From: Nitrospira sp.
Lineage (GTDB): Bacteria; Nitrospirota; Nitrospiria; Nitrospirales; Nitrospiraceae
Length of the DNA stretch: 64,000 nucleotides
Direction: 5' to 3'
Assembly (NCBI GenBank): GCA_047150005.1
Contig: AP038806.1
Coordinates: 1,337,176-1,401,175 of the forward strand
In this document: positions 1 through 64,000 of the stretch, piece after piece
Layout of the letters: each line of letters starts with the position of its first letter
Position numbering within the stretch: the first letter of the stretch is position 1
Notes under the pieces: generated by a model
Told to the model about the DNA's origin: nothing
The model's input: the letters and a program-made list of their open reading frames with translations, nothing else
Databases searched by the model: none
Translations under genes and position numbers: made by a program

Positions 1-258
1 CCGGAACGCTCGGATCAGCTCATGGTCCCTTAGATAAAGCGTTCGCCTTCCTTGTTCCTCGCCCCATCTCACGACGAGTTGATCATGGTCCAGCCCGCCG
101 GCCGACACGGACAGGCTGCTAAAGGGAACGACGTCCCCATCCGGTCGTAACGGCTGACCGTCAAATCGAAGCGTGATGCCGGAAGGAACGATTTCCACAT
201 GGCAGGGCAACCCGGTAGCGGGAAATTCGGCGCCGAAACAAAGAGCGTTGGCTTCCAT
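1..258 (-). CDS. N-terminal part of a protein running off the window edge (hypothetical; possibly an M48 peptidase N-terminus, unverified)
   Basis: Hand translation from ATG at 258: MEANALCFGAEFPATGLPCHVEIVPSGITLRFDGQPLRPDGDVVPFSSLSVSAGGLDHDQLVVRWGEEQGRRTLYLRDHELIRAFR. The frame is open to position 1 and lies 40 bp downstream of the co-oriented TIGR00266 gene. It is absent from the ORF track because it has no stop in the window. Confidence 0.7.
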   Translation of the reverse strand, partial: MEANALCFGAEFPATGLPCHVEIVPSGITLRFDGQPLRPDGDVVPFSSLSVSAGGLDHDQLVVRWGEEQGRRTLYLRDHELIRAFR

Positions 259-297
259 AGGGGTACGGAGGGATAGAGGATTCCCGCTACCCCTTCG

Positions 298-981
298 TCA
301 TTCAGACACCGGGATAAACTGTCTGATCCAATGGCCGAACCCTCCCGGGTTTCGGCTTTGGATATAGACGACGCCGGGGCCCTGGAATCGGCAGACGAAT
401 CCTTCTCCGGACGTGAAACTCGCGACCCACCCGGCGGCTGCCCGTTCGACATGGTAGGACGTCGTCGCCGACCATGCGACCAGGTGGCTGTTGTCGACGA
501 TGTACTCCTGGTCGGGCTTGAGATCGATTCGGTGAATTGCTCCAAAGCTGTTCAGGATCAGCGTCCCCTTGCCGCTGAGCTTGAGGATAAAGAACCCCTC
601 GCCGCCAAGCAGGCCACGGCTGAGACTTTGCATCTGACTGTCGATCTTCACCGTTTCGGCACCTGCGAGAAACCCGTCTTTTTGCACCAGATACTCATTG
701 AGGCCGTCGAGCTCTATCACGACGATTTCACCCGGCACCGTGGGAGCCAGCAGGACTTCGCCCGGCCCTCGACTGGCTCGCAGCGTCTGGAAGAAGAACT
801 TTTCGCCCGTCAGAAACTTGCGCGAGAGCGCCCCCAGAAATCCTCCCTCCATCTTGCTTTCGACGTCGATCGTGGGAGACGAGGCCACCATTGCCCCGGA
901 TTCGGCCTTAATGGTTTCGCCATCCGACAATTCGATACGGACCATCGGAAATGCCCCCGGATAGAGAATTTCGCTTTTCAT
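298..981 (-). CDS. TIGR00266 / AIM24 (DUF124) family protein
   Basis: Typical motifs: GETIKAESGAMVA, GEKFFFQT, LLGGEGFFILKLSGKG, YIVDNSHLVAW, SGEGFVCRFQGPGVVYIQSRNP. Confidence 0.92.
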   Translation of the reverse strand: MKSEILYPGAFPMVRIELSDGETIKAESGAMVASSPTIDVESKMEGGFLGALSRKFLTGEKFFFQTLRASRGPGEVLLAPTVPGEIVVIELDGLNEYLVQKDGFLAGAETVKIDSQMQSLSRGLLGGEGFFILKLSGKGTLILNSFGAIHRIDLKPDQEYIVDNSHLVAWSATTSYHVERAAAGWVASFTSGEGFVCRFQGPGVVYIQSRNPGGFGHWIRQFIPVSE

Positions 982-1062
982 TCGTGTGCCTCTTTCTGTT
1001 TCCTGTAACCTTTGACGGAGGCGAACGACCGGAAGGACGTCGCCGCGACCCCGCTCATTCCG

Positions 1063-2544
1063 CTATCCCGCAACCCAGCCGTACAGCCTGTGGCTGGGCT
1101 CGGGCCCTTCCTCAAGGTAACTCATCCTCATCCGTCCCAGATAGTCGCGAGGGACCTCGCGCCGGGTCGCCGTCACGTCGACGCCGAACACCCGCGCGGC
1201 ATTCAATCCGAAGATCTTGGCTTTCACGTCGCGGGTCAGAGGCTGATACCGATGCCGTTCGACGAATTCGTCGGGAATCTGGAATCGCCGGAATGCTTCG
1301 ATCTGCCACTGAGGCGATCCGTACCAGATTGAATCCGTTCCCCACAGAACATGCTCGACTCCAAATGCCTCGACGATTTGTCCGATAAGATGCGCGCACA
1401 TCTCCGGCCGGGCCGTCACCAGCTGCGCAAACGTCGATCCGAGTTCCATGTAGATATTGGTCATCCCCGGCTCGCGTTTCTTCATTCTGCAAAATTCCGT
1501 CGTCCACGGGATCTCGCCCGATTGGGCGAAGACGTCGTCGATCCCGGCCACGGTCTTGAAACCGGAGTGGTAAACCAAGAAGGTGATGTCGGGAAAATCT
1601 TTAGCCGCCTTGATGAGATCTTTCGGATGATTGTAGTCCGGTACGGGACCGAGCGGCAGGCCTTTGTGGACACAGACCCGCTTGACGTTCAGCTTCCGCG
1701 CCTGCTCGAGCATCGGATATGACACCGTCTCATCGTCCATCCACCATCCCCGGTCGAACCCTTTCGGACAGGATCCCGTGTAACACTTCCAGGCCTCGAT
1801 GCCCAACGTTTCGGCCTGCATGGCCATGAAATCGAGGTCGGCCGAGCCCAATTGCGGAGTGGCCAGTCCGTGGGCGAGCATCCGGCGCGATCCGGCCAGC
1901 TCGTTGATTTCGTCGCGGATATGCGCCATTTCCTTCGGAGGAACGACCGCGGCTTGGGGATAGGGACCAGGAGGCGTGCTGATCAACCCGATCGACGTCT
2001 CACTGTCCAGAAATATTTCCTTCACAAAGTTCTGCCACGACAAGTCATCCATCGTTCCTCGATCTCCGGCCAGGGCGGGATTGACGCCGGTTTCCCGGAT
2101 TCGCCGCCTGAGGGCGATCAATGCCTGTTTGGACACCGCGCCCTTCCTTCGGCTCTCCGCGTCAGTCGGATCGTAATCCGTGCTCACGTAGTGCGTCTGC
2201 ACGTCGAAGATGAAGTACGGATCGCCCTGCTGCTCGGCAAAGGCCGACGGCTCAAACAACTCCACCTCCCCGATGCCGAAGAAACGGCCGAAGATTCCGT
2301 TCATCGCCAGCAAGGCGGCGGCGATGCCGCCCGTGCCGCGGAGGAACTCCCGCCTCGATATGCCGAGGCGCCCGGCCGCCCGGTCGGCCAGATGCGCGAC
2401 CCGATATTCGACGCGACCTTGTTGGAGGGTCTGGGGAACGGGGATGAATTCCCCATTGGAAACGTTGCGTGTGGGGATCGGTGTGACGGACAGCGATCCC
2501 CTGGTGAACGAACCGGATCCGCCGGTGCGCTGAGGCGGCATCAT
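1063..2544 (-). CDS. Amidohydrolase family protein with a twin-arginine-like segment
   Basis: FDVQTHY, CVHKGLP, VYHSG, MELGSTF and LWGTDSIW amidohydrolase_2 motifs, plus SRREFLRG followed by a hydrophobic stretch. Start moved to ATG 2544 because a sigma70-like promoter lies at 2572-2600. Confidence 0.85.
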   Translation of the reverse strand: MMPPQRTGGSGSFTRGSLSVTPIPTRNVSNGEFIPVPQTLQQGRVEYRVAHLADRAAGRLGISRREFLRGTGGIAAALLAMNGIFGRFFGIGEVELFEPSAFAEQQGDPYFIFDVQTHYVSTDYDPTDAESRRKGAVSKQALIALRRRIRETGVNPALAGDRGTMDDLSWQNFVKEIFLDSETSIGLISTPPGPYPQAAVVPPKEMAHIRDEINELAGSRRMLAHGLATPQLGSADLDFMAMQAETLGIEAWKCYTGSCPKGFDRGWWMDDETVSYPMLEQARKLNVKRVCVHKGLPLGPVPDYNHPKDLIKAAKDFPDITFLVYHSGFKTVAGIDDVFAQSGEIPWTTEFCRMKKREPGMTNIYMELGSTFAQLVTARPEMCAHLIGQIVEAFGVEHVLWGTDSIWYGSPQWQIEAFRRFQIPDEFVERHRYQPLTRDVKAKIFGLNAARVFGVDVTATRREVPRDYLGRMRMSYLEEGPEPSHRLYGWVAG

Positions 2545-2571
2545 GTTCCTCGTAAGCCGGGTGACTGTCAG

Positions 2572-2600
2572 ATTCTGTGGAATACCGAGCGGGGTGTCAA
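2572..2600 (-). promoter_or_regulatory. sigma70-type promoter candidate for the amidohydrolase
   Basis: Minus strand reads TTGACA-N17-CAGAAT, ending about 28 nt upstream of ATG 2544. Confidence 0.6.
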
Positions 2601-2689
2601 GCAGAGCGGAGCCGGAGGGGCGTACTGCGACAGATTGCCGCGGGGCCGAGCGATCGTCTCGCGAGCGGTCCCAAGGAGAGGGGGTGGTA

Positions 2690-5600
2690 TTACTTGGAGG
2701 CGCGTTTGGACTCGACCGCGCCGGATTGGAGAGATGGAATCGCGACAACTACGTCCTGTCCGGGATCCCCGCCTTGATCCTTTCCGTCTCGGCCGACGCT
2801 ATACAACAGACGCTTCTCCTGGTTGATCAACATGGGAAATCCGGTGAACGGGTCATAGTACGCTTGCCCGGCCTTGGCAAGACGCGTCAGCACATCTCCT
2901 TCCTGAGGTCCACGACGAACCCAGAGTTGCAAGCTGGCCAGTCGCAATTGCGCATCGGTTTCGACCATCCGTCCCACATACGAGTCCCAGGAGGGTAAGG
3001 GGTCGATGCCGATGACGTGCTCGAGGGGATTGGCCCAGTAGTCGACGAAGCTCATGGCGGAGGTCCTGACAAACTGCGACCGTTTGGGAAGATTGACGTA
3101 CCGCCCCTCTGCGACGGCCTTGTTGGCTGCTTCATAGTATTCAGCGTAGGCGTTTGCGCGCCGCTGCACAGGCAAAGGCATGGCGGCCGCCATCGACACG
3201 TAGAGCGGATGTGCTTCTGTCCGGTATTTCTTCAGGTCGGCCGCGACGTTTCGTGTGGCCCAGGCAAACTGGCTCTGCATTGGCCATCGGACGGACAGCT
3301 CCAGTTGATCAAGGGGGCGCACGATCTTGGACAGGCGATTGATCACCGCCGCATCCGCATCGGAACGGGTCAAAACCGACGAAGCCAACCTCACATCATC
3401 CTGCACCGCGGCGACTGCCAGCATCTTCATCATGAGTGTCTTGGATTGCCCGAGCACCGCTCTCCACGACTCCATGTCTTTCTCCAGTCTCGTTACCCCC
3501 GAAACCAGATCCTGATTGAAGCCCTCCATGAGATACAATCGGTGGGTCAGGAGCATGTGCGCGCAATTCGGACTGAGCATCTGCCCGAATCCCCAATCAT
3601 CAAACGGCATCCCCAAGTACTGCTGATATCTGGAAAGCGACGTCGTCTCCTTGGCCAGAAGGGATCGAAGCGCATCTGATCCGGCTTTCGCTTGCACGAT
3701 AGGGTCGGCGCGTTTGAACCAGCCGTCTACGATGCCGGACCCCGACCCCGTACCGGATGCCGCGGTCTTGACCTCGTGCTCCGACATACACCCTTGAGAT
3801 TGTGAGAGGTCTTGCTCATCCGGCTTACGTTCATATCCAACCTTCAACGGATCGCCGCCTGATGGAGCGTCGAAGCCCAGCAGCAGAAGGTAGCCATTAC
3901 TCTTGGGATCGGTAATCGTCCGCTGCGGACCCGAGGTGAGAGTCTGATAACGCGGTGTCGGGGCTTCTTCCATTGCGATCCACGAGACGGCAAGTACTCC
4001 TACACCAAGCGCGAGGACGACCAGGCTGAGAATTGCCAGACTGACACACAACAACACGAATGCCCTGGTCGTCGAAAAGCAGGAGCCGAGGAGGGATGTG
4101 ACGGTAAAACGCAGCCGCGCCAAGCGGGCGGACCATCGGAGAGCAGACCTCGGTGGTGTCGTATGTTCCGTCGTCTGAATGGCCTGACCTTGACCGCTCC
4201 CTCCAAAGAGCGCGTCGACGGCGGCGGCAACTGACGAGCGGCTCGGTTCCTCGAACGATCCGAACGATTCGGATCGGAGAAGCGGCATCGCAGATGCCGG
4301 CGCCGCAGGTTGCGCAAGCACAATCGCATCACTGGCTTGTACCCATTCCGGCCTCGTATCCTGCGGTGGCGGGACGGGCTCTTCCTCGGCAGGTCCCGGG
4401 AGCACGGTTGCGACTGTTTTATCCGCTCCGGTTGCTTCCCATCCCTGCGACAACTCGGAGACCGATTCGGTCGGTGCGTCCGCGCTTGCCGCGGGTCGCG
4501 GAGGTTCGCTCAAGTCGACCGATTGAGCCGCCCATGTCTTCTTTTCAACGGTCGGACGGTAATGTTGCACCGCGACCTCCCCGGTGTTCCACCAAGCGTC
4601 CGTTTCGCTCGAGGGAGTCGCGGTCCCTGTCGTCGCATTCGCCCCGGCAACATCCGGCGACATGTCCTTCACGAGTGGTTCCTGGACGTGAGCCGACTCC
4701 GTGAGAGCAGCGGCAGGAACGGTCTCCGTGTCGGGGGCAAGCCGGAACTCGGGAGAAGGCTTCTGCAGAGCGGCATCGAATTGGGCTGGTTCCGACGGAA
4801 CGTTGTCCGCTCCCTGGTTCTCGACGGTCCGACCCATCGGATCGCCGACCGCAGGGGAAGAAGCGACGGCATCCACACCCGCCGGTTCTAGAATCCGAGG
4901 CTCCTCGACCGGACTAGGCTCCGAAAGTTCCGAACTCGATTGGAGGCTCGTCGCCTGAGTCCAGAGGGGCTCCGGAACCCCGCTTTGCCGTTGGGGATCA
5001 CTCGACGACGGCATGACAGGCGTGGTCGGTGCGATCGAAAATTCGAGCGGCGGCGCGGGCACAGAGGTTTCGACTTCTTGAGCACCGGCTGACGGCATGG
5101 AGGGGGGTTCAGAGGTCTCGACCAGCCTGTCCAGCAGCGCAGGCGGGACGTCCGACTCGGCCGCTACCGTCGATTCTGGTTCTTTCGGTATATCCGGAGT
5201 ACCGGGGGCCGTCGTACCGACTGCAATCTTCCAAGCAGAGTCGAAGATTGCGTTCCAGGAAAAGGACAAGGATGACGAAGGGGTAGGAGAGGGCTGAGAT
5301 TCACCCGTGGATTCGGCCGGTTGAATGATCGGCTCGGCTCCGATCACGCCTCGTTGGTCGATAGCGGCAGGGTACTCACTGGATGTGGGAGGAGAGAGCG
5401 GAATGGATGAAGACTCCGTGGATAAGGCCGGGGACGAGGCCGGCTCGGATTCGAGAATCGCCGGCTTGTCGGCGGACGACTCCGCCACGACCGGAGGCTC
5501 CGTGACGACCGGAGGCTCCGGCTCGACAATCTCAAGACCCGGATCCGCGACATGTTCCCAAGGCATCCGCGACGGCATCGACGGAGGCTCGGTCGCGGGC

Positions 5601-6634
5601 GCATCGGCCGAATTTACGGAATCGAAAACCGATTCCGATATCGAGAGGCTCGGCGAAACGGATGCGAGGTCCGGCTCATAGCGCGGCAGGACCGGATCGG
5701 GTGACTCCTCAGGCGACCGGTCCAATGCCGTTTGTGATTCCACCACGACGGCTTCGTGTTCCGACGGCAAACCGAAAGCGGAAGCGCCTGCGGACAGAGC
5801 CGGAACCGCAAGAGGCGATGGCGGCCTCTCCACGAGCGGCACTTCCATCTCCCGTACGGGAGGTGTGGACGCCAAGGCTGTCGAGTGATCTTCCAAGGAA
5901 GACATGGAAGCGGGAGAAGAAACCGGCGGCACCGACTCGTCCAGACGTTCCCATGGCATGACCTCCGTCATAGGGTTCGTCCTGTCCGAGATCGTCGAAG
6001 CATCACCCTGCGGAGGGTCTTCTCCATCGCGCAGCGGCTCGCCTTCACGAGGTTGTCGTCGAAATTCGCCCGTCTGGATATCGAACGAGGAGGCGAACTG
6101 AAAGGCGACGGGACTGGCGGGGGCCAGCTCTCTGATCCTTCCGTAGAGCTGAGAAGGTTTCTGAGGGTGGTCAGGATCGGGGTCTTCCAATAGAATTTCG
6201 ATCGCTTTTCCCAGTTCGGCCACGGCCGCCATCGCGTCCCCTTTTTCCTCGTACACATGGGCCAGGAGTTCGAGAAAGGGTATGCACCGAGGGCCGGCCG
6301 CGAGATACTCTCGCAGGAGGGATTCGGCGAGCCAGTAATCCTGTCTCCCGATCGCCTCATTGGCCAACGATTCAAACGCCTCCCTTGCCGTCACGAGGCT
6401 GCCCAGTCGAAGGTGCAGTGTGGCAAAGAGGCGGCGAGCCTCCATGTTTTGGGGATCGAGCACCAGGAGTTCTTTGAGCGTGGCGGACGACCGGCCGTAC
6501 TTGCCGGCGTTCATGTGAGTGATGGCTTCTTCGAGGAGAGCGCTTTTCTTGCTGTACCCGACGACGCCCTGCTTGGGTCCTTTAGCCCCGGGTTTCTTGT
6601 CGGGTTTGTGTGATGCTCGTTTGTCGGTCCGCAC
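2690..6634 (-). CDS. Large bitopic membrane protein: N-terminal TPR-like region, long Pro/Ser/Glu-rich linker, one TM helix, C-terminal extracytoplasmic domain
   Basis: 1314-aa ORF with helical TPR-like N-terminus (LDPQNMEARRLFATLHLRLG), low-complexity linker, hydrophobic AFVLLCVSLAILSLVVLALGVGVLAVSWIAM, and C-terminal DPFTG...LYSVGRDGKDQGGD motif. Confidence 0.85.
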   Translation of the reverse strand: MRTDKRASHKPDKKPGAKGPKQGVVGYSKKSALLEEAITHMNAGKYGRSSATLKELLVLDPQNMEARRLFATLHLRLGSLVTAREAFESLANEAIGRQDYWLAESLLREYLAAGPRCIPFLELLAHVYEEKGDAMAAVAELGKAIEILLEDPDPDHPQKPSQLYGRIRELAPASPVAFQFASSFDIQTGEFRRQPREGEPLRDGEDPPQGDASTISDRTNPMTEVMPWERLDESVPPVSSPASMSSLEDHSTALASTPPVREMEVPLVERPPSPLAVPALSAGASAFGLPSEHEAVVVESQTALDRSPEESPDPVLPRYEPDLASVSPSLSISESVFDSVNSADAPATEPPSMPSRMPWEHVADPGLEIVEPEPPVVTEPPVVAESSADKPAILESEPASSPALSTESSSIPLSPPTSSEYPAAIDQRGVIGAEPIIQPAESTGESQPSPTPSSSLSFSWNAIFDSAWKIAVGTTAPGTPDIPKEPESTVAAESDVPPALLDRLVETSEPPSMPSAGAQEVETSVPAPPLEFSIAPTTPVMPSSSDPQRQSGVPEPLWTQATSLQSSSELSEPSPVEEPRILEPAGVDAVASSPAVGDPMGRTVENQGADNVPSEPAQFDAALQKPSPEFRLAPDTETVPAAALTESAHVQEPLVKDMSPDVAGANATTGTATPSSETDAWWNTGEVAVQHYRPTVEKKTWAAQSVDLSEPPRPAASADAPTESVSELSQGWEATGADKTVATVLPGPAEEEPVPPPQDTRPEWVQASDAIVLAQPAAPASAMPLLRSESFGSFEEPSRSSVAAAVDALFGGSGQGQAIQTTEHTTPPRSALRWSARLARLRFTVTSLLGSCFSTTRAFVLLCVSLAILSLVVLALGVGVLAVSWIAMEEAPTPRYQTLTSGPQRTITDPKSNGYLLLLGFDAPSGGDPLKVGYERKPDEQDLSQSQGCMSEHEVKTAASGTGSGSGIVDGWFKRADPIVQAKAGSDALRSLLAKETTSLSRYQQYLGMPFDDWGFGQMLSPNCAHMLLTHRLYLMEGFNQDLVSGVTRLEKDMESWRAVLGQSKTLMMKMLAVAAVQDDVRLASSVLTRSDADAAVINRLSKIVRPLDQLELSVRWPMQSQFAWATRNVAADLKKYRTEAHPLYVSMAAAMPLPVQRRANAYAEYYEAANKAVAEGRYVNLPKRSQFVRTSAMSFVDYWANPLEHVIGIDPLPSWDSYVGRMVETDAQLRLASLQLWVRRGPQEGDVLTRLAKAGQAYYDPFTGFPMLINQEKRLLYSVGRDGKDQGGDPGQDVVVAIPSLQSGAVESKRASK

Positions 6635-6749
6635 GTTTCAACCTTACCAGATGATGGCTTGCACGCAGTGGTTCCGCCGCTTGCTCGAGCCTCGGCTCGA
6701 TCGCGTGATTCGACTATGTCCGTGCGGAGTGAGGAACCGGATTGGCTTG

Positions 6750-6765
6750 TGCAATCCTGATGCCA
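6750..6765 (-). promoter_or_regulatory. sigma54 (RpoN) -24/-12 promoter
   Basis: Minus strand TGGCATCAGGATTGCA matches TGGCAY-N5-TTGCW with exact GG-N10-GC spacing. It points toward the 1314-aa gene about 115 nt downstream. Confidence 0.75.
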
Positions 6766-7057
6766 TTGTGGCGCGAATGCCCGCAAGGATGAGCCTTTAA
6801 TTCCGGTCGGTTAGCCCGATCCTGTTCTCCTGGTTTCTTATTTTTCTTCCAAAAATGCACATCCCAGTCGAGAATGATCGGAGGGCCATCAGGGTCAGCA
6901 CGGAGTCGACATCCCCTTGCAGGGCCTCTCTCGGAAACAGGTTCCCGAGAGGACACTGGTCCCTGAAGGTTGTGTCACGAGAAGGCTTGTGGTAGCGTCA
7001 AGCCCTTATTGCTCCGTGAATGCCCATGATGGGATTTGGGTCAATTGCGAGAGACCG

Positions 7058-8659
7058 ATGCGCATTCGGGCTTTTTCATGGTTCATGGTCTTGCGAGGAG
7101 CCATTGCGCTCGCCCTGTTACTGGTGTGCGAGACCTCCCTGCCGCCTATCGCCAACGGAGAAACCGCGCCGCCCTCCCCCGGTCGAGTCAGTCTTGACTT
7201 CAATGAAGTGGAACTGCCCGTCTTCGTGCGGTTTATCAGCGAACTGACGGGGAAGAACTTCGTTCTCGACGATAATGTGAAGAAGGCCGGCGGAAAGATC
7301 ACCGTCTTTTCCCCGACCAAGGTCAACCAGGAGCAGGCCTATAACCTCTTTGTTTCGGCGCTGGAAGTGAGTCGGTTGGCGGTCGTTCCGAAAGGCTCCG
7401 TCTATCAGATCGTCCCGATGGGGGAATTGCCGCCGGAACGAGGGGTCTTCGTGTACAAGTTGAAGCATGCGAACGCGACGGACCTTGCCGCCGTGTTGAC
7501 GAATCTGGTGGCCCGGTCTCAAACGGTAGCCCAGATCACACCGGGCACCCGACCACCCATCAGGCCGCTGACGGAATTTGAGGCGCCGGTTCAAGTCTTC
7601 GCGGACAAGGCGACCAATGCCATAATCATTAGTTCGACCAAAGCCGCCTACAGCAAGTTGCAGGCTGTCATCCGCGATTTGGATACCCGCCGCAAACAAG
7701 TCTTTGTCGAGGCCGTGATCCTTGAGGTCCAGGTCGACCGTCTCAAGCAGATCGGAACCGATCCTGTCCAGTTGATCGGCGTCGGAAAAAGTGGAAACGT
7801 CCAGGGTATCGTCGGAGTCAATACGGCCCCCGAAAACCTTTCCACTATCGCGCAAACCATCCTCGGCCTGGGCGCCGACGCATCGACCGGGGGAGCCTTG
7901 TCGGTACTGAACACCGTCAACGTTCGGGCGTTCCTGCAGTTGCTCATGAACCTCACCGACACGAACATTCTTTCCACGCCGCAGGTCCTGGCCGCGGATA
8001 ATCAAAAGGCCAAAATTGTGGTCGGAGAAAATCGGCCCTTCCCCACAGGGCAAGCACAAGGCATCACAGGCGGTACCCTCGTCACGATCGAGCGCAAAGA
8101 CGTCGGCGTCACGTTGGAGTTGACTCCCCAGGTGCTCGAAGACGACATGATCCGTTTGGAGATCAAGCAGGAGATCACGGCCATTGCTGAGAACGTCGCC
8201 CAGACTATTGGAAGCGGCACCTCGAGCGTACCCGTCGGACCCACCACCACCAAACGCTCGATGGAAACAACGACGGTGGCCAAAGATCAGCAAACACTGG
8301 TGGTCGGAGGATTGGTACGGGACAATATCGTCATCAGCGAGCGCAAGATTCCGATGCTCGGCGATATTCCCTATTTGGGCTGGCTGTTCAAATTTCAGGG
8401 CCGCGCGACCGAAAAACTCAACTTGCTGGTCTTTCTGACGCCGACCCTCGTCAGGGACGACGTCGACGTGGTCGATCTGAATGCGAGGAAGGCGACAGAG
8501 CTCAGCACATTCCAGCGCGAGAACCGGATCGAGGAACCCACGAGATTGAAACAGGAAGTTCTGGAGAAACTCGAACGTCAGGGCATACCGACTCGACCGC
8601 TCCCCCCATCCTCCACCAGCCCATCCGGAAGCGCCGCGCCGGCGGCGAGACCGGAGTGA
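7058..8659 (+). CDS. gspD: Secretin, GspD-like, with a shortened periplasmic region
   Basis: Signal peptide, N0 domain (VSLDFNEVELPVFVRFISELTGKNFV), one N3-like domain (LDTRRKQVFVEAVILEV) and a secretin core (ILSTPQVLAADNQKAKIVVG, KIPMLGDIPYLGWLF, NLLVFLTPT). Start taken at ATG 7058. Confidence 0.9.
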   Translation: MRIRAFSWFMVLRGAIALALLLVCETSLPPIANGETAPPSPGRVSLDFNEVELPVFVRFISELTGKNFVLDDNVKKAGGKITVFSPTKVNQEQAYNLFVSALEVSRLAVVPKGSVYQIVPMGELPPERGVFVYKLKHANATDLAAVLTNLVARSQTVAQITPGTRPPIRPLTEFEAPVQVFADKATNAIIISSTKAAYSKLQAVIRDLDTRRKQVFVEAVILEVQVDRLKQIGTDPVQLIGVGKSGNVQGIVGVNTAPENLSTIAQTILGLGADASTGGALSVLNTVNVRAFLQLLMNLTDTNILSTPQVLAADNQKAKIVVGENRPFPTGQAQGITGGTLVTIERKDVGVTLELTPQVLEDDMIRLEIKQEITAIAENVAQTIGSGTSSVPVGPTTTKRSMETTTVAKDQQTLVVGGLVRDNIVISERKIPMLGDIPYLGWLFKFQGRATEKLNLLVFLTPTLVRDDVDVVDLNARKATELSTFQRENRIEEPTRLKQEVLEKLERQGIPTRPLPPSSTSPSGSAAPAARPE

Positions 8660-8830
8660 TGCGCACAGGTCTGCAATTCCGCACGTGAGTCTTCCCCAGT
8701 TTCCCGAGCTTTCGATCAACAGGGAACCAGGAACATGCCCCTCTCGCAGTCTATCCGCTGACACGCCTTGATTAGACTCTTGAGAAGAGGTAGCTTCCTT
8801 CGTTCCATGCGGAAGCAGGAGAAAGAGGTG

Positions 8831-9913
8831 ATGCGGCTATTTCTCCTCTGGATCGTCGCGATGCTCTTCTGGCCCCAGAACCCCTCAGCATGGGAAAGTC
8901 TCGGTCATGAAGTGATTGCCGATGCCGCGCAAGAGCATCTCTCGCCTGAGACGACGAAGACCATCGCACAGATCCTCGGCCATGGCACGACGCTCCCCCC
9001 ACATGCCTTGGCAAAAGCCTCGACATGGCCGGATCAGATCCGGGATCTCCAACGACACGGGGTCGCTGCGTCCAAACTGACCGAGCACGAGTTGAAAGAA
9101 GCTCAGGCGTTCAATACAGCCTTTCCCGACCATGCCCAGTGGCATTTCGTGAATCTGCCGCTGGGAAGTGCGCACTATCCCGACGACGCGGATCTCGACG
9201 ATCTCCTCACACCGTTTACAAATCCTCATGACATCGTGCAGATGCTCAATGTGTGCATTGAAACGCTCGAAACCGTCGGCGACGTAACCCCCTGGACAAA
9301 GGCCCAGGCGCTTCGGTGGCTCATTCATCTCGTAGGGGACGTCCATCAGCCCCTGCATGTCACAACTGGTTACTATCGGACCACGCACCAGGATCTGCCG
9401 AATCCGGTCCTGATTGAACATCCTCACGATGCCGGTCAGGTTGGCGTACTGGGCGATCGCGGCGGGAACGATTTGCTATTCAGTGACTCAGCGAGGGATA
9501 ACCTGCATGCGTTGTGGGATAGCTGCCTCGTCAAAGCCTTGGCCGGGATACGTGCGTGTGGAAAGACGCCCGCCCCTGAGGACGTCGCACGACTCGGTTA
9601 CCTCATTGCCCAACGCATGACGCTGGCCTCCGCGTCGGACTATCGTTCATCGGGTGAGCATTTCAGCTGGGGAGCGCACTGGGCAACGGATTCACTCAAA
9701 ACGGCACGCGCGTCGAAGGCCTATGAGTTTGTCCGGCGAAATGGGATTGTGCGGGATAGTCAACGCGCAGACGCGTCGATCCGTATGACGATTGACGCTC
9801 CCCCCACGAAAGCCGAATACAGCACGAGCCATGAGCCCGTCGTCGCGGCACAATTGACGAAGGCAGCCGTTCGACTCGCCGACCTGTTGAATCACCTGGC
9901 CTGGAAACCATAG
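8831..9913 (+). CDS. Secreted S1/P1 family nuclease
   Basis: Signal peptide followed by W-x3-GH, ASTWPDQIRD, WHFVN, LIHLVGDVHQPLH, DRGGN and NLHALWDS, the zinc-binding motifs of S1/P1 nucleases. Confidence 0.92.
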   Translation: MRLFLLWIVAMLFWPQNPSAWESLGHEVIADAAQEHLSPETTKTIAQILGHGTTLPPHALAKASTWPDQIRDLQRHGVAASKLTEHELKEAQAFNTAFPDHAQWHFVNLPLGSAHYPDDADLDDLLTPFTNPHDIVQMLNVCIETLETVGDVTPWTKAQALRWLIHLVGDVHQPLHVTTGYYRTTHQDLPNPVLIEHPHDAGQVGVLGDRGGNDLLFSDSARDNLHALWDSCLVKALAGIRACGKTPAPEDVARLGYLIAQRMTLASASDYRSSGEHFSWGAHWATDSLKTARASKAYEFVRRNGIVRDSQRADASIRMTIDAPPTKAEYSTSHEPVVAAQLTKAAVRLADLLNHLAWKP

Positions 9914-10460
9914 GACGACCCTCGATGGCCTATGAACACGAGGCCAGCAGCTTGCGCAAGATCAAAGCGGTTAGATGCCGCTGACGCTGCGGAAGAGCAT
10001 AGCTGTCTACGCGCTGGAGGAATGCAGACACAGCCTTGGTACAGCGCATGTTCATCATCGATTGGCTTGAATGGACGCGTAATTGGTCGTCGCTCAGTGT
10101 ACCGGATGTACTCGGTTACTTGCTTTCTCAGTTCGAGCGCCCATTGTTTTCGGATGGATGCAAGACAGAGAACCAAGGGTTCAAGTCCACAGCCGCGTCG
10201 AATAGCGACATGGACGACCGATCCATGCCACTTGTAGCCTGCCGAGTCAGGTCATGAGCAAAATATTCGGCATGGTAGATGTAAGCATTTGAAGCAGAAG
10301 GATGCCCCTTTCCCCAAGCAATGGCAACTGCCTGGAACTTGGATAAACCTCCTAAAAAGAGATTCGAGAAACAGTCCAAACAAGCTATATACGACGGAGC
10401 TTGTGTGCACATCTGGGCTTCCTAGACTTATTGATTGAGGGATCGGATGCCTACAACAAG

Positions 10461-12389
10461 ATGAGACTCGAATCAGTACGCATTAAGAATCTCCGATCCT
10501 TTGCCGATGTCACCGTCCCTTTCAATGACTACACTTGCCTAGTGGGGCCAAATGGCTCTGGCAAATCGACCATCTTGTGCGCCCTCAACGTCTTTTTTCG
10601 TGAAACCGAGAACTCCGGCACTGACCTGAGTCAGCTCGATCGTGAGGATTTTCATCAAAAGAATACCGCTGAACCAATAGAGATTACTGTCACATTCACA
10701 GACTTACGCCCTGAAGCCCAGCAGGACTTTTCCAATTACTATCGTCAGGGAAAGCTCATCATTTCCGCAGTTGCTACTTTCAATGATGCCACCGGAAAAG
10801 CCGAGGTTAGACAGTACGGCCAGCGGCTCGCCATGCCGGGGTTCAAAGAATTTTTCCGAGCCGTTGGTGATAACAAGAAGGTCTCTGAACTAAAGACTCT
10901 TTATACTGAGATCCAGAAACACTTTGGCGATCTTCCAACCCCAGGCACGAAGGACGCCATGATCGAGGCTCTCCGCAAGTATGAAACCGATCACCCCGAT
11001 CAATGCGAATTGATCGCGAGCGAAGATCAGTTTTATGGGGTCTCCAAGGGTGCTAACCGTCTTGCACAATACATTCAGTGGGTTTACGTCCCCGCAGTCA
11101 AAGATGCAGCCACGGAACAGCTTGAGGCCAGAGACACAGCCCTCGGCAAACTGCTGGCGCGTACCGTTCGGGCGAAGACAAATTTTGAAGAGGCCGTCAA
11201 AGCTCTTCGCACTGGGATGCAGGAACAATATCAACAGCTTCTCGATAAGAATCAGGAGGTTTTGAAGGAACTCTCAGATTCACTCCAGATCCGCTTAACC
11301 GAGTGGGCACACCCAGAAGCCACTTTGAAGCTTGAGTGGCGTCAAGATCCTGATAAATCTGTGCGGGTCGAAGAGCCATTAGCAAGAATCATCGCAGGAG
11401 AGGGCAATTTCGAGGGTGAACTCCCCAGATTCGGGCATGGCCTTCAGAGGTCCTACCTCCTTGCTTTGTTGCATGAACTCGCTAGTAGCGATGACAAGGC
11501 CACTCCGCGGCTTATTTTAGGGTGCGAAGAACCTGAGCTCTATCAACATCCCCCTCAGGCCAGACATCTAGCCACCGTCCTCCAAGACCTCAGTAAAGCC
11601 AACTCACAGGTTATTGTTTCGACCCATAGTCCATTATTCGTCTCCGGCGAGGGATTTGAAGATGTCCGCATGGTCAGAAAAGATGCCATTCTAAAGCACT
11701 CGACAGTCACATATATGTCCTACAAAGACATAGCCGATGCCGTTGCAGCCGCCACGGGAGAACCGCCCAGTAAACCTCAGGGTGTTCTGGCAAAGATCCA
11801 CCAAGCATTACAGCCTTCGCTCAATGAGATGTTTTTCACCTCCCGTCTCGTATTGGTCGAGGGTCTTGAAGATGTTGCTTATCTGAGTTCCTACCTTCAT
11901 CTCCTCAATAAATGGGACCAGTACCGACGCAGCGGTTGTCATATTGTCCCCGTGAATGGCAAGAGTGAGATGTTACGCCCGGTGGTGATTGCCAAACGGA
12001 TCGGCACTCCAACCTTCGTTGTCTTTGATTCAGATGCCGATGAGCCGGATCCAGGCAAGAGGGCAAAACATGAGAAAGATAACAAAGCCCTGCTTGCGCT
12101 TCTAGGCAAGGCAAACGAAAACCCATTACCCACAACCAGCTTGTGGGGCCCTGGGTTTGTCATGTGGCGATCAAATATTGGCTCGCTTGTTAGAGCAGAA
12201 ATTGGTGCAGCTGAGTGGAGTGCCTTTCAAGCAGAAGCTGACAAGCAGTACGGCCATGCTGGCGGACTTCGGAAAAATACACTGCATATCGGGTTTTGTC
12301 TTGCCCAAGCTTGGGAATCAGGCAAAAGGTCGCCGAGTCTCGAACGCCTGTGTAATGAGATTTTGAATCCAGCCGTCAGTGTACAGTGA
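10461..12389 (+). CDS. OLD-family ATP-dependent nuclease (ABC-type ATPase + TOPRIM)
   Basis: MRLESVRIKNLRSF start, Walker A GPNGSGKS, Walker B/D-loop CEEPELYQHP, H-loop STHSP, TOPRIM LVEGLED and DSD acidic motifs. Confidence 0.92.
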   Translation: MRLESVRIKNLRSFADVTVPFNDYTCLVGPNGSGKSTILCALNVFFRETENSGTDLSQLDREDFHQKNTAEPIEITVTFTDLRPEAQQDFSNYYRQGKLIISAVATFNDATGKAEVRQYGQRLAMPGFKEFFRAVGDNKKVSELKTLYTEIQKHFGDLPTPGTKDAMIEALRKYETDHPDQCELIASEDQFYGVSKGANRLAQYIQWVYVPAVKDAATEQLEARDTALGKLLARTVRAKTNFEEAVKALRTGMQEQYQQLLDKNQEVLKELSDSLQIRLTEWAHPEATLKLEWRQDPDKSVRVEEPLARIIAGEGNFEGELPRFGHGLQRSYLLALLHELASSDDKATPRLILGCEEPELYQHPPQARHLATVLQDLSKANSQVIVSTHSPLFVSGEGFEDVRMVRKDAILKHSTVTYMSYKDIADAVAAATGEPPSKPQGVLAKIHQALQPSLNEMFFTSRLVLVEGLEDVAYLSSYLHLLNKWDQYRRSGCHIVPVNGKSEMLRPVVIAKRIGTPTFVVFDSDADEPDPGKRAKHEKDNKALLALLGKANENPLPTTSLWGPGFVMWRSNIGSLVRAEIGAAEWSAFQAEADKQYGHAGGLRKNTLHIGFCLAQAWESGKRSPSLERLCNEILNPAVSVQ

Positions 12390-12431
12390 CAACCGTGTTT
12401 CCGGGGAAATGGCCAACTGAGAAGACACAAT

Positions 12432-13673
12432 ATGCGGGTCATCCACACTTCCGATTGGCATCTTGGCCAGGAACTGCATGGTTTCGACCGTCGCGTCGAA
12501 CATGACTCGTTTCTCGACTGGCTAGCCAACCAACTGATCGAACAAAAGGCTGACGCACTCATCATCACGGGCGACGTTTACGACACAGTCAATCCGCCTA
12601 TCCCCGCTCAACAGCGCCTGTATCGATTCTTACGGCGAGTAATAACCGAAAGTCCTCACCTTCAAATAGTGCTCATCGGCGGCAATCATGATTCAGCTGC
12701 ACGACTTGAGCTGCCGAAACACCTTCTTGATGCTAGCCGAGTCCACCTCATCGGGGGAATGCCTCGGCATAATAGTCAACCGGTTGTAGGACAGACCCTG
12801 CTTGAACTACGGGACGCGACCGGAACGCCCCGAGCTGTGTGCGCTGCCGTCCCCTACCTCCGCCCCGGAGATCTTCCCACAGTCGCCAGTGGTGAACGCC
12901 CCCTTCACGCTCTCTACCAGCAAGTTATTGAGGCTGGGCACGTCATGCATGAAGGTCTTCCATTGATCGTCACAGGCCACTTACACATGAGCGGCGGAGC
13001 AGTGTCGGAACTGAGCGAACGACGAATCGTCATAGGAGGCGAGGAGGCGGTTTCCTCTGATCTTTTCCCAGCAAGTGTCTCCTATGTCGCTTTAGGCCAT
13101 CTCCACAAACCACAGTCTGTCTCAGGTCACACGATCATCCGCTATGCCGGATCGCCCTTTCCTATGTCGGTCGCGGAGAGGAACTATCAACACAGTATCG
13201 TCGTGATCGATTTCGATACGACGGCTGACCTCACAATAGATTTGGTGCAGACCCCAAGACCCGTCGCCTTCCTTCGGATTCCGGAAGTTGGCGCAGCGCC
13301 ACTCGACCAAGTCGAGGATGAATTACGCAACCTCGAGATCGACGATCCTGGGCAGGATCGTCGACCATTCCTGGAGGTCGCGGTTCGGCTCGATGGAGCT
13401 GAGCCAGAGCTTCGGTCACGTATCGAAGCTGCCTTGGAGGGGAAGCCTGTCCGACTCACCCGCATCATTCGCCAGACCGAAGGACAGGGAGGCACATTAG
13501 CCGACAACGTGGAAGGAGATACAGAGCTCGACGCGCTGGAGCCTGCCCACGTCTTCGCTCGTCGACATGTTGAGGAATACGGAGTCGAGCCGGCGGCGGA
13601 ACTCAAAAGCGCCTTTGACGAAGTGCTGACGAGCATCTCATCGTCGGAGAACGATCAGACAGGCGCGACATGA
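12432..13673 (+). CDS. sbcD: Exonuclease SbcCD subunit D (Mre11-like)
   Basis: Metallophosphoesterase motifs HTSDWHLG, TGDVYD, GGNHDS, GHLH and LGHLH, plus an SbcD C-terminal region. Confidence 0.95.
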   Translation: MRVIHTSDWHLGQELHGFDRRVEHDSFLDWLANQLIEQKADALIITGDVYDTVNPPIPAQQRLYRFLRRVITESPHLQIVLIGGNHDSAARLELPKHLLDASRVHLIGGMPRHNSQPVVGQTLLELRDATGTPRAVCAAVPYLRPGDLPTVASGERPLHALYQQVIEAGHVMHEGLPLIVTGHLHMSGGAVSELSERRIVIGGEEAVSSDLFPASVSYVALGHLHKPQSVSGHTIIRYAGSPFPMSVAERNYQHSIVVIDFDTTADLTIDLVQTPRPVAFLRIPEVGAAPLDQVEDELRNLEIDDPGQDRRPFLEVAVRLDGAEPELRSRIEAALEGKPVRLTRIIRQTEGQGGTLADNVEGDTELDALEPAHVFARRHVEEYGVEPAAELKSAFDEVLTSISSSENDQTGAT

Positions 13674-16600
13674 GAATCCTTGCGATCCGAGGCGAAAACC
13701 TTGCCAGCCTCTCCGACCCATTCGAAGTCGACTTCGAGGCAGAGCCAATCCGCAGCTCTGGCATCTTCGTGATTACTGGGCCAACCGGCGCTGGGAAGAC
13801 AACCCTGCTGGATGCGCTTTGCCTTGCACTGTTTGACCGGCTCCCTCGCATGGATACAGCAGAGAGTGGAGCATCAATTGGACGGATCGAAGGCGATCTT
13901 TCGCAGCAGCTCAAATATGATGACGTACGCGGGATTCTTCGTCATGGCGCCGGCACGGGCTATGCGGAGGTAGACTTTGTCGCACAGGATGGACAGCGGT
14001 ACCGATCTCGTTGGGAAGTGAATCGTGCGCGGGGCAAAGCCAATGGGAAACTTCAGGGTCAGAAGATCACGCTCACGGAGATCAAGTCCGGCGCAATTAT
14101 CGGTGACAAGAAGACTGATGCGCTTCAGCAGATTCAAAAGCGAATCGGGCTCAGCTTCGATCAATTTCGACGATCAGTCCTTCTAGCCCAGGGCGACTTT
14201 GACACTTTCATAAAGGCCGGCTCAAAAGACAGAGCCGAACTCCTCGAAAAGATCACAGGGACCCAGATTTACTCTGATATCTCGCGGGCCGCATTCGCCC
14301 GAGCCAAACAGGAGCGGGAAGCGCTACGAGACCTTGAAACCCAACTCGGTGAGCATCAGCCACTTGGGGATGAAGCAAGAACTGCGGCAGAGCTACGCCT
14401 CAAGGAAACTAGGACTGAACGAGACCGTATCGAGGCAGCCCGAGTCACTCTCAGGAAATGGGAGGATTGGCACGAGGTTAAATCTCGACTCGACACACGT
14501 GTTGTGGAAGGGAATGCGGCGCTGACGCAAGCCTTGGCGTTAGATCACAATGCTGAGAGTGATCGGGCCACACTCGCAATGGCAAAGAAGGCATTTGCCC
14601 TGCGTGCCGAGATCGAGACAGCAACGGCCACCGGAAGGCGGCTGGCAGACGCAGGGAAAGCATTCGCCGAGGCACAGGAAGGTGAACGTACAGCGCTAGA
14701 GAAGCGCGATAAAGCAGTTTCGGCGAGCAACGCTGCCAAGGGTGAACGCGACAAAGAACGAGCCGCCTATGATGCGATAGGCCCTGAGCTCGATAAAGCG
14801 CAACGGCTCGACGCCCTGATTGAATTAGCCAAGGTTGATTTGGCAGATCTAGCAGACTTCCTAAGAAAGAGCTTCAAGGAGAAAGACACCGCGCACGATG
14901 CCGTTACAGAGGTCGAGCGTACACTCAGGGCGACACGAGACCAGCGTGAAAATGATGGCCGTTGGCTCGAAGAACACAAATCAATCGAGGCACTTTCGGT
15001 ACGAATGAAAGATGTCGAGAGGGATCTATCCGAGCGGCTCACTCTGACATCTAACATTACATCAACCGAGTCAATGATTCGGCAGCTTGCTCTCGATGTG
15101 GAAGTTGCCAGAACATCCCGCCGGGAAAAGGAAAGTGTGGTCGCGGCCCTCCAGGAACAAGACCGTAAACTAGACGAGCAGATTGCCACCCTCCGACAAA
15201 TTGCTGGCGCAATCGATGCCTCTGCGGTTGAAGCCAGACGCGATAAGCTTATGCAGGTTCAGGCTGCGTTGGATAATGCGCAGCACGCTTCAGAAGATGC
15301 CCGGAAGGCCCATGGGGCAATCATTACGGCAAACGATGAGGCAGCCAAGCAGGAAACTCTCATCCATCGCGCTTCCGGGGTCATGACTCAGATAGATGCC
15401 GAGTTACCCACGGACCTTGCACGTATGGAAGAAGCCCGGCGCAGCCTTGCTCTTTCCGAAGCGGCGGGAACGGAGGCAGCAGAGCATCTTCGACTCAAAC
15501 TGGAAGAGGGACAACCATGTCCAGTCTGCGGAGCAACGGAACACCCCGTCGCCGACGTTGATCGACTCCTTAAGGCTCGAGTACTGGCCGATCATAGTCG
15601 CGTCGCCGAGTTGGAAACGAAGGTGTCATCCGCTCAGGCTAACCGTACCCGCTCAGAGACACAGATCGCTGCGGCAAAGGATGCACTAGAAGGAGTCCTG
15701 CGGCGGAGATCGACTCAAGAGAAAGAATTGCGGGTTGCACTCGACAAATGGCAGGCATCAGTTGCTTCTGCATCGACCTATTGTGGCGAGATTGGAGTTT
15801 CCGTCCCAACCTTCCCCGAGGATGCCATTGGCGCAGAAAGTGTAGCGGCCATCAACTCCGCTCGAGGGACAGTGGAGAAGCTGCTGAGTGATGCCAGGGA
15901 GATCATTAAGCGTGCGTCCGACGCTGAAGCTCAAATCCGAACAGTCTCCGATGATCGTGAGAACGTTCGCGCTCGCCTATTAACCGCAAATGCAGACATT
16001 GTGAAGCTCACGGATGAAGAACATGACAAAGTCAGTAAGGCGGGGATGCTCCAAGCGACTCTTCAAGGAACGAAGCAGAATCTAGTCTCCCTCTATTCCC
16101 GTCTCGACACAGCGCTCGCCCTGGTGTTTCCCAACTGGCAGAATCAAATTACCAGCACCGATGAACCATTCGTAGAGATCTGCAGCAATCTTGTCAACGA
16201 CTGGCATATATGTCGTAGACGGCATGAGATGACCGCTGCCGATATTTCCCGCGTTGAGGCAGATCTGGAGGGAAAGCGGGCAACGCTCAAGGGGCTGGAG
16301 ACCGCCATCGAGGAAACCCAGAAACGACATGCAGACAAGAAAGATGAGCTCAACGGGCACAATAGTGAGCGCATCCTGGTTATCAAAGGACGGCCCGTCG
16401 GAGAGGTTCGGACTGAATACAGAAAGCGGTCGGAAGCCACAGAAAAACTCTGGAACGAAGCCGAGCATAAGAAATCCATGGCCGAGCAGATTGCTGCTGG
16501 GATGTCGTCAAATGCCCTTGCCGCTCGTAAGACCGCTGAGGCAGCAAGAATCGACCATGAATCGGCAGAGGCTTTGCTCACAGAAAAGCTCCTGGCCAAT

Positions 16601-17443
16601 AACATCAGTAGGTCGCAAGCCGAATCCGCAATCACCAAAGGTGAGGCATGGGTTGTAGCGGAACAGGTTCGTCTCGATACCCTTCGAGAAGCCGTCGCGG
16701 CCGCAAGGGCAACTCTCCTTGAGAGACAACAGTCTGCTAAGGAGCACGAAGCCGCTGATCACCCGACACAAACTCGAGAAGAAATCGCCACGGCCCTCAA
16801 GGAGATAGAGGCGCAGCACACCAAGGCATCAGAGGCATATGTCGAAGCAAGCTCGGTTCTCCTGAGTGACGACCAAGCGCGTTCAAGAACAGGGAAAATC
16901 AAAGCCGCTCTTCATGAGCGACAACAGCAGGCACGTGTATGGGGACAGCTTGACGATCTCATCGGTTCAGCTGACGGCACCAAGTTTCGGCGATTCGCTC
17001 AATCTCTGACATTAAATCATCTCATTCGTTTGGCGAACCAGCACCTGAATAATTTACACCCTCGATATGAGCTACAACGAGCACCAGGCAGCGATCTTGT
17101 ACTACAGGTCATCGATCGCAACATGGCTGATGAGGTCCGCGGTGTTCATAACCTTTCGGGCGGTGAAAGATTTCTGGTTAGCCTTTCTCTAGCACTCGGG
17201 CTCGCCAGCATGTCGTCGAATCGCGGGATTAAGGTTGAGAGCTTGTTTATCGACGAAGGATTTGGTGCACTCGATAGCAATAGCCTGGCAATGGCGGTCT
17301 CTGTCCTAGAACAACTTCAAGCAACAGGTCGCCAAGTCGGTGTGATTAGCCATGTCGAGGAGATGAAAGAACGAATCGCTGTAAAGGTGGAGGTGACCCC
17401 GGTCGGCAGCGGCAGAAGCACCATCCAAGTTGTAACCGCCTGA
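13670..17443 (+). CDS. sbcC: Exonuclease SbcCD subunit C (Rad50-like SMC ATPase)
   Basis: Walker A GPTGAGKT, long coiled coils, central CPVCG zinc hook, LSGGE signature and FIDEGFGALD Walker B/D-loop. ATGA overlap with sbcD. Confidence 0.95.
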   Translation: MRILAIRGENLASLSDPFEVDFEAEPIRSSGIFVITGPTGAGKTTLLDALCLALFDRLPRMDTAESGASIGRIEGDLSQQLKYDDVRGILRHGAGTGYAEVDFVAQDGQRYRSRWEVNRARGKANGKLQGQKITLTEIKSGAIIGDKKTDALQQIQKRIGLSFDQFRRSVLLAQGDFDTFIKAGSKDRAELLEKITGTQIYSDISRAAFARAKQEREALRDLETQLGEHQPLGDEARTAAELRLKETRTERDRIEAARVTLRKWEDWHEVKSRLDTRVVEGNAALTQALALDHNAESDRATLAMAKKAFALRAEIETATATGRRLADAGKAFAEAQEGERTALEKRDKAVSASNAAKGERDKERAAYDAIGPELDKAQRLDALIELAKVDLADLADFLRKSFKEKDTAHDAVTEVERTLRATRDQRENDGRWLEEHKSIEALSVRMKDVERDLSERLTLTSNITSTESMIRQLALDVEVARTSRREKESVVAALQEQDRKLDEQIATLRQIAGAIDASAVEARRDKLMQVQAALDNAQHASEDARKAHGAIITANDEAAKQETLIHRASGVMTQIDAELPTDLARMEEARRSLALSEAAGTEAAEHLRLKLEEGQPCPVCGATEHPVADVDRLLKARVLADHSRVAELETKVSSAQANRTRSETQIAAAKDALEGVLRRRSTQEKELRVALDKWQASVASASTYCGEIGVSVPTFPEDAIGAESVAAINSARGTVEKLLSDAREIIKRASDAEAQIRTVSDDRENVRARLLTANADIVKLTDEEHDKVSKAGMLQATLQGTKQNLVSLYSRLDTALALVFPNWQNQITSTDEPFVEICSNLVNDWHICRRRHEMTAADISRVEADLEGKRATLKGLETAIEETQKRHADKKDELNGHNSERILVIKGRPVGEVRTEYRKRSEATEKLWNEAEHKKSMAEQIAAGMSSNALAARKTAEAARIDHESAEALLTEKLLANNISRSQAESAITKGEAWVVAEQVRLDTLREAVAAARATLLERQQSAKEHEAADHPTQTREEIATALKEIEAQHTKASEAYVEASSVLLSDDQARSRTGKIKAALHERQQQARVWGQLDDLIGSADGTKFRRFAQSLTLNHLIRLANQHLNNLHPRYELQRAPGSDLVLQVIDRNMADEVRGVHNLSGGERFLVSLSLALGLASMSSNRGIKVESLFIDEGFGALDSNSLAMAVSVLEQLQATGRQVGVISHVEEMKERIAVKVEVTPVGSGRSTIQVVTA

Positions 17444-17588
17444 TCGTTTTGTTTCCGTGCGTAAGACCTGTAGCGGCTATAAGTGGCCAAAAAATCATCC
17501 GAATGTTAGCCATGATAGTTGACTCGATACCAGTGCAAGAAAGTAAGAGCGGGTCAAAAATGGTGAGAATGGTTATGAGAAGAAGGTT

Positions 17589-17666
17589 TGGGGTGGATGA
17601 CGGGTTTCGAACCCGCGACCTCCGGATCCACAATCCGGCGCTCTAACCAACTGAGCTACATCCACC
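17589..17666 (-). tRNA. tRNA-His (GUG)
   Basis: Reverse complement G-GTGGATG-TA-GCTCAGTTGGTTAGAGC-G-CCGGATTGTGGATCCGG-AGGTC-GCGGGTTCGAAACCCGT-CATCCAC-C-CCA folds as a cloverleaf with GTG anticodon, G-1:C73 pair and encoded CCA. Confidence 0.98.
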
Positions 17667-17746
17667 GTACGGGGCGGCACAGGCACGGACTTTCAACGGC
17701 GGCACGGGATCTTAACAAAGACGGACAAAATCCCGCAACCGACCCT

Positions 17747-18460
17747 TTAGCTTCGCCGATCGAATGCGGCCTGCATCTCGGCCAGGATGGCGCTTGCTGC
17801 AGCGGCGGGATCCGATGCCGCTCTGATCGGCCGGCCGACCACCAGGTAGTCGGCCCCGGCATCGATAGCCTGGGATGGAGTCGTGGCGCGGGCATGGTCG
17901 TCGGTGTCTTTACCTGCCGGACGGACACCCGGTGTCACGATCAGAAACCGTGGCCCCACCTTCGGACGGAGTACGCCTGGTTCCTCTCCCGACGCGACGA
18001 CTCCGTCGCAACCCATTTCGGAAGCGAGCAGCGCCCGGGCCGTCACCAGGTCCTGAACTGAATGTTGGATTCCCATCTCCCTCAAATCATGGCTGTCAAA
18101 ATTGGTCAGCACCGTGACGGCCAGGAGCTTGAGACTCGAATCGCCCCGTCCCTTCACCGCGGCGGCCAGGGCCTTCCGATTGGCATGGATGGTCAAAAAG
18201 TCGACTCCCATGGCAGCCACTCGTTCGGTCGCCCGACGAACCGTCTCTTCGATGTCGAGGAACTTGAGATCGAGGAAGACGCGTTTCCCCCGCTCAATCA
18301 GCCGCTGCACCATGGTCGGACCGGCCGCCGTATAGAGTTCCAATCCGACCTTGACGAAGGTGATCTGGTGCTGAACTTGGTCCATGAGCCGCTCAGCCTC
18401 GGCCGCCGACGGTACGTCAAGCGCCAGGATCAGTCTGTCATGTGCAAGGATTTTCGACAT
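17747..18460 (-). CDS. pyrF: Orotidine-5'-phosphate decarboxylase
   Basis: LILALDV, VKVGLEL, DLKFLDIEETV and VTPGVRP motifs. Confidence 0.97.
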   Translation of the reverse strand: MSKILAHDRLILALDVPSAAEAERLMDQVQHQITFVKVGLELYTAAGPTMVQRLIERGKRVFLDLKFLDIEETVRRATERVAAMGVDFLTIHANRKALAAAVKGRGDSSLKLLAVTVLTNFDSHDLREMGIQHSVQDLVTARALLASEMGCDGVVASGEEPGVLRPKVGPRFLIVTPGVRPAGKDTDDHARATTPSQAIDAGADYLVVGRPIRAASDPAAAASAILAEMQAAFDRRS

Positions 18461-18489
18461 GGGTTCCTCTCTACGCTCAATGCGCGCTC

Positions 18490-18519
18490 TTGACCATGCG
18501 GCGAGTCTTATGGTACAAA
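18490..18519 (+). promoter_or_regulatory. sigma70-type promoter candidate for rpsT
   Basis: TTGACC-N18-TACAAA with an extended TG, followed by an AAGGAG SD upstream of ATG 18548. Confidence 0.55.
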
Positions 18520-18547
18520 CCCTTCTTTTTTAAAAGGAGAGTACGTT

Positions 18548-18826
18548 ATGCCGGTGATCCACAAGTCAACCATTCGTCGAGCACGGCAGTCCGAAAAACG
18601 GCGGGCGCGGAACCACGCCGCTCTGAGCGTCGTGAAGGGACTCGTCAAGAAAGTCCAGACCGCCGTGGCCGAGAACAAGGCTGAAGATGCCAAGACCTCC
18701 TTGCGGGCAGCCGAAGCAGCCCTCAGCAAGGCGGTGACCAAAGGTATCTTGAAAGCGAATACCGCCTCCCGACGGATTTCACGCCTCACGATCCGCGTCA
18801 ACGCCCTGGGCGCGCCCCGCGCGTAA
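18548..18826 (+). CDS. rpsT: 30S ribosomal protein S20
   Basis: Basic 92-aa protein with HKSTIRRARQSEKRRARN and GILKANTASRRISRL. Confidence 0.97.
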   Translation: MPVIHKSTIRRARQSEKRRARNHAALSVVKGLVKKVQTAVAENKAEDAKTSLRAAEAALSKAVTKGILKANTASRRISRLTIRVNALGAPRA

Positions 18827-19916
18827 CCGTTCGCACGTTTGGAACCGGTTTTGTGCGGCTTCGCTGCACAGATGCGACCGGTTCTCGCATCGAAGCGGTT
18901 GGCTGCGCGTCCCGCTGCTCCCGGTTACACAGCTCGAACATCAGCTGATCCAGGATCCGCTCCGGTCGTCCTGCACTACCGCCCTTGAGCGCATTGTCCG
19001 CTTGCTGGAATCGCCGAAACGCCTCGGTGAGATGCCGCTCTGAAAATCGATCGAGAAAGGCACGGACGCTTGACGGATCCATCCGGAACATCCTTGCCAC
19101 TTCTCCCTGTCGTCCCCCTTGGCCCATGAGGTCTTTGGCTTTCCAGAGACGGCGGTACTGCCAGACCAGCGCACCAAGGATCTTGAGCGGGGCCTCTCCC
19201 GATTCCATGTTCCTCGCCATGATGGCCAACACGCGACCCCGATCTCCGGCACCGATTGCCGCGGTGAGATCAAACACCGACGCGCCAGGTTCTGTGCCCC
19301 GCATGACGGCCACATCCGTCGCGGTCACCGAACGGTTCGCGGGCACATACGAAGCCAGTTTTTCCAGTTCCCGGCGGGCGGCGTAGAGCGATCCCGCACA
19401 CGACTCCTTGAGAAGCCCTACCGCCCCATCGTCCAGCTTGACGCCGAGCCCCGCCGCCTCGCTCTTGAGCCACGGCATGTACTGCGACTCTTTGGGAGGC
19501 GAACAATCGACAATGACGGCGCGCTTCATCAACGTCTGCGTGAATTTCAACCGGCGGTCCAGTTTGGGCCCCGCAAAGACGAGGGTCGTGGAATCATTCG
19601 GGCTCTCCAGATAGGGAAGCAGGGCTTCGGCCTCCTTAGCCGGCAGCTTGTCGGCCCCTTTCACGACGACCAACCGGCGGGACGCGAACACCGCGGATTC
19701 GGAGGCGCAGGCGATAATCTCCGCCCCTTCCGCTTCGTCTCCATGAAACTGACTGCTGTTGAATGCGTCGCCTTGCTCACCAACGACCGCCGCCTTCAGA
19801 CATGCCACAGCCTCATCCCTCAGCAAGTCCTCCTCTCCGACCACCGCGTAGATTGAGGCAGGCTCCGCCTGCTGCAGATGCGACGGAACCTGGGCCGGCA
19901 AAAGCGATGGTGGCAT
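18798..19916 (-). CDS. holA: DNA polymerase III subunit delta
   Basis: IYAVVGEEDLL, VFASRRLVVVK and RRELEKLASY HolA features, in the usual leuS-lptE-holA-rpsT context. Confidence 0.9.
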   Translation of the reverse strand: MPPSLLPAQVPSHLQQAEPASIYAVVGEEDLLRDEAVACLKAAVVGEQGDAFNSSQFHGDEAEGAEIIACASESAVFASRRLVVVKGADKLPAKEAEALLPYLESPNDSTTLVFAGPKLDRRLKFTQTLMKRAVIVDCSPPKESQYMPWLKSEAAGLGVKLDDGAVGLLKESCAGSLYAARRELEKLASYVPANRSVTATDVAVMRGTEPGASVFDLTAAIGAGDRGRVLAIMARNMESGEAPLKILGALVWQYRRLWKAKDLMGQGGRQGEVARMFRMDPSSVRAFLDRFSERHLTEAFRRFQQADNALKGGSAGRPERILDQLMFELCNREQRDAQPTASMREPVASVQRSRTKPVPNVRTVTRGARPGR

Positions 19917-19928
19917 GGCGGTGTACTC

Positions 19929-20594
19929 TTACGGCGCTTTCGATTCGAGTTTGGAATTCGGCTTGGCCAGCTGTCCCGATTCGAGCTGAAGCAAGAAGCG
20001 CGACGCCAAATCCTCGGCCACAAACTTGCCCGCCTGTTCGAGGGACCGGTTTTGAAGCACGCGATTGAACTGGAGATCCGTGGTGATGAAGAATTCCGAA
20101 GCCCCCTTGGCGACTTGCATCCAGACGACACGCTTCGTTCTCGTTTCTTCAACCTTGACGGCAATCACTACCTCCGTTCGGCTTTCAAACGTGGTCGTCT
20201 GGTCGAAGCTCAGCGTCGGAACGACGACCGAGAGGATTTGTCCCGACAGCACGAGGTCCGCGGCCTCCGAATCCGAAACGACCTGCGCCCCGCTTCCTGA
20301 CGCAAACTCATGCCTGAGGTAATTGGTATACCGCGACTCTAAATTCGGCTCGAAGCTCTTGTTCTCCAATGTCCGGATGACCATGCGAGGCGGTGGGGTC
20401 GAGGATGCAGTGGCCGGAGAGCCGCCGATCGTGGGACCGGGACCTTCCACCCGGAACTGGTATCCACAGGCAACCGGCAGCACGGCCATCGATAGGGCCA
20501 GACCGGTGCACAGCATGAACGATTGGGTGACGGAGACGCGAGCCGGGCTGCGCCGTGAGGCGCGGGCAGATGCTTCTGCGGGCGTGCGGTTCAT
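19929..20594 (-). CDS. lptE: LPS-assembly lipoprotein LptE family
   Basis: Lipobox-like VAC-GYQFR, position between leuS and holA, and a TGATG overlap with the leuS stop. Confidence 0.8.
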   Translation of the reverse strand: MNRTPAEASARASRRSPARVSVTQSFMLCTGLALSMAVLPVACGYQFRVEGPGPTIGGSPATASSTPPPRMVIRTLENKSFEPNLESRYTNYLRHEFASGSGAQVVSDSEAADLVLSGQILSVVVPTLSFDQTTTFESRTEVVIAVKVEETRTKRVVWMQVAKGASEFFITTDLQFNRVLQNRSLEQAGKFVAEDLASRFLLQLESGQLAKPNSKLESKAP

Positions 20595-23029
20595 CAGACG
20601 ACGAAATTGATCAACTTTTTCTCGACGTACACGACTTTTTTCAGTTCCTTCCCGTTCAGCCATTCGGCCGCTCGGGCTCTGGCCAAGCCTTCGACTTCAT
20701 CGCGCGTGGAGTCGAGGGACACCTCGATCTTGCCGCGAAGCTTGCCGTTGATCTGAATCGGAATCGTCACCGTGTCGCTGACGATGAGCGCCGGATCGAA
20801 GGTCGGCCACGCCTGTTGCGAAACACTCGGCGGATGACCGAGCAGCGCCCACAGTTCCTCGGCCAGATGAGGGGCAAACGGAGAGAGCAACAAGATGAAC
20901 GGCTCGATCACGGCTCGAGGCCGCCGCTCGGCCTTCGTCATCTCGTTGGTGAAGACCATCATCTGCGAGATCGCCGTATTGAATCGGAGGGCTTCGATAT
21001 CGTCGGTCACCTTCTTGATCGTCTGATGCAATACCCGTTGCTGCTCCATACCGGGAGGATCGTCGGTAATCGCTCCGGAAACCCGCCCCTCTTCGGTGAT
21101 CATGAGTCGCCAGACTCGTTCGAGAAAGCGTGTCACCCCTTCCACGCCTCTGGTACTCCAGGGCTTCATCGCTTCGAGCGGCCCCATGAACATTTCGTAG
21201 AGGCGCACCGCATCGGCCCCGAACTGGTCCATCATGTCATCCGGATTCACGACGTTGCCGCGGGATTTGGACATCTTCTGATTGTCTTCTCCGAGGACGA
21301 TGCCCTGATGGACCAGTTTCTTGAACGGTTCCGGCGTGCCGACGACGCCGATGTCGTACAGGACCTTATGCCAGAAGCGGGCATACAGGAGGTGCAGGAC
21401 GGCATGCTCGCTGCCGCCGACATAGAGGTCAACGGGCATCCAATACCGCTCTTTGGCCGGATCCACGAGGTGCTTCTCGTTGTCCGGGTCGATGAACCGC
21501 AGGTAGTACCAGCAGGATCCTGCCCATTGCGGCATGGTGTTGGTTTCCCGCCTGGCCGGCTTGCCGCTCGTCGGATCGGCGGTGTCGAGCCAACTCTCCA
21601 GATTGGCCAACGGGCTTTCCCCCGTCCCCGACGGCTTGAAATTCTTCGTTTCTGGCAGTCGCAGCGGCAGCTGTTCTTCGGGAATCGGCTGCGGCGTGCC
21701 GTCTACCCACAGAATCGGGAAGGGCTCGCCCCAGTAGCGTTGGCGGGCAAAGAGCCAGTCCCGCAGCTTGTAGTTGACCGTCTTCCGGCCTTGACCGCGC
21801 GATTCCAGCCACGCGGTGATCTTCGGGATGGCCTCAACCGGCGACAGTCCGTCGATCGAACACGAACCGTCCGGTGCGGTCGAGTTGACGACCCGCCCGA
21901 CCTCGGTGTCGACATACGCCGCGCGCTCGACGTTTCCGCCGGCAATGACTTCACGAATCGGGAGTTCATAGGTCTTGGCAAACGCCCAGTCGCGCGCGTC
22001 ATGGCCCGGCACGGCCATGATCGCTCCTGTTCCGTAGCTCATCAGGACATAGTCCGCGATCCAAATCGGCACCGCCTCCCCGTTGACCGGATTGACGGCG
22101 TGACTTCCGGTGAAGACACCGGTCTTGTCCTTCTGCAGATCCTGGCGCTGCAAGTCGCTTTTCTTGGCCGCGGCCTCCCGATAGAGAGCGACCTCGTCCC
22201 GCCGTTCCGCGGTCGTCACGGCCCCGGCCAGGGGATGCTCCGGAGAGAGAACCAAGTAGGTGGCTCCGAACAGCGTGTCAGGTCTGGTGGTGAACACGCG
22301 AATAGCCGCGTTTGCGTTGGCCAGACGGAATTCCACTTCCGCGCCGATCGAACGACCGATCCAGTTCTTCTGCATTTCAAGCGTGCTGGCCGGCCATTCC
22401 ACCAGTCGAAGATCGTCGAGCAATCGATCGGCATAGGCGGTGATCTTCAGCATCCATTGACGCATGGGTCGCCGCACGACCTCGAATCCTCCGACCTCGC
22501 TTTTTCCGTCGACAATTTCCTCGTTTGCCAGAACCGTACCGAGAGCGGGACACCAATTGACCGGGACTTCCGCCACGTAGGCGAGTCCGCGCTTGAACAA
22601 TTGCAGGAAAATCCACTGTGTCCAACGGTAGTAGTCCGGGTCGGTCGTGCTGAGTTCGCGCTCCCAATCGTACGAAAGCCCGATCCGCTTCATCTGCCGC
22701 TTGAACGTCGCGATGTTCTCGGCCGTCGTGATGGCGGGATGGATGCCCGTCTTGACGGCATATTGTTCGGCCGGCAAGCCGAACGCGTCCCACCCCATCG
22801 GATGCAGCACATTGAATCCCCGCATCCGCTTGTAGCGGGAGACGATGTCGGTCGCCGTGTAGCCTTCGAGATGGCCGACGTGGAGGCCTGATCCCGAGGG
22901 ATAGGGGAACATATCCAAACAGTAGTATTTCGGTTTGGACGGGTCATCCGTGGCGCGAAAGGGTCGATGCGCCTCCCAATAGGCCTGCCACTTCGCCTCA
23001 ATCGCGTGATGATCGTACGTCTTGCTCAT
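20594..23029 (-). CDS. leuS: Leucine--tRNA ligase
   Basis: [14 protein letters not shown] (HIGH-like) and KMSKS motifs, plus the editing domain [10 protein letters not shown]. Confidence 0.98.
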
Positions 23030-23168
23030 GTGCGTTGGGTAAACGGCTGCTGGAGACCACAATCAAAGAGGAGGACTCTAACATAGACCAGCCGGAGCAA
23101 CAAGAATCTTGGGGAACGCGAGGGAGCGGGAGCGCGCGAGAATCGGATCGAGAGGCCCGGCGGGTCGT

Positions 23169-23255
23169 TTAGAAGTGGTAGCCGACGCCGAAGACGAAAT
23201 GATTCAGCGTAGCCACCGAATTGATGCCGTAGTGATTGATATCGGCCTGACCGGG
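23169..23255 (-). pseudogene. 3' remnant of an outer-membrane beta-barrel gene
   Basis: Hand translation PGQADINHYGINSVATLNHFVFGVGYHF*. It ends in an alternating strand with a terminal Phe (BAM beta-signal-like). An in-frame TGA lies immediately upstream and there is no start codon. Confidence 0.55.
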
Positions 23256-23342
23256 TCAGTGTTCCAGCTTCCTCACAGACTAGCCTCCTGAGGATGCGCA
23301 GGTTATTCTTCGTTCGAAGTGGACCGCCGTAGGGAGGGGGGA

Positions 23343-24026
23343 ATGGGACTGTACTCGGCGTACGTCTTTCCGCGCCTCATGGACTGGCTGATGCGCGGCA
23401 AGGAGTTTCAGCGCCTCAGAAGCTCACTCTTAACCGTCGTCCGCGGGAACGTCCTGGAGATCGGGTTTGGTTCGGGCCTCAATTTGACTCATTACCCGTC
23501 CGCCGTTCGACGCCTGACGGCCGCAGACCCGGCTCGCTTTCTGCCTCATGTCGTGGCTCGACGAATGGCTGCAGTCCCCTTCCCCGTCGAGATCCACCAC
23601 CGGGCTGCGGAGGCATTGCCGTTTGCCGATCACCAATTCGACTGGGTGGTCAGCACCTGGACGTTGTGCAGTATCGCGGATCCGCTCCAGGCTCTGGCGG
23701 AGGTTCGACGGGTGCTCAAGCCCGGCGGACGATTCATCTTTCTGGAACACGGGCGATGCCAAGACGAGCGTATCGCAGCCTGGCAAGACCGGCTCAACCC
23801 GATCCAGAACGTCCTTGGATGCGGCTGTCACCTGAACCGCCGGATCGACCGGCTCATCGAGCACAGCGGCTTCCGGCTCATCCAATTGGAGCGATTTCAC
23901 ATGACCGGAGTGCCGAAGCTCGTCGGGGCGATGTACCAAGGCTGGGCCGAGCCGGCGACTCGGTCAGCGGGAGGAGGCCACGGTCCCATTGAGGAGGGAC
24001 GAAAGATCCTGGACCGACCGAAATGA
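23343..24026 (+). CDS. Class I SAM-dependent methyltransferase
   Basis: VLEIGFGSGLN motif I, FDWVVSTWTLCS and VLKPGGRFIFLEHG. Confidence 0.92.
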   Translation: MGLYSAYVFPRLMDWLMRGKEFQRLRSSLLTVVRGNVLEIGFGSGLNLTHYPSAVRRLTAADPARFLPHVVARRMAAVPFPVEIHHRAAEALPFADHQFDWVVSTWTLCSIADPLQALAEVRRVLKPGGRFIFLEHGRCQDERIAAWQDRLNPIQNVLGCGCHLNRRIDRLIEHSGFRLIQLERFHMTGVPKLVGAMYQGWAEPATRSAGGGHGPIEEGRKILDRPK

Positions 24027-24668
24027 GGCCGAAAATGCCGGCGGCGATTTCGTGCTGGACCTCGCGCTGTGAAGGAGATGGAGAATGCCGAACTGTCTGG
24101 CCGCCGCCAAACAGCGCTCGTCGTCGTCAATGAAGAGGGTCCTGGTCGGATCAAACTTCACCAATTCCAGACAGGCCGGCCAATATTGTGGACGCATCTT
24201 CAGATAGCCGACTTCAAACGCGTCGACGATGCGGTCTACCCGACGCTGGAGGCCGGTCTTGGCCGTCTTGATCTCGACGCCCGCCGGATGGGCGTTCGTG
24301 AGGACGGTCACTCGTTTCTTTCGATGTCTGACGGCGGACAGGAACGCCGCCGCGCCGGGCAGGAACCCGATCATGTGGTCCAATTCTCGGTGCATGGCCA
24401 CCACGTCAATACCGACCCGGGACGTCCAGTAATGAAGATCGGTCCAGGCGAGCTCTTCTTCGACCGAGCGGTACATCGCCATTAAACGCGCCCGGGATTC
24501 GTCGAGCGACAGCTTCTCGCGTAACGCGTACCGGCGGGGTAACTCTTCTTCGAAAAAGAAATTGTCGAAGTGACGGTCCAGCAGGGTCCCATCCATGTCG
24601 ACCAGGACGTCGTCGATCTGGGACCAATCGAGTACCGGGGGCACCTCGGCCGATGGAGACGGGTTCAT
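23964..24668 (-). CDS. yrfG: HAD-superfamily hydrolase, YrfG-like GMP/IMP nucleotidase
   Basis: VLVDMDGTLLDRHFDNFFF motif I, LTNAHP and LFIDDD. Confidence 0.85.
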   Translation of the reverse strand: MNPSPSAEVPPVLDWSQIDDVLVDMDGTLLDRHFDNFFFEEELPRRYALREKLSLDESRARLMAMYRSVEEELAWTDLHYWTSRVGIDVVAMHRELDHMIGFLPGAAAFLSAVRHRKKRVTVLTNAHPAGVEIKTAKTGLQRRVDRIVDAFEVGYLKMRPQYWPACLELVKFDPTRTLFIDDDERCLAAARQFGILHLLHSARSSTKSPPAFSASFRSVQDLSSLLNGTVASSR

Positions 24669-24836
24669 CGGATAGAGTATAGCCGAGGCCGGGGGCGAAA
24701 ACGACCCAATGGCTCGGTACGCCCGAGGCCGGGGGCTGTTGTCTTTGAGAAAATTCCTATGTTAGGGTCCGAGAGTCCTGCACACAGTCTGGCTCCCATG
24801 TCTTCGCACGCCACCTTCAACTCTCTACCGTCACCG

Positions 24837-26150
24837 ATGCCGTTGGTCGCGATCATCGGGCGGCCGAATGTCGGCAAGTCGACGCTGTTCAACCGCATCC
24901 TCGGCAGTCGAACCGCCATCGTCGACGATGTCCCCGGTGTGACCCGGGATCGAAACTATGCGGATACCAACTACCGGAACCGTCCTTTTCGGCTGATCGA
25001 CACCGGCGGACTCGAGCCGGCTGCCTCGGATGGGATGCTGGCCCTCATCAGGCGACAATCCGAACTGGCTATCGCCGAAGCCGACGTGCTGATCCTTCTG
25101 ATGGACGGACGAGCCGGCTTGACGCCGCAGGACCAGGAGGTCGTCCGGCTCCTGCGCGGCACCACCAAGCCGTTGTTCGTGGCCATCAACAAGATCGACA
25201 CACCGAAGACCGAAGTCCTGGTCGCGGATTTCTATCAGCTCGGGATCGAGTCGTTGTTCCCGATCTCGGCCGAACACGGAATCGGCGTGGCCGACCTGCT
25301 GGATGCCCTGTATCCGTTGCTGTCCGACCAGCAGGACACCGGCGAACAGAGCCCGGTGCCGCGCATCGCGGTGGTGGGGAGACCGAATGTCGGCAAGTCC
25401 ACGCTCGTCAACGCGGTGTTGGGAGAGGAACGGGTCGTGGTGAGCGACGTTCCCGGCACGACCCGGGATGCCGTCGATTCGCTTGCGACGTACGAGGGAC
25501 GACGATACCTGTTCACGGATACGGCGGGCATCCGCCGTCGCGGGAAGGTCGATCGTGGGATCGAGGGATACAGCGTGGCCCGTTCGCTGCGGGCCATCGG
25601 CCGATCCGATGTCGCGGTCCTGCTGCTCGACGGCGAGGAAGGCATTACCGAACAGGACACCAAGATCGCCGGCCTCGTCATCAGGCAGGGTCGCGCCTGC
25701 CTGCTGCTGGTGAACAAGTGGGACTTGCGGGAAGGGGACGCGCAGGCCCGGCAACGGTTCGAGCAGGATCTCAAGCGGCGCTTTCCTTTCCTCACCTGGG
25801 CGCCGGTCCTCTTCGGCGCCGCCGTCAAACCCGATTCGTTGCGACGCCTCTTCCCCGCCATCGACGATGTCTATGCCTCGTTCACCCGGCGGATACCAAC
25901 CGGCGAACTCAATCAACTGCTTCAGACCATTCTCGCCACCCATCCGCTGCCTTCCCGCAAAGGGAAGCCGACGAAGATCACGAAATCGGCCTTCATGACG
26001 CAGGTCGCGACGAGACCTCCCGTTTTCGCCCTGTTTGTCGGGCATCCGGAAAACATGACGCCGGCATACCTGCGCTACCTCGAACACCGGCTCCGAAAAG
26101 AGCACGGCTTCTCGGGCACCCCTATTCGGCTCCTCGTCCGGAAAAAATAG
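24837..26150 (+). CDS. der: Ribosome biogenesis GTPase Der (EngA)
   Basis: Two GTPase domains (GRPNVGKS twice, DTGG/DTAG, NKID/NKWD) and a C-terminal KH-like domain. Alternative start at 24798. Confidence 0.97.
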   Translation: MPLVAIIGRPNVGKSTLFNRILGSRTAIVDDVPGVTRDRNYADTNYRNRPFRLIDTGGLEPAASDGMLALIRRQSELAIAEADVLILLMDGRAGLTPQDQEVVRLLRGTTKPLFVAINKIDTPKTEVLVADFYQLGIESLFPISAEHGIGVADLLDALYPLLSDQQDTGEQSPVPRIAVVGRPNVGKSTLVNAVLGEERVVVSDVPGTTRDAVDSLATYEGRRYLFTDTAGIRRRGKVDRGIEGYSVARSLRAIGRSDVAVLLLDGEEGITEQDTKIAGLVIRQGRACLLLVNKWDLREGDAQARQRFEQDLKRRFPFLTWAPVLFGAAVKPDSLRRLFPAIDDVYASFTRRIPTGELNQLLQTILATHPLPSRKGKPTKITKSAFMTQVATRPPVFALFVGHPENMTPAYLRYLEHRLRKEHGFSGTPIRLLVRKK

Positions 26151-26308
26151 CGGACAGTTCCGTCCACCGAACGACTGAGTTTGTGCGCGATACCGATCCG
26201 ACATCGCATCCCTTTTCGTATTGGCCGAGATTCCGGGTGACCAGACCGGTATGCAGGCGGGTTTGACTCTTGCAGATCCCCGATGCCGTTCTTCAATCGG
26301 GGGCCGCC

Positions 26309-26758
26309 ATGCCAGAGACCGTACCGCAGTCCTCACGATCCGCCCTCGGTGAAGCCAGCCATCCGGTCCACCATCCCGCATCGGCTCCCATATCTCCGCC
26401 GCCCCCCGACCGCTTCGATTCGTACGATTGCGGCGTGATTCTGCTGTCCGCCCCGACCCGCATACTGCACATGAACGGACAAGCCTGCGCGCTGATGGCT
26501 CTGTTCGGCGGTGCACACGGCCTGTGGCCGAATCTGGCGCCCGAATCCATGCCCACCATCCTCGTCGAATTCTGCCGCGAGATCGTGGCGGAATTGGAAC
26601 ACCGTGCACAAGGAGGCCGGTGGGAACAGTTCGAGATGCACCGCGTCTGCCACATGATCACCCCGCCGCTCTTGCTCAGGGGATTCGGTATTCCCGTCTC
26701 ACCCGATCGCGAACCTCGCATGATCCTCCTGTTGCAACCCTACGCCCCCCTCGCCTGA
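26309..26758 (+). CDS. Hypothetical protein, possibly PAS-like
   Basis: CGVILLSAPTRILHMNGQACAL resembles a PAS N-terminal segment. No output domain is present. Confidence 0.6.
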   Translation: MPETVPQSSRSALGEASHPVHHPASAPISPPPPDRFDSYDCGVILLSAPTRILHMNGQACALMALFGGAHGLWPNLAPESMPTILVEFCREIVAELEHRAQGGRWEQFEMHRVCHMITPPLLLRGFGIPVSPDREPRMILLLQPYAPLA

Positions 26759-26885
26759 ACCCGGGCGCGCGCCGACCGTCCAACAGGTCTTTCGTCTTGA
26801 CTCCTCTGGATCAGCATGGTTTATTCCACAAGGCTGTGGTTGACGCGAGTCCGGCCGACCGCTCGACGAATCACCCAAGAAATTT

Positions 26886-27731
26886 ATGATCCTTCCTTCG
26901 ATACGGGCCGCTCGTTTTCGGTGCGGTACCCTCGCGCTGTCTGTGACGCTGGTTTGGGCGGTCCTCGGCCCATGTGTTCCCGCCATCCCTCAGAGCACGG
27001 ATCAGTCTCCTCCTGATTCCGCGGACACAACGGAGCCGGCCTCCCAGGATTCCGACGAGATCGCAGACCCGTCCATCACGTTACGCGGCTCGGTCTGGCG
27101 GACGAAAGCGGGGATCGTGTTCCTTAGGACCCCCATCGGCACGCTGACCCTGAGTTCGAAAACCACGCTGAAGGATCTGAGAGCCTCGCATGAGGTTCGC
27201 TTCTGGGTCCACGAACACCACTTGGTCGTGGAGATTCTGAAGAAGAGCGACGGCTCGCGAATTCACCGCTACCTGGCGGGTCCCATGACCCCGGGCTCGG
27301 ACGCGCCGAACACGCTGCGATGGTGGACGCCGGACGGCGACGAAACGACTCACGTCGGGACGCAGCAAACGCGCCTGGCGGCCTTTCATGAGGGCGATCC
27401 GTTGACGGTCGAGGTCGACGATTTCCACACCATCATCGGCGTCCATGACCTGCAATACGATCTCCAGATCAGTCAGACTCCACCGGTCGGTTCCGATGCG
27501 CGGGTCTTGTTGTCCGGAACCGTGTTGAAACTCAAATCCAACTTTATTTTTCTCCGCACGCCGGTCGGCGTCGTGATGGTCAACTCCAAGATCGGCGTTC
27601 CTCACGTCAAGGTCGGCCAGTCGCTGACCCTCAGGATCGATAGCCAGCAGGTCACGGTCGACCTTGAATCGGGCGCGCCGCCTTTGCGAGACCATCACGT
27701 TCCCGCTTCGTCCTCAGCCCCGAACCCGTGA
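26886..27731 (+). CDS. Exported hypothetical protein with an internal beta-rich repeat
   Basis: Signal peptide and two similar units: LRGSVWRTKAGIVFLRTPIGTLTLSSK and LSGTVLKLKSNFIFLRTPVGVVMVNSK. Confidence 0.75.
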   Translation: MILPSIRAARFRCGTLALSVTLVWAVLGPCVPAIPQSTDQSPPDSADTTEPASQDSDEIADPSITLRGSVWRTKAGIVFLRTPIGTLTLSSKTTLKDLRASHEVRFWVHEHHLVVEILKKSDGSRIHRYLAGPMTPGSDAPNTLRWWTPDGDETTHVGTQQTRLAAFHEGDPLTVEVDDFHTIIGVHDLQYDLQISQTPPVGSDARVLLSGTVLKLKSNFIFLRTPVGVVMVNSKIGVPHVKVGQSLTLRIDSQQVTVDLESGAPPLRDHHVPASSSAPNP

Positions 27732-27743
27732 GCGCCGGCATTC

Positions 27744-28376
27744 ATGCGTCGCACGTCACCTTCCAAATCATCCCGCACCTCACGGCAGCCGGATGATTTT
27801 GATAAACTGTACCGAGACCATGTGGATTTGGTGTATCGATACGCGCATCGACTCTGCGGCGAAATGGAGTCGGCCAAGGATCTCGTCCAAGAAACCTTTC
27901 TCAACGCCTACAGAGGCTTCCGAGGATTTCGCGGCGACGCACGGATCTCGACCTGGCTCTATACGATCGCAACGCGCGCCTGTATGCGCATGCGACGCAA
28001 ACGCAGGGGGCAACCGGAGCGCGAGCTGTCGCTCGACGAGTTCATTCCGACCTCCGAGGGCGAATTTCATCTGCAGATTCCGGTCGACGGACTGACCCCC
28101 GAAGAAGCGCTCGAGAACAAGGAGTTGCGAGAAGCATTGGATCAGGCCATTCAAAAGTTGCCGAGCAAGTACCGCATGACCTTGGTGCTTCGGGACATGG
28201 AAGGGCTGAGCGCGAAGGAGGTCGGCACCATCATGGGCGCGAACGAACGGGCAGTGAAATCCCGCCTGCACCGAGCGAGACTGTTCGTCAGGCGCGAATT
28301 GAGCGCGCGAGGCCTCACCGAGTCGGCACGAGACTCAGACGCAGGATCACGCGAGTCTGGAGGGTTCCCGGCATGA
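27744..28376 (+). CDS. ECF-type sigma-70 factor
   Basis: Region 2 AKDLVQETFLNAY...TWLYTIA and region 4 RMTLVLRDMEGLSAKEVG...VKSRLHRAR. Confidence 0.95.
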   Translation: MRRTSPSKSSRTSRQPDDFDKLYRDHVDLVYRYAHRLCGEMESAKDLVQETFLNAYRGFRGFRGDARISTWLYTIATRACMRMRRKRRGQPERELSLDEFIPTSEGEFHLQIPVDGLTPEEALENKELREALDQAIQKLPSKYRMTLVLRDMEGLSAKEVGTIMGANERAVKSRLHRARLFVRRELSARGLTESARDSDAGSRESGGFPA

Positions 28377-28681
28377 AGAAATCCAAAACCGGTTCGCGCA
28401 GACCTGGCCGGCCGACGCATCGCTCCTCTCACCGCCCCGGTCGCTGCCTGCACATCCTTCGCCAGCTGTCGGCCTACATCGACGACGAGCTCCCCTCCGA
28501 GATCTGCCGAGAGCTGCGCCGGCACCTCGGAACGTGCCCGAACTGCGAAGTGTTCGTCGCGTCGCTGCGGGAAACCGTAAGACTGTGCTGTCATCGACCG
28601 ACACCGCATCTCTCGACCTCCGAACGAGCGAGGCTGCGTCGCGAGATTCTCCAAGCGTCCCGATCGGGATCTCGAGGGTAG
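28373..28681 (+). CDS. Soluble zinc-finger (ZAS / zf-HC2) anti-sigma factor
   Basis: LSAYIDDEL...HLGTCPNC (HxxxCxxC), ATGA overlap with the sigma gene, and no TM helix. Confidence 0.9.
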   Translation: MKKSKTGSRRPGRPTHRSSHRPGRCLHILRQLSAYIDDELPSEICRELRRHLGTCPNCEVFVASLRETVRLCCHRPTPHLSTSERARLRREILQASRSGSRG

Positions 28682-29062
28682 ATGATGCCGGTGTGGGGAA
28701 TCGTGTGGGCCCTCATCGGCCTGCTCTCTTGGTCAGAGGCCCGGTCCGCGACGCCGGAAGAGTTGGAGCAGGGGCGCGCGATTTATGAGCGCCATTGCGC
28801 CGATTGCCACGGAACGGAAGGCCGCGGCGACGGCAAACTCGCGCCCTCCCTCTCGCCCAGACCTGGCAACTTCGTCTCGGCCCTGATGTCCGCGAAGACG
28901 GATCAGGACCTCCTGAAAATCATCGCCAACGGGCGGCCGCGGACCTCCATGGAGGGCTGGAACAACCGCTTGTCCGAGGAAGAACAACGCGCCGCGCTCG
29001 CGTACATCCGCTCGCTGGTCCGATTTTCACGCTCTTCAGCCACGCCGCCCCCAACCCGCTAG
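28682..29062 (+). CDS. Class I c-type cytochrome (monoheme)
   Basis: Signal peptide, CADCH heme motif and distal Met in GRPRTSMEGW. Confidence 0.92.
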   Translation: MMPVWGIVWALIGLLSWSEARSATPEELEQGRAIYERHCADCHGTEGRGDGKLAPSLSPRPGNFVSALMSAKTDQDLLKIIANGRPRTSMEGWNNRLSEEEQRAALAYIRSLVRFSRSSATPPPTR

Positions 29063-29150
29063 CCGACGTTCTGACCTCTTTCGGATCAAGAAATCCACGT
29101 GGTAAAGTACGCTCTTTGTCCCATGGTGCAACCGTAGGAGTCTTCACCAC

Positions 29151-30857
29151 ATGATTCGCCGGCACACGATCGCAGGGAGTTGCGTTGCATTTCTTGGTTC
29201 GCTGGTTCTCTCGTGCATGTTCCTGAACGGACCCTCCGCGTCCTTCGCCGCCTCAAAGGCCACAAAGAAGACGCAAGGCGATGGGACCTCTGCTGCGGTG
29301 GCGGTCCAGTTCGCCGAGGCGCTGTCGCGCGGCGCGGTCGCCGATGCGGTCAAGCTCGACTTTGCCTGCCAGTTTCGATTGGTGACGGCCAAGGGGGGTG
29401 CCCTGAAACCCTATCCGATTCCGACCGATCCATCCTACGAGGCCTGCTGGAACCAGCTCAAAATCGCGCACGAGCCTGCGCTCACGCACTCGGACGTCGG
29501 TATGGACATCCTGTGGCCGAGCAACGGTGGACTGGTATTTTTCCGCGAGGAACTCAACCATTATCCGGCGTCTGCCTTCGTCATGGACACCATCGGTCTC
29601 TCTCCGCCGGGAAGCGGACTGCATCTTAAGGTCGTTTCGACAAAGCCCCTGCCGAACGCTTCATTCCCGCTTCGGGACAACGCCCCGCTCGTCTCGGTAC
29701 CGGCGAATCTGGTGACGGTCGAGGTTCGCTACCAGGATCCGATCACCTCGCCCGTGACCAAAGCGCCCGGCAGCTACAAGTGGGCCAACACAGTGAAGCC
29801 GGCCAGACGCGCCCTCAAGAGCATCCACACTCAATGGGTCGTGTTGTCGGGACTGAAGAAACACGGCTTTCCCGGGGATGTCGCCGTCGTCAACCTTCTG
29901 GTGAAGGATGGAACTCCGGTCGACGGTATCGCTCAGGAGATCGTCCCCTTCGTGACGGTACGGAGCGGGCCGGTCGCGGGATCGCTCCAGTGGTGGAGCC
30001 CGGAGGACATGCCGGGATTGTTGGTGGCCTCCGCCGCCCGCGCCGCATCGTTTCCGAATCTGCGTGATCGGGTCGCGCTCCTGAACCGAGTGCTCATCAT
30101 CGATCCCAATCAGGCTGACGCTCTCACCGTGTTGACCAGAGACTTGTACAGCGTCGTCCTGCGGCAGGCTGTCGCCTTGCACAATTTGACCGTCAAGGAT
30201 CCGGCCCTCGCCATGGTGGTCAACGAGCACTATTGGAACATTTACGCCCAATCGACGCGCATGGACCTCTCACTGGGCATGGAAATGGGCGGCTTCGACA
30301 AGCCCACAACGGCCGACTATCTCTATCGACTCTTGCCGGCCTTGAAGACCTTGGCGCAGGTACGACCCGAGCAGCTCGACAACCGTTTTCGCTGGGGCGC
30401 GGCCCTCAGATGGAACAACGATCAGGATCTTTCCATCGAAGTCCTCGAAAAACTCGTCAAGGACGTTCCCGCCGAACGGAAGTCCGGCAAAGCCGAAGCA
30501 CTGCTGCAGCTCGCCTGGGCGCGCGTGAACAAGGTGGCCTGGAACCGGATCATGGACGATCCCGACGTGCGCGCCGCCTATTTGGACGCGGACCAGGCGT
30601 TCGCTCTTGCCGAACTGCCGCTCGACAAGTTTATCGCCGAATACACCAAAGCCTATAGTCTCCTGTTCAGCCCGACCAGGGACAATCGTGAGATGCTCGC
30701 ACTCCTGACGGAAGCGAGAAAATGGTTCGTCGAGGTGCCGGGCCAGACTCAGGAGATTTGGAATTTCTTCATCGGCGCGGAATCCCTCAAGTCGGTGCTC
30801 GATGCGGACCCGGTCTTCCAGCCCCTCTTGGCGTCTGAAGATCCGAAGCACGGATAG
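29151..30857 (+). CDS. Exported hypothetical protein with C-terminal TPR-like helices
   Basis: 568-aa ORF with an N-terminal signal/TM segment and a helical repeat C-terminus (VLIIDPNQADALTVL). Confidence 0.75.
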   Translation: MIRRHTIAGSCVAFLGSLVLSCMFLNGPSASFAASKATKKTQGDGTSAAVAVQFAEALSRGAVADAVKLDFACQFRLVTAKGGALKPYPIPTDPSYEACWNQLKIAHEPALTHSDVGMDILWPSNGGLVFFREELNHYPASAFVMDTIGLSPPGSGLHLKVVSTKPLPNASFPLRDNAPLVSVPANLVTVEVRYQDPITSPVTKAPGSYKWANTVKPARRALKSIHTQWVVLSGLKKHGFPGDVAVVNLLVKDGTPVDGIAQEIVPFVTVRSGPVAGSLQWWSPEDMPGLLVASAARAASFPNLRDRVALLNRVLIIDPNQADALTVLTRDLYSVVLRQAVALHNLTVKDPALAMVVNEHYWNIYAQSTRMDLSLGMEMGGFDKPTTADYLYRLLPALKTLAQVRPEQLDNRFRWGAALRWNNDQDLSIEVLEKLVKDVPAERKSGKAEALLQLAWARVNKVAWNRIMDDPDVRAAYLDADQAFALAELPLDKFIAEYTKAYSLLFSPTRDNREMLALLTEARKWFVEVPGQTQEIWNFFIGAESLKSVLDADPVFQPLLASEDPKHG

Positions 30858-30893
30858 CGCCTGTCGCGGTGAGTTTCGCGCGGTTGTTGCCGC

Positions 30894-31607
30894 ATGTTCC
30901 GGTTGAGCTCCGACCCAGGTGATCTCCGGTTCCCGCCCGTGGAGGCGGCGTCATCGCAGGGCCTCCTTGCCGTCGGCGGCGATTTGAGCCCGCAGCGGTT
31001 GCTTGCAGCCTACCGGCGCGGCATTTTCCCCTGGTATCAGGACGACCAGCCGATTCTCTGGTGGTCGCCGGATCCTCGAGCCGTGCTTTTCCCACACAAG
31101 CTCCATATCTCCCGCAGCCTCGCGCGGACAATCCGCCGCGCCGACTTCACCGTGACCCTCGACACCTGTTTTCGCCGAGTCATGACTCACTGCGCGGGTC
31201 CCAGGCCGCAGCACCCCGAAGGAGGCACCTGGATCACTCCGGAGATGCTTGAAGCGTACTCGACGCTCCATGAGATGGGCTACGCCCATTCAATTGAAAC
31301 ATGGCAGCAAGACCAACTGGTCGGCGGGGTATACGGCATGGCGCTCGGGGGAGCCTTTTTCGCCGAGTCCATGTTTACGAAGGTGGATGACTCATCGAAA
31401 GTGGCGCTGGCCTTGCTGGTTCGACAACTTCATGCCTGGGGATTCACCCTATTCGATTGTCAGCAATCCTCACCGCATGTCATGCGTTTCGGCGCCGAAG
31501 ACCTTCCGCGCCGCGAATTCATCACACACTTGACCGCAGCGCTCAAACTTCCAGGCCGTACAGGACGGTGGGAGCTAGAGCAGAGGCCAGAAAACAGGGG
31601 CCAATAG
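30894..31607 (+). CDS. aat: Leucyl/phenylalanyl-tRNA--protein transferase
   Basis: GLLAVGGDLSPQRLLAAYRRGIFPWY, LWWSPDPR, TWIT and FFAESMF. Confidence 0.96.
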   Translation: MFRLSSDPGDLRFPPVEAASSQGLLAVGGDLSPQRLLAAYRRGIFPWYQDDQPILWWSPDPRAVLFPHKLHISRSLARTIRRADFTVTLDTCFRRVMTHCAGPRPQHPEGGTWITPEMLEAYSTLHEMGYAHSIETWQQDQLVGGVYGMALGGAFFAESMFTKVDDSSKVALALLVRQLHAWGFTLFDCQQSSPHVMRFGAEDLPRREFITHLTAALKLPGRTGRWELEQRPENRGQ

Positions 31608-31735
31608 GGTTAGGACAACCACCGTAGCAACGGCCGAAACGTGGTGAGGCACTATGCCTTCCTTACCACTTAAGACCACCACCTGATACCAGATTGGCGA
31701 GGACGGACGAGCGGGCCAGCGACAGGCCCCGCAAT

Positions 31736-33103
31736 CTATCCTTTCCCCATCTTGGCCACCTCGGCAAAATAATGCGCGAAGGCTTTCATCCCGCCCGACG
31801 CCTGACCCCAATCGAAGTATTCATTCGGCGCGTGGTAGCCGTGCTCAGGCAGACTGAGGCCCAAAAATAGAATCGGCACCTTCCACATCTTCTGCATCGT
31901 GACCACCGCACCGATCGAGCCACCCTCCCGGATAAAGGCCGGCTCTTTGCCGAACCCGGCCTTCGCGGCCCGCTTCACGCATTCCACGTAGGTGCCGTCG
32001 AAGCTGCCCTTGAACGGGTGCAGCATCCCTTCCGGCTCCACGCGGACGTTCGGATTGAGCTTCCGCACGTACGCCTTGAGCAATGCGAAGATCTTTTCCG
32101 GAGTCTGGTTCGGCACGAGCCTCATGCTGACTTTCAGTTCGCCATGGCCGGGCACGATGGTCTTCACACCGGGGCCGTGATACCCGCCGGTCAAACCATG
32201 CACCTCGAACGTCGGCGCCGCCCAGATGCGGCGGGTCACTTCCGCGGGAACCTCCGTCCGCAGCGAGTGAAATCCATAGGCCTCCTTGAACCGCTTGACC
32301 GCGAATCCCGACTTCAAGAAGCTGGCAATCTCAGCCTTGGTCGGAGCGGTCACCTCTTTGTAGAATCCGGGAATCTTGACCTCCCCGGTCTTCGCGTTCA
32401 CGCAAGCCATGGCCACATCCATCAGTTCGGCCAGAGGGTTTCTGGCCGCCCCTCCCGTCACGCCGGAATGGGCGTCCTTGCTGCCGGTGCGGAGCGACAA
32501 TCTGGCTCCGATCAAGCCACGCAACCCATAAGGCATGGCCGGCCGCCCTTTCGCAATCCAGATCGTGTCGGATACGATCACCGAATCGGGACACGGAACC
32601 CTCGCTCGGTCTTTCAGCCCCGCGGCAAAATGCGGACTCCCGATTTCTTCCTCCAGCTCCCAGAGGAACCGGATATTGATCGGTACGCCCTGCTCCACCG
32701 CCAATCGGGCTCCAAAGAGGGCGGAAAGTGCCGGTCCTTTGTCGTCCGTCGCACCCCGACCCCAATAGATGCCGTTTTCGTTCGCGAAGGCGAACGGGTC
32801 TCTCGTCCACTCCGCTTCCTGCGCCGGCTGGACGTCCATGTGGTTGTAGATCGTCACGGTGGGATGATGTGACCCGGTCATCCAGCCGCCCGATACGATC
32901 GGATAGCCGCCGGTTTCCACAATCCGAGCCTCCGCATCCAATCCCCTCAGCACATCGACGGCCATGGTCGCCATGCGTCGGATGTCGCCGGCGCGCGCCG
33001 GATCCATGCTGATCGACGGGATCTCGACCATCTGCCCGAGCAGGTCTTCAAATCGCGTGCGGCAGTCCGGCACATATTTCTCGAGAACGGCATTCAGGCT
33101 CAT
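31736..33103 (-). CDS. M20/M25/M40 family metallopeptidase (dipeptidase-like)
   Basis: YNHMDVQP, GRGATDDKG, ELEEEIGS and YHAPNE motifs. Confidence 0.93.
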   Translation of the reverse strand: MSLNAVLEKYVPDCRTRFEDLLGQMVEIPSISMDPARAGDIRRMATMAVDVLRGLDAEARIVETGGYPIVSGGWMTGSHHPTVTIYNHMDVQPAQEAEWTRDPFAFANENGIYWGRGATDDKGPALSALFGARLAVEQGVPINIRFLWELEEEIGSPHFAAGLKDRARVPCPDSVIVSDTIWIAKGRPAMPYGLRGLIGARLSLRTGSKDAHSGVTGGAARNPLAELMDVAMACVNAKTGEVKIPGFYKEVTAPTKAEIASFLKSGFAVKRFKEAYGFHSLRTEVPAEVTRRIWAAPTFEVHGLTGGYHGPGVKTIVPGHGELKVSMRLVPNQTPEKIFALLKAYVRKLNPNVRVEPEGMLHPFKGSFDGTYVECVKRAAKAGFGKEPAFIREGGSIGAVVTMQKMWKVPILFLGLSLPEHGYHAPNEYFDWGQASGGMKAFAHYFAEVAKMGKG

Positions 33104-33208
33104 GAGCAGGTCCTCCACAAGATCGTCGCGGATTATAGCGGCTGTCCGGCTCGGACGAAAGAGAACGGCCGCGGCTCCGGCGTTCGCGGCATGCTAGAAT
33201 GACGCGCG

Positions 33209-33673
33209 ATGAGACGCCCCTCGCAGGTTTTCGTGTTGCCGTTCGTCGCGGCATGCCTCTGCATCTCTCTCCGGTTCCCCGCGCCGGCTGCGGGGGATCC
33301 GCTCAGCGTGAGCGAGATCTTGGAGGAACCGCGCGTCTTTCACCTCAAGCAAGTGGTGTTGCAGGGTACGGTCAGAAATGTGCAGCCGCTCGATCCGTAC
33401 AAATTGCCGGCTGGCACGACTTGCTATGGAGCCTATCTGTTCCATTTGGAGGACGACACGGCATCCATCGGCGTCGCAGTGTTCGGCCAGTGCGGTGTGC
33501 CGATCGTGAAGGATCCGGACGTGGAGAACGGAGCACGGATCGAACTTCGCGCGACGATCCAGGCTCCGAGCCACGGCGGATACTATCTCAGTTTCCAAGG
33601 TCTTAAGGTGGCGGGGGAGCGGGAGGGCGTGGTGCAGGCCGTTGCCGACCAGATCACTCCGCTGAGCGAGTGA
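33209..33673 (+). CDS. Exported hypothetical protein, OB-fold-like
   Basis: Signal peptide and a VSEILEEPRVFHLKQVVLQGTV...FHLEDDTASIGV pattern typical of OB-fold domains. Confidence 0.7.
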   Translation: MRRPSQVFVLPFVAACLCISLRFPAPAAGDPLSVSEILEEPRVFHLKQVVLQGTVRNVQPLDPYKLPAGTTCYGAYLFHLEDDTASIGVAVFGQCGVPIVKDPDVENGARIELRATIQAPSHGGYYLSFQGLKVAGEREGVVQAVADQITPLSE

Positions 33674-33676
33674 CCG

Positions 33677-34468
33677 ATGCCACGCCGACCCATCCCATCG
33701 TACGCTCTACTCGGCTTCCTCTGCTTCTTGGCAGCCTGCAGCAGTAGCCGAGGCCTCCCGGTCGAGCCGCTGCAAGAGATTCTTCGTGAGGAGGCCGGTC
33801 GATTCGAAACTCCATCGGCCGCGCCGCCGGCGCCGTCGTTTCACATCCGGACCGAGTCCCCGGCCCTGGGGCTCTACCTCAAACGGGCTGGAATTCTACC
33901 GCACGATTTCCAATGGACGGATCGGAATCGGGACCACGTATTGGCCTGGGCAAAGGTCTTGGTAGAGAACGGAGATCTGAAGGGCGCTCAGTACATCCCT
34001 CGATCGTCGTTGAAAGGATTTCAGCTGGTCCAGCTCCGTGATTCGGCCGCGCGATACGGAGCCGATCTATTGTTGGTCCTCGATGGGGCCGGGGCGGTTG
34101 ATCGTTACAACAACTACAAGGCGTCATGGCTGTACTGGACCATCCTCGGCGCCTACTTTGCAGATGGAACTTACAGTGACGCGCTGTGCCTGGTGCGAGG
34201 CTCTCTGTGGGACGTCAAGAGTGGCTCCCTCCTCTTCGAAGCGGAAGCGCAGGGCCGCGCCCATACGGTCGGGCCCGCCGCGTTATTGGACGATGAGGAG
34301 GCGGTCGAGCAAGCGAAAACGAAAGCACTGGAGGATTTGGAGCGCAAGGTGACGGAAGGACTCAACCGCATCCGGAAGCCTCCAGGGGCGGACCGGTCCG
34401 TCATCGAGAATCAAAGCTCCAGAGCGCTGAAAAGAACAGGAGGTTCTGAGATGGGGTCAGTCCGATGA
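33677..34468 (+). CDS. Hypothetical lipoprotein
   Basis: Lipobox FLAA-C. Co-oriented 3 bp after the previous gene. Confidence 0.72.
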   Translation: MPRRPIPSYALLGFLCFLAACSSSRGLPVEPLQEILREEAGRFETPSAAPPAPSFHIRTESPALGLYLKRAGILPHDFQWTDRNRDHVLAWAKVLVENGDLKGAQYIPRSSLKGFQLVQLRDSAARYGADLLLVLDGAGAVDRYNNYKASWLYWTILGAYFADGTYSDALCLVRGSLWDVKSGSLLFEAEAQGRAHTVGPAALLDDEEAVEQAKTKALEDLERKVTEGLNRIRKPPGADRSVIENQSSRALKRTGGSEMGSVR

Positions 34469-35642
34469 CGCCGGGAGCGATCTGCCCCCCTGTGTAGAAT
34501 CCTCCTTGCGGTCCTGTGGAATTGTCGAACCGGTATTCGAGACGAAAGATCGTGGTCGTCCAGGCGTACTCCCATTTATACTCCAAGGTGGTCGTGACGG
34601 CCTTGATGAACTGTTTCGCGCCCGTTAAAATCCCGTTCGGGTCATAGTACAGTTCAGGTCGCACTGCGACCGCCCAGAGCCGCGCCATCTGCCAACGGGT
34701 CCAGATCGCGCCTCCCGTCCACAACTCCTGTTCTTCTCCCGCCTCCGGGATCGCGCGTTCGGTGCCGATGTCGTAGGCCATCGCGATCGTGACATCGCCG
34801 CGTTTCCATTCCAGAATGCTATCCGAGAAGAAGCGCCAATATTTGAGCTGCGTATTCGACTGATCCGGTCCGTAGTAGAGGTTTTGGGTGAAGGTCAGCT
34901 CCGGCGAAGCCGCCCAACTGACCTGCGTACCATAACCGGGAAGGTTGTTGGGGTATGAGAGGAAGTTGTATCGGTTGATGATGTAGAACGCGGTCTTGAC
35001 CGTTTCGCTGAACCGGTACTGGGCGGAGGCTCCGAACATGAAATAGGGCGCATAATCCGATACGTAGGCTCTCGTATAATTGAAGTTGTTCTTGGCATAG
35101 AACGATTCGTAGCCGATAAAGCTGTTGAACAACCCCGCCGTGAGCGTGAGACCCGTTCCAATCGGCGCGAGATAAGACACGTTGGCACGGGAAAAGTGAC
35201 TGAAGGTATCCGCGGGCTCATAGGGGTCTCCGAACCGGTTGCTGGCATTGGGAACCTCCCCGTCCACATCGCGCCCCGTTTGAAGGGCGAATTCCATTCC
35301 CCAACGGGATGACTCGTTCGCGTCTTTCCTGACATAGGCCAGCGCCATGTTGAGGTTCGGATCATTGACTCGCTGCGTCGTAACCTTGCTGCGCCACTGA
35401 TGATTCTCGGGGAAGTTGAAATCGATTGCATAGCTCAGATCAAGATAGAGACCGTAGCGCCACAGCGATCTCGGTTTTTCGTCGTTTTGAGCGGCGTCGG
35501 ATTCTGCCTGTGTGACCAGAACAGCCGGAACCTGCGCCGCGCCTGCCGGCAGGGCACCAGCCGGCCAGGCTGAAACAAGCATCACGGTGAAGCACGTGCC
35601 GATTTTCAGGAGATCGACGGTCGTTCCCGCCCGCACGATCAC
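34401..35642 (-). CDS. Outer-membrane beta-barrel porin (OmpL-like/bbp2-type), copy 1
   Basis: Signal peptide, aromatic-rich strands, GLFNSFIGYESFYAKNNFNY motif and C-terminal ALWSFDS. Paralog of 35829-37040. Confidence 0.85.
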   Translation of the reverse strand: MIVRAGTTVDLLKIGTCFTVMLVSAWPAGALPAGAAQVPAVLVTQAESDAAQNDEKPRSLWRYGLYLDLSYAIDFNFPENHQWRSKVTTQRVNDPNLNMALAYVRKDANESSRWGMEFALQTGRDVDGEVPNASNRFGDPYEPADTFSHFSRANVSYLAPIGTGLTLTAGLFNSFIGYESFYAKNNFNYTRAYVSDYAPYFMFGASAQYRFSETVKTAFYIINRYNFLSYPNNLPGYGTQVSWAASPELTFTQNLYYGPDQSNTQLKYWRFFSDSILEWKRGDVTIAMAYDIGTERAIPEAGEEQELWTGGAIWTRWQMARLWAVAVRPELYYDPNGILTGAKQFIKAVTTTLEYKWEYAWTTTIFRLEYRFDNSTGPQGGFYTGGQIAPGVIGLTPSQNLLFFSALWSFDSR

Positions 35643-35828
35643 ACCGGTTCACGCCGACGGCTGAGACCATCCGCTGAAGACAGAAAGCTCCTCCGGTCTT
35701 GATACCTTCCGAACACGTTTGCTCCGCCTTTTTATCTCATTTTGACGGATAATGCGCTATCGTGTCCGGCGGGAACGGCGGGATGCTTCACTGATTCGGG
35801 CCGTACACGAGAAGGAGGAGCCGTTCGA

Positions 35829-37040
35829 GTGAACTGGACCCTGTTGCGGACGCTTGGTCTGGCCGGCTGGTTGGGCGCCACCATCATTCCGGTTCCCGCA
35901 TCGGCTGAAGAGGCAACGCCTCGACCGTCCTCCGGCAACTTTCCCGTCTCCGACGCGCAGGCAGAATCGCCGGCTAAACCCCTGTCCTCCGACAAGCCTC
36001 TGTGGCACTATGGAGGATTCCTCGATCTCGGCTATTCGCTCAATTTTAATTTTCCAGCGAATCATTTTTTCCGCGATCGCAGCACGACACCGAAAGTCAA
36101 CGAGTTCAATCTGAACATGATCGGCGGATATGTTCGGAAAGATGCGACGGAATCCTCGCGGTGGGGGACGGAGTTGCTTGTGCAAACCGGTGAGGACTCG
36201 AAGGCCTTTGGCTTTGCGGTCGGTCTACCCAAGGTGTCGGATTCGGACGTCTGGCGCCACTTCGGACGAGCGAATGTGTCCTATCTGGCTCCTATCGGGA
36301 ACGGGCTGACCGTGCAGGCGGGATTGTTCAACAGCTTTATCGGCTACGAGTCGCTCTATGCCAAGGACAACGGCAACTACACCCGCGCCTGGATCGCGGA
36401 CTATTCGCCCTACTTGATGTTCGGAGTGAATGCCCAATACCAGTTCAACGAGCGATGGAGCGGTGCCTTCTTTATCATCAATGATTATTTCCATCTCGAA
36501 AATTCGAACAATGTTCCAAGCTACGGAGGGCAGGTGCAATACAAGCCGGTTCCGGCTTGGACTATCAAAGAAACGATCTATTACGGGCCCGATCAGTCCG
36601 ACACCGCCATAGAATTTTGGCGTTTCTTCTCAGACAGCATCATCGAATGGAAAAGAGACCGCGTCACTCTGGCCATTGACTATCAGGTCGGGACCCAGAA
36701 AAACGCTTCAGCTCCCGGGAATCCTCGGGATTTCTACACTGGAGCCACCCTGGAAACACAATGGCGGATTGCCGGCCCCTGGGCGGTCTCGATCAGGCCT
36801 GAGTTCTATTGGGACCGAAACGGTCTGATGACGGGATCCGAGCAATTCATCAAGGCCATCACGACCACGGGAGAGTATCGGATTCCCTACAAGTGGACCA
36901 ATACGATCTGCCGCCTGGAATACCGGTACGACGATTCCACCGGACCGGGTGGGGGATTCTTCAAGGGCACGAACAACGTGCTCACGCCGGGGCAGCAGAT
37001 GCTGATCTTCTCCGTGGTCGGCACATTCGATTCGCCCTGA
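35829..37040 (+). CDS. Outer-membrane beta-barrel porin (OmpL-like/bbp2-type), copy 2
   Basis: GTG start after a GAAGGAGGAG SD, GLFNSFIGYESLYAKDNGNY motif and C-terminal VVGTFDS. Confidence 0.85.
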   Translation: MNWTLLRTLGLAGWLGATIIPVPASAEEATPRPSSGNFPVSDAQAESPAKPLSSDKPLWHYGGFLDLGYSLNFNFPANHFFRDRSTTPKVNEFNLNMIGGYVRKDATESSRWGTELLVQTGEDSKAFGFAVGLPKVSDSDVWRHFGRANVSYLAPIGNGLTVQAGLFNSFIGYESLYAKDNGNYTRAWIADYSPYLMFGVNAQYQFNERWSGAFFIINDYFHLENSNNVPSYGGQVQYKPVPAWTIKETIYYGPDQSDTAIEFWRFFSDSIIEWKRDRVTLAIDYQVGTQKNASAPGNPRDFYTGATLETQWRIAGPWAVSIRPEFYWDRNGLMTGSEQFIKAITTTGEYRIPYKWTNTICRLEYRYDDSTGPGGGFFKGTNNVLTPGQQMLIFSVVGTFDSP

Positions 37041-37045
37041 ATGTC

Positions 37046-37741
37046 TCAGTCGGTCCTCAGCCGGTAACCGACTCCCAACTCCGTGACCAGGTGTTTCGGA
37101 TGCGCCGGATTGACCTCCACCTTGTTCCGGAGCTGGCGCATATACACTCGGAGGTAGTGGGATTCCTCGACATGCAACGGACCCCACACCTCTTTGAGCA
37201 ACTGGCGATGGGTCAGGACCTTTCCGGCATGCCGGACAAGAGCCGTGAGCAGCTTGTATTCGATCGGGGTGAGACGAATTTCTCTCCCCGACACGAACAC
37301 CTGCCTCCGCCCGAGATCAACTCGCAATCCCTCGACCGAGAACACCGATTCGCCGGCCTCGGCGACACGAGCGACATGCCTCAAAGCGGTGCGCATCCGA
37401 GCCAGAAGCTCGTGAACCCCGAACGGCTTGGTCACATAGTCATCGGCGCCCTGGTCGAGGGCCCCGACTTTCATCTGCTCCTGCTCCCGGGCCGACAGCA
37501 CGATGATCGGCGTGGCCGTCCACTCCCGCACCTGTCGAATCACTTCGGTTCCGTCAAGATCCGGCAGACCGAGATCGAGCAAGATCAGATCCGGGTTTCG
37601 CGCCTTGGCCTCAGTGAGGCCCTCCTGTCCCGTCGTCGCTTCTATCAATCGAAAGCCGTGTGCGGGCAACGTGGTGCGCAGAAATCGCCGGATCTCCGGT
37701 TCGTCCTCTATGACAAGCACGGTGGCTTCTTGTCCGGACAT
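37046..37741 (-). CDS. kdpE: Response regulator KdpE
   Basis: Receiver VLVIEDE/LLDLGLPD/ADDYVTKPF and OmpR-type HTH YLRVYMRQLRNK. Confidence 0.96.
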   Translation of the reverse strand: MSGQEATVLVIEDEPEIRRFLRTTLPAHGFRLIEATTGQEGLTEAKARNPDLILLDLGLPDLDGTEVIRQVREWTATPIIVLSAREQEQMKVGALDQGADDYVTKPFGVHELLARMRTALRHVARVAEAGESVFSVEGLRVDLGRRQVFVSGREIRLTPIEYKLLTALVRHAGKVLTHRQLLKEVWGPLHVEESHYLRVYMRQLRNKVEVNPAHPKHLVTELGVGYRLRTD

Positions 37742-37782
37742 CACGGGGATTGCCTCTCGGTGATCATGGTGTTCAGGATCGA

Positions 37783-40485
37783 TCAGACCGTCTTGGCCTC
37801 GGCTTGTTCCGATTCCATGGACGGTTGCCGCTCCGGCAGGGGGATCGCGAAGCGGAAGATCGCCCCTCCACCCCGGCGGTTCTCGGCCCAAATGCGTCCA
37901 CCGTGGGCTTCCACGATGCCGCGACAGATCGTCAGTCCCAATCCGACACCTCCTTCGCGCGCCATCTTGCCTCGATAGAACTTGTCGAAGATGCGGGTTT
38001 CTTCCCCGACCGGGAGGCCGGGGCCCCGATCGGCCACCTCGACCACGATCTCACGATCGCCGGCTGACGCGGACAAATCGATGGTGCTCCCTGTCGGCGC
38101 GTATTTTGCGGCATTCTCAAGCAGATTGATGAGGACCTGCTCAAGCAGAACGCCGTCGACCAGCAAGAGCGGCAAGTCGTGGGGAAACGCGGTGTGGACC
38201 GTATGGTCACACAAGCGCCCGTCCACCCGCGCAAGAGCCGCACCAACGATTTCGTCCACCGGATGCCATTCCTTGCTCAGCTGCACGGCTCCGGCCTCGA
38301 TGCGCATCATGTCGAGCAGGTTCTTGAGCAAGCGGTCCAAGCGGTCGGCCTCCCGGCAAATCGATCGGGCGAGCTCGAGACGAGCCGAAGAGTCCAGCTG
38401 CCCGTGCTCTTCGACCAAGCCGCTGGCGGCACCGGTGATGGTGGCGAGCGGGGTCCGCAGGTCATGCGACACCGAACTGAGAATCGCGTTCCGCATGCGC
38501 TCGGTCTCCGCCTGAACCTGCGCGGTATGCGCCTCTTCAGAAAGGCGCGTCCGCTCGATCGCCAACGCAATCTGACTGACAAGAGATTCGAGCAAGTGCA
38601 ACGCTTCGGAGTCCAGCAAGGGACCGGGAGCCTTCGGTCGCACGGCCACCACTCCGATCGGTCCCGTCGACGCCACCAAGGGAAGATAGAGTCCGTTGGC
38701 TCCGGGCAGCGTATCGGTTCCGAGACCGGCACGCTCGTTGTGATCGAACACCCATTGAGCCACGCCGGATTCTTTGGGGTCGAACTCGAAATACAGCTGT
38801 TCGCCCAGCTGAAGCCGGACCCGCTTTTCTGAGTCGGCCAGGAAGATCGCCACCTGACTGTCGAACACGTCACGCAGGTGTTGCACTGCAAGCCGGGTCA
38901 ACACTCCTGTTCCTCGGTGGGTCGCGAGATCCCGGCTCATCGCGTAGAGCACGCTCGTCCGCTGTTCCCTGGCCCTCGCCAGCTCGGCTTGCTGTCGAAT
39001 CCGGACGGCGAGATTGCTGATGACGAGCGCGACAACCAGCATCACGCCGAAGGTCAACACGTATTGAATGTCCGAAACCGCGAAGGAGAAGTACGGCGGA
39101 ACGAACAAGACGTCGAACGCCGCGACGCTCAGAAAGGAAGCGAGCACCGACGGGCCGCGCCCGCAGCGTATGGCCACGACGACCACGGCGATGAGATACA
39201 TCATGATGAGATTGGCGGATCCGAAATACGGAAACATCGCCCACGCGACCGCACTCGCACCCAGCACTCCCAAGGATGCATATCCGTATCCCGACAGATC
39301 GCTGGTCCGCTGAAAGCTCCGGCGGACCAAAGGCTGACCTTCCCCGGCTTCCCCCGTGATCACGTAGATATCGATATCCCCGCTCTGATGGACGAGGTCC
39401 GATACGACGGAGCCGAAGACCCATTCCTTCCACCACGACCGTACCGGCTTGCCCACGATGATCTTGGTGGCGTTGCGGCGGCGCGCATAACTCAACAGTT
39501 CCTGCGCCACATTCTCGCCGGTCAAGGTCGCCGTTTCGGCGCCGAGCTGCTCCGCCAATCGCATGGTCTGCGACAGGCGCTCTCGTTCCCGCTGCGGCAG
39601 GCGGAGGTGTCGGGGAATCTGAACATACACGGCGATCCATTTGGCGTGCAGTCCCGCGGCCATCTGACGCGCAGCCCTGATCAGCCGCGGGCCGCGGGGT
39701 TTCATGTTGACGCACACCATAATGGTTTCCGCCGCCGGCCAGGTTCGGATCACCGCGTGGTCGCGGCGATAGACTTCCATCTGCTGGTCGACGCGTTCGG
39801 CGGTGCGTCGCAAGGCGAGCTCCCGGAGTGCGATCAGGTTCCCCTTCGTGAAGAAATTCTGAATCGCATGCTGGATCTGTTCAGGAACATACACCTTGCC
39901 GTCCCTGAGCCGTTGCAACAGATCGTCAGGCGGCAGATCGATGAGCTCCACGTCGTCGGCCCGTTCCAAAGCGGAGTCTGGCACCGTCTCGCGCACGCGC
40001 ACCCCCGTGATCTGCGCCACGACGTCGTTCAAGCTCTCCAGGTGCTGCACGTTCACCGTCGTGTAGACGGTGATGCCGGCCTTCAGAAGCTCCTGAACAT
40101 CCCGCCACCGTTTCTCATGGCGGAGTCCCGGCGCATTGGTGTGAGCCAGCTCGTCGAGCAGAATGACGGTGGGACGCCGCGCCAGGGCTCCGTCGAGATC
40201 GAACTCACGAAGCACGGTGCCGCGGTACTCGACCGCGCGGCGAGGCAAGACTTCAAGGCCGCTGACCAGCGCGTCGGTATCCGGACGTCCGTGGGTTTCC
40301 ACGACACCGATGACGACGTCCACGCCATCGCGCCGTTGTTCGTGGGCCGCTTCCAGCATGGCATAGGTTTTCCCCACACCGGGATTGGCTCCGAAGAAGA
40401 CTTTGAGTTTGCCTTCCGACTGCCTGGCTTCCTCGGCGCGAACGCGTGCGAGGAGTGCGTCGGGATTCGGTCGTTCCTGGCTCAT
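37783..40485 (-). CDS. kdpD: Sensor histidine kinase KdpD
   Basis: [29 protein letters not shown] domain, four TM helices, GAF domain and H-box [10 protein letters not shown]. Confidence 0.97.
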
Positions 40486-40644
40486 GAGAGGAGCCTCCCG
40501 TCGCGGGCCGTGGCGTGGAGCGGGATGGGACGCATGAATTCTAGGGGAGGGCGAACAGGCCGTCAATGAGACGCCGCACATCCGGTGCGGCGCGCCGCCG
40601 GGAATCGCGCCGATCGTCATGATCGGCCGCTCACACGCTCGAGA

Positions 40645-41217
40645 TCAACGGAGCTGACCAAGCGCTATGTTCAGCTTCAACACGTTGACCCGCCGCTCTC
40701 CCAGCAATCCAAACTGGCGCTCTTCCGTATGCCGGATCACCAGGGTCTTCACCGTCTTCTCTTCCAGACCTCGGACATGCGCGACCCGCTTCACTTGGTA
40801 CAGCGCTGCGGCCTGGCTGATGTGGGGATCGAGTCCGCTCCCCGACGCCGTGACCAGATCGACAGGAACGGAGAGGTCGTTGCCGGGATCTGCGGCTCGG
40901 AGGGCGGCGATTCTCGCTTTCACCGCTTCGATCAGGACCGGATTGGTCGGGCCGAGATTTGATCCACTCGACGCCGCAGCATTGTAGGGGAACGGCGAGG
41001 TAGCCGATGGACGGCTCCAAAAATATTCCGGTCTGTCGAAGTGCTGCCCGATCAACTCGGATCCGACGACCCGGCCATCACGAACGATCAAGCTGCCATT
41101 GGCCTGGTTCGGAAACATCAGTTGGGCCAGTCCCGTGACCGCGAGCGGATAGATCAGACCCGTGAGGACCGTCATGATGAACAACATCGTAAGCGCAGGT
41201 CGCAGGTGAGCGCGCAT
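40645..41217 (-). CDS. kdpC: K+-transporting ATPase subunit C
   Basis: [15 protein letters not shown] and [15 protein letters not shown]. Confidence 0.97.
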
Positions 41218-41225
41218 TGCGACTC

Positions 41226-43352
41226 CTAAGTAAGATGCAACGCGATCAGAAGCAGGTCGATCAGTTTGATCCCGACGAACGGCACGATGACCCCGCCCAA
41301 TCCGTAGACGAAGAGGTGGCGCCGGAGCAGAGAGCCGGCGTCCATGGCACGATACTCGATGCCTCGCAATGCGAAGGGAATCAGGGCGACGATGATGAGC
41401 GCATTGAAAATGACCGCCGAGAGGACGGCGCTGCGGGGGCTGGCCAGGTGCATGATGTTCAGCGCATTTAGGATCGGATAGGTCGTCGCAAAGGCGGCCG
41501 GAATAATCGCAAAGTATTTCGCCACGTCGTTGGCAATACTGAAGGTGGTCAGCGCACCGCGCGTCATCAAAAGTTGTTTGCCGATCTCCACGATCTCGAT
41601 CAGCTTCGTGGGGTTGCTGTCGAGATCCACCAGGTTCCCGGCCTCTTTGGCCGCCTGTGTCCCCGTATTCATGGCCACCGCCACATCGGCCTGCGCCAAT
41701 GCCGGCGCATCGTTCGTGCCGTCTCCGGTCATGGCGACGAGGCGGCCTTCGGCTTGAAGCTCACGGATAAGCTTCAGCTTGGCTTCCGGCGTGGCCTGCG
41801 CCAGGAAATCGTCGACCCCAGCCTCTGCCGCCACCGCGGCAGCCGTCTGCGGATTGTCACCGGTGATCATGACGGTCTTGATGCCCATCCGTCGCAGCTC
41901 GCCGAACCGCTCCCTGATTCCCCCCTTCACGATATCTTGAAGCGCGATGACTCCGAGGACCCTGCCGCTCTCCGCCACCACGAGGGGCGTCCCACCCCGC
42001 TTGGCAATGGTTTCCACTTGGGTCCGCACGAATGCAGAGAACTGTCCTCCGCGCGCCGCGACATAGGATTCCATCGCCTCAGCCGAACCTTTGCGGATTT
42101 CGCGTCCATGGAGATCCACTCCGCTCATGCGCGTCTGTGCGCTGAACGGGATGAACGTGGCGCCCAATTCATGAATGTCGCGCGCGCGCAATCCGTACTT
42201 CTCCTTCGCCAGCACGACGATACTGCGGCCTTCCGGCGTTTCATCGGCAAGGGACGAGAGCTGACACGCGTCGGCCAAGACCTGATCGCTCACTCCTTCG
42301 GCCGGAACGAAGGCGGTCGCTTGACGATTGCCCAACGTGATGGTGCCGGTCTTGTCGAGCAGCAACACATCGACATCACCCGCCGCCTCCACGGCTTTCC
42401 CGGACATGGCGATGACGTTCGCCTGCACCATCCGATCCATCCCGGCGATCCCGATAGCCGAGAGGAGCGCGCCGATGGTCGTGGGAATCAGGCAGACCAG
42501 GAGCGCCACGAGCACCGTGACCGTCACCGGCGATCCTTGTCCGGCCGCCGTCACGCCGTAAAGGGAGAAGGGAAGGAGGGTGACCGTAGCCAGTAAAAAA
42601 ATGATCGTCAGCGCCGCGAGAAGGATATTGAGGGCGATTTCATTCGGCGTTTTCTGACGCGCGGCTCCCTCGACCATGGCAATCATCCGATCGAGAAAGC
42701 TGTCACCCGGATTCGTCGTGACCCGGACAATGAGCCAATCGGATAGCACCTTCGTGCCTCCGGTGACCGCACATCGGTCACCCCCGCTTTCTCTGATCAC
42801 GGGAGCGCTCTCGCCCGTAATGGCGCTTTCGTCCACCGAGGCCACGCCGTCGATGACGTCGCCGTCCAACGGAATATGATCTCCCGCCTCCACGAGCACT
42901 ACATCATTTTTCTTGAGCAGATTGGCCTGAATCGCGCTGAATGTATCGCGCCGCTGGAATTTGTGGTTCCATCCGGCATGATGCTCGCGGCCGGCTTCGA
43001 TGCTCCCGAGTTTTTTGGCGGTCAACTCTCGACGCGAACGTCGGAGGGATTCGGCCTGCGCTTTGCCTCGTCCTTCCGCCATGGCCTCGGCGAAATTGGC
43101 GAAGAACACGGTAAACCAGAGCCAGACCGCGATCGCCAAAATGAACCAAGCCGGCGCCTCGCCCCTGCTCACAAGCGCCTGCGCGAACAGGACGGTTGTG
43201 AGGAGACAACCGACCCAGACGACGAACATCACGGGATTCTTAACCTGATGGCGGAGATGCAGTTTGTGGACCGCATCGAGCAATGCCTGACGCACGACCG
43301 GCGTGCCGATCAAGGATTGGGATGGATGTGGGCTGGCCGTCATCGGCATCAC
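41226..43352 (-). CDS. kdpB: K+-transporting ATPase subunit B (P-type ATPase)
   Basis: [17 protein letters not shown] phosphorylation motif and [10 protein letters not shown]. Confidence 0.98.
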
Positions 43353-43363
43353 GTGACTCCTCG

Positions 43364-45169
43364 TTACCGCCCTTGCATCAATAGGTCTTCGACCACGGGC
43401 CCCAAGGCCAGAGCCGGCAGAAATGTCAACGCCCCGACCATGATGACCACACCTATAAGAAGGACGACAAACAAAGGGGTATGGGTCGGCAAGGTGCCGG
43501 GGCCGGCGGGCACCAGTTTTTTCCTGGCCAGGGCGCCGGCCAGCGCGAGCGTCGGAACCGCAAGCCAGAACCGTGAGATCAACATCGCAAGACCTCCCGC
43601 GAGGTTATAGAACGGTGTATTGACGTTCAGGCCGGCGAACGCGCTCCCATTGTTGTTGCCTTGAGACGTGAAGGCATACAGAATTTCACTGAATCCATGC
43701 GGTCCGGGATTCAACACGGAAGACGTCCCGGCGCTGACGCTGACCGCAACCGCCGTTCCGCCGAGCACGATCAGCGGCATGATCAAGATGAGCAGCGATG
43801 CCATTTTCATTTCATAGGATTCGATTTTCTTCCCCAGATACTCCGGCGTCCGCCCCACCATCAGTCCGGCAACGAACACGGCGACGATGGCGAACACGAT
43901 CATGCCGTAGAGTCCGGAACCGACGCCGCCGAAGACCACTTCGCCGAATTGCATGAGGAACAGTGGGGCAAAGCCGCCCAGCGGCGTATAGGAATCCAGC
44001 ATCGAGTTCACTGATCCGTTGGACGCCGCGGTGGTGGCCGCGGACCAGAGGACCGAACCGGTGATACCGAAACGCAGTTCCTTGCCTTCCATGTTGCCGC
44101 CGGCCTGGCCATCGGATGCCTGCTGATCCACGTCGTCGCTCGTCAGCCATGGATTGCCTCTCTGTTCGGCCCATAGCCCGACCGGGATGAAACAGCACAG
44201 GAGAATCGTCATGGCGGCAAGGATGGTCCAACCTTGACGGGTGTCTCCAACCATGAGGCCGAAGGTGTAGCACAGTGAGGCGGGGATCAGGAGGATCGCC
44301 AAGATCTCGAGAGCGTTGGACCATGGCGTCGGATTCTCAAACGGATGCGCACTATTCACGTTGAAGAAGCCGCCGCCGTTGGTGCCGAGTTGTTTGATGG
44401 CGACTTGAGAGGCCGCTGGTCCTACCGCAAACACCTGCTCGGTCGCCGCGACGGATTCCGCTTTCGGCTTCCCCTGTTCATCGAGCACAGGTTGGCCGTT
44501 CGAATCCACGACCGACTTGTCGTAACCGACCGGTTGCACCAGCGTCCCCGTCTGGTAGGCGTTGAACGTCTGGACGACACCTTGAGACACCAAAAGAAGG
44601 GAGAAGAGGACCGAGAGGGGAAGAAGAATGTACAGCGCGCTTCGGGTCACATCGACCCAAAAGTTCCCGATCGTCGTTGAGCTGCGACGCGTCAACCCAC
44701 GGATTAACGCGACGAGAATAGCCATGCCCGTCGCCGCCGACAAGAAGTTTTGCACCGTCAGGCCCAGCATCTGCGTCAGGTAACTCAACGTCGTTTCGCC
44801 TCCATAGGCCTGCCAATTCGTGTTTGTTGCAAAGCTCACGGCAGTGTTGAACGCCAGATCCGGAGAGACGGCTCCGAGGCCGGCTGGGTTCAACGGCAGG
44901 AGATGCTGCAGCCGTTGCAGTCCGTACAGGAACAAGAGGCCGACGGCATTGAAGAGCAACATGGCGATGCCGTAGATTTTCCAATCCGTTTCATCGGCAG
45001 GACGAATCCCACCGAACCAATACGTGACCCGTTCAACGGGACCTAGCAGCAGATCCAAGCCGCAAGGCTTCCCTTCATACACCCGAGCCATGTACCAGCC
45101 CAGCGGTTTGACCAGCCCCAGCAGCACGGTAAGGCAGACGACGATTTGGGCGATCCCGTTGAACGTCAT
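43364..45169 (-). CDS. kdpA: K+-transporting ATPase subunit A
   Basis: [29 protein letters not shown] and NNGSAFAG selectivity-filter segments. TGATG coupling to kdpF. Confidence 0.98.
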
Positions 45170-45258
45170 CAGAATTTCTCCGGCTTGAGCAATGCCACCA
45201 GGAGGTAGATGAGAAGGCCTACGGAAAGTATCGCGCCGAACCAATACATCACGTTCAT
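45169..45258 (-). CDS. kdpF: K+-transporting ATPase subunit F (29 aa; not in ORF track)
   Basis: Hand translation MNVMYWFGAILSVGLLIYLLVALLKPEKF*, with the conserved YL...L.PE.F ending, a GGAGAGG SD and a stop overlapping the kdpA ATG. Confidence 0.93.
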   Translation of the reverse strand: MNVMYWFGAILSVGLLIYLLVALLKPEKF

Positions 45259-45269
45259 GGGCCTCTCCC

Positions 45270-45350
45270 CTATAGTCGATCGAGCGCCGAGACGAGCCAG
45301 ACCGACAGGATGAAAAACCCGATCGCCAAACCAAGTACGAGCAGATCCAT
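45270..45350 (-). CDS. 26-aa hydrophobic peptide heading the kdp operon (not in ORF track)
   Basis: Hand translation MDLLVLGLAIGFFILSVWLVSALDRL*, a single TM helix with a GAGGG SD. It ends 11 nt before the kdpF ATG. Confidence 0.75.
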   Translation of the reverse strand: MDLLVLGLAIGFFILSVWLVSALDRL

Positions 45351-45393
45351 CCGTGCCCTCGTCTCATCCCGCTCTCGAACGCTACCAAACGCC

Positions 45394-45414
45394 GTATAAA
45401 AACGGTGTCAAAAA
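45394..45414 (-). promoter_or_regulatory. Putative KdpE binding site
   Basis: Minus strand TTTTTGACACCGTTTTTATAC contains two T-rich half sites (TTGACAC, TTTATAC) 11 bp apart. It resembles the E. coli KdpE box and lies just upstream of a TAGCGT -10-like element. Confidence 0.55.
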
Positions 45415-45512
45415 TCCAGCGGGGAACGTGACGGAAGAGTCAACGATGCCGAAGGCCGGCGATCAGCTTTCGGTCTGGGGATGAGAAGGTCGGAAGAGCG
45501 AGGAACGGCGCG

Positions 45513-45992
45513 TCATCGTTTCGGCTCGTCGAGGACGCACCACATGCGGCGGGTGCCGGACTTCTGATCGGTGACCGGCTCGCCGCTGAAGAAACTCACC
45601 TGCCAGGCGACGATGTCGTCCTTGGGGTCGGGTGTCGACGTCCAGTAGATTTCCGACTTGATGTTTGAAAAGGGATGGCCGGGCGGCAGCGCCGGATCAT
45701 GCTGCGACGGGTCGATCAGGGTTTTCAGCTCATCGACGGACGGGGCACGCCACGTCTTGCGACCTCCGACGTCCTTTGTCCTGCAACGTTCGATCGACCG
45801 GCTCCAGACGTCATGTTCCCGGTCCGGCTCCTGCTCCCAAATCAAGCCGGTCCGGTCATCCCGTACGCCGGCTCCGTCCATGACCAGAGTGAATCGAGCG
45901 GCGCCGGGCGGATCGGCCGCCATGGAGGCCGCCACAAGACAACAATAGGTTCCCGCTATCGCCAAAACGGCACATCGTCGTCTCTTGGGCAC
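45513..45992 (-). CDS. Exported DUF1566 (Lcl C-terminal-like) domain protein
   Basis: VRDDRTGLIWEQ, WRAPSVDELKTLID, YWTST and AWQVSFFSG. Confidence 0.88.
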   Translation of the reverse strand: MPKRRRCAVLAIAGTYCCLVAASMAADPPGAARFTLVMDGAGVRDDRTGLIWEQEPDREHDVWSRSIERCRTKDVGGRKTWRAPSVDELKTLIDPSQHDPALPPGHPFSNIKSEIYWTSTPDPKDDIVAWQVSFFSGEPVTDQKSGTRRMWCVLDEPKR

Positions 45993-46162
45993 CGAGTCCT
46001 CCCGGTCGCGTATGGAGGGTCATATCGTAAAAGAGTCGTGACTCAGGAGCAAGCGAGACTGTTACCGGGAACGGCGTCGCTGATGACGCCGCAGAAGCAC
46101 CGCAACCCAGACGCAGGCGACGAGCATCGCAACCATCCCCAGGTGATGCGTCAACTCGCTCT

Positions 46163-47140
46163 TCAATGGAAGGAGAACGGGATCGGCGCGAAGGTGACGA
46201 CGAACACCAGCAGGGCCAGCCAGCCTACGAGCATTCTGGCCGTGCCGAGCGGCACGTTGGGATTCCGGATCGGAGGATGTCCAAGCCCCCACAGACCGGC
46301 CATGAAGGCCCAGACGAACCAACCGGGCCATCCGACGAATCCGAGGACAATCAACACCGGCACGATGGCGAACGCCATCGTGCGCTGGCGCGCGCCCCAC
46401 AACGCATAGGCGACGTGACCGCCGTCGAGTTGCCCGATGGGAATGAGATTCAAGGACGTCACAAAGAGACCGAACCAGGCGGCAAAGGCCACAGGATGCA
46501 GGACCACGTCGGCATCCGGCGGAAGCGAGCCGATCACGATCCAGGAGAGAAACTGCAGCAGGAGTGGCTCTCCCAGCTGCAATCCGAAGGTGGCGGTACG
46601 GTCCACGACCTCGGAGAAGCGAAGCCCGATGATCAATGCGACCACCGCGACGACGAAACCCGCCAAGGGTCCCGCAACACCGATGTCGAAGAGCGCCCGA
46701 CGGTTGAGGATCGGTCCGCGCATGCGGATGATGGCGCCGAAGGTCCCGATGAAATGCGGTGGGCCAGGAATGAAGAGGGGCAAAGAGGCGGGCACCCGAT
46801 GAATTTTCGACAACACATAGTGGCCGAGTTCATGCGTGACCAGGATGAAGAGCAGCGTCCCTGCAAACGGCACTCCCTTCAAGAGCCTATCCGGATGGGC
46901 CAGGAGAAAATCGACCGGCCCCCTCACCATGCCGGCGTAGGCTTGATACGCGCCTGCCCACAACGTCGTGAAGATCGTGAGGCTGAACAGCACTAGAGGA
47001 AGGATCCACGTGGAGAATGCGGACGGCTCGTCCGCGTCATCGAGGTCCGGTTCAGCGGACGGCGACCCGGGAGCAGCGCCGCGCCGTACATCCCCGTCGT
47101 CTGTGGAGAGGATCGACCGATGTCCGTCGACAGGTTCCAT
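46163..47140 (-). CDS. Site-2 protease (M50) family intramembrane metalloprotease
   Basis: HELGH zinc motif, AGPLAG and NLIPIGQLDGGH. Confidence 0.93.
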   Translation of the reverse strand: MEPVDGHRSILSTDDGDVRRGAAPGSPSAEPDLDDADEPSAFSTWILPLVLFSLTIFTTLWAGAYQAYAGMVRGPVDFLLAHPDRLLKGVPFAGTLLFILVTHELGHYVLSKIHRVPASLPLFIPGPPHFIGTFGAIIRMRGPILNRRALFDIGVAGPLAGFVVAVVALIIGLRFSEVVDRTATFGLQLGEPLLLQFLSWIVIGSLPPDADVVLHPVAFAAWFGLFVTSLNLIPIGQLDGGHVAYALWGARQRTMAFAIVPVLIVLGFVGWPGWFVWAFMAGLWGLGHPPIRNPNVPLGTARMLVGWLALLVFVVTFAPIPFSFH

Positions 47141-47150
47141 CTGCAACTCT

Positions 47151-47993
47151 TCAGCAGACGGATGCGAACGGGTTGTGGTCCCGCTCCTCGGCCACCGTCG
47201 TCGCCGGACCGTGTCCGGGCAGCAGGCGAACCTCGGCCGGGAGCGTGAGAAGACGGCGGCGAACCGAATCGAGGTGCGTCTCGTAGAGGGTGCCGGGATT
47301 CGAGCGGCCGATCGAGCCGGCGAAGAGCGTATCCCCGACGAAACAGAGCGGTTGCTCCGCATCCTCCACCCGGTAGCAAATTCCTCCGGCCGTGTGACCG
47401 GGCGTCGTCAGACACCGGACCGTCCTGCTTCCGACCCTGATGGTCAGGCCGTCGTGAGGCGACGTGAGGAGTCCGGCCTGCGGCTGCCAATCCAGGAGGC
47501 TGCGGTCGGCCGTCCCAAGGAACACCGGCACCGCTCGATGAGCCAGCAACTGGTCGATCCCCCGGGCATGGTCGGAGTGCCCGTGGGTCAGACAGATGCC
47601 GACCAGGCGCAAGCGGCGATTGATAAGTGCGGCGATCATGGCCGGTGCATTATAGCCCGTATCGATCACCACGGCCTCACCGTCGTCGTGGAGGAGGTAG
47701 CCTTGCACGCCATAGCCACCGACTGATCCGTAGATGGTCTCCACCCAGGACGGCGTGCACCGGTCGGCCGGCTGCCAGTTCTCGATCGCCACCCCGATCA
47801 ACGGGTCGGGCCTGAGGCCCAGAGCCTCGGCCAATGCCCGAACCGTCTCGCGATCGGACGGCCGCTTCCCCCGCTCAAGTCCGGCAATCTCCGCTTCGCT
47901 CAACCCCGCCGTGCTCGCGACCTCTCGGATCGAGAGCCCGAGCCCCCCACGTGCCTTCTTCAGGATGTCGCACAGGTCGTCTTCCAGCGGCAT
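47151..47993 (-). CDS. XRE-type HTH fused to a metallo-beta-lactamase-fold hydrolase
   Basis: N-terminal LKKARGGLGLSIREVASTAGLSEAEIAGLERG HTH, then THGHSDH, TPGHT, GDTLF and PGHG MBL motifs. Confidence 0.9.
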   Translation of the reverse strand: MPLEDDLCDILKKARGGLGLSIREVASTAGLSEAEIAGLERGKRPSDRETVRALAEALGLRPDPLIGVAIENWQPADRCTPSWVETIYGSVGGYGVQGYLLHDDGEAVVIDTGYNAPAMIAALINRRLRLVGICLTHGHSDHARGIDQLLAHRAVPVFLGTADRSLLDWQPQAGLLTSPHDGLTIRVGSRTVRCLTTPGHTAGGICYRVEDAEQPLCFVGDTLFAGSIGRSNPGTLYETHLDSVRRRLLTLPAEVRLLPGHGPATTVAEERDHNPFASVC

Positions 47994-48034
47994 GGTATGC
48001 CCAATTCATCGTGCCGCCGGCCGAGGCCCGCCTG

Positions 48035-48328
48035 CTAGACGAGCGTGCCGAGGATGCGGCGGTAGTCCTCTTCGGGAAAGGCTTTCAGCGTCGTCGAGCG
48101 CACGTTTCCCGACGAGCCGAGCTTGAGCGCAAAGGCGGCCTGCTTGTCGTTGTTCGGCATATCGAGGATGAGGACCAGGTCATACGATCCGAGCGTCATG
48201 TAGAAGGACTTGACCTCGCCTCCCAAATCCTTCGCGAGCTTCTTCACGGCATCCAATCGCTTCGGCGACTCTTTGACGTTTCTGATGCCTTGATCCGTCC
48301 AGTTGAGCAGCATGACATAGGTCACCAT
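48035..48328 (-). CDS. GYD domain-containing protein
   Basis: YVMLLNWTDQG, TLGSYDLV and GNVRSTTLKAF. Confidence 0.9.
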   Translation of the reverse strand: MVTYVMLLNWTDQGIRNVKESPKRLDAVKKLAKDLGGEVKSFYMTLGSYDLVLILDMPNNDKQAAFALKLGSSGNVRSTTLKAFPEEDYRRILGTLV

Positions 48329-48347
48329 AGCACCCTCCCCGGCAGCC

Positions 48348-48564
48348 CTAGCCCACATGATTCATGACGGTTCGTAACGAAACCGCCAAGACGCCAGGCG
48401 AGACGGGCACGCGGAGTTGCGAGGAAGGAAGGCATACTTGAAACAGTATGTCGACCGACCGAGCAACGAGCCTGCCCACTTGGCTGCGGGAACCTGGCAG
48501 CCAAGTTTGTCGCAGCGGCGTATCGGCGGTTGCAGTAGAAGCGCTCATGAATACTGTGGGCTAG
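48348..48564. mobile_element. MITE-like element with terminal inverted repeats and CTAG duplication
   Basis: CTAG-[CCCACATGATTCATGA ... TCATGAATACTGTGGG]-CTAG. The TIRs match at 14/16 nt. Internal hairpins are CATACT-TGAAAC-AGTATG and ACTTGGCTGC-N9-GCAGCCAAGT. No convincing coding capacity. Confidence 0.75.
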
Positions 48565-50033
48565 CTTTCTGGCTCCAGCCTGATTTCCTTGACCTCCCCG
48601 AATCCGGACAACATCTTCGGCAAGGCGCCGCCCGGCCCGACGGCCACGATCGTCAGCCGGTCGGGATGAAGATGTTTCCGCGCCGCAGCGAGCAGTTCCT
48701 CCCGCTTGAGCGCGACGACACGGGCACGCAGTTGCTGTAAAAAGTCCTTCGGCAGCCCGTCGTATTCCAGTTCGATCAACCGATTGACGACGGCGGCGGC
48801 ATTCGGAAACGAAAAGACGAAGGAGTTCACATACGCTTCCTTCGCCTCCGCCAGTTCCTCTTCCGACACCACATCGGTACGGATGCGCTCGAGGTTGGCC
48901 ACGAACCGGGTGATCACTTCCTGTGTGGACGGCAGCTTCGTTTCGGCCCGCATCAGCCAGACTCCCTGATCGTGCACCCCTGGAGTGAGGCGGCTCCCGA
49001 CTGAATAGGCCAGTCCCCGCTTGGTCCGGACATCGTTGAACAGGCGGCTCCGGAACGAGCTGCCTCCGAGAATGTCGTTGGCCAGCGCCAGCGCCGCATA
49101 GTCCGGATCGGTCTCCTTGATGGACAAATGGCCGACCCGCAGGTGCGTCTGCGAGGTTTCCTTGCCGACGAACCGGATCGCCGGCGCCGAGGCCGCCGAC
49201 TCCCGGACATCGGGAATCTTCAGCTCCGGTACCTCCCCCTTCTTCCAGTCGCCGAAGGCCGCCCGCAGCATCGCCAACATTTCATCCTTGCGGAAGTCGC
49301 CCGTCACCCCCAGGATCATGCCGTTCGGATACACGGTCTTCCCGTGAAAGGCCACGAGGTCGGTGCGCGTGATCCGCCGGATGGACTCGACCGTGCTCTC
49401 CCTGGCGCTCGGATGGTCGGGACCGTAGAGCTGTTTGAGGAATTCGCGGCTGACGATGGAACCGGGATTGTCCTGTCGGCGCCGGATGCTCTCGATCGCT
49501 TGGAGCTTGGCGAGCTCCAGCCGGGCCGGTTCGAAGGAGGGGGAACGGAGCAGTCCGGCGAAGATATCGAGACCTCGCTTGAAATCCTTGCTCAAGACAT
49601 CGAGCGAGGCGGAACCGGACAGCCGCCCGATCGCGATGCCGACATCGCCCGCGAATTGCTCAAGTTCCTGATCCACCTGTTCGGCCGAGCGCGTGCCGCC
49701 GCCGCCTGTGCGCATGACCGTACCGGTGATCGCGGCCAGACCGACTTTCTCCGCCGGGTCAAGCCAGGCTCCCGTGCGCAGGGTCGCGGACAGGGTGATC
49801 AAAGGCAGTTCGTGGTCCTCAAGAAGATAGACCACCATCCCGTTCTCGAGCATCACCCGGTCGGGATCGGGCGGAGTGAATTCGACCGGCTCGAACTTCA
49901 TTGACCTGGGATCAGTCGTCGTCGCGTCGCCGCCCGCGGCGACCATCAATGGAAACAGCAATGCGAAGCCGGCCACACCCGCTGCCAGGCCGGTTCGCCG
50001 AATAGTCGATCGCACACGGTTCACGAAATTCAT
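48561..50033 (-). CDS. M16 (pitrilysin) family protein, non-catalytic subunit
   Basis: M16 fold lacking HXXEH, with SRLFNDVRTKRGLAYSV (R-Y pair). Confidence 0.9.
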   Translation of the reverse strand: MNFVNRVRSTIRRTGLAAGVAGFALLFPLMVAAGGDATTTDPRSMKFEPVEFTPPDPDRVMLENGMVVYLLEDHELPLITLSATLRTGAWLDPAEKVGLAAITGTVMRTGGGGTRSAEQVDQELEQFAGDVGIAIGRLSGSASLDVLSKDFKRGLDIFAGLLRSPSFEPARLELAKLQAIESIRRRQDNPGSIVSREFLKQLYGPDHPSARESTVESIRRITRTDLVAFHGKTVYPNGMILGVTGDFRKDEMLAMLRAAFGDWKKGEVPELKIPDVRESAASAPAIRFVGKETSQTHLRVGHLSIKETDPDYAALALANDILGGSSFRSRLFNDVRTKRGLAYSVGSRLTPGVHDQGVWLMRAETKLPSTQEVITRFVANLERIRTDVVSEEELAEAKEAYVNSFVFSFPNAAAVVNRLIELEYDGLPKDFLQQLRARVVALKREELLAAARKHLHPDRLTIVAVGPGGALPKMLSGFGEVKEIRLEPES

Positions 50034-51670
50034 CGAGTCACCTCACCGGCCGACGCCGCGGCCGCCTGTTTCACCGCGACTTTTTTGACCAACGTCGCCA
50101 CGGTTCGGTTCGATTTGGTGAAATATTCCGAGGCCACGCGTAGAATGTCCGCCGGCGTGACCGCTGCAATCTTGTCCCGCGCGTTGAGTATGTAGCGCCA
50201 GTCCCCCGCCACGGTCTGATAGAGGGCGAGCTGGGAAGCAAGCCCGCTGTTGGAACGTAAGGCGCGAACCATATCCGCATCCAGATTGTTGAGCACTTTC
50301 TCCAACTCCTTTGCAGTGACCGGCTCGCTCTTGAGCCGCTCCAATTCGGCCAGAATCGCGGATTCGACCTCCGCCGCCGTATGAGGCGCCAGCGGGGTCG
50401 CCTGCAGCACGAACAGATTGGGGGCACGCACGCCCGGATAGTTGGCGTCCGAGTTGACCGAGGAGGCGAGCCTGCCGCCCAGCACTAGCTTGGTATACAA
50501 ACGCGACGTCAATCCGTCCGTCAGGATCTCGTCGATCACGTCGAACACATAATCGTCCGGATGTCCGAGGCCTGGTTTGTGGAAGCCGATGGCCAGGGAA
50601 GGCTCCGCGTCGAACTCGACTTCAACCCGGCGCTCGCCGCGCTGCGGAGGCTCGACCGTCACGATCTGCGGCGGGGGCGGCGCGGCCGGAATTTTTCCGA
50701 ACGTGTTCTCGATCAAGGTGATCACGTCCTTCGGGGTGATGTCTCCCACGATGCCGATCGTGGCGCGTCCCGGTCCGTAGTACGTCTTGAAGAACGCCTC
50801 CGTGGTGGCCGGCGTCAAGGACAGAATGTCCGATTCCCATCCGATCGTCGGAACTCCGTAGGGATGGGCGCGGAACGCGGCCGAGGTAAAGGTTTCAAAG
50901 AGCAGCCCGCTCGGGCTGTCGTCATTGCGCAACCGCCGCTCTTCCATGACCACACCCCGCTCCTTGTAAAACTCCCGAAGGACCGGGTTGGCCATGCGAT
51001 CGGCCTCGATCGCCGCCCACAGCGGTAACCGGTTGGATGGCAGATTGATCATATAGCGGGTCAAATCCTTCCCCGTCGCCGCGTTCAGTCCCACTCCGCC
51101 GTGACGCTGATAGAGCAGGGCCATTTCGTTGCCGGACACGTACTGCGCGGCCTGTTCCTGCAGCTCCTTCGCGCGCTGCTGCAGGCCGGCGATGGCGGCT
51201 TGCTCGTCCGGATCCGCTGGCCGCTCCTGAGATCGCCGGGCCGCCTCGCGCTGCCGTTGTTCGAGCTCCGTGCCGGCCCGCGACAACTCCTCCAGGAGCG
51301 GCTTCTCTTTGGCATAGTCCTTGGTCCCGATCGTCCTGGTCCCCTTGAACGCCATGTGCTCGTACAGATGTGCCAGCCCGGTCTGCCCGACCTGTTCGTT
51401 GACTCCCCCGACCGCGAAGGTCATGTTGATCGAGACGATGGGCGTTTGATGCCGCTCGACCATGAGCACCGTCAGGCCATTGGCCAATTTGTGCTCGATC
51501 ACCCGCTCGGCCAAGCCGGGCGCAGCTGCAAAAAGAGGGTTGAGGTTCAGGCTCAAGGTGAGGAGCATGGCAAGAACCAAGGCCGTGAAGCGCGAGGCGT
51601 GAAGGCTATCTCGCGAACGGCAACCAACGAACGACGAAATACGAGATACGAGCGACGTTTCTCTGTTCAT
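50030..51670 (-). CDS. M16 (pitrilysin) family zinc peptidase, catalytic subunit
   Basis: GLAHLYEHMAFKGT (HXXEH) and ERGVVMEERR. ATGA coupling to the gph stop. Confidence 0.93.
   Translation of the reverse strand: MNRETSLVSRISSFVGCRSRDSLHASRFTALVLAMLLTLSLNLNPLFAAAPGLAERVIEHKLANGLTVLMVERHQTPIVSINMTFAVGGVNEQVGQTGLAHLYEHMAFKGTRTIGTKDYAKEKPLLEELSRAGTELEQRQREAARRSQERPADPDEQAAIAGLQQRAKELQEQAAQYVSGNEMALLYQRHGGVGLNAATGKDLTRYMINLPSNRLPLWAAIEADRMANPVLREFYKERGVVMEERRLRNDDSPSGLLFETFTSAAFRAHPYGVPTIGWESDILSLTPATTEAFFKTYYGPGRATIGIVGDITPKDVITLIENTFGKIPAAPPPPQIVTVEPPQRGERRVEVEFDAEPSLAIGFHKPGLGHPDDYVFDVIDEILTDGLTSRLYTKLVLGGRLASSVNSDANYPGVRAPNLFVLQATPLAPHTAAEVESAILAELERLKSEPVTAKELEKVLNNLDADMVRALRSNSGLASQLALYQTVAGDWRYILNARDKIAAVTPADILRVASEYFTKSNRTVATLVKKVAVKQAAAASAGEVTR
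51584..51657. repeat. Heptamer-built inverted-repeat element (copy D, inside the coding sequence)
   Basis: Left arm CGTGAAG CGCGAGG CGTGAAG GCTATCT; right arm AACGACG AAATACG AGATACG AGCGACG. Confidence 0.65.
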
Positions 51671-52314
51671 TCGAATATCTCCATCAATTGTTCCGGTCGT
51701 TCAATGAACCAGTCGGGGCGGCAGGCGGTCATGCGCTCACGGTTTCCCATGCCGTAGCCGACCGCGCAGACGCGGATTCCGGCATTGTGGCCGCCGTTGA
51801 TGTCGTTGGTGCTGTCTCCCACCAACACGGTCCGGTCCGGCACGGCCTGCAGGCGTTCCATGATGTGCAACAACATGCCCGGTTCCGGTTTGAGGCCGAA
51901 CCCGTTGTCGCCGCCGACGACGAACTGAAAGTGCTGCGCGCCCAGGCCCTGCAGGATCACGTTGGTGAATTCGATGGACTTATTGGTGGCCACCGCCTTG
52001 CTGGTGCGACCAAAATGCTGCAACGCCGGCTCGATGCCCGGGTAAAAGCGCGTGCGATCGAGGCAATGCGCCAGGTAATGCCCTCGGAAGACCCGCAGAG
52101 CCTCGTCGAAACGGTCCGGGTTGCTCTCTCCCACCGCTTGTCTGAGCAACTTCTTCACTCCATCTCCGACGAAACCGAAAATCTCCTCGAGCGGACGCTC
52201 CGGCAGCCCCAGCTCGGCCAGCGTCAAATTCACGGAGGCGGCGATGTCCCATTTCGATTCGATCAGCGTGCCGTCCAGATCGAATATCAGTAAGTCGACC
52301 GGCGTTTTTCCCAT
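51667..52314 (-). CDS. gph: Phosphoglycolate phosphatase-like HAD hydrolase
   Basis: IFDLDGTL, VATNK, KPEP and LVGDSTNDI. Confidence 0.85.
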   Translation of the reverse strand: MGKTPVDLLIFDLDGTLIESKWDIAASVNLTLAELGLPERPLEEIFGFVGDGVKKLLRQAVGESNPDRFDEALRVFRGHYLAHCLDRTRFYPGIEPALQHFGRTSKAVATNKSIEFTNVILQGLGAQHFQFVVGGDNGFGLKPEPGMLLHIMERLQAVPDRTVLVGDSTNDINGGHNAGIRVCAVGYGMGNRERMTACRPDWFIERPEQLMEIFE

Positions 52315-52871
52315 TACTTCACCTTCCGCAATTCATCCTCCAACCCGGCGAGCCGGTCCCGCTTGTCCGGCTCGCTTTCCTTCACCCAAGCCTCGCGCAC
52401 GTAATTGAGCATCCGCTTCTGGCCGACATGCGGGGGCAGCACGGGCTCGATGATTCTCCAGCGATTCTTGACCGATTTGACTCGGACACGGATTTCCTCC
52501 GTTCCCGCCTCGGGAACGAATCCGGCGGTTTCAAGATAGACGGATCCAATGATTTGAAATGCTACCGGCACCACCACTTCCAGGCGATCGACGATATCCC
52601 ACTGAGTGTAGTGCTCCGCCACGGTAAAGCCGCGGATGACCACGATGCGCCCCCAGGTCGGCTCGTCCCGCCAGTCGGTATACGGCGCGACTGCTTCGAA
52701 CGACAGGGAGTCCAGGCGCGCGCCCTTTTGATCGAGCAGGAAATACTTTTTCACGATCTCGGCGGGCGAATGCTCGAGGCCCCCGGTCTGTCCGGCTGCC
52801 GCGCCGCTGAACAACAGCAGTCCAAGCAGACTCAGGAAGGCCGGCACCGACCGAGATGGCCGACGTCTCAT
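52314..52871 (-). CDS. Exported hypothetical protein
   Basis: Signal peptide MRRRPSRSVPAFLSLLGLLLFSGAAA. ATGA overlap with the pyk stop supports a start at 52871. Confidence 0.75.
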   Translation of the reverse strand: MRRRPSRSVPAFLSLLGLLLFSGAAAGQTGGLEHSPAEIVKKYFLLDQKGARLDSLSFEAVAPYTDWRDEPTWGRIVVIRGFTVAEHYTQWDIVDRLEVVVPVAFQIIGSVYLETAGFVPEAGTEEIRVRVKSVKNRWRIIEPVLPPHVGQKRMLNYVREAWVKESEPDKRDRLAGLEDELRKVK

Positions 52872-54352
52872 GGGACCTCGTGCAACTTCATGAGATTCGT
52901 TCCTCCCGGCTGTCCGATCCGTGTCCCGGACAAGATGACGATCCGTTCGCCCGGTTTCACGAACCCCTCCGCCTTCAAGCGGCGTTCCGCTTCGTGGACT
53001 CGTTCGTCCGTTTGCGCGATCTGGTGCATGCAATGCGGAATCACGCCCCAATAAAGCGCCATCCGCTGACGAACGGGCTCGAACGGGGTGAACGCGACGA
53101 TCGGGGCCGCAGGGCGTTGCTTGGAGATCAACCGCGCCGTCGCGCCCAACTCGCTGAATGCCACGATCGCGCTGGCCGTGATGGCCCAGGCGGCCGTGGA
53201 TGCCGCGGTGCAGATCGCCTCCGAACAGGACCGCGCGTTGCCGTCGGCGTCACGCCGGCGCACGGCCGACGGCTCAATCCCTTCCTCCGCAGCCCGGATG
53301 ATCCGATCCATGACCCGAACCGTTTCGACCGGATAGCGTCCGATGGCGGTTTCCGCCGACAACATCACGGCATCGGTGCCGTCGAACACCGCATTGGCGA
53401 CATCGGAGGCTTCGGCTCTGGTCGGACTGGCACGCTGGGTCATGGATTCCAACATCTGGGTCGCCGTAATGACCAGCCGGCGACGGCGGTTGGCCTCGGC
53501 GATAATGCGCTTCTGTAGGACCGGCACGGCTTCGGCCCCCATCTCGACGCCCAGATCGCCGCGCGCGATCATGACGCCGTCCGCGGCGTCCAGAATGGCG
53601 GGCAAGGCGTTCACGGCTTCGACGCGTTCGATCTTGGCGATGATCGGCACGTCCCGCCCGCAGGCGGCGACCAACTGCTTCGCGGCCTTGACGTCCTCCG
53701 GTCCGCGGACGAACGACAGCGCAATATAGTCCACGCCCGCCGCGACTCCGAACCGGATGTCCTCGCAATCCTTCTCCGTCAGCGTGGGCGCACTGACGGT
53801 CGTTCCTGGCAGATTGATGCCTTTGTGCGAGAGGATGCGCCCGCCGGTGACAACCAAGCACTCGACGACACCGCCGGCAATTCGAGTGACCGTCAGCTCG
53901 ATCAGGCCGTCGTCGATGAGAATACGCCCCCCCGGCCTGACGTCGCGAGCCAAGTGCTGGTAGGTCACGGGAATGTCGATCTGCCCGTCGGACATCCCCC
54001 CGGGCGCGGCACCGATCTGAGCGCCCTGAGCGCCCGACTGCGCCAGTTGACCGCCCGACCGGGCCAGCGCCGTCCGCAGTCGCACTGATTGCCCGGGTGC
54101 GACCTCCAGACCCTTTTCGCTCACCTCGTCCACCCTGATGCGCGGTCCTTGAACGTCTTGAATGATGGCGACCGCGACCTTGCGGCCGGCGGCGGCTTCG
54201 CGAACGGCCTGAATGGCGCGGCCGTGCGAGGCGTGCGTGCCGTGGGAGAAATTCAGTCTGGCGGCGTCCATTCCATGCTCGATGAGACGACCCAGCATGT
54301 CCAGCGACTCACTGGCCGGACCGATCGTGCAGACGATCTTGGCTTTTCTCAT
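52868..54352 (-). CDS. pyk: Pyruvate kinase
   Basis: KAKIVCTIGPAS, ARLNFSHG, IIAKIE, MIARGDLGVE, ITATQMLESM and DAVMLSAETA. Confidence 0.97.
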   Translation of the reverse strand: MRKAKIVCTIGPASESLDMLGRLIEHGMDAARLNFSHGTHASHGRAIQAVREAAAGRKVAVAIIQDVQGPRIRVDEVSEKGLEVAPGQSVRLRTALARSGGQLAQSGAQGAQIGAAPGGMSDGQIDIPVTYQHLARDVRPGGRILIDDGLIELTVTRIAGGVVECLVVTGGRILSHKGINLPGTTVSAPTLTEKDCEDIRFGVAAGVDYIALSFVRGPEDVKAAKQLVAACGRDVPIIAKIERVEAVNALPAILDAADGVMIARGDLGVEMGAEAVPVLQKRIIAEANRRRRLVITATQMLESMTQRASPTRAEASDVANAVFDGTDAVMLSAETAIGRYPVETVRVMDRIIRAAEEGIEPSAVRRRDADGNARSCSEAICTAASTAAWAITASAIVAFSELGATARLISKQRPAAPIVAFTPFEPVRQRMALYWGVIPHCMHQIAQTDERVHEAERRLKAEGFVKPGERIVILSGTRIGQPGGTNLMKLHEVP

Positions 54353-54368
54353 GCGACGCCCTTCGTGC

Positions 54369-54397
54369 TTGACAAGACAGTAACCGCCACCCAATAT
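54369..54397 (+). promoter_or_regulatory. sigma70-type promoter candidate toward the phosphatase/PFK locus
   Basis: TTGACA-N17-CAATAT in the pyk/pfk divergent region. Confidence 0.4.
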
Positions 54398-54539
54398 TCA
54401 TTGCGGGCCAGCGCCGCAGGCATCCGGAAGGCAGCTGGACGGAGAAAGGTCTCTCTCGCGTTAATGACGGGTCATTCTAACAAACGAGAATTCCACCCGC
54501 AAAGATTCTTCCAGCCTGAGGCGCGTACCGGGAGGTCCC

Positions 54540-55697
54540 ATGGAGCACCCAACCCGACGACTTGATTTCGTGACGATCGGCGGGCTGGTGGCCTACGGAG
54601 AACTCCTGGCGCAGCGGCAAGCCCACGAGGATCTGCTCCTGCCCTCTCCGCCTCCGACCACGAACGATCGACGCCGGGCGGCAGAGGGAGCCCTCGATGC
54701 CGTCCGGTCGTTCGTTGAACGCGCCAAGGCCGGATTCGAAGACGCCGCCGCCTATCGGGCCGCGCGACGGGCGCTCCTCGAAGACCATTGCGCGGGGGAT
54801 CCGCTGGTATTTTTCGCCGCCTGGAACACATGTCTGGCATCGGGGGAATTGCAGCCGCTGTTGCACGCGCCGATCCGAACGGTGTCCAAACCGATGCATC
54901 GCCGCCCCGTGGCCATTGTCCCCCGGGCCGATCTCACACCCCAATTGGCCGAAGGCCGGATCGTCCTGGACCTGGGCGACGATCGATTCTGGCTGTTACC
55001 CCGCGATCTCACGGGCCGGACCCGGCTGTTCACGATGCGCCACGGTGTCTCCAGGGGCGAGAGCAAGACTCACCGTGTCGGCTGCCGCCTGATGAATCGA
55101 CTCGACCCCGAACGGGGATTTTCCCGCGCGGACTCGGTCGGGGCCGCACTGGCCCGCATGGTCGGCGTGGTAGCCCAGCAGCTCGATTTTCTCCATCTCT
55201 CCAACTATCTCAACCCGCACGCCTTTCTGCACTTCATCAGCCGCAGTCCCAACACGAAACAACTCTTCTATCGGGTGGTCGAGGCCCTCGTGCCGGACGC
55301 GGGATCAAGACCGGAGCCGGCGCTCGAGCCGGCATTGGAGTCATCGGATTTCGGGTGGGTCACCGGGATGGAGAAAACGTTGGAGGCCGAGGAAGCGGCC
55401 CGGGTATTCGGCGTCGACGTGAAGAGCGCCAAGTCTCTGCTCAAGGATCCCCTCTATTGCTACCCGGGCGGCAACTCGTTCTTCGACCTGTACGTAGACG
55501 TGATCGACGGTCTCCATGGCGTCGGGCGCGCGCACCCGGGCAAGGTCGCCTGCCTGTATACGCACAGCTCGACGCTCCGTGCGCTGATGATCTATTTGGA
55601 TGCCCGGCCGTTCCACGAAGCCTTTACGGAGTTCAGTGACTATAAAGAGAGCCAGGACAACGTTGTGCTCCTGACGTTCGAGCATGGACGGTTGTAG
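54540..55697 (+). CDS. Histidine-phosphatase (PGM-like) domain protein; N-terminal half of an apparently interrupted phosphatase-PFK frame
   Basis: MRHG, LESSDFGWVTG, YPGGNSF and LYTHSSTLRAL motifs. It ends at a TAG that is in frame with the downstream PFK ORF. Confidence 0.8.
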   Translation: MEHPTRRLDFVTIGGLVAYGELLAQRQAHEDLLLPSPPPTTNDRRRAAEGALDAVRSFVERAKAGFEDAAAYRAARRALLEDHCAGDPLVFFAAWNTCLASGELQPLLHAPIRTVSKPMHRRPVAIVPRADLTPQLAEGRIVLDLGDDRFWLLPRDLTGRTRLFTMRHGVSRGESKTHRVGCRLMNRLDPERGFSRADSVGAALARMVGVVAQQLDFLHLSNYLNPHAFLHFISRSPNTKQLFYRVVEALVPDAGSRPEPALEPALESSDFGWVTGMEKTLEAEEAARVFGVDVKSAKSLLKDPLYCYPGGNSFFDLYVDVIDGLHGVGRAHPGKVACLYTHSSTLRALMIYLDARPFHEAFTEFSDYKESQDNVVLLTFEHGRL

Positions 55698-55760
55698 GGT
55701 TACTCTACGGCGGTCGGCCTCTCCGAGCGGGAGCGGATCGCGCGGGAGGCCTGGCAAACG

Positions 55761-56858
55761 GTGGAGCGTGAGCGCAGGGATCGCGTCACCCTCAAGCCGC
55801 GGCAGGTGAAGCGGCTCATAGCCCTCGTTTCGGGAGGAGACTTTGCTGGCGCCGGCGCCGCGCTCAAGGAGTTGCGCGTGACCGGCAACCGGTTCGGACT
55901 GGAGGTGCGTTTTGTCCGTCACGGGTTTCTCGGTCTCGCGAACAATTGGATCGAAGCCGTCACCGAACACGACACGCGGGGGATGAGCAGCCTGGCGAGC
56001 AGTCCCATCGGTAGCAGCCGGTTCGAAGATTTCAAAGACGAGCGGGTCCAACAGGCGGCGATGCGACACCTCACCCCCTATGCAAACGACAGCGTCGTCG
56101 TCGTGCTGGGAGGCGACGGCAGCCTGCGAGGCGCGCGGGCCATCTACGAAAACTTCGGCGTGCAGGTTATCGGACTTCCTGGCACCATCGACAACAACAT
56201 CGACGGCACGACCTCGCTCGGATTTCATTCGGCCGTGGCGCTCGCCAACCAGTCGATCGAGTCGCTCAAGGCCACGAGTTCGGCCATGGGCAGCATTTTC
56301 TTCGTCGAAGTCATGGGCGCCGGGTCAGGACACTTGGCCCTGGCGTGCGCCTATCAGGCGCGCGCAGAGGGTCTGTTGGTCAACGAGCATCCGGATCCGG
56401 ACGCCTACATCGACGAGATCATCCTCGGAACGCTGAAGCGCACGCTGGGCGTTCCCAATAAGAGTCATCTGTTCGTGGTGGCGGAGCGCACTCCTCACCG
56501 CCATCACCGGGAAGGCGGCGTGCACGGTCTGGTCGACCACATCGCCGACACGATCGCGCACTGGCCGCAGCGCCAGGTGAAAGCCGATCAGTATCCGCTG
56601 ACGCTGGCCACCAAGGCCACCATTCTCGGCCACACGCTCAGAGGCGCGCCGCCCACACCTGAAGACAAGACCATCGCGCAGCACCTGGCATACGAAACGG
56701 TCCGACGGGTGGTGGAGGCGCCCGACACGATCGTGGGCTGCATGGTCGCTTATCGCGATCAGGCGACCATCGACACCATTCCACTCCACGCCGTATCACC
56801 CAAACCGTTCAATTGGGCGCTCTTCGCCCGGATGCACGGAAGCGAAGCGACGGACTGA
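55761..56858 (+). CDS. 6-phosphofructokinase (PfkA-family) domain, divergent
   Basis: SGGD, GSSRF, GGDGS, PGTIDNN, VEVMG and LGHTLRG motifs. The frame is open back to the TAG at 55695-55697, with a possible GTG restart after a GGGAGG SD. Confidence 0.85.
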   Translation: MERERRDRVTLKPRQVKRLIALVSGGDFAGAGAALKELRVTGNRFGLEVRFVRHGFLGLANNWIEAVTEHDTRGMSSLASSPIGSSRFEDFKDERVQQAAMRHLTPYANDSVVVVLGGDGSLRGARAIYENFGVQVIGLPGTIDNNIDGTTSLGFHSAVALANQSIESLKATSSAMGSIFFVEVMGAGSGHLALACAYQARAEGLLVNEHPDPDAYIDEIILGTLKRTLGVPNKSHLFVVAERTPHRHHREGGVHGLVDHIADTIAHWPQRQVKADQYPLTLATKATILGHTLRGAPPTPEDKTIAQHLAYETVRRVVEAPDTIVGCMVAYRDQATIDTIPLHAVSPKPFNWALFARMHGSEATD

Positions 56859-56935
56859 CCATACGCGCTCCCGCGCTTCGTTGACCTCGATTCGGAACGC
56901 ATGATAGCGTCTGGCCTCTATCGGGACATCCGGCG

Positions 56936-57391
56936 ATGATGCGCCCACCCACACGAGGCATCTGGTCGGGATTGATCGGTCTCGCGCTGCTGCTCAGCGC
57001 GACGGTCGGAACGACCGGCACGGTCGATCCGCAGATCGAGCCGCCGGGGCGTGCTTCTTCCAAGCTTCAGACACTCCCAAGCAACGGTCTGCCCTCGGAA
57101 ACGGACGAGGCGGCCTCGGCACTCAGTCAGAAGACCGAGATTCCTCAAAAGGCGAAGGACCTCCTCCAGACGATTCGGGAGCGTCAGGGCGCCCCGCCTC
57201 CCGGCTACGTGGGAGGACGTGCGTTTCACAACCGCGAACGCCGGCTCCCTCGGGGTCTGTACCGAGAGTATGATGTCAACCCCAAGCTACGAGGCCGGCC
57301 GCGCGACGCGGAACGGATCGTGATCGAGCAGAAGACCGGCCTGGCTTACTACACGGCCGACCATTATCGAACGTTCGTTCCTTTCAGGTAA
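56936..57391 (+). CDS. Secreted guanyl-specific ribonuclease (barnase / RNase Sa-like)
   Basis: Signal peptide, YVGGRAFHNRERRLP, YREYD (catalytic Glu), ERIV and YYTADHY (catalytic His). Confidence 0.92.
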   Translation: MMRPPTRGIWSGLIGLALLLSATVGTTGTVDPQIEPPGRASSKLQTLPSNGLPSETDEAASALSQKTEIPQKAKDLLQTIRERQGAPPPGYVGGRAFHNRERRLPRGLYREYDVNPKLRGRPRDAERIVIEQKTGLAYYTADHYRTFVPFR

Positions 57392-57396
57392 GGCCC

Positions 57397-57942
57397 ATGC
57401 CGCACCAGACGTCCCTCGGCTCCGTCATCCAGTCGATCAAGGCACCCTGGGTCATGCTGCTTGTGCTCAATCCGGGAGATCACGTCGAGAGAATCTTTCA
57501 CGTCCCGGACGGGTTCAGTCTGCATGTGCTCCGCGGAGCTAAGTGCCGCACGGGCGCCGGGTTGTTCCAGGAATTCGCCCGCGCGTTGAAGTTTCCCGAC
57601 TATTTCGGACACAACTGGGATGCCTTGGAAGAGTGCCTCGCGGATCTGGAATGGTTGCCCGCCAAAGGCTACGTGCTGGCCGTCACGGAAGCGGAGCAGG
57701 TGCTCACGCAGGAGGAAGAAGATTACAGCACGTTTCTCGAGGTGCTGAGCGACGCGGGTGAAGCCTGGGCGACCGGCCAGGCCGGTTCCGGATCCAGGCG
57801 GCCCTTTCACGTGATCCTGACCGTGTCCGAACCGCAGCGACTCAAACGAGCGCACTGGTCGATCCCGAAGGTGGACCTTGGTGCGGACGTGCGGCGACTC
57901 CGGCCCAAGACATCGCGAAGGCGCCCTTCAGCCGGAACCTGA
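57397..57942 (+). CDS. Barstar-family ribonuclease inhibitor
   Basis: ALKFPDYFGHNWDALEECLADLEWL barstar signature, 5 bp after the RNase gene. Confidence 0.92.
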   Translation: MPHQTSLGSVIQSIKAPWVMLLVLNPGDHVERIFHVPDGFSLHVLRGAKCRTGAGLFQEFARALKFPDYFGHNWDALEECLADLEWLPAKGYVLAVTEAEQVLTQEEEDYSTFLEVLSDAGEAWATGQAGSGSRRPFHVILTVSEPQRLKRAHWSIPKVDLGADVRRLRPKTSRRRPSAGT

Positions 57943-58058
57943 ATCCGTACCGCCATCGGCAGGACACGCGGCACCGTAAGGTCCGCGTAAGGTCAGATCG
58001 ACTGGAGGGGACAGCTGGGGTAAAAGAGTACGCTTGATGGGGCAGACGTTCCGGTCAT

Positions 58059-58274
58059 TCACCGCCGCTTCCACCGGAAGGGTCCATGAGACAGCGGACC
58101 GTCGGTTGCCGCGTCTCGGTCACAGGCACGGGACGCCCGCCATCGGGCCTGGACTTCATCGCGGTGTATCTTGCAAATGCCGTGTGTTTCCCGCACATCA
58201 TCGAAGGGGGGCTTCTCCCCCACCACGTCGCTGTTCTTTCCCTCGTACCGGCACCAGGAACACACGACCTTCAT
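58059..58274 (-). CDS. Small hypothetical protein with a putative metal-binding CxxC...HxxCxxH motif
   Basis: MKVVCSWCRYEGK...THGICKIH. The start at ATG 58274 is a judgement call. Confidence 0.6.
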   Translation of the reverse strand: MKVVCSWCRYEGKNSDVVGEKPPFDDVRETHGICKIHRDEVQARWRASRACDRDAATDGPLSHGPFRWKRR

Positions 58275-58534
58275 ACTCAGCGCCTTCTTCAGATCCTGTC
58301 TGTAGATAACGCAAGATTCGGACCGATGCCCAGTGTGCCCGAGGAGAGCGGTATTTCCTAAATAAATCGCAAACCCGCGTGTGGAGACCATCACCATCCG
58401 ACTGAATCAAAAATGAATCGCCTGTGGATCGAAGTCGCCATTTTTTTGGCATCCTCGACCACATTCGAGCTGGGATCGAGGTCGTCGGCTTCCTTGACCG
58501 GTTCTCGCCGACCATGATAGGTTGCGCCCCCGTC

Positions 58535-59818
58535 ATGAAGACCACGCGCTCAGCCAAACTCTTCGAACGGGCCAACCAGCTCATCCCAGGCGGCGTCAAC
58601 AGCCCGGTGCGGGCCTTTCGCTCGGTCGGAGGCCAACCCCGTTTCATCAGCCGGGCGAAGGGTTCACGTCTCTACGACGTCGACGGTAACGCCTACATCG
58701 ACTACGTACTGTCCTGGGGTCCGATGATCCTCGGGCACGCGGCGCCTTCGGTGGTCACAGCACTCAGGAAGGCGGCCGGGCGCGGCACGAGTTTCGGCGC
58801 GCCGACCGAGTTGGAGGTCACGCTGGCCGCGATGATCCAGGAGGCGTTCCCCTCCATGGAAAAGATCCGGCTGGTAAGTTCCGGCACCGAGGCGGTGATG
58901 AGCGCGATTCGGGTCGCGCGCGGATTCACCAAGCGCGACACGATCCTGAAATTTGAAGGCTGCTACCACGGCCACAGTGACTATCTGCTTGCGAAAGCCG
59001 GGTCCGGCCTTGCCACGTTGGGCATCCCGGATTCGCCCGGCGTCCCGGAAGACTTCGCCAAACATACCCTCACCGCCCCTTATAACGACATCGGCGCGGT
59101 CCGCCGCCTGGTCGACGAACATCGCGGCCGCCTCGCCTGCATCATTCTGGAGCCGATTGCCGGCAACATGGGCGTGGTGCCTCCGGCTCCGGACTTCCTA
59201 ACCGAGCTGCGGAAACTGACGCTCGAGCACGACATGCTGCTGATTTTTGACGAAGTGATCACGGGATTTCGGGTCGCCTACGGCGGCGCACAGAACCTCT
59301 ATGGGGTGACGCCCGACTTGACGGTGCTGGGTAAGATCATCGGCGGAGGACTGCCGGTCGGCGCCTACGGCGGCAGGCGGGAAATCATGGATCTCATCGC
59401 GCCCTCTGGGCCGGTCTATCAAGCCGGGACTTTGTCGGGAAATCCGCTGGCCGTGACAGCCGGGATCGCCACGCTCACCAAACTCAAGGGCCGTGGCGTC
59501 TATGCCGGGCTCGAAGCGCGGGCCGCGACGTTCGCGAAAGAGTTGGGCGCTGCGGCCAAGAAGGCGGGCATCCCGCTCACGCAGACGCGGGTGGGCTCCA
59601 TGCTGACTTCGTTCTTCACCTCAGGTCCGGTAACCGATTGGACGACGGTCAAGCGATCGGATACGCAGCGATATGGCCGGTTCTTCCACACGATGCTCGA
59701 ACAGGGGATCTACCTGGCACCTTCCCAGTTCGAAGCCGCGTTTCTCTCCACCGCCCATTCCTTGGCAGACATCGACAAGACGCTCCGCGCCGCATACGCG
59801 GCCTTTAAAACACTGTAA
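58535..59818 (+). CDS. hemL: Glutamate-1-semialdehyde 2,1-aminomutase
   Basis: [42 protein letters not shown] (PLP Lys) and [10 protein letters not shown]. Confidence 0.98.
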
Positions 59819-59820
59819 TT

Positions 59821-59927
59821 CGTTGCTCGTGAAGCGTCGCTCGTATCTCGTTAGATACAAGCCGACCGGTTCCAATACAGAAATCTTCTCTCCTTTGCGC
59901 TTCACGAGATACGCATCACGATTCACG
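59821..59927. repeat. Heptamer-built inverted-repeat element (copy A, empty)
   Basis: Left arm CGTTGCT CGTGAAG CGTCGCT CGTATCT; right arm CTTCACG AGATACG CATCACG ATTCACG. Perfect 10-bp stem CGTATCTCGT/ACGAGATACG. Confidence 0.8.
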
Positions 59928-59931
59928 TTAC

Positions 59932-60162
59932 TTATTCGTCGTCCTCGTCGTCCGCATCCATGGCCTCCTGACGTTTCTGCTCTTCCATGGCATTGTGCAG
60001 GAGCATGCGGATAAACATTGAATACAATGAGCCTTTTTCCAGAGTCCCGCCCGGAGGGATTGCAATCTTGCCCTCCTTAATCATCTTATCCATCCATACC
60101 TTCTGATCCGGTGCGATCAGAATGGGAATCTCAACGAGTCCGACTCGGCCGAACATTTCCAT
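59932..60162 (-). CDS. Small hypothetical protein with an acidic tail
   Basis: 76-aa ORF with a GGAGG SD and protein-like composition. Confidence 0.8.
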   Translation of the reverse strand: MEMFGRVGLVEIPILIAPDQKVWMDKMIKEGKIAIPPGGTLEKGSLYSMFIRMLLHNAMEEQKRQEAMDADDEDDE

Positions 60163-60173
60163 GACTCAACCTC

Positions 60174-60254
60174 CGTGAAGCGTCGTTCGTATCTCGTATC
60201 TCGCAGGAGAATGAAGGGCATCGTAGAGATACGCTTCACGAGCTACAAGATACG
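60174..60254. repeat. Heptamer-built inverted-repeat element (copy B, empty)
   Basis: Left arm CGTGAAG CGTCGTT CGTATCT CGTATCT; right arm AGATACG CTTCACG AGCTACA AGATACG. Confidence 0.8.
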
Positions 60255-60330
60255 CTGCCATTCCAGCACGCGGTTTTCTCGAATGTCAACCGCACCGCTA
60301 TGGCATGGACTGTGCGTGCCGGTCAGTATC

Positions 60331-60675
60331 ATGGCTCACGCTCGAACCACGTTCGGCACGCTCATTGCCGTGGGGTTGATCCTCGCCGTTCCCCATCAGG
60401 GACCGGCGCAACCATCGACCGCGCCGCCTTCATCCCTCTCCTCCACACCGCTGGCTGCTGAGCCGACGGAATCGGACCTTCACCCGTCTTGCGACCTTTG
60501 CAGAAAACCGGAACGACGGTCGGGAAGCGATCTGCGACCGCACCGACTCAAGCGAGACAAGGGGCTGCATCCTCGAAAGCAATCGAGCGGCAGACACTCG
60601 TCGCCGGAGCAAGCCATGAAATCGACCTTGCCGCGCCGAACGATCACTTCGAATGACGAGGTGAGGCAGGAATAG
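60331..60675 (+). CDS. Exported hypothetical protein with CxxC
   Basis: Signal peptide MAHARTTFGTLIAVGLILAVPHQGPA, SCDLCRKP and a basic tail. Confidence 0.6.
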   Translation: MAHARTTFGTLIAVGLILAVPHQGPAQPSTAPPSSLSSTPLAAEPTESDLHPSCDLCRKPERRSGSDLRPHRLKRDKGLHPRKQSSGRHSSPEQAMKSTLPRRTITSNDEVRQE

Positions 60676-60894
60676 GCTACGGGCCAGGTGGATAGGCCGC
60701 CCGGGTGGCGAAGTTCTCTGGAACGGATCAGGTTGACACTTTCCTGTATTTCACGGAGAATCCGGAAAATTTTGCGCGGTTCGGGATGAGGAACCACACG
60801 TCCTTCCGAAAACAGCGGCTAACCGAGGACGATAGCGCCGCGCCAGTCCTGGCCAACTAGATTCGGGGAAAGTGAAGGTTGCAGGATCCACTCA

Positions 60895-61725
60895 ATGGGC
60901 CCTTTACTCTTAACTTTTCCGCTCGTCCTGCTGCTTTGCACGGATGCGCCTGCGCAGGCGACTGAGCTTCCGTTGTTTGACGCCCACATCCACTACAATC
61001 ACGACGTCTGGGAGTCGATCCCGTCGAGAGAAGCGATCGCGCGATTGCGTAACGCCGGAGTCAGGCGCGCGCTCGTTTCGAGTTCCAGCGACGAGGGCAC
61101 GCAGAAATTGCTGGCGGAAGCGCGCGACCTGATCATTCCGGAGTTAAGACCGTACCGTCGGAACGGCGAAACCGGCAGCTGGTTTCTCGATGAGTCGGTG
61201 GTTGAGTACCTCCGGAAGCGCCTGAGCCTGCACTCCTACGTTGCGATTGGAGAGTTTCACGTGAGCGGCGAGAATGCTGATCTTCCGGTTGTCCGAGCTA
61301 TCGTGCAACTCGCGAAGGACCACCGTCTGATGTTGCACGCGCATTCCGATGCCGACGCAGTGGAACGCCTGTTCCGGCAGGATCCTGGTGCTCGTATTCT
61401 CTGGGCCCACGGAGGTTATGAGAAGGCTCCGAGGATACGGGAGATGCTGCACCGCTACAAGAACTTGTGGGTCGAGCTCTCGTCCCGCGACGATCTGGTC
61501 CTGAACGGCCGGCTTGCGACAGACTGGCGGACCGTCCTGCTGGAGTTTTCCGATCGCTTCATGGTCGGCACCGATACCCACACACCGGATCGCTGGAACA
61601 GCATCGGCTCGAACGCGGACTCGGTTCGGGCCTGGCTGGCCGAGTTGCCCACGGAGGTCGCCGAGCGCATCGCCTACAAGAACGGCGAGGCTTGGCTCAA
61701 GGCCGGATTCTCCGATCGGCGCTGA
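60895..61725 (+). CDS. Exported amidohydrolase / TatD-like TIM-barrel metallohydrolase
   Basis: FDAHIHY, IGEFH, LHAHSD, WAHGG and MVGTD motifs, plus a signal peptide. Confidence 0.88.
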   Translation: MGPLLLTFPLVLLLCTDAPAQATELPLFDAHIHYNHDVWESIPSREAIARLRNAGVRRALVSSSSDEGTQKLLAEARDLIIPELRPYRRNGETGSWFLDESVVEYLRKRLSLHSYVAIGEFHVSGENADLPVVRAIVQLAKDHRLMLHAHSDADAVERLFRQDPGARILWAHGGYEKAPRIREMLHRYKNLWVELSSRDDLVLNGRLATDWRTVLLEFSDRFMVGTDTHTPDRWNSIGSNADSVRAWLAELPTEVAERIAYKNGEAWLKAGFSDRR

Positions 61726-61764
61726 CGCGGATAGGTGGCTCCTGTCTTGATGAGCGTCCCGCGA

Positions 61765-61872
61765 TTACTTCTTTTTCTTGTCGGAGGGATTTTCCGAGAA
61801 CAGCAGCCAACCGAGCACGACGAAGCCGATCACCACACCCCCAATGGCCAGCCAGGTCCCGATTTTGTCCAT
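61765..61872 (-). CDS. 35-aa single-pass membrane peptide (not in ORF track)
   Basis: Hand translation MDKIGTWLAIGGVVIGFVVLGWLLFSENPSDKKKK*. The ATG overlaps the thioesterase stop (TGATG). Confidence 0.75.
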   Translation of the reverse strand: MDKIGTWLAIGGVVIGFVVLGWLLFSENPSDKKKK

Positions 61873-62273
61873 CAGCTGTTCCCTTTCGCGTCGGACTGTA
61901 GCGCGGCCACAATCACCTTGTCGAGACGCGTCACCTTACCATTGCCGTTGGTGGCAGCCAGTCTGGCGGAGCCTTCCACCACGACGCGCCCGCTTTCTTT
62001 GTCCTTGATCACATGTGCAAAGGTCAACGAAGCGGCGCTGAGATCATGGACGGCCGTCTCGATGACCAACGTCTCTCCATAGCGAGCCGGTGAACGGTAG
62101 TCCACTTCCGCATGCACAACGACAAACACGGTGCCTTCGCTCATCAACTTCGCCACCGACAACCCGCGTTCCTCAAGATACTGCGTCCGCGCCCGTTCGA
62201 AATACTTGAGATAGTTCGCGTAGTAGACGACGCCCCCGCAATCGGTGTCTTCGTAATAAATGCGGATGTCCAT
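61872..62273 (-). CDS. ybgC: YbgC/FadM family acyl-CoA thioesterase
   Basis: IYYEDTDCGGVVYYANYLKYFERART hotdog-fold signature. Confidence 0.9.
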   Translation of the reverse strand: MDIRIYYEDTDCGGVVYYANYLKYFERARTQYLEERGLSVAKLMSEGTVFVVVHAEVDYRSPARYGETLVIETAVHDLSAASLTFAHVIKDKESGRVVVEGSARLAATNGNGKVTRLDKVIVAALQSDAKGNS

Positions 62274-62274
62274 T

Positions 62275-62720
62275 CGTATCTCGTCGTTCGTGAAGCGTAT
62301 CTCGCTAGAGCCGTTTGATCAGGTTCCTCAGCATTCTGGACTCGTGGTCGAGCTGTTCCAGCACCGTGTCCCGATCGCCGATCGACAGAAATCCTAAATC
62401 GTGGGCCACCTCAACTTGTGTTTCGAGTTCCGCACAGGAACCCAACGCGACATAGCGGAGCTGTCGATATTCTGCGTTATGCTTTCTGTTAAATCCTTCC
62501 GCGATATTTGAAGGAATCGACACAACCGCACGACGCATCTGCGAGACAAGTCCGTACATTTCTTCTTTCGGGAAACTCTTCGTCACTCGATAGACGGCGA
62601 GAACGATCTCCTTACCTAATCTCCATACTTCGAGCTCGCGAAAATTTCTGATCTTCATATTTCTCGCCCGCGTATCCGGCTCTCTGCTTGCGCTTCACGC
62701 TTCACGAGATACGCTTCACG
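62275..62720. mobile_element. Heptamer-IR-bounded cassette carrying the four-helix-bundle gene (copy C)
   Basis: Perfect 16-bp inverted repeats CGTGAAGCGTATCTCG (62289-62304) and CGAGATACGCTTCACG (62705-62720), embedded in further heptamer units. Mobility is inferred. Confidence 0.6.
62305..62658 (-). CDS. Four-helix-bundle protein (TIGR02436 / 23S rRNA-IVP-like, bAvd-like)
   Basis: FRELEVW, FPKEEMYGLVSQMRRAVVSIPSNIAEG, ALGSCAELETQ signature. Confidence 0.95.
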   Translation of the reverse strand: MKIRNFRELEVWRLGKEIVLAVYRVTKSFPKEEMYGLVSQMRRAVVSIPSNIAEGFNRKHNAEYRQLRYVALGSCAELETQVEVAHDLGFLSIGDRDTVLEQLDHESRMLRNLIKRL

Positions 62721-63975
62721 GTAGATGTAGCTTTGGAAATTGAGGTAGAGATGACTCGGTCACGCTCGCCATTCTGACGACCACGTCGTACAGCTGCTGC
62801 ACCCGCTCGGCCTTCACCGGTTCGAATCCATGACCCAGAATCCCATGGTTCGCCGCATCGAGTAGGGGTTTCATGGTGGGCCACTCCCGCAGAAAGGATT
62901 GTCCCAATTGATCGCCCAGTCCGGCCAGTGCACGGAACTGGGCCTGTAGCGGCAGCCGGTACTTGCCGTCGATGTCGTCCATATGACAGAGGCGACAGGT
63001 TTCCTGAAGGACCTGGGGCAACTGATCAGGCCGCACGTCCCACGTCTTGATCCCATGCGCTGTAAAGAGGCGGCGTTGCGCCATGGCTTCCAGCGCCCTG
63101 ACCAGTGCTCGCATCGCCGCCTCCGGATCGTTCGTCACACGCAATCGACGTCCCGCATGGGCGAGGAGATCGACCGCGACCAATTCTTTGACTTCCGAGG
63201 GGTCGAGCACGAGCTTCTCGAGAAACCCCGAATTGGCTTTGATCGCCGGCAGGCATGCCTTCACTTCCGCCGGGCCGCCGAACAGGGTCGCCATCTCCAG
63301 CGCCTTGATCGAGGATTTCAACTTCTCCCAGGCTTGACGATGCTGAAACCGTTCCCACAAATCATAGCCGTCGGCCACGTCGACGAGCGCGCGATACAGC
63401 GGTTTCAGCCCCCCGCTCACGCGATGCTCGACCTGGCGAAAGATCGCGGCGGCCGCCGCCAACGCGCCGCGATTGAACAGGGCACATCCTTCTCGCCTCG
63501 TGCCTCTGGCAGCCTCGTCCCAGGGATTGGCCTGGACCCATTGCCACTCGATCCCGTCGAGCGTGACCGTCTCTCCGTCACGCCCTTCTTGCGCGCCGAT
63601 GACGGATACCACGCGGGACGCATGCGGCATGGCCGCCAGCGTCAACCCCGCCGCCATCGCCGCCGTGGCGCCCGATAGATCCACCACGAGCGCTCCCGAT
63701 TCGATTCCCCAGGTTTCGAGCAGTGTCGGCAACGATCGGGCGATCGTCACGTAACAGGCCGGGAAACTCTCGACATCGGGCACGACGATCCAGTCCCAGC
63801 GTCGTGGGATCTGGGACAGCTTGGGTTGCAGATCGTGTTCGACCAACGGTTTCGCCGATTCGGGAAGGACGAAGCAGGCGGCGTCGGGTCGCAAGCGGTT
63901 GAGGGAATAGACCGCACCCGCGACCTCCTTCGTCAGCGCCACGACCAAGGCTTGAACCGGCTGTTCTTGTGCCAT
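62716..63975 (-). CDS. TIGR02710-like CARF-domain protein with a degenerate HEPN-like C-terminus
   Basis: YSLNRLRPD, VVDLSGATAAMAAG, VQANPW, FNRG, YDLWERFQH, DLLAHAGRR, RALEAMAQRRL and NHGILGHGF follow the TIGR02710 motif order. The family call is from recognition, not a search. Confidence 0.75.
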   Translation of the reverse strand: MAQEQPVQALVVALTKEVAGAVYSLNRLRPDAACFVLPESAKPLVEHDLQPKLSQIPRRWDWIVVPDVESFPACYVTIARSLPTLLETWGIESGALVVDLSGATAAMAAGLTLAAMPHASRVVSVIGAQEGRDGETVTLDGIEWQWVQANPWDEAARGTRREGCALFNRGALAAAAAIFRQVEHRVSGGLKPLYRALVDVADGYDLWERFQHRQAWEKLKSSIKALEMATLFGGPAEVKACLPAIKANSGFLEKLVLDPSEVKELVAVDLLAHAGRRLRVTNDPEAAMRALVRALEAMAQRRLFTAHGIKTWDVRPDQLPQVLQETCRLCHMDDIDGKYRLPLQAQFRALAGLGDQLGQSFLREWPTMKPLLDAANHGILGHGFEPVKAERVQQLYDVVVRMASVTESSLPQFPKLHLP

Positions 63976-64000
63976 CGCGCGCGGACTATAGCATCGGTCC

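Follow-up and report, generated by a model that had tools for sequence, protein, structure and literature searches.

OLD nucleases rank with the commonest ATPase-nuclease cores of bacterial immune systems, and what restrains them is a current question. In vitro, OLD proteins of classes 1 and 2 nick DNA and cut it. SbcCD, a nuclease acting on hairpins and DNA ends, is able to block the propagation of lambda carrying long palindromes, and SMC/Rad50-like sensors drive the Lamassu systems. The two enzymes are connected in the case of the P2 OLD protein, where deletion of sbcD potentiates defence. SbcCD suppresses P2 OLD activation by processing DNA substrates, Gam inhibits SbcCD, and the effector target is tRNA with abortive infection as the outcome (bioRxiv 10.64898/2026.07.10.737580). 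Self DNA ends that trigger OLD are cleared by RecBCD (PMC13648713). Class 1 OLD proteins are by definition encoded by standalone genes with variable neighbourhoods, and an archaeal OLD homolog, Cran1, acts in the cell cycle, which is a non-defence role (PMC12796447).

Our analysis concerns a 7-kb cassette in a Nitrospira genome that combines an OLD gene with complete SbcD and SbcC genes. The window is a stretch of 64,000 nucleotides of contig AP038806.1, and all positions given here are counted within it. The three genes were found intact, on the forward strand, where the first-pass annotation had placed them: an OLD-family nuclease of 642 aa at 10461..12389, an Mre11-type SbcD nuclease of 413 aa at 12432..13673, and a Rad50-type SbcC ATPase of 1257 aa at 13670..17443. 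The 42 bp gap between OLD and sbcD, the ATGA overlap of sbcD and sbcC, the 145 bp from the SbcC stop codon to the 3' end of a tRNA-His gene, and a GC content lower than that of the surroundings (53.6% for the cassette against 61.0% for the remainder of the window) were likewise as claimed, and all the catalytic motifs attributed to the three proteins could be located in the translated sequences. The ATG at 10461 is the start common to all OLD homologs, M1 being invariant in our alignment (A1). The leader in front of it (10318..10460, forward strand) is conserved among cassette copies and probably contains the promoter and 5' UTR; a scan for sigma-70 promoters and terminators returned sites no more frequently than in shuffled sequence.

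The OLD protein has the N-terminal ABC ATPase (Pfam AAA_15, 4.8e-47) and the C-terminal TOPRIM domain with Glu and DxD (OLD-like_TOPRIM, PF20469, 1.5e-11) that mark the family, and it is class-1-like. The ATPase carries a GPNGSGKST Walker A (aa 29-37), an EEPE Walker B (351-359) and an STHSP H-loop. The TOPRIM nuclease domain covers residues 458-525 (11832..12035, forward strand) and contains the catalytic residues E467 (codon 11859-11861) and D523xD525 (codons 12027-12035). The motifs GPNGSGKST, CEEPE and STHSP, as well as E467 and D523/D525, are invariant in the same alignment. In the PADLOC run that the first-pass annotation had suggested, the top model for this protein was Old (1.8e-53), that is the P2 Old defence protein, and many GajA models matched as well (1e-18 to 4e-28). 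The closest solved structure is the Thermus scotoductus OLD (6P74), which has 528 aa and compared to which the cassette protein is longer, with about 100 additional C-terminal residues.

For SbcD the assignment is straightforward. It scores 181.4 bits against TIGR00619, where the cut-off is 77.65, has all of the phosphoesterase motifs I-V (DWH, GDVYD, GNHD, GHLH and GHLH) and yields an alignment with E. coli SbcD (6S6V, 3.3e-43) that extends across the entire protein; its score against the equivalog NF008206 (238.7 bits, 1.1e-70) lies under the cut-off of 450. SbcC falls below the curated thresholds of both of its models, with 259 against 478.5 bits for TIGR00618 and 399 against 750 bits for NF007600 (4.6e-119). 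Despite these scores the sequence makes it a clear homolog, with the split head motifs, coiled coil and CxxC zinc hook of the SbcC/Rad50 architecture: Walker A GPTGAGKTT at aa 37-45, an LSGGE signature, Walker B FIDE, a match to the SbcC_Walker_B domain (5.6e-09), and a zinc hook CPVC at aa 617-620 of 1257 (codons 15518-15529, forward strand). E. coli SbcC, for comparison, has 1048 aa. The cassette pair shares with E. coli SbcCD the sbcD-sbcC gene order with a stop/start overlap, along with the zinc hook, the Walker motifs and the signature of SbcC. It differs from it in scoring under the NCBIfam equivalog cut-offs and in being mobile, horizontally acquired and predicted to be co-transcribed behind OLD, in a lineage otherwise devoid of sbcCD.

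When the cassette is compared to the described OLD classes and related defence systems, each of them shares something with it and none of them accommodates it. Like the class 1 proteins (P2 Old and the Thermus scotoductus OLD), the cassette OLD is accompanied by no helicase, retron or split partner; unlike them it is not standalone, as SbcD-SbcC adjoins OLD in 8 triad copies, and together with 36% of its sampled relatives it is operonic with an Mre11/Rad50-type pair. Gabija, in which the class 2 OLD GajA is encoded alongside the UvrD-like helicase GajB, is similar in pairing an OLD nuclease with a DNA-processing partner, but here that partner is a nuclease-ATPase pair, and neither a UvrD domain nor GajB was found in the cassette, where the neighbours of OLD are SbcD and SbcC. 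The class 3 model for the retron Eco8 type, NF038234, matched at 56 bits where its cut-off requires 250, and no reverse transcriptase was found among the flanking ORFs. In class 4 (PARIS) the ATPase AriA and the TOPRIM protein AriB are separate, and here both domains lie within a single 642-aa ORF. Lamassu and Wadjet also join a nuclease effector to a coiled-coil ATPase of the Rad50/SMC kind, which is the sensor of DNA ends or topology, and Wadjet JetD likewise has a TOPRIM fold. In contrast to Lamassu (LmuA/LmuB/LmuC) and Wadjet (JetABCD), the cassette encodes a true SbcC together with SbcD; SbcC matches the PADLOC model of LmuB weakly (68 bits, 2.4e-19), no LmuA or LmuC model matched, and JetA/B/D homologs are lacking. 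Gabija, PARIS, retron-Eco8, Lamassu, Wadjet and MADS could thus be ruled out, each being without its defining partner at the cassette. Neither a PADLOC model nor a published OLD class that covers OLD with an Mre11/Rad50-type pair was found.

The cassette occupies a variable site. Its left border is core DNA, an S1/P1 nuclease gene (8768..9913, forward strand; Pfam S1-P1_nuclease, 3.6e-38) that is kept at 86-88% nucleotide identity in two congeneric genomes (G001 and G041), in both of which the DNA behind it is different. The right border is the tRNA-His (GTG) gene at 17589..17665 on the reverse strand, called by ARAGORN. The junction DNA at 9914..10317 has no recognisable gene, the ORFs 9932-10237 and 10128-10412 in this region being without a Pfam match, and it is not common to other cassette copies except for a weak similarity to one of them (L022). 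The locus had been described as a tRNA-His island; what is seen is a variable hotspot at that tRNA. An integrase-borne island was rejected, since among the ORFs flanking the cassette there is no integrase-like one, nor any mobile-element gene, and in this genome no att-like or direct repeat of the tRNA-His 3' end was found at the far border. Partial repeats of that 3' end do occur near this tRNA in two relatives (G041 and G005).

The cassette copies of sbcC, sbcD and OLD are the sole ones in this genome, which answers the question of a second sbcCD raised by the first-pass annotation. Searches for SbcC and SbcD in 40 relatives found neither, SbcD was absent from 31 of the 32 genomes of the same genus, and of 301 species genomes across the Nitrospiraceae only 5, belonging to 3 of 39 genera, carry it, with identities of 88-95%. 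A vertically inherited housekeeping sbcCD is rejected on these counts. A block of 7.1 kb is about 93% identical at the nucleotide level in six Nitrospira genomes, this one and five others, with differing flanks, and in the five others it occupies at least four further chromosomal contexts. The homology between copies sets in 110-150 bp before the start codon of OLD and ends at the SbcC stop codon, so that the boundaries are tight across at least six contexts. The cassette therefore moves as a unit. More diverged triads sit directly after BREX PglZ-BrxL in one case and on a conjugative element, flanked by TraN/SLT and ParM-like/SSB genes, in another, and the neighbours of cassette copies and relatives include BREX, AbiEii, SIR2 and SNF2/restriction-type helicases, with many of these contexts being chromosomal defence islands. 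In PLSDB plasmids no close copy was found (best SbcD 49%, best OLD 31%), and six OLD relatives on viral contigs, at 44-52% identity, were all without an Mre11/Rad50-like pair. All three genes are under purifying selection, with dN/dS of 0.05-0.14 for OLD, 0.12-0.22 for SbcD and 0.11-0.40 for SbcC, and their arrangement is kept through saturated dS. In one copy (L027) OLD is broken by an insertion and by a stop codon, with SbcDC still intact, which fits OLD as the dispensable, dangerous part.

Linkage of this kind recurs. An adjacent Mre11/Rad50-like pair, belonging to one of three unrelated types, was found in 29 of 80 loci of the cassette's OLD family, upstream or downstream of OLD; the other 51 loci have no such pair. 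Type B triads (Metallophos, Rad50-like, OLD) have gaps of 15-25 bp, and in three loci (L030-L032, of which L031 is from Sphingomonas fennica) they adjoin a VirD4/TraG coupling protein. On the OLD tree, type C linkage originated at four separate points, and standalone and linked members of the same clade are interleaved. Additionally, a second OLD clade that is 26% identical to the cassette OLD precedes an SbcDC 79% identical to the cassette pair and is also found with other Metallophos and Rad50-like genes. Such swapping of partners on both the OLD and the pair side argues for a coupling via DNA and not through specific protein contacts. The recurrent linkage to sbcDC whose absence was to refute the first-pass annotation is thus borne out for Mre11/Rad50-type pairs in general, but canonical SbcDC occurs beside the cassette's OLD family in a single lineage, 5 of the 80 loci, and the SbcD tree, when asked for one or several origins of the canonical triad, returned a polytomy. 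A functional three-gene unit, as proposed in the first-pass annotation, is supported by this recurrence and by an SbcCD that is not vertical and moves together with OLD, so that two of the three refuting outcomes named there did not occur. Its alternative, a housekeeping sbcCD transferred next to an unrelated OLD, holds for the origin of the pair, which has standalone chromosomal relatives at 69-77% identity, but leaves the repeated re-association unexplained. On the sequences, recurrence in unrelated bacteria suggests that OLD defence systems have a class of partners not yet described.

The reading that we favour, tentatively and at somewhat less than even confidence, is that the cassette is a horizontally acquired, self-contained module against phages or plasmids in which OLD is the effector and SbcCD sets its firing threshold. 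OLD would be both sensor and effector, its ABC ATPase dimer recognising hairpins and unprocessed ends and its TOPRIM domain then cutting. SbcCD, being encoded with it and working on the same DNA structures, would set the level at which OLD fires: host-made hairpins and ends would be cleared and OLD would stay silent, while a phage that inhibits SbcCD in the manner of Gam, or whose replication overwhelms the cell with hairpins and ends, would cause it to fire. Carrying its own SbcCD, the module could function in hosts without one, such as Nitrospira. The sequences show mobility, purifying selection and recurrent linkage, whereas a role in defence, the direction in which control runs and a coupling through DNA substrates are inferences. 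The proposed logic is shared with P2 OLD, whose triggers, ssDNA hairpins and DNA ends, are removed by host SbcCD and RecBCD (Derzhaev et al. 2026 preprint; PMC13648713). The difference is that E. coli encodes SbcCD on the host chromosome without linkage to old, and the cassette packages the pair with OLD. Several observations count against SbcCD setting the threshold. P2 OLD is only a distant relative of the cassette OLD. The SbcDC of the cassette shows no visible specialisation, being an ordinary canonical SbcCD whose relatives at 69-77% identity occur alone in chromosomal contexts. Of the 80 OLD loci, 51 do without such a partner. The host has one AddA/RecB-like gene and no RecC, and this enzyme might already clear DNA ends. 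An SbcD-like gene elsewhere in the genome was seen in 25 of the 51 standalone-OLD genomes and in 9 of the 29 with a linked pair, a difference that is not significant and is confounded by incomplete MAGs and sub-threshold Metallophos matches, so the predicted complementarity is not borne out; about half of the genomes with standalone OLD, many of them incomplete MAGs, show no SbcD-like gene at all.

Another way to read the operon, in the direction taken by the first-pass annotation, is that the two nucleases cooperate, with SbcCD sensing or processing phage ends and hairpins and thereby licensing OLD, or with OLD cutting and SbcCD degrading, so that invader DNA is destroyed without cell death. 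The tight spacing of the genes, here and in the type B triads, would be expected of such partners, as would a slot filled by three different Mre11/Rad50-like pairs and the defence neighbours BREX, AbiEii and SIR2; DNA cutting by OLD in vitro, the action of SbcCD on palindromic lambda, the sensors of Lamassu and the weak LmuB match of SbcC are also consistent with it. We consider it somewhat unlikely, given that the effect of SbcCD measured on P2 OLD is inhibitory and not activating, with tRNA as the effector target (bioRxiv 10.64898/2026.07.10.737580), and that the interleaving of standalone and linked OLD on the tree indicates OLD is retained without such a partner.

The association could also be without function, a standalone class 1 OLD and a mobile sbcCD being separate cargo that happened to end up as neighbours in one mobile element and were carried along jointly from then on. 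Close relatives do have each part without the other, OLD in L024 and L108 (73-74% identity) and SbcDC as above; the restriction of canonical SbcDC to one lineage, an SbcD tree as compatible with a single origin as with several, and the persistence of SbcDC next to a broken OLD in L027 would all fit. This becomes hard to reconcile with three unrelated pair types recurring in two OLD clades and both gene orders, with the tight leader-to-stop boundaries, with purifying selection on all three genes through saturated dS, and with the experimental interaction of P2 OLD and SbcCD (bioRxiv 10.64898/2026.07.10.737580), and we regard chance co-travel as unlikely. Least probable to us, and very doubtful, is a repair or element-maintenance module outside immunity that processes replication or transfer intermediates of its element, such as hairpins in conjugative ssDNA. 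The triad within a conjugative element and the type B triads next to VirD4/TraG would suit this role, and Cran1 shows that non-defence roles of the OLD family are possible (PMC12796447). Against it, many copies are in chromosomal defence-island contexts, the best family match of OLD is the defence protein P2 Old, and no element genes surround the cassette in this genome.

If SbcCD does set the threshold of OLD, the reading may extend beyond this cassette. With slightly less confidence still, we suggest that the combination of OLD and an Mre11/Rad50-type pair forms a class of OLD immunity in its own right, widespread and so far without a name, in which the pair would silence an abortive OLD, its inhibition or overload would be the signal of infection, and guard and guardee would be packaged together and exchangeable between phyla. 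A natural OLD and SbcCD cassette would make the host-dependent relationship of P2 OLD a portable and directly testable three-gene unit, and the sister operons with other Mre11/Rad50-like pairs would likewise offer testable units. The classification of OLD systems would gain a partner class, and some of the SbcCD genes that mobile elements carry, now read as "repair" genes, would seem to serve immunity. In the case of Nitrospira, which is a key nitrifier, the exchange of this candidate defence cassette between genera is documented.

The three open reading frames lie where the first-pass annotation had placed them, and the catalytic motifs that it had claimed for OLD, SbcD and SbcC could all be located. 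OLD (window positions 10461-12389, 642 aa) matches AAA_15 (4.8e-47) and OLD-like_TOPRIM (1.5e-11), its top PADLOC model is the P2-type 'Old' (1.8e-53) and its closest solved structure is 6P74, the class 1 OLD of Thermus scotoductus. SbcD (12432-13673, 413 aa) scores 181 bits with TIGR00619 against a cut-off of 77.65 and can be aligned to E. coli SbcD over its whole length, and SbcC (13670-17443, 1257 aa; NF007600, 4.6e-119) carries Walker A, a CPVC zinc hook, LSGGE and Walker B. The 42-bp gap between OLD and sbcD, the ATGA overlap of sbcD and sbcC, the 145-bp distance from the tRNA-His 3' end and the lower GC content (53.6% vs 61.0%) were likewise as reported.

Close homologs bear Nitrospira names. 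The host genome is one 4.07-Mb contig with a single copy each of sbcC, sbcD and OLD, and so holds no second sbcCD; RecC is absent and there is a single AddA/RecB-like gene. No SbcC was found among 40 relatives and no SbcD above the cut-off in any of 32 other genomes of the genus. In the family, 5 of 301 sampled species genomes, from 3 of 39 genera, carry SbcD, with 88-95% identity in every case. Given this sparse occurrence, the pair is accessory and horizontally transferred, not a vertical copy. That it is the species' inherited repair complex is excluded by its absence from these other genomes of the genus and its patchy distribution in the family.

The cassette lies between an S1/P1 nuclease gene (8768-9913) and tRNA-His/pyrF, which are kept in two genomes of the same genus with different DNA between them. 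The interval is 13 kb in one (G001, locus L018), with Ku, a MerR-TPR protein, a PAS histidine kinase and an RNase_H_2 fragment among others, and 2.7 kb in the other (G041, locus L019), with one 541-aa ORF lacking a Pfam match; the tRNA-His 3' end is repeated there. Since the flanks are conserved and the content differs, the interval 9914-17588 is a variable hotspot in the host's genus, filled in the host by the cassette only. The proposed tRNA-His island thus stands as a hotspot, but neither an integrase nor an att repeat was found at the host's site. Directly before the S1/P1 nuclease gene is a GspD-type secretin gene (together 6917-9913), and relatives keep both genes. The combination is unusual, and the nuclease is possibly secreted.

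The cassette is inherited and moved as a unit: the same block occurs at about 93% nucleotide identity in five other Nitrospira genomes (loci L022, L023, L025, L026 and L027), and the shared sequence begins some 110-150 bp before the OLD ATG and ends with the SbcC stop codon. The flanks of these copies are unlike those in the window and mostly unlike one another (SNF2/ResIII helicases and an M32 peptidase; CorA and an aminotransferase; SNF2 with LPD7 or RNase_H_2 proteins). Beyond these copies there are triads with greater divergence (OLD at 80-83% and SbcD at 78-81% identity): one is carried by a contig of 122-133 kb that resembles a conjugative element, with TraN/SLT on one side and ParM-like/SSB genes on the other, and another stands immediately 3' of the BREX genes PglZ-BrxL. 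Gene order and lengths are maintained even at saturated dS, and pairwise dN/dS is 0.05-0.14 for OLD, 0.12-0.22 for SbcD and 0.11-0.40 for SbcC. The copy in Nitrospira sp. LS_FP_2_bin.31 has full-length SbcD and SbcC with a broken OLD (L027:1987-4017): an in-frame insertion of 102 bp (34 codons) comes after residue ~409, and a stop codon cuts the frame short ahead of the TOPRIM domain. Either the gene is a true pseudogene or the MAG is misassembled here. Nitrospira sp. LK70 (G321) has two OLD family members on separate contigs, the cassette copy L026 (95% identical) and a standalone L056 (59%).

To survey the linkage of OLD to such nuclease pairs, an alignment-based scan that took one genome from each species gave 80 loci of the cassette's OLD family (51-96% identity, many phyla), whose neighbours were clustered and scanned against Pfam, NCBIfam and PADLOC. 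The recurrent linkage that had been anticipated is seen in 29 of the 80 loci (36%), where a Mre11/Rad50-like pair adjoins OLD, but canonical SbcDC accounts for only five, all Nitrospira. Type B, an uncharacterised Mre11/Rad50-like pair found at 20 loci, lies directly upstream of OLD with gaps of 15-25 bp. It combines a Metallophos protein (~380 aa, weakly SbcD/Mre11-like, with DWQ replacing the usual DxH of motif I) with a Rad50-like ATPase (~900 aa; L031:6129-9976 and 19 other loci) that has Walker A, signature and Walker B and lacks the CxxC zinc hook. Type C, at four loci, pairs a Mre11-like protein with a ~1160-aa AAA_27 (YhaN-like) protein, and the pair either precedes or follows OLD. Between the three ATPase types, similarity does not go beyond the P-loop level. 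In the OLD tree the Nitrospira cassette forms one clade inside a well-supported 34-member clade that contains 17 type B loci; type B is found elsewhere too and type C in four separate places. AbiEii and SIR2 genes share an island with an additional type B triad, whose OLD is 73% identical. Type B triads in Devosia, Sphingomonas and Rhizobiaceae (L030, L031, L032) are 97-100% identical and followed by a VirD4/TraG-type coupling protein, a pattern that indicates recent spread on a conjugative element across three alphaproteobacterial families.

A second OLD clade, 26% identical to the cassette OLD, precedes a 79%-identical SbcD-SbcC, and in this clade a Metallophos and Rad50-like pair adjoins 5 of 80 metagenome loci, up- or downstream, many contigs being too short to judge. 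From the linkage with several pair types and with a second OLD clade, partners have been swapped on both sides, OLD and SbcCD. The parts also occur alone: standalone SbcD-SbcC pairs (69-77% identity) whose SbcC is likewise 1257 aa long lie in ordinary chromosomal or prophage-like contexts, and standalone OLDs are found at 73-74% identity. One of these (73%; L108:1-8929) begins 17 bp 3' of a DISARM-like set (DEAD/MZB helicase, SNF2 helicase, MmeI/Eco57I-type methylase) and has a RecT/PDDEXK recombination pair downstream. In view of its close standalone relatives, the cassette SbcCD is an ordinary SbcCD that was recruited, with no visible specialisation; the SbcD tree does not discriminate between single and multiple origin of the canonical triad.

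OLDs are divided into classes 1-4 and an archaeal Cran1 class, and class 1 members are standalone genes in variable neighbourhoods (PMC12796447), whereas the cassette OLD adjoins SbcDC genes. According to a July 2026 preprint (10.64898/2026.07.10.737580), P2 OLD is an abortive effector that cleaves tRNA; ssDNA hairpins at the lambda origin activate it, as do unresolved DNA ends. Its activation is counteracted by host SbcCD, which is inhibited by Gam, and resistant lambda turns sensitive in a delta-sbcD host. OLD binds DNA ends via a Rad50-like channel, and self ends that trigger it are cleared by RecBCD (PMC13648713). Our tentative preference is for a model in which the cassette OLD would fire on DNA structures as an effector, and the co-encoded SbcCD, by processing the same structures, would set its firing threshold. 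An SbcD-like gene elsewhere in the genome is present in 25 of 51 standalone-OLD genomes vs 9 of 29 linked-pair genomes, which is the direction that this model predicts but not significant. In half of the genomes with standalone OLD no SbcD-like gene is seen, and therefore a Mre11/Rad50-like partner is not obligatory.

SbcCD could alternatively be an activating sensor or co-nuclease for OLD, which we consider rather unlikely. That OLD and SbcCD have no functional coupling, as in the suggestion of a housekeeping sbcCD beside an unrelated OLD, agrees with the recruitment of an ordinary SbcCD, but chance adjacency hardly accounts for the partner swapping, and we regard this reading as quite improbable. 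A role in element maintenance or repair seems more improbable still. Judged from the swapping, coupling would run via DNA substrates that the partners share rather than via specific protein contacts.

A literature search found no description of an OLD and Mre11/Rad50 operon, and in PADLOC v2 the partner proteins match no model beyond weak LmuB similarity. The first-pass interpretation of the three genes as a candidate system is largely supported. Judged from its genes, the cassette is a candidate system of the OLD family with an undescribed partner class and a putative defence role, and by bringing its own SbcCD such a module would be portable into hosts that have none.

Follow-up and report, generated by a model that had tools for sequence, protein, structure and literature searches.

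The window analysed, a 64,000-nucleotide stretch of a Nitrospira sp. genome, contains an insert (element D) in which one gene of the PF05635/TIGR02436 four-helix-bundle family is enclosed by inverted arms made of seven-base words. The best explanation, to which we give a probability of about 60%, is that this insert is the same kind of cassette as the ORF-bearing 23S rRNA intervening sequences (IVS), in which gene and arms would form one unit, the words of the arms would be kept by selection and the encoded protein would bind these words.

Four elements built from such words (A to D) had been described in an earlier note, and all of them were found where it had placed them. Element D (62274–62715, minus strand, 442 nt, as delimited in a junction table) extends from the start codon of a YbgC/FadM-type acyl-CoA thioesterase gene (start codon 62271–62273, gene 61872–62273, minus strand, downstream neighbour) to the stop codon of a gene for a TIGR02710 CARF/Csm6-type HEPN protein (stop codon 62716–62718, gene 62716–63975, minus strand, upstream neighbour). 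The upstream, gene-proximal arm (62691–62720, minus strand) reads CGTGAAG CGTATCT CGTGAAG CGTGAAG in the sense of the gene, and its first word includes the TGA stop codon of the CARF gene. The downstream arm (62275–62304, minus strand; CGTATCT CGTCGTT CGTGAAG CGTATCT CG on the plus strand) ends 1 nt from the thioesterase start codon. A perfect 16-bp inverted repeat is contained in the arms (62289–62304 and 62705–62720), and the 117-aa four-helix-bundle gene (62305–62658, minus strand) is the sole ORF that they enclose. The description of D as a lone TIGR02436-type gene within perfect inverted repeats, wedged between two genes and free of any transposase, was thus accurate; the neighbours had been called housekeeping-like, which does not plainly apply to the right-hand CARF/HEPN gene. 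A target-site duplication was sought at the D junctions (TGA–insert–ATG) and none was found. The minimum-energy fold predicted for the D RNA (474 nt) pairs both ends (z −2.47), in agreement with the proposal that the arms are able to close the element.

In profile searches the D protein matched PF05635 with 119.5 bits (cut-off 33.8, E 1e-34) and TIGR02436 with about 114 bits (114.3, cut-off 24), and by these scores it is a member of the four-helix-bundle (23S rRNA IVS protein) family. The only other PF05635 gene of this genome, located at genome positions 2078878–2079312, scored 111.7 bits. The protein carries the family motif QxxRxxxSxxxNxxEG, published as GxxRxxxSxxxNxxE (PMC3936711), and an alignment of 12 copies from the genus showed Q40, R43, S47, N51, E54 and G55 to be invariant. 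By sequence similarity it also matched PDB 2GSC, the solved pentameric protein XCC0516 (E 2e-23). A weak similarity to bAvd (PF22296, E 1e-4; NF033474, 22 bits) would fit an Avd accessory protein of a diversity-generating retroelement, with the arrays related to template and variable repeats. This reading is hardly credible, and can be set aside at the D locus, as the NF033474 score is far below its cut-off of 80, no reverse transcriptase domain (RVT_1) was found in the whole genome, and the neighbours of D are the CARF and thioesterase genes.

The ORF-bearing 23S IVS of Coxiella and Leptospira resemble D in the protein family, in a length of about 430–450 nt, in having no transposase and in terminal inverted repeats that make a stem around the ORF (in D, according to the predicted fold). 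A further likeness is that in 23S IVS tandem heptamers, whose number varies between strains, adjoin the start codon. The S23p IVS of the Coxiella burnetii 23S rRNA gene is a heptamer-bearing cassette of the PF05635 family whose stem is cut by RNase III, and 23S IVS have been proposed to be mobile, now or formerly (Warrier et al. 2016, PMC4990558). Unlike them, D lies between protein-coding genes and outside any 23S or 16S rRNA helix, and hence not at an IVS site, its arms consist wholly of several alternating heptamer words, and the same words also make dozens of gene-less hairpins throughout the genome. A search of positions 50000–64000 against Rfam gave no matches. Cutting by RNase III is a feature of the Coxiella IVS and is proposed for D by analogy: the arms would be transcribed with the host operon, pair with each other and be cut, which would make the insert tolerable inside the operon.

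Elements A, B and C contain no gene and are built from the words found in D (CGTGAAG, CGTATCT, CGTCGTT). Element A (59821–59927), a hairpin with fold z values of −3.3 and −4.2, has a left arm at 59821–59855 (CGTTGCT CGTGAAG CGTCGCT CGTATCT CGTTAGA) and a right arm at 59900–59927, and fills the gap where hemL and a 76-aa gene (59932–60162, minus strand) converge with their 3′ ends. Element B (60174–60254; arms 60174–60201 and 60226–60254; minus-strand fold z −2.4) is flanked by the ribosome-binding site of the 76-aa gene on one side and by a conserved 34-nt motif on the other, and is probably situated in the 5′ untranslated region of that gene. Element C (51584–51657), at the 5′ end of a minus-strand gene, keeps the same left/right orientation, CGT-type words forming its left side and the complementary words its right side; its folding was no better than that of shuffled sequences (z −0.95 and +0.5), and no significant hairpin was obtained. 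The 76-aa gene, for which profile searches returned no family match, had been read as cargo bracketed by A and B. This was not borne out, since it is a core gene that is conserved across the genus independently of the presence of the hairpins. The interval occupied by B is merely 26–31 nt long in 11 genomes of the genus.

Such arrays also occur elsewhere in the genome. About 43 CGT-type arrays were counted genome-wide, together with about 61 of a second family (AGTGCTG), and these are the two abundant heptamer-array families of the genome. Runs of at least four CGTNNNN units numbered 18 and 13 per strand versus 0–9 for control trinucleotides, self-similarity at period 7 gave 45 clusters genome-wide versus 0–16 at periods 5, 6 and 8–11, and the CGTGAAGCGTNNNNCGT pattern had 25 matches versus one for the reversed control. 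The arms were confirmed to consist of CGT-initiated heptamers and their complements, and copies share words only, the order and number of which vary. Pairing was no better between the arms of one element than between arms taken from different elements of the same family, and a private stem for each gene-less element was dropped on this ground; in some Smithellaceae copies a complete small hairpin flanks the gene on each side, instead of one enclosing stem. The conserved feature is therefore the word set and not one long stem. Transposon-type explanations were considered as well. REP/BIME-RAYT systems and MITEs resemble the arrays in being short, palindromic, intergenic and multicopy, with gene-less copies far exceeding coding ones, and differ in having alignable sequence, in place of which the Nitrospira copies share words, and in that no target duplication was seen here. 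A MITE or other non-autonomous transposon was rejected on these differences and on the absence of a transposase from the cassette. A RAYT mobiliser found no support, neither of the two Y1_Tnp genes of the genome being flanked by arrays; unlike in REP/BIME-RAYT systems, the only array-associated gene encodes a four-helix-bundle protein, for which no catalytic fold is known. No mobility enzyme for the cassette was found.

The STRR of cyanobacteria are among the known intergenic heptamer repeats. It could be held that the gene-less hairpins are independent intergenic repeats of this kind, or of the kind of Xanthomonas GGGAATC, acting as RNA stabilisers or terminators or arising as by-products of replication, and that the cassettes share or borrow local words while the protein bears no specific relationship to the gene-less arrays; we consider this rather unlikely. 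The placement of the arrays speaks for it. All 25 paired hairpins are intergenic, at 15 tandem, 9 convergent and one divergent junctions (by heuristic ORF calls), and the most frequent array length is four units (23 of 43 CGT arrays). The published repeats, GGGAATC in Xanthomonas and GGGGA(C/T)T in Nostoc (Rehm et al. 2015, PMC4692102), likewise have 7-nt units in inverted pairs on opposite strands, favour four units, lie in gaps of aligned or convergent genes and seldom of divergent ones, and differ in unit number among relatives. The failure of own arms to pair better than foreign ones points the same way. Unlike the published repeats, the Nitrospira words are not G-rich (CGTGAAG, CGTATCT, CGTCGTT and CAGCACT are free of G-tracts able to form quadruplexes), so that an explanation by quadruplexes is inapplicable to them, and several words alternate within one array. 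No mention of PF05635 genes was found in the Xanthomonas/Nostoc paper (PMC4692102).

The distribution of gene and words over genomes bears on the same alternative. The second PF05635 gene of this genome is flanked by arms of AGTGCTG-family words such as AGTGCTG and AGTCCTG. Both PF05635 genes thus have arms, and the words of each gene's arms are those of one abundant family; the two abundant families are exactly those of the two genes, a match that speaks against independent repeats. Nearly all of the approximately 55 PF05635 copies of the genus have arms, which between them use about 25 different word sets; the predicted association of arrays with four-helix-bundle genes elsewhere was thus observed. 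All genomes with high counts of CGT arrays (25–131; this genome, designated G000, G023, G043, G046, G052, N. defluvii and one Planctomycete) hold a CGT-armed gene. Also against independent repeats, N. defluvii, in which the cassette of D is present at the corresponding site, has a single PF05635 gene and its words genome-wide (39 pattern matches), and the Planctomycete, whose protein is of the same lineage, has the same words dispersed. For the GCCATA word set, the abundance count is confounded because the pattern overlaps GCNNTCA words that belong to a different cassette in G023. In favour of independent repeats, a sister genome (G041, 99% completeness) has no PF05635 gene, yet contains 30 CAG-type and 10 CGT-type pattern matches, and these 40 matches rule out that gene-less arrays need the gene for their upkeep; conversely, two Smithellaceae chromosomes contain the armed gene and no gene-less arrays.

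Presence/absence polymorphism at orthologous sites was found among about 33 Nitrospira genomes, in which the junctions are hot spots occurring in filled, decayed, gene-less and empty (TGAATG) states. At the D junction two relatives have TGAATG or TGAGTG with a spacer of 0 nt. A decay series is visible at site D, from the filled cassette to a short gene-less remnant, which stands against independent repeats and supports in part the earlier view that empty copies are non-autonomous derivatives. Site B does not support that view and fits independent repeats, as the hairpins there belong to at least three word families across 30 genomes, none of which has a PF05635 gene at the site. The context common to the filled and empty sites D and B (TGAA/GTGAA) is too short to count. 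In the one close filled/empty pair, from the near-identical genomes G021 and G003, the difference involves a patch of recombined flank about 80 nt long; the pair was therefore discarded as a clean insertion or excision junction, and does not allow the mechanism to be read.

The argument for a joint unit comes from the comparison of protein lineages with arm words. In the tree of the genus copies, protein clades track word sets, and every one of the nine different-site pairs whose proteins are at least 60% identical has words in common (9/9; these represent four independent groups, two of which lie within one genome). Among pairs with at least 15 common arm 7-mers, 5/5 reached 60% identity, against 4/1357 of the other pairs; stricter windows and the threshold of 15 were used in this test, a threshold of 6 having given noise. 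At site D the CGT and GCCATA word sets go with protein clades that are 36–40% identical, and at a further site, E, three word sets occur with differing protein clades. The 80 proteins closest to that of D, from Nitrospirota, Smithellaceae, Planctomycetota, Omnitrophota and Sumerlaeota, were scored for at least three exact core words flanking the gene, homologues in genome contigs having been searched with a single protein as query. Core-word flanks were found at 24 of 24 loci with at least 70% identity, 28 of 40 at 62–70% and 3 of 16 below 62%, as compared with 0.2% of random 220-nt pieces, while third-codon identity in this comparison was 0.36–0.43, that is, saturated. The same three-tier test on the second lineage gave 6/6, 8/16 and 4/52, the words drifting stepwise. 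Since lineage and words stay coupled at any site although third positions are saturated, gene and arms act together as a single unit that has moved, and the heptamer words are under selection, being conserved beyond neutral expectation. That exact words follow the protein into other phyla, in two lineages, speaks against independent repeats.

A further alternative is that the gene alone is mobile and inserts into the loops of hairpins that were already there, in the way that rRNA IVS occupy helix loops, the arms being host sequence. Gene-less hairpins do far outnumber filled ones, and the same junctions carry gene-less hairpins in relatives; the arm words are nevertheless predictable from the protein lineage whatever the site, genome or phylum, and two cassettes at one site differ in both words and protein clade. 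The coupling of lineage and words largely refutes this alternative, which we regard as improbable.

PF05635 genes have been found within cas operons (Zhang et al. 2013, PMC3936711) and have been listed as CRISPR-associated (PMC10910872); both papers take this as a possible cas function. Like those genes, the D gene lies between co-oriented genes, in its case beside a CARF/HEPN gene, and encodes the same motif. In contrast to them, the operons that house the second copy and the copies of the genus are unrelated, and the CRISPR array lies at a distance of 800 kb, so that the CARF association looks like insertion at a junction.

In the IVS-like cassette reading, D would occupy the zero-length gap of two co-oriented genes; the unit would have been placed at various junctions, swapped between strains by recombination and passed across phyla, repeatedly decaying in place, its words changing stepwise along with the protein. 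Because the words are under selection and change together with the protein, the encoded protein would bind its own heptamer words in the cassette arms, on RNA or DNA, and it may also bind the gene-less arrays of its words at other gene junctions. That the same words accompany the gene lineage across bacterial phyla suggests that the protein probably recognises them. Of the earlier interpretation, a dispersed, gene-linked, polymorphic and transposase-free element whose predicted fold closes is retained, the cargo reading is abandoned and the derivative claim holds in part.

More tentatively, PF05635 proteins may read 7-base words in a sequence-specific manner and co-evolve with their own arms, each protein lineage seeding gene-less arrays genome-wide and acting on them in trans. 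If true, this would be a transposase-free protein-plus-site system whose arrays sit at the junctions of operons and the ends of genes, and it would account both for the four-helix-bundle family and for the heptamer (STRR-type) repeats that have long gone unexplained in many bacteria. The function of the IVS proteins and the origin of intergenic heptamer repeats, two old puzzles, may thus be one. Coupled as they are to lineage even across phyla, at a distance where silent sites are saturated, the exact words lead us to predict a specific protein–nucleic acid recognition code. Nitrospira offers a clean handle on it, with complete genomes in which one or two genes are accompanied by one or two array families to match, a sister genome that lost the genes and kept the arrays, and hot-spot junctions in every state from filled to empty.

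The source genome of the window, Nitrospira sp. G000 (a single contig of 4.07 Mb, G+C 59%), contained several families of heptamer arrays, two of them abundant. Runs of at least four CGTNNNN units, period-7 self-similarity and matches to a 13-base word pattern were all far above controls, and the heptamer pattern is far from chance. The family built of CGTGAAG, CGTATCT and CGTCGTT-type words (CGT family) comprised about 43 arrays with 15 clear hairpins, and the CAGCACT/CAGGACT family about 61 arrays with 10 clear hairpins; the arrays were thus dispersed, as the earlier note had proposed, and not confined to the sites in the window. The modal array size was four units. According to a heuristic ORF call, the paired hairpins were intergenic in 25 of 25 cases, mostly occupying the entire gap, at 15 tandem, 9 convergent and one divergent junctions. 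Both the intergenic placement and the four-unit mode match the G-rich heptamer repeats of Xanthomonas and Nostoc, described as inverted arrays without a gene (PMC4692102), although the G000 words, unlike those repeats, cannot form quadruplexes. An 11-kb region outside the window (3769569-3780363) contained more than 12 CAGCACT-type arrays in the same orientation and also CGAAACC/CGAAATC arrays, well away from the ends of ORFs, an arrangement that differs from the hairpins filling gene junctions in the rest of the genome.

Only two PF05635 genes were found in G000. The first is the sole ORF (62305-62658, minus strand; PF05635/TIGR02436 profile match) inside element D, between word arrays at 62275-62304 (left arm) and 62691-62720 (right arm, both in plus coordinates) that include a perfect 16-bp inverted repeat; the closest solved structure to its four-helix-bundle product is XCC0516 (PDB 2GSC). 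The insert of 442 nt starts directly after the TGA of a CARF/HEPN gene, this TGA being contained in the first CGTGAAG word, and ends 1 nt short of the ATG of a ybgC-like thioesterase gene. In two genomes of the genus the same junction has no spacer (TGAATG or TGAGTG), and no target duplication was found at the element D junction. The second gene, flanked by UbiE-like methyltransferase and radical-SAM genes, is enclosed by inverted second-family arrays (AGTGCTG ... CAGCACT), so that each abundant family supplies the arm words of one PF05635 gene. The second ORF remains open through its downstream arm, with a C-terminal tail ...STQHSLPSTQH coded by AGTGCTG words (locus L002 1402-1500; G000 ~2078878-2078976), and open frames exceeding the domain length were also seen in several PF05635 copies of the genus. 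The upstream neighbour of element D (62716-63975, minus strand; TIGR02710 CARF, Csm6-type HEPN) adjoins the thioesterase gene in 25/30 genomes of the genus, and the sole CRISPR array of G000 (50 repeats, 540113-543697) lies 800 kb away; the CARF/HEPN gene seems to stand alone, in housekeeping surroundings.

Approximately 55 PF05635 copies with arms were catalogued in the genus, representing about 25 word sets, and the clades of the protein tree matched the word sets. After removal of orthologous sites by flank similarity, common words were found in 9/9 different-site pairs with a protein identity of at least 60%; these pairs form four independent groups, two of them inside a single genome (G046). 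Among the pairs with at least 15 arm 7-mers in common, 5/5 were of closely related proteins (identity at least 60%), versus 4/1357 among the other pairs. Where one site carried different word sets, the proteins came from different clades, which argues against both the landing of a gene in pre-existing hairpins and the replacement of arms in place. The gene and its arms behaving as one unit, as suggested in the earlier note, is supported by this coincidence of clades and words. G046 (L092, L095, L098, L107, L109) contained 10 PF05635 matches and two pairs of paralogous cassettes with common arm words, and would be a suitable genome in which to seek recent movement.

The same coupling was examined in the 80 closest relatives of the element D protein in a species-level genome collection (identity 54-85%), from Nitrospirota, Smithellaceae, Planctomycetota, Omnitrophota, Sumerlaeota and others. 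At least three exact core words flanked the gene in 24/24 loci at a protein identity of 70% or more, in 28/40 at 62-70% and in 3/16 below 62%; 0.2% of random 220-nt pieces of G000 reached that number. Third codon positions were only 36-43% identical, near saturation, and on these comparisons the arm words are conserved beyond neutrality. Under about 60% identity the words shifted in small steps (CGTTGCT/AGTTGCT, GGTATCT, AGTGAAT). In metagenome contigs searched for the second lineage, at least two AGTGCTG/AGTCCTG words flanked the gene in 6/6, 8/16 and 4/52 loci of three identity bands, with drift to AGTACTG, AGTGATG, GGACTGA and AGTAACG; CGT words were absent around these loci. Orthologous cassettes kept the words with variable order and number, and some Smithellaceae copies had a complete small hairpin on either side of the gene and no single enclosing stem, both of which point to selection on the words and not only on pairing. 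Since the sole constant companion of the arm words is the PF05635 protein, which always travels with them, we infer that it recognises them.

Comparison of the CARF-thioesterase junction (site D) in 30 genus genomes revealed filled, decayed, gene-less and empty states. The gene with CGT arms was present in G000, G023 and G043, and also in N. defluvii and other named Nitrospira; a decayed gene with CGT arms in G007; a 120-220-nt loop that retained no more of the gene than its 3' end, between CGT arms, in G044 and G012; short remnants in G004, G014, G015, G018 and G041 (21 nt); and a solo arm in G046. Another PF05635 lineage with GCCATAn arms occupied the junction in G006, G001 and G017. Hairpins with no gene, belonging to two additional word sets, were present in G009 and in G021 and G002, and the junction was empty in G003 and G022. 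Identity among the CGT-armed proteins of this site (68-75%) is close to that of the flanking thioesterase (71-72%), which fits vertical descent; the GCCATA-armed proteins were only 36-40% identical to them. G021, with an 85-nt hairpin, and G003, with an empty junction, are near-identical genomes in which some 80 nt around the junction have diverged; the version of this patch in each of the two also occurs in another genome of the same state, which points to exchange of states by homologous recombination; no clean insertion event was visible in this comparison.

Sites filled in relatives were empty in G000, or held a gene-less hairpin of another family or a solo arm with 14 nt of ORF. The last, at ~458560-458640 outside the window, consists of an upstream arm of GGGTAAG/GGGATAA words and, after it, the initial 14 nt of a four-helix-bundle ORF (ATGCATTGGAGGGA). 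G002 and G009 have the cassette intact at this site, and the G000 copy is what a deletion has left of it; two other cassettes with other words occupy this site in G006 and G046. Relatives carried gene-less hairpins of other word sets at the site of the second PF05635 gene. Site B, the junction of element B, was 26-31 nt long in 11 genomes and was occupied in the others by hairpins from three or more word sets, none of which enclosed the PF05635 gene. The proposal that gene-less copies derive from cassettes is supported only in part, by the decay states at site D and not by the site B hairpins.

High CGT-pattern counts (25-131) were found only in genomes with a CGT-armed gene, namely G000, G023, G043, G046 (the highest, 131), N. 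defluvii, another Nitrospiraceae genome and a Sedimentisphaerales genome of another phylum; the pattern was absent from thirteen genus genomes. N. defluvii has one PF05635 gene and 39 matches scattered over the chromosome, and in the Sedimentisphaerales genome the matches were distant from its eight PF05635 genes. PF05635 genes are absent from G041, the sister genome of G000, which nevertheless contained 30 CAG-type and 10 CGT-type matches, and two Smithellaceae chromosomes had the gene with arrays at the cassette only; both argue against strict dependence. In a corresponding count for the GCCATA word set, the pattern overlapped GCNNTCA words from another cassette in G023. The distribution fits, but does not prove, the emergence of arrays in the presence of the gene and their survival once it is lost.

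The positions of all four elements in the window were confirmed, and the interpretation offered in the earlier note is supported in part. Elements A (59821-59927; CGTGAAG, CGTCGTT/CGTCGCT and CGTATCT) and B (60174-60254; same words) are gene-less hairpins, and element C (51584-51657) shows the same left/right layout of these words with a predicted fold no better than that of shuffled sequence. The 76-aa gene bracketed by A and B (59932-60162, minus strand) is not their cargo: it is conserved beside hemL in nearly all genus genomes (nucleotide identity 78-94%). Its product has an acidic tail and no match in Pfam or NCBIfam. Just past hairpin B, a 34-nt stretch (60257-60290) containing TTGACA in minus-strand reading was conserved at 87-97% identity in about 20 genomes of the genus within variable surroundings, and lies 26-31 nt upstream of the gene start where the hairpin is absent. 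This stretch is probably the promoter or operator of the 76-aa gene, in which case hairpin B would fall in the 5' untranslated region. Many genus genomes, G000 not among them, carried in the hemL/76-aa gene gap (site A) another palindromic element of about 120 nt (L063, L064, L073, L074, L076 and others; gttcaaaacag...ggccgcagc.agcgaag...gagcgaagcgagaacgaagc...gttttcaacagc), which may be a second dispersed repeat family.

In the predicted fold of the 474-nt element D RNA the ends were paired, by two 9-bp helices or, in another register, by the perfect 16-bp stem; the modular words make several registers possible, and within G000 own arms paired no better than arms from different elements. The same kind of cassette is present in the 23S rRNA of Coxiella, with tandem heptamers beside the start codon and a stem cut by RNase III (PMC4990558). 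By analogy, such cutting of element D would release the flanking cistrons, and the element is classed as an IVS-type cassette in an operon setting, accompanied by its own word arrays. Identity with the DGR protein Avd was rejected because no reverse transcriptase was found in the G000 genome, and neither of its two Y1 transposase genes is flanked by heptamer arrays.

Published descriptions place PF05635 ORFs in rRNA intervening sequences (PMC4990558), in inserts within the rRNA of CPR bacteria and in gaps between cas genes (PMC3936711), and the family is listed among CRISPR-associated genes (PMC10910872). In the literature searched, no report was found that connects the family with heptamer-word arms outside rRNA or describes a coupling between protein lineage and words. 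The Nitrospira window contributes a complete range of site states within one genus, from filled through decayed to empty, junctions used repeatedly by different cassettes, paralogues within one genome that have arms in common, and a quantified protein-word coupling for two lineages.
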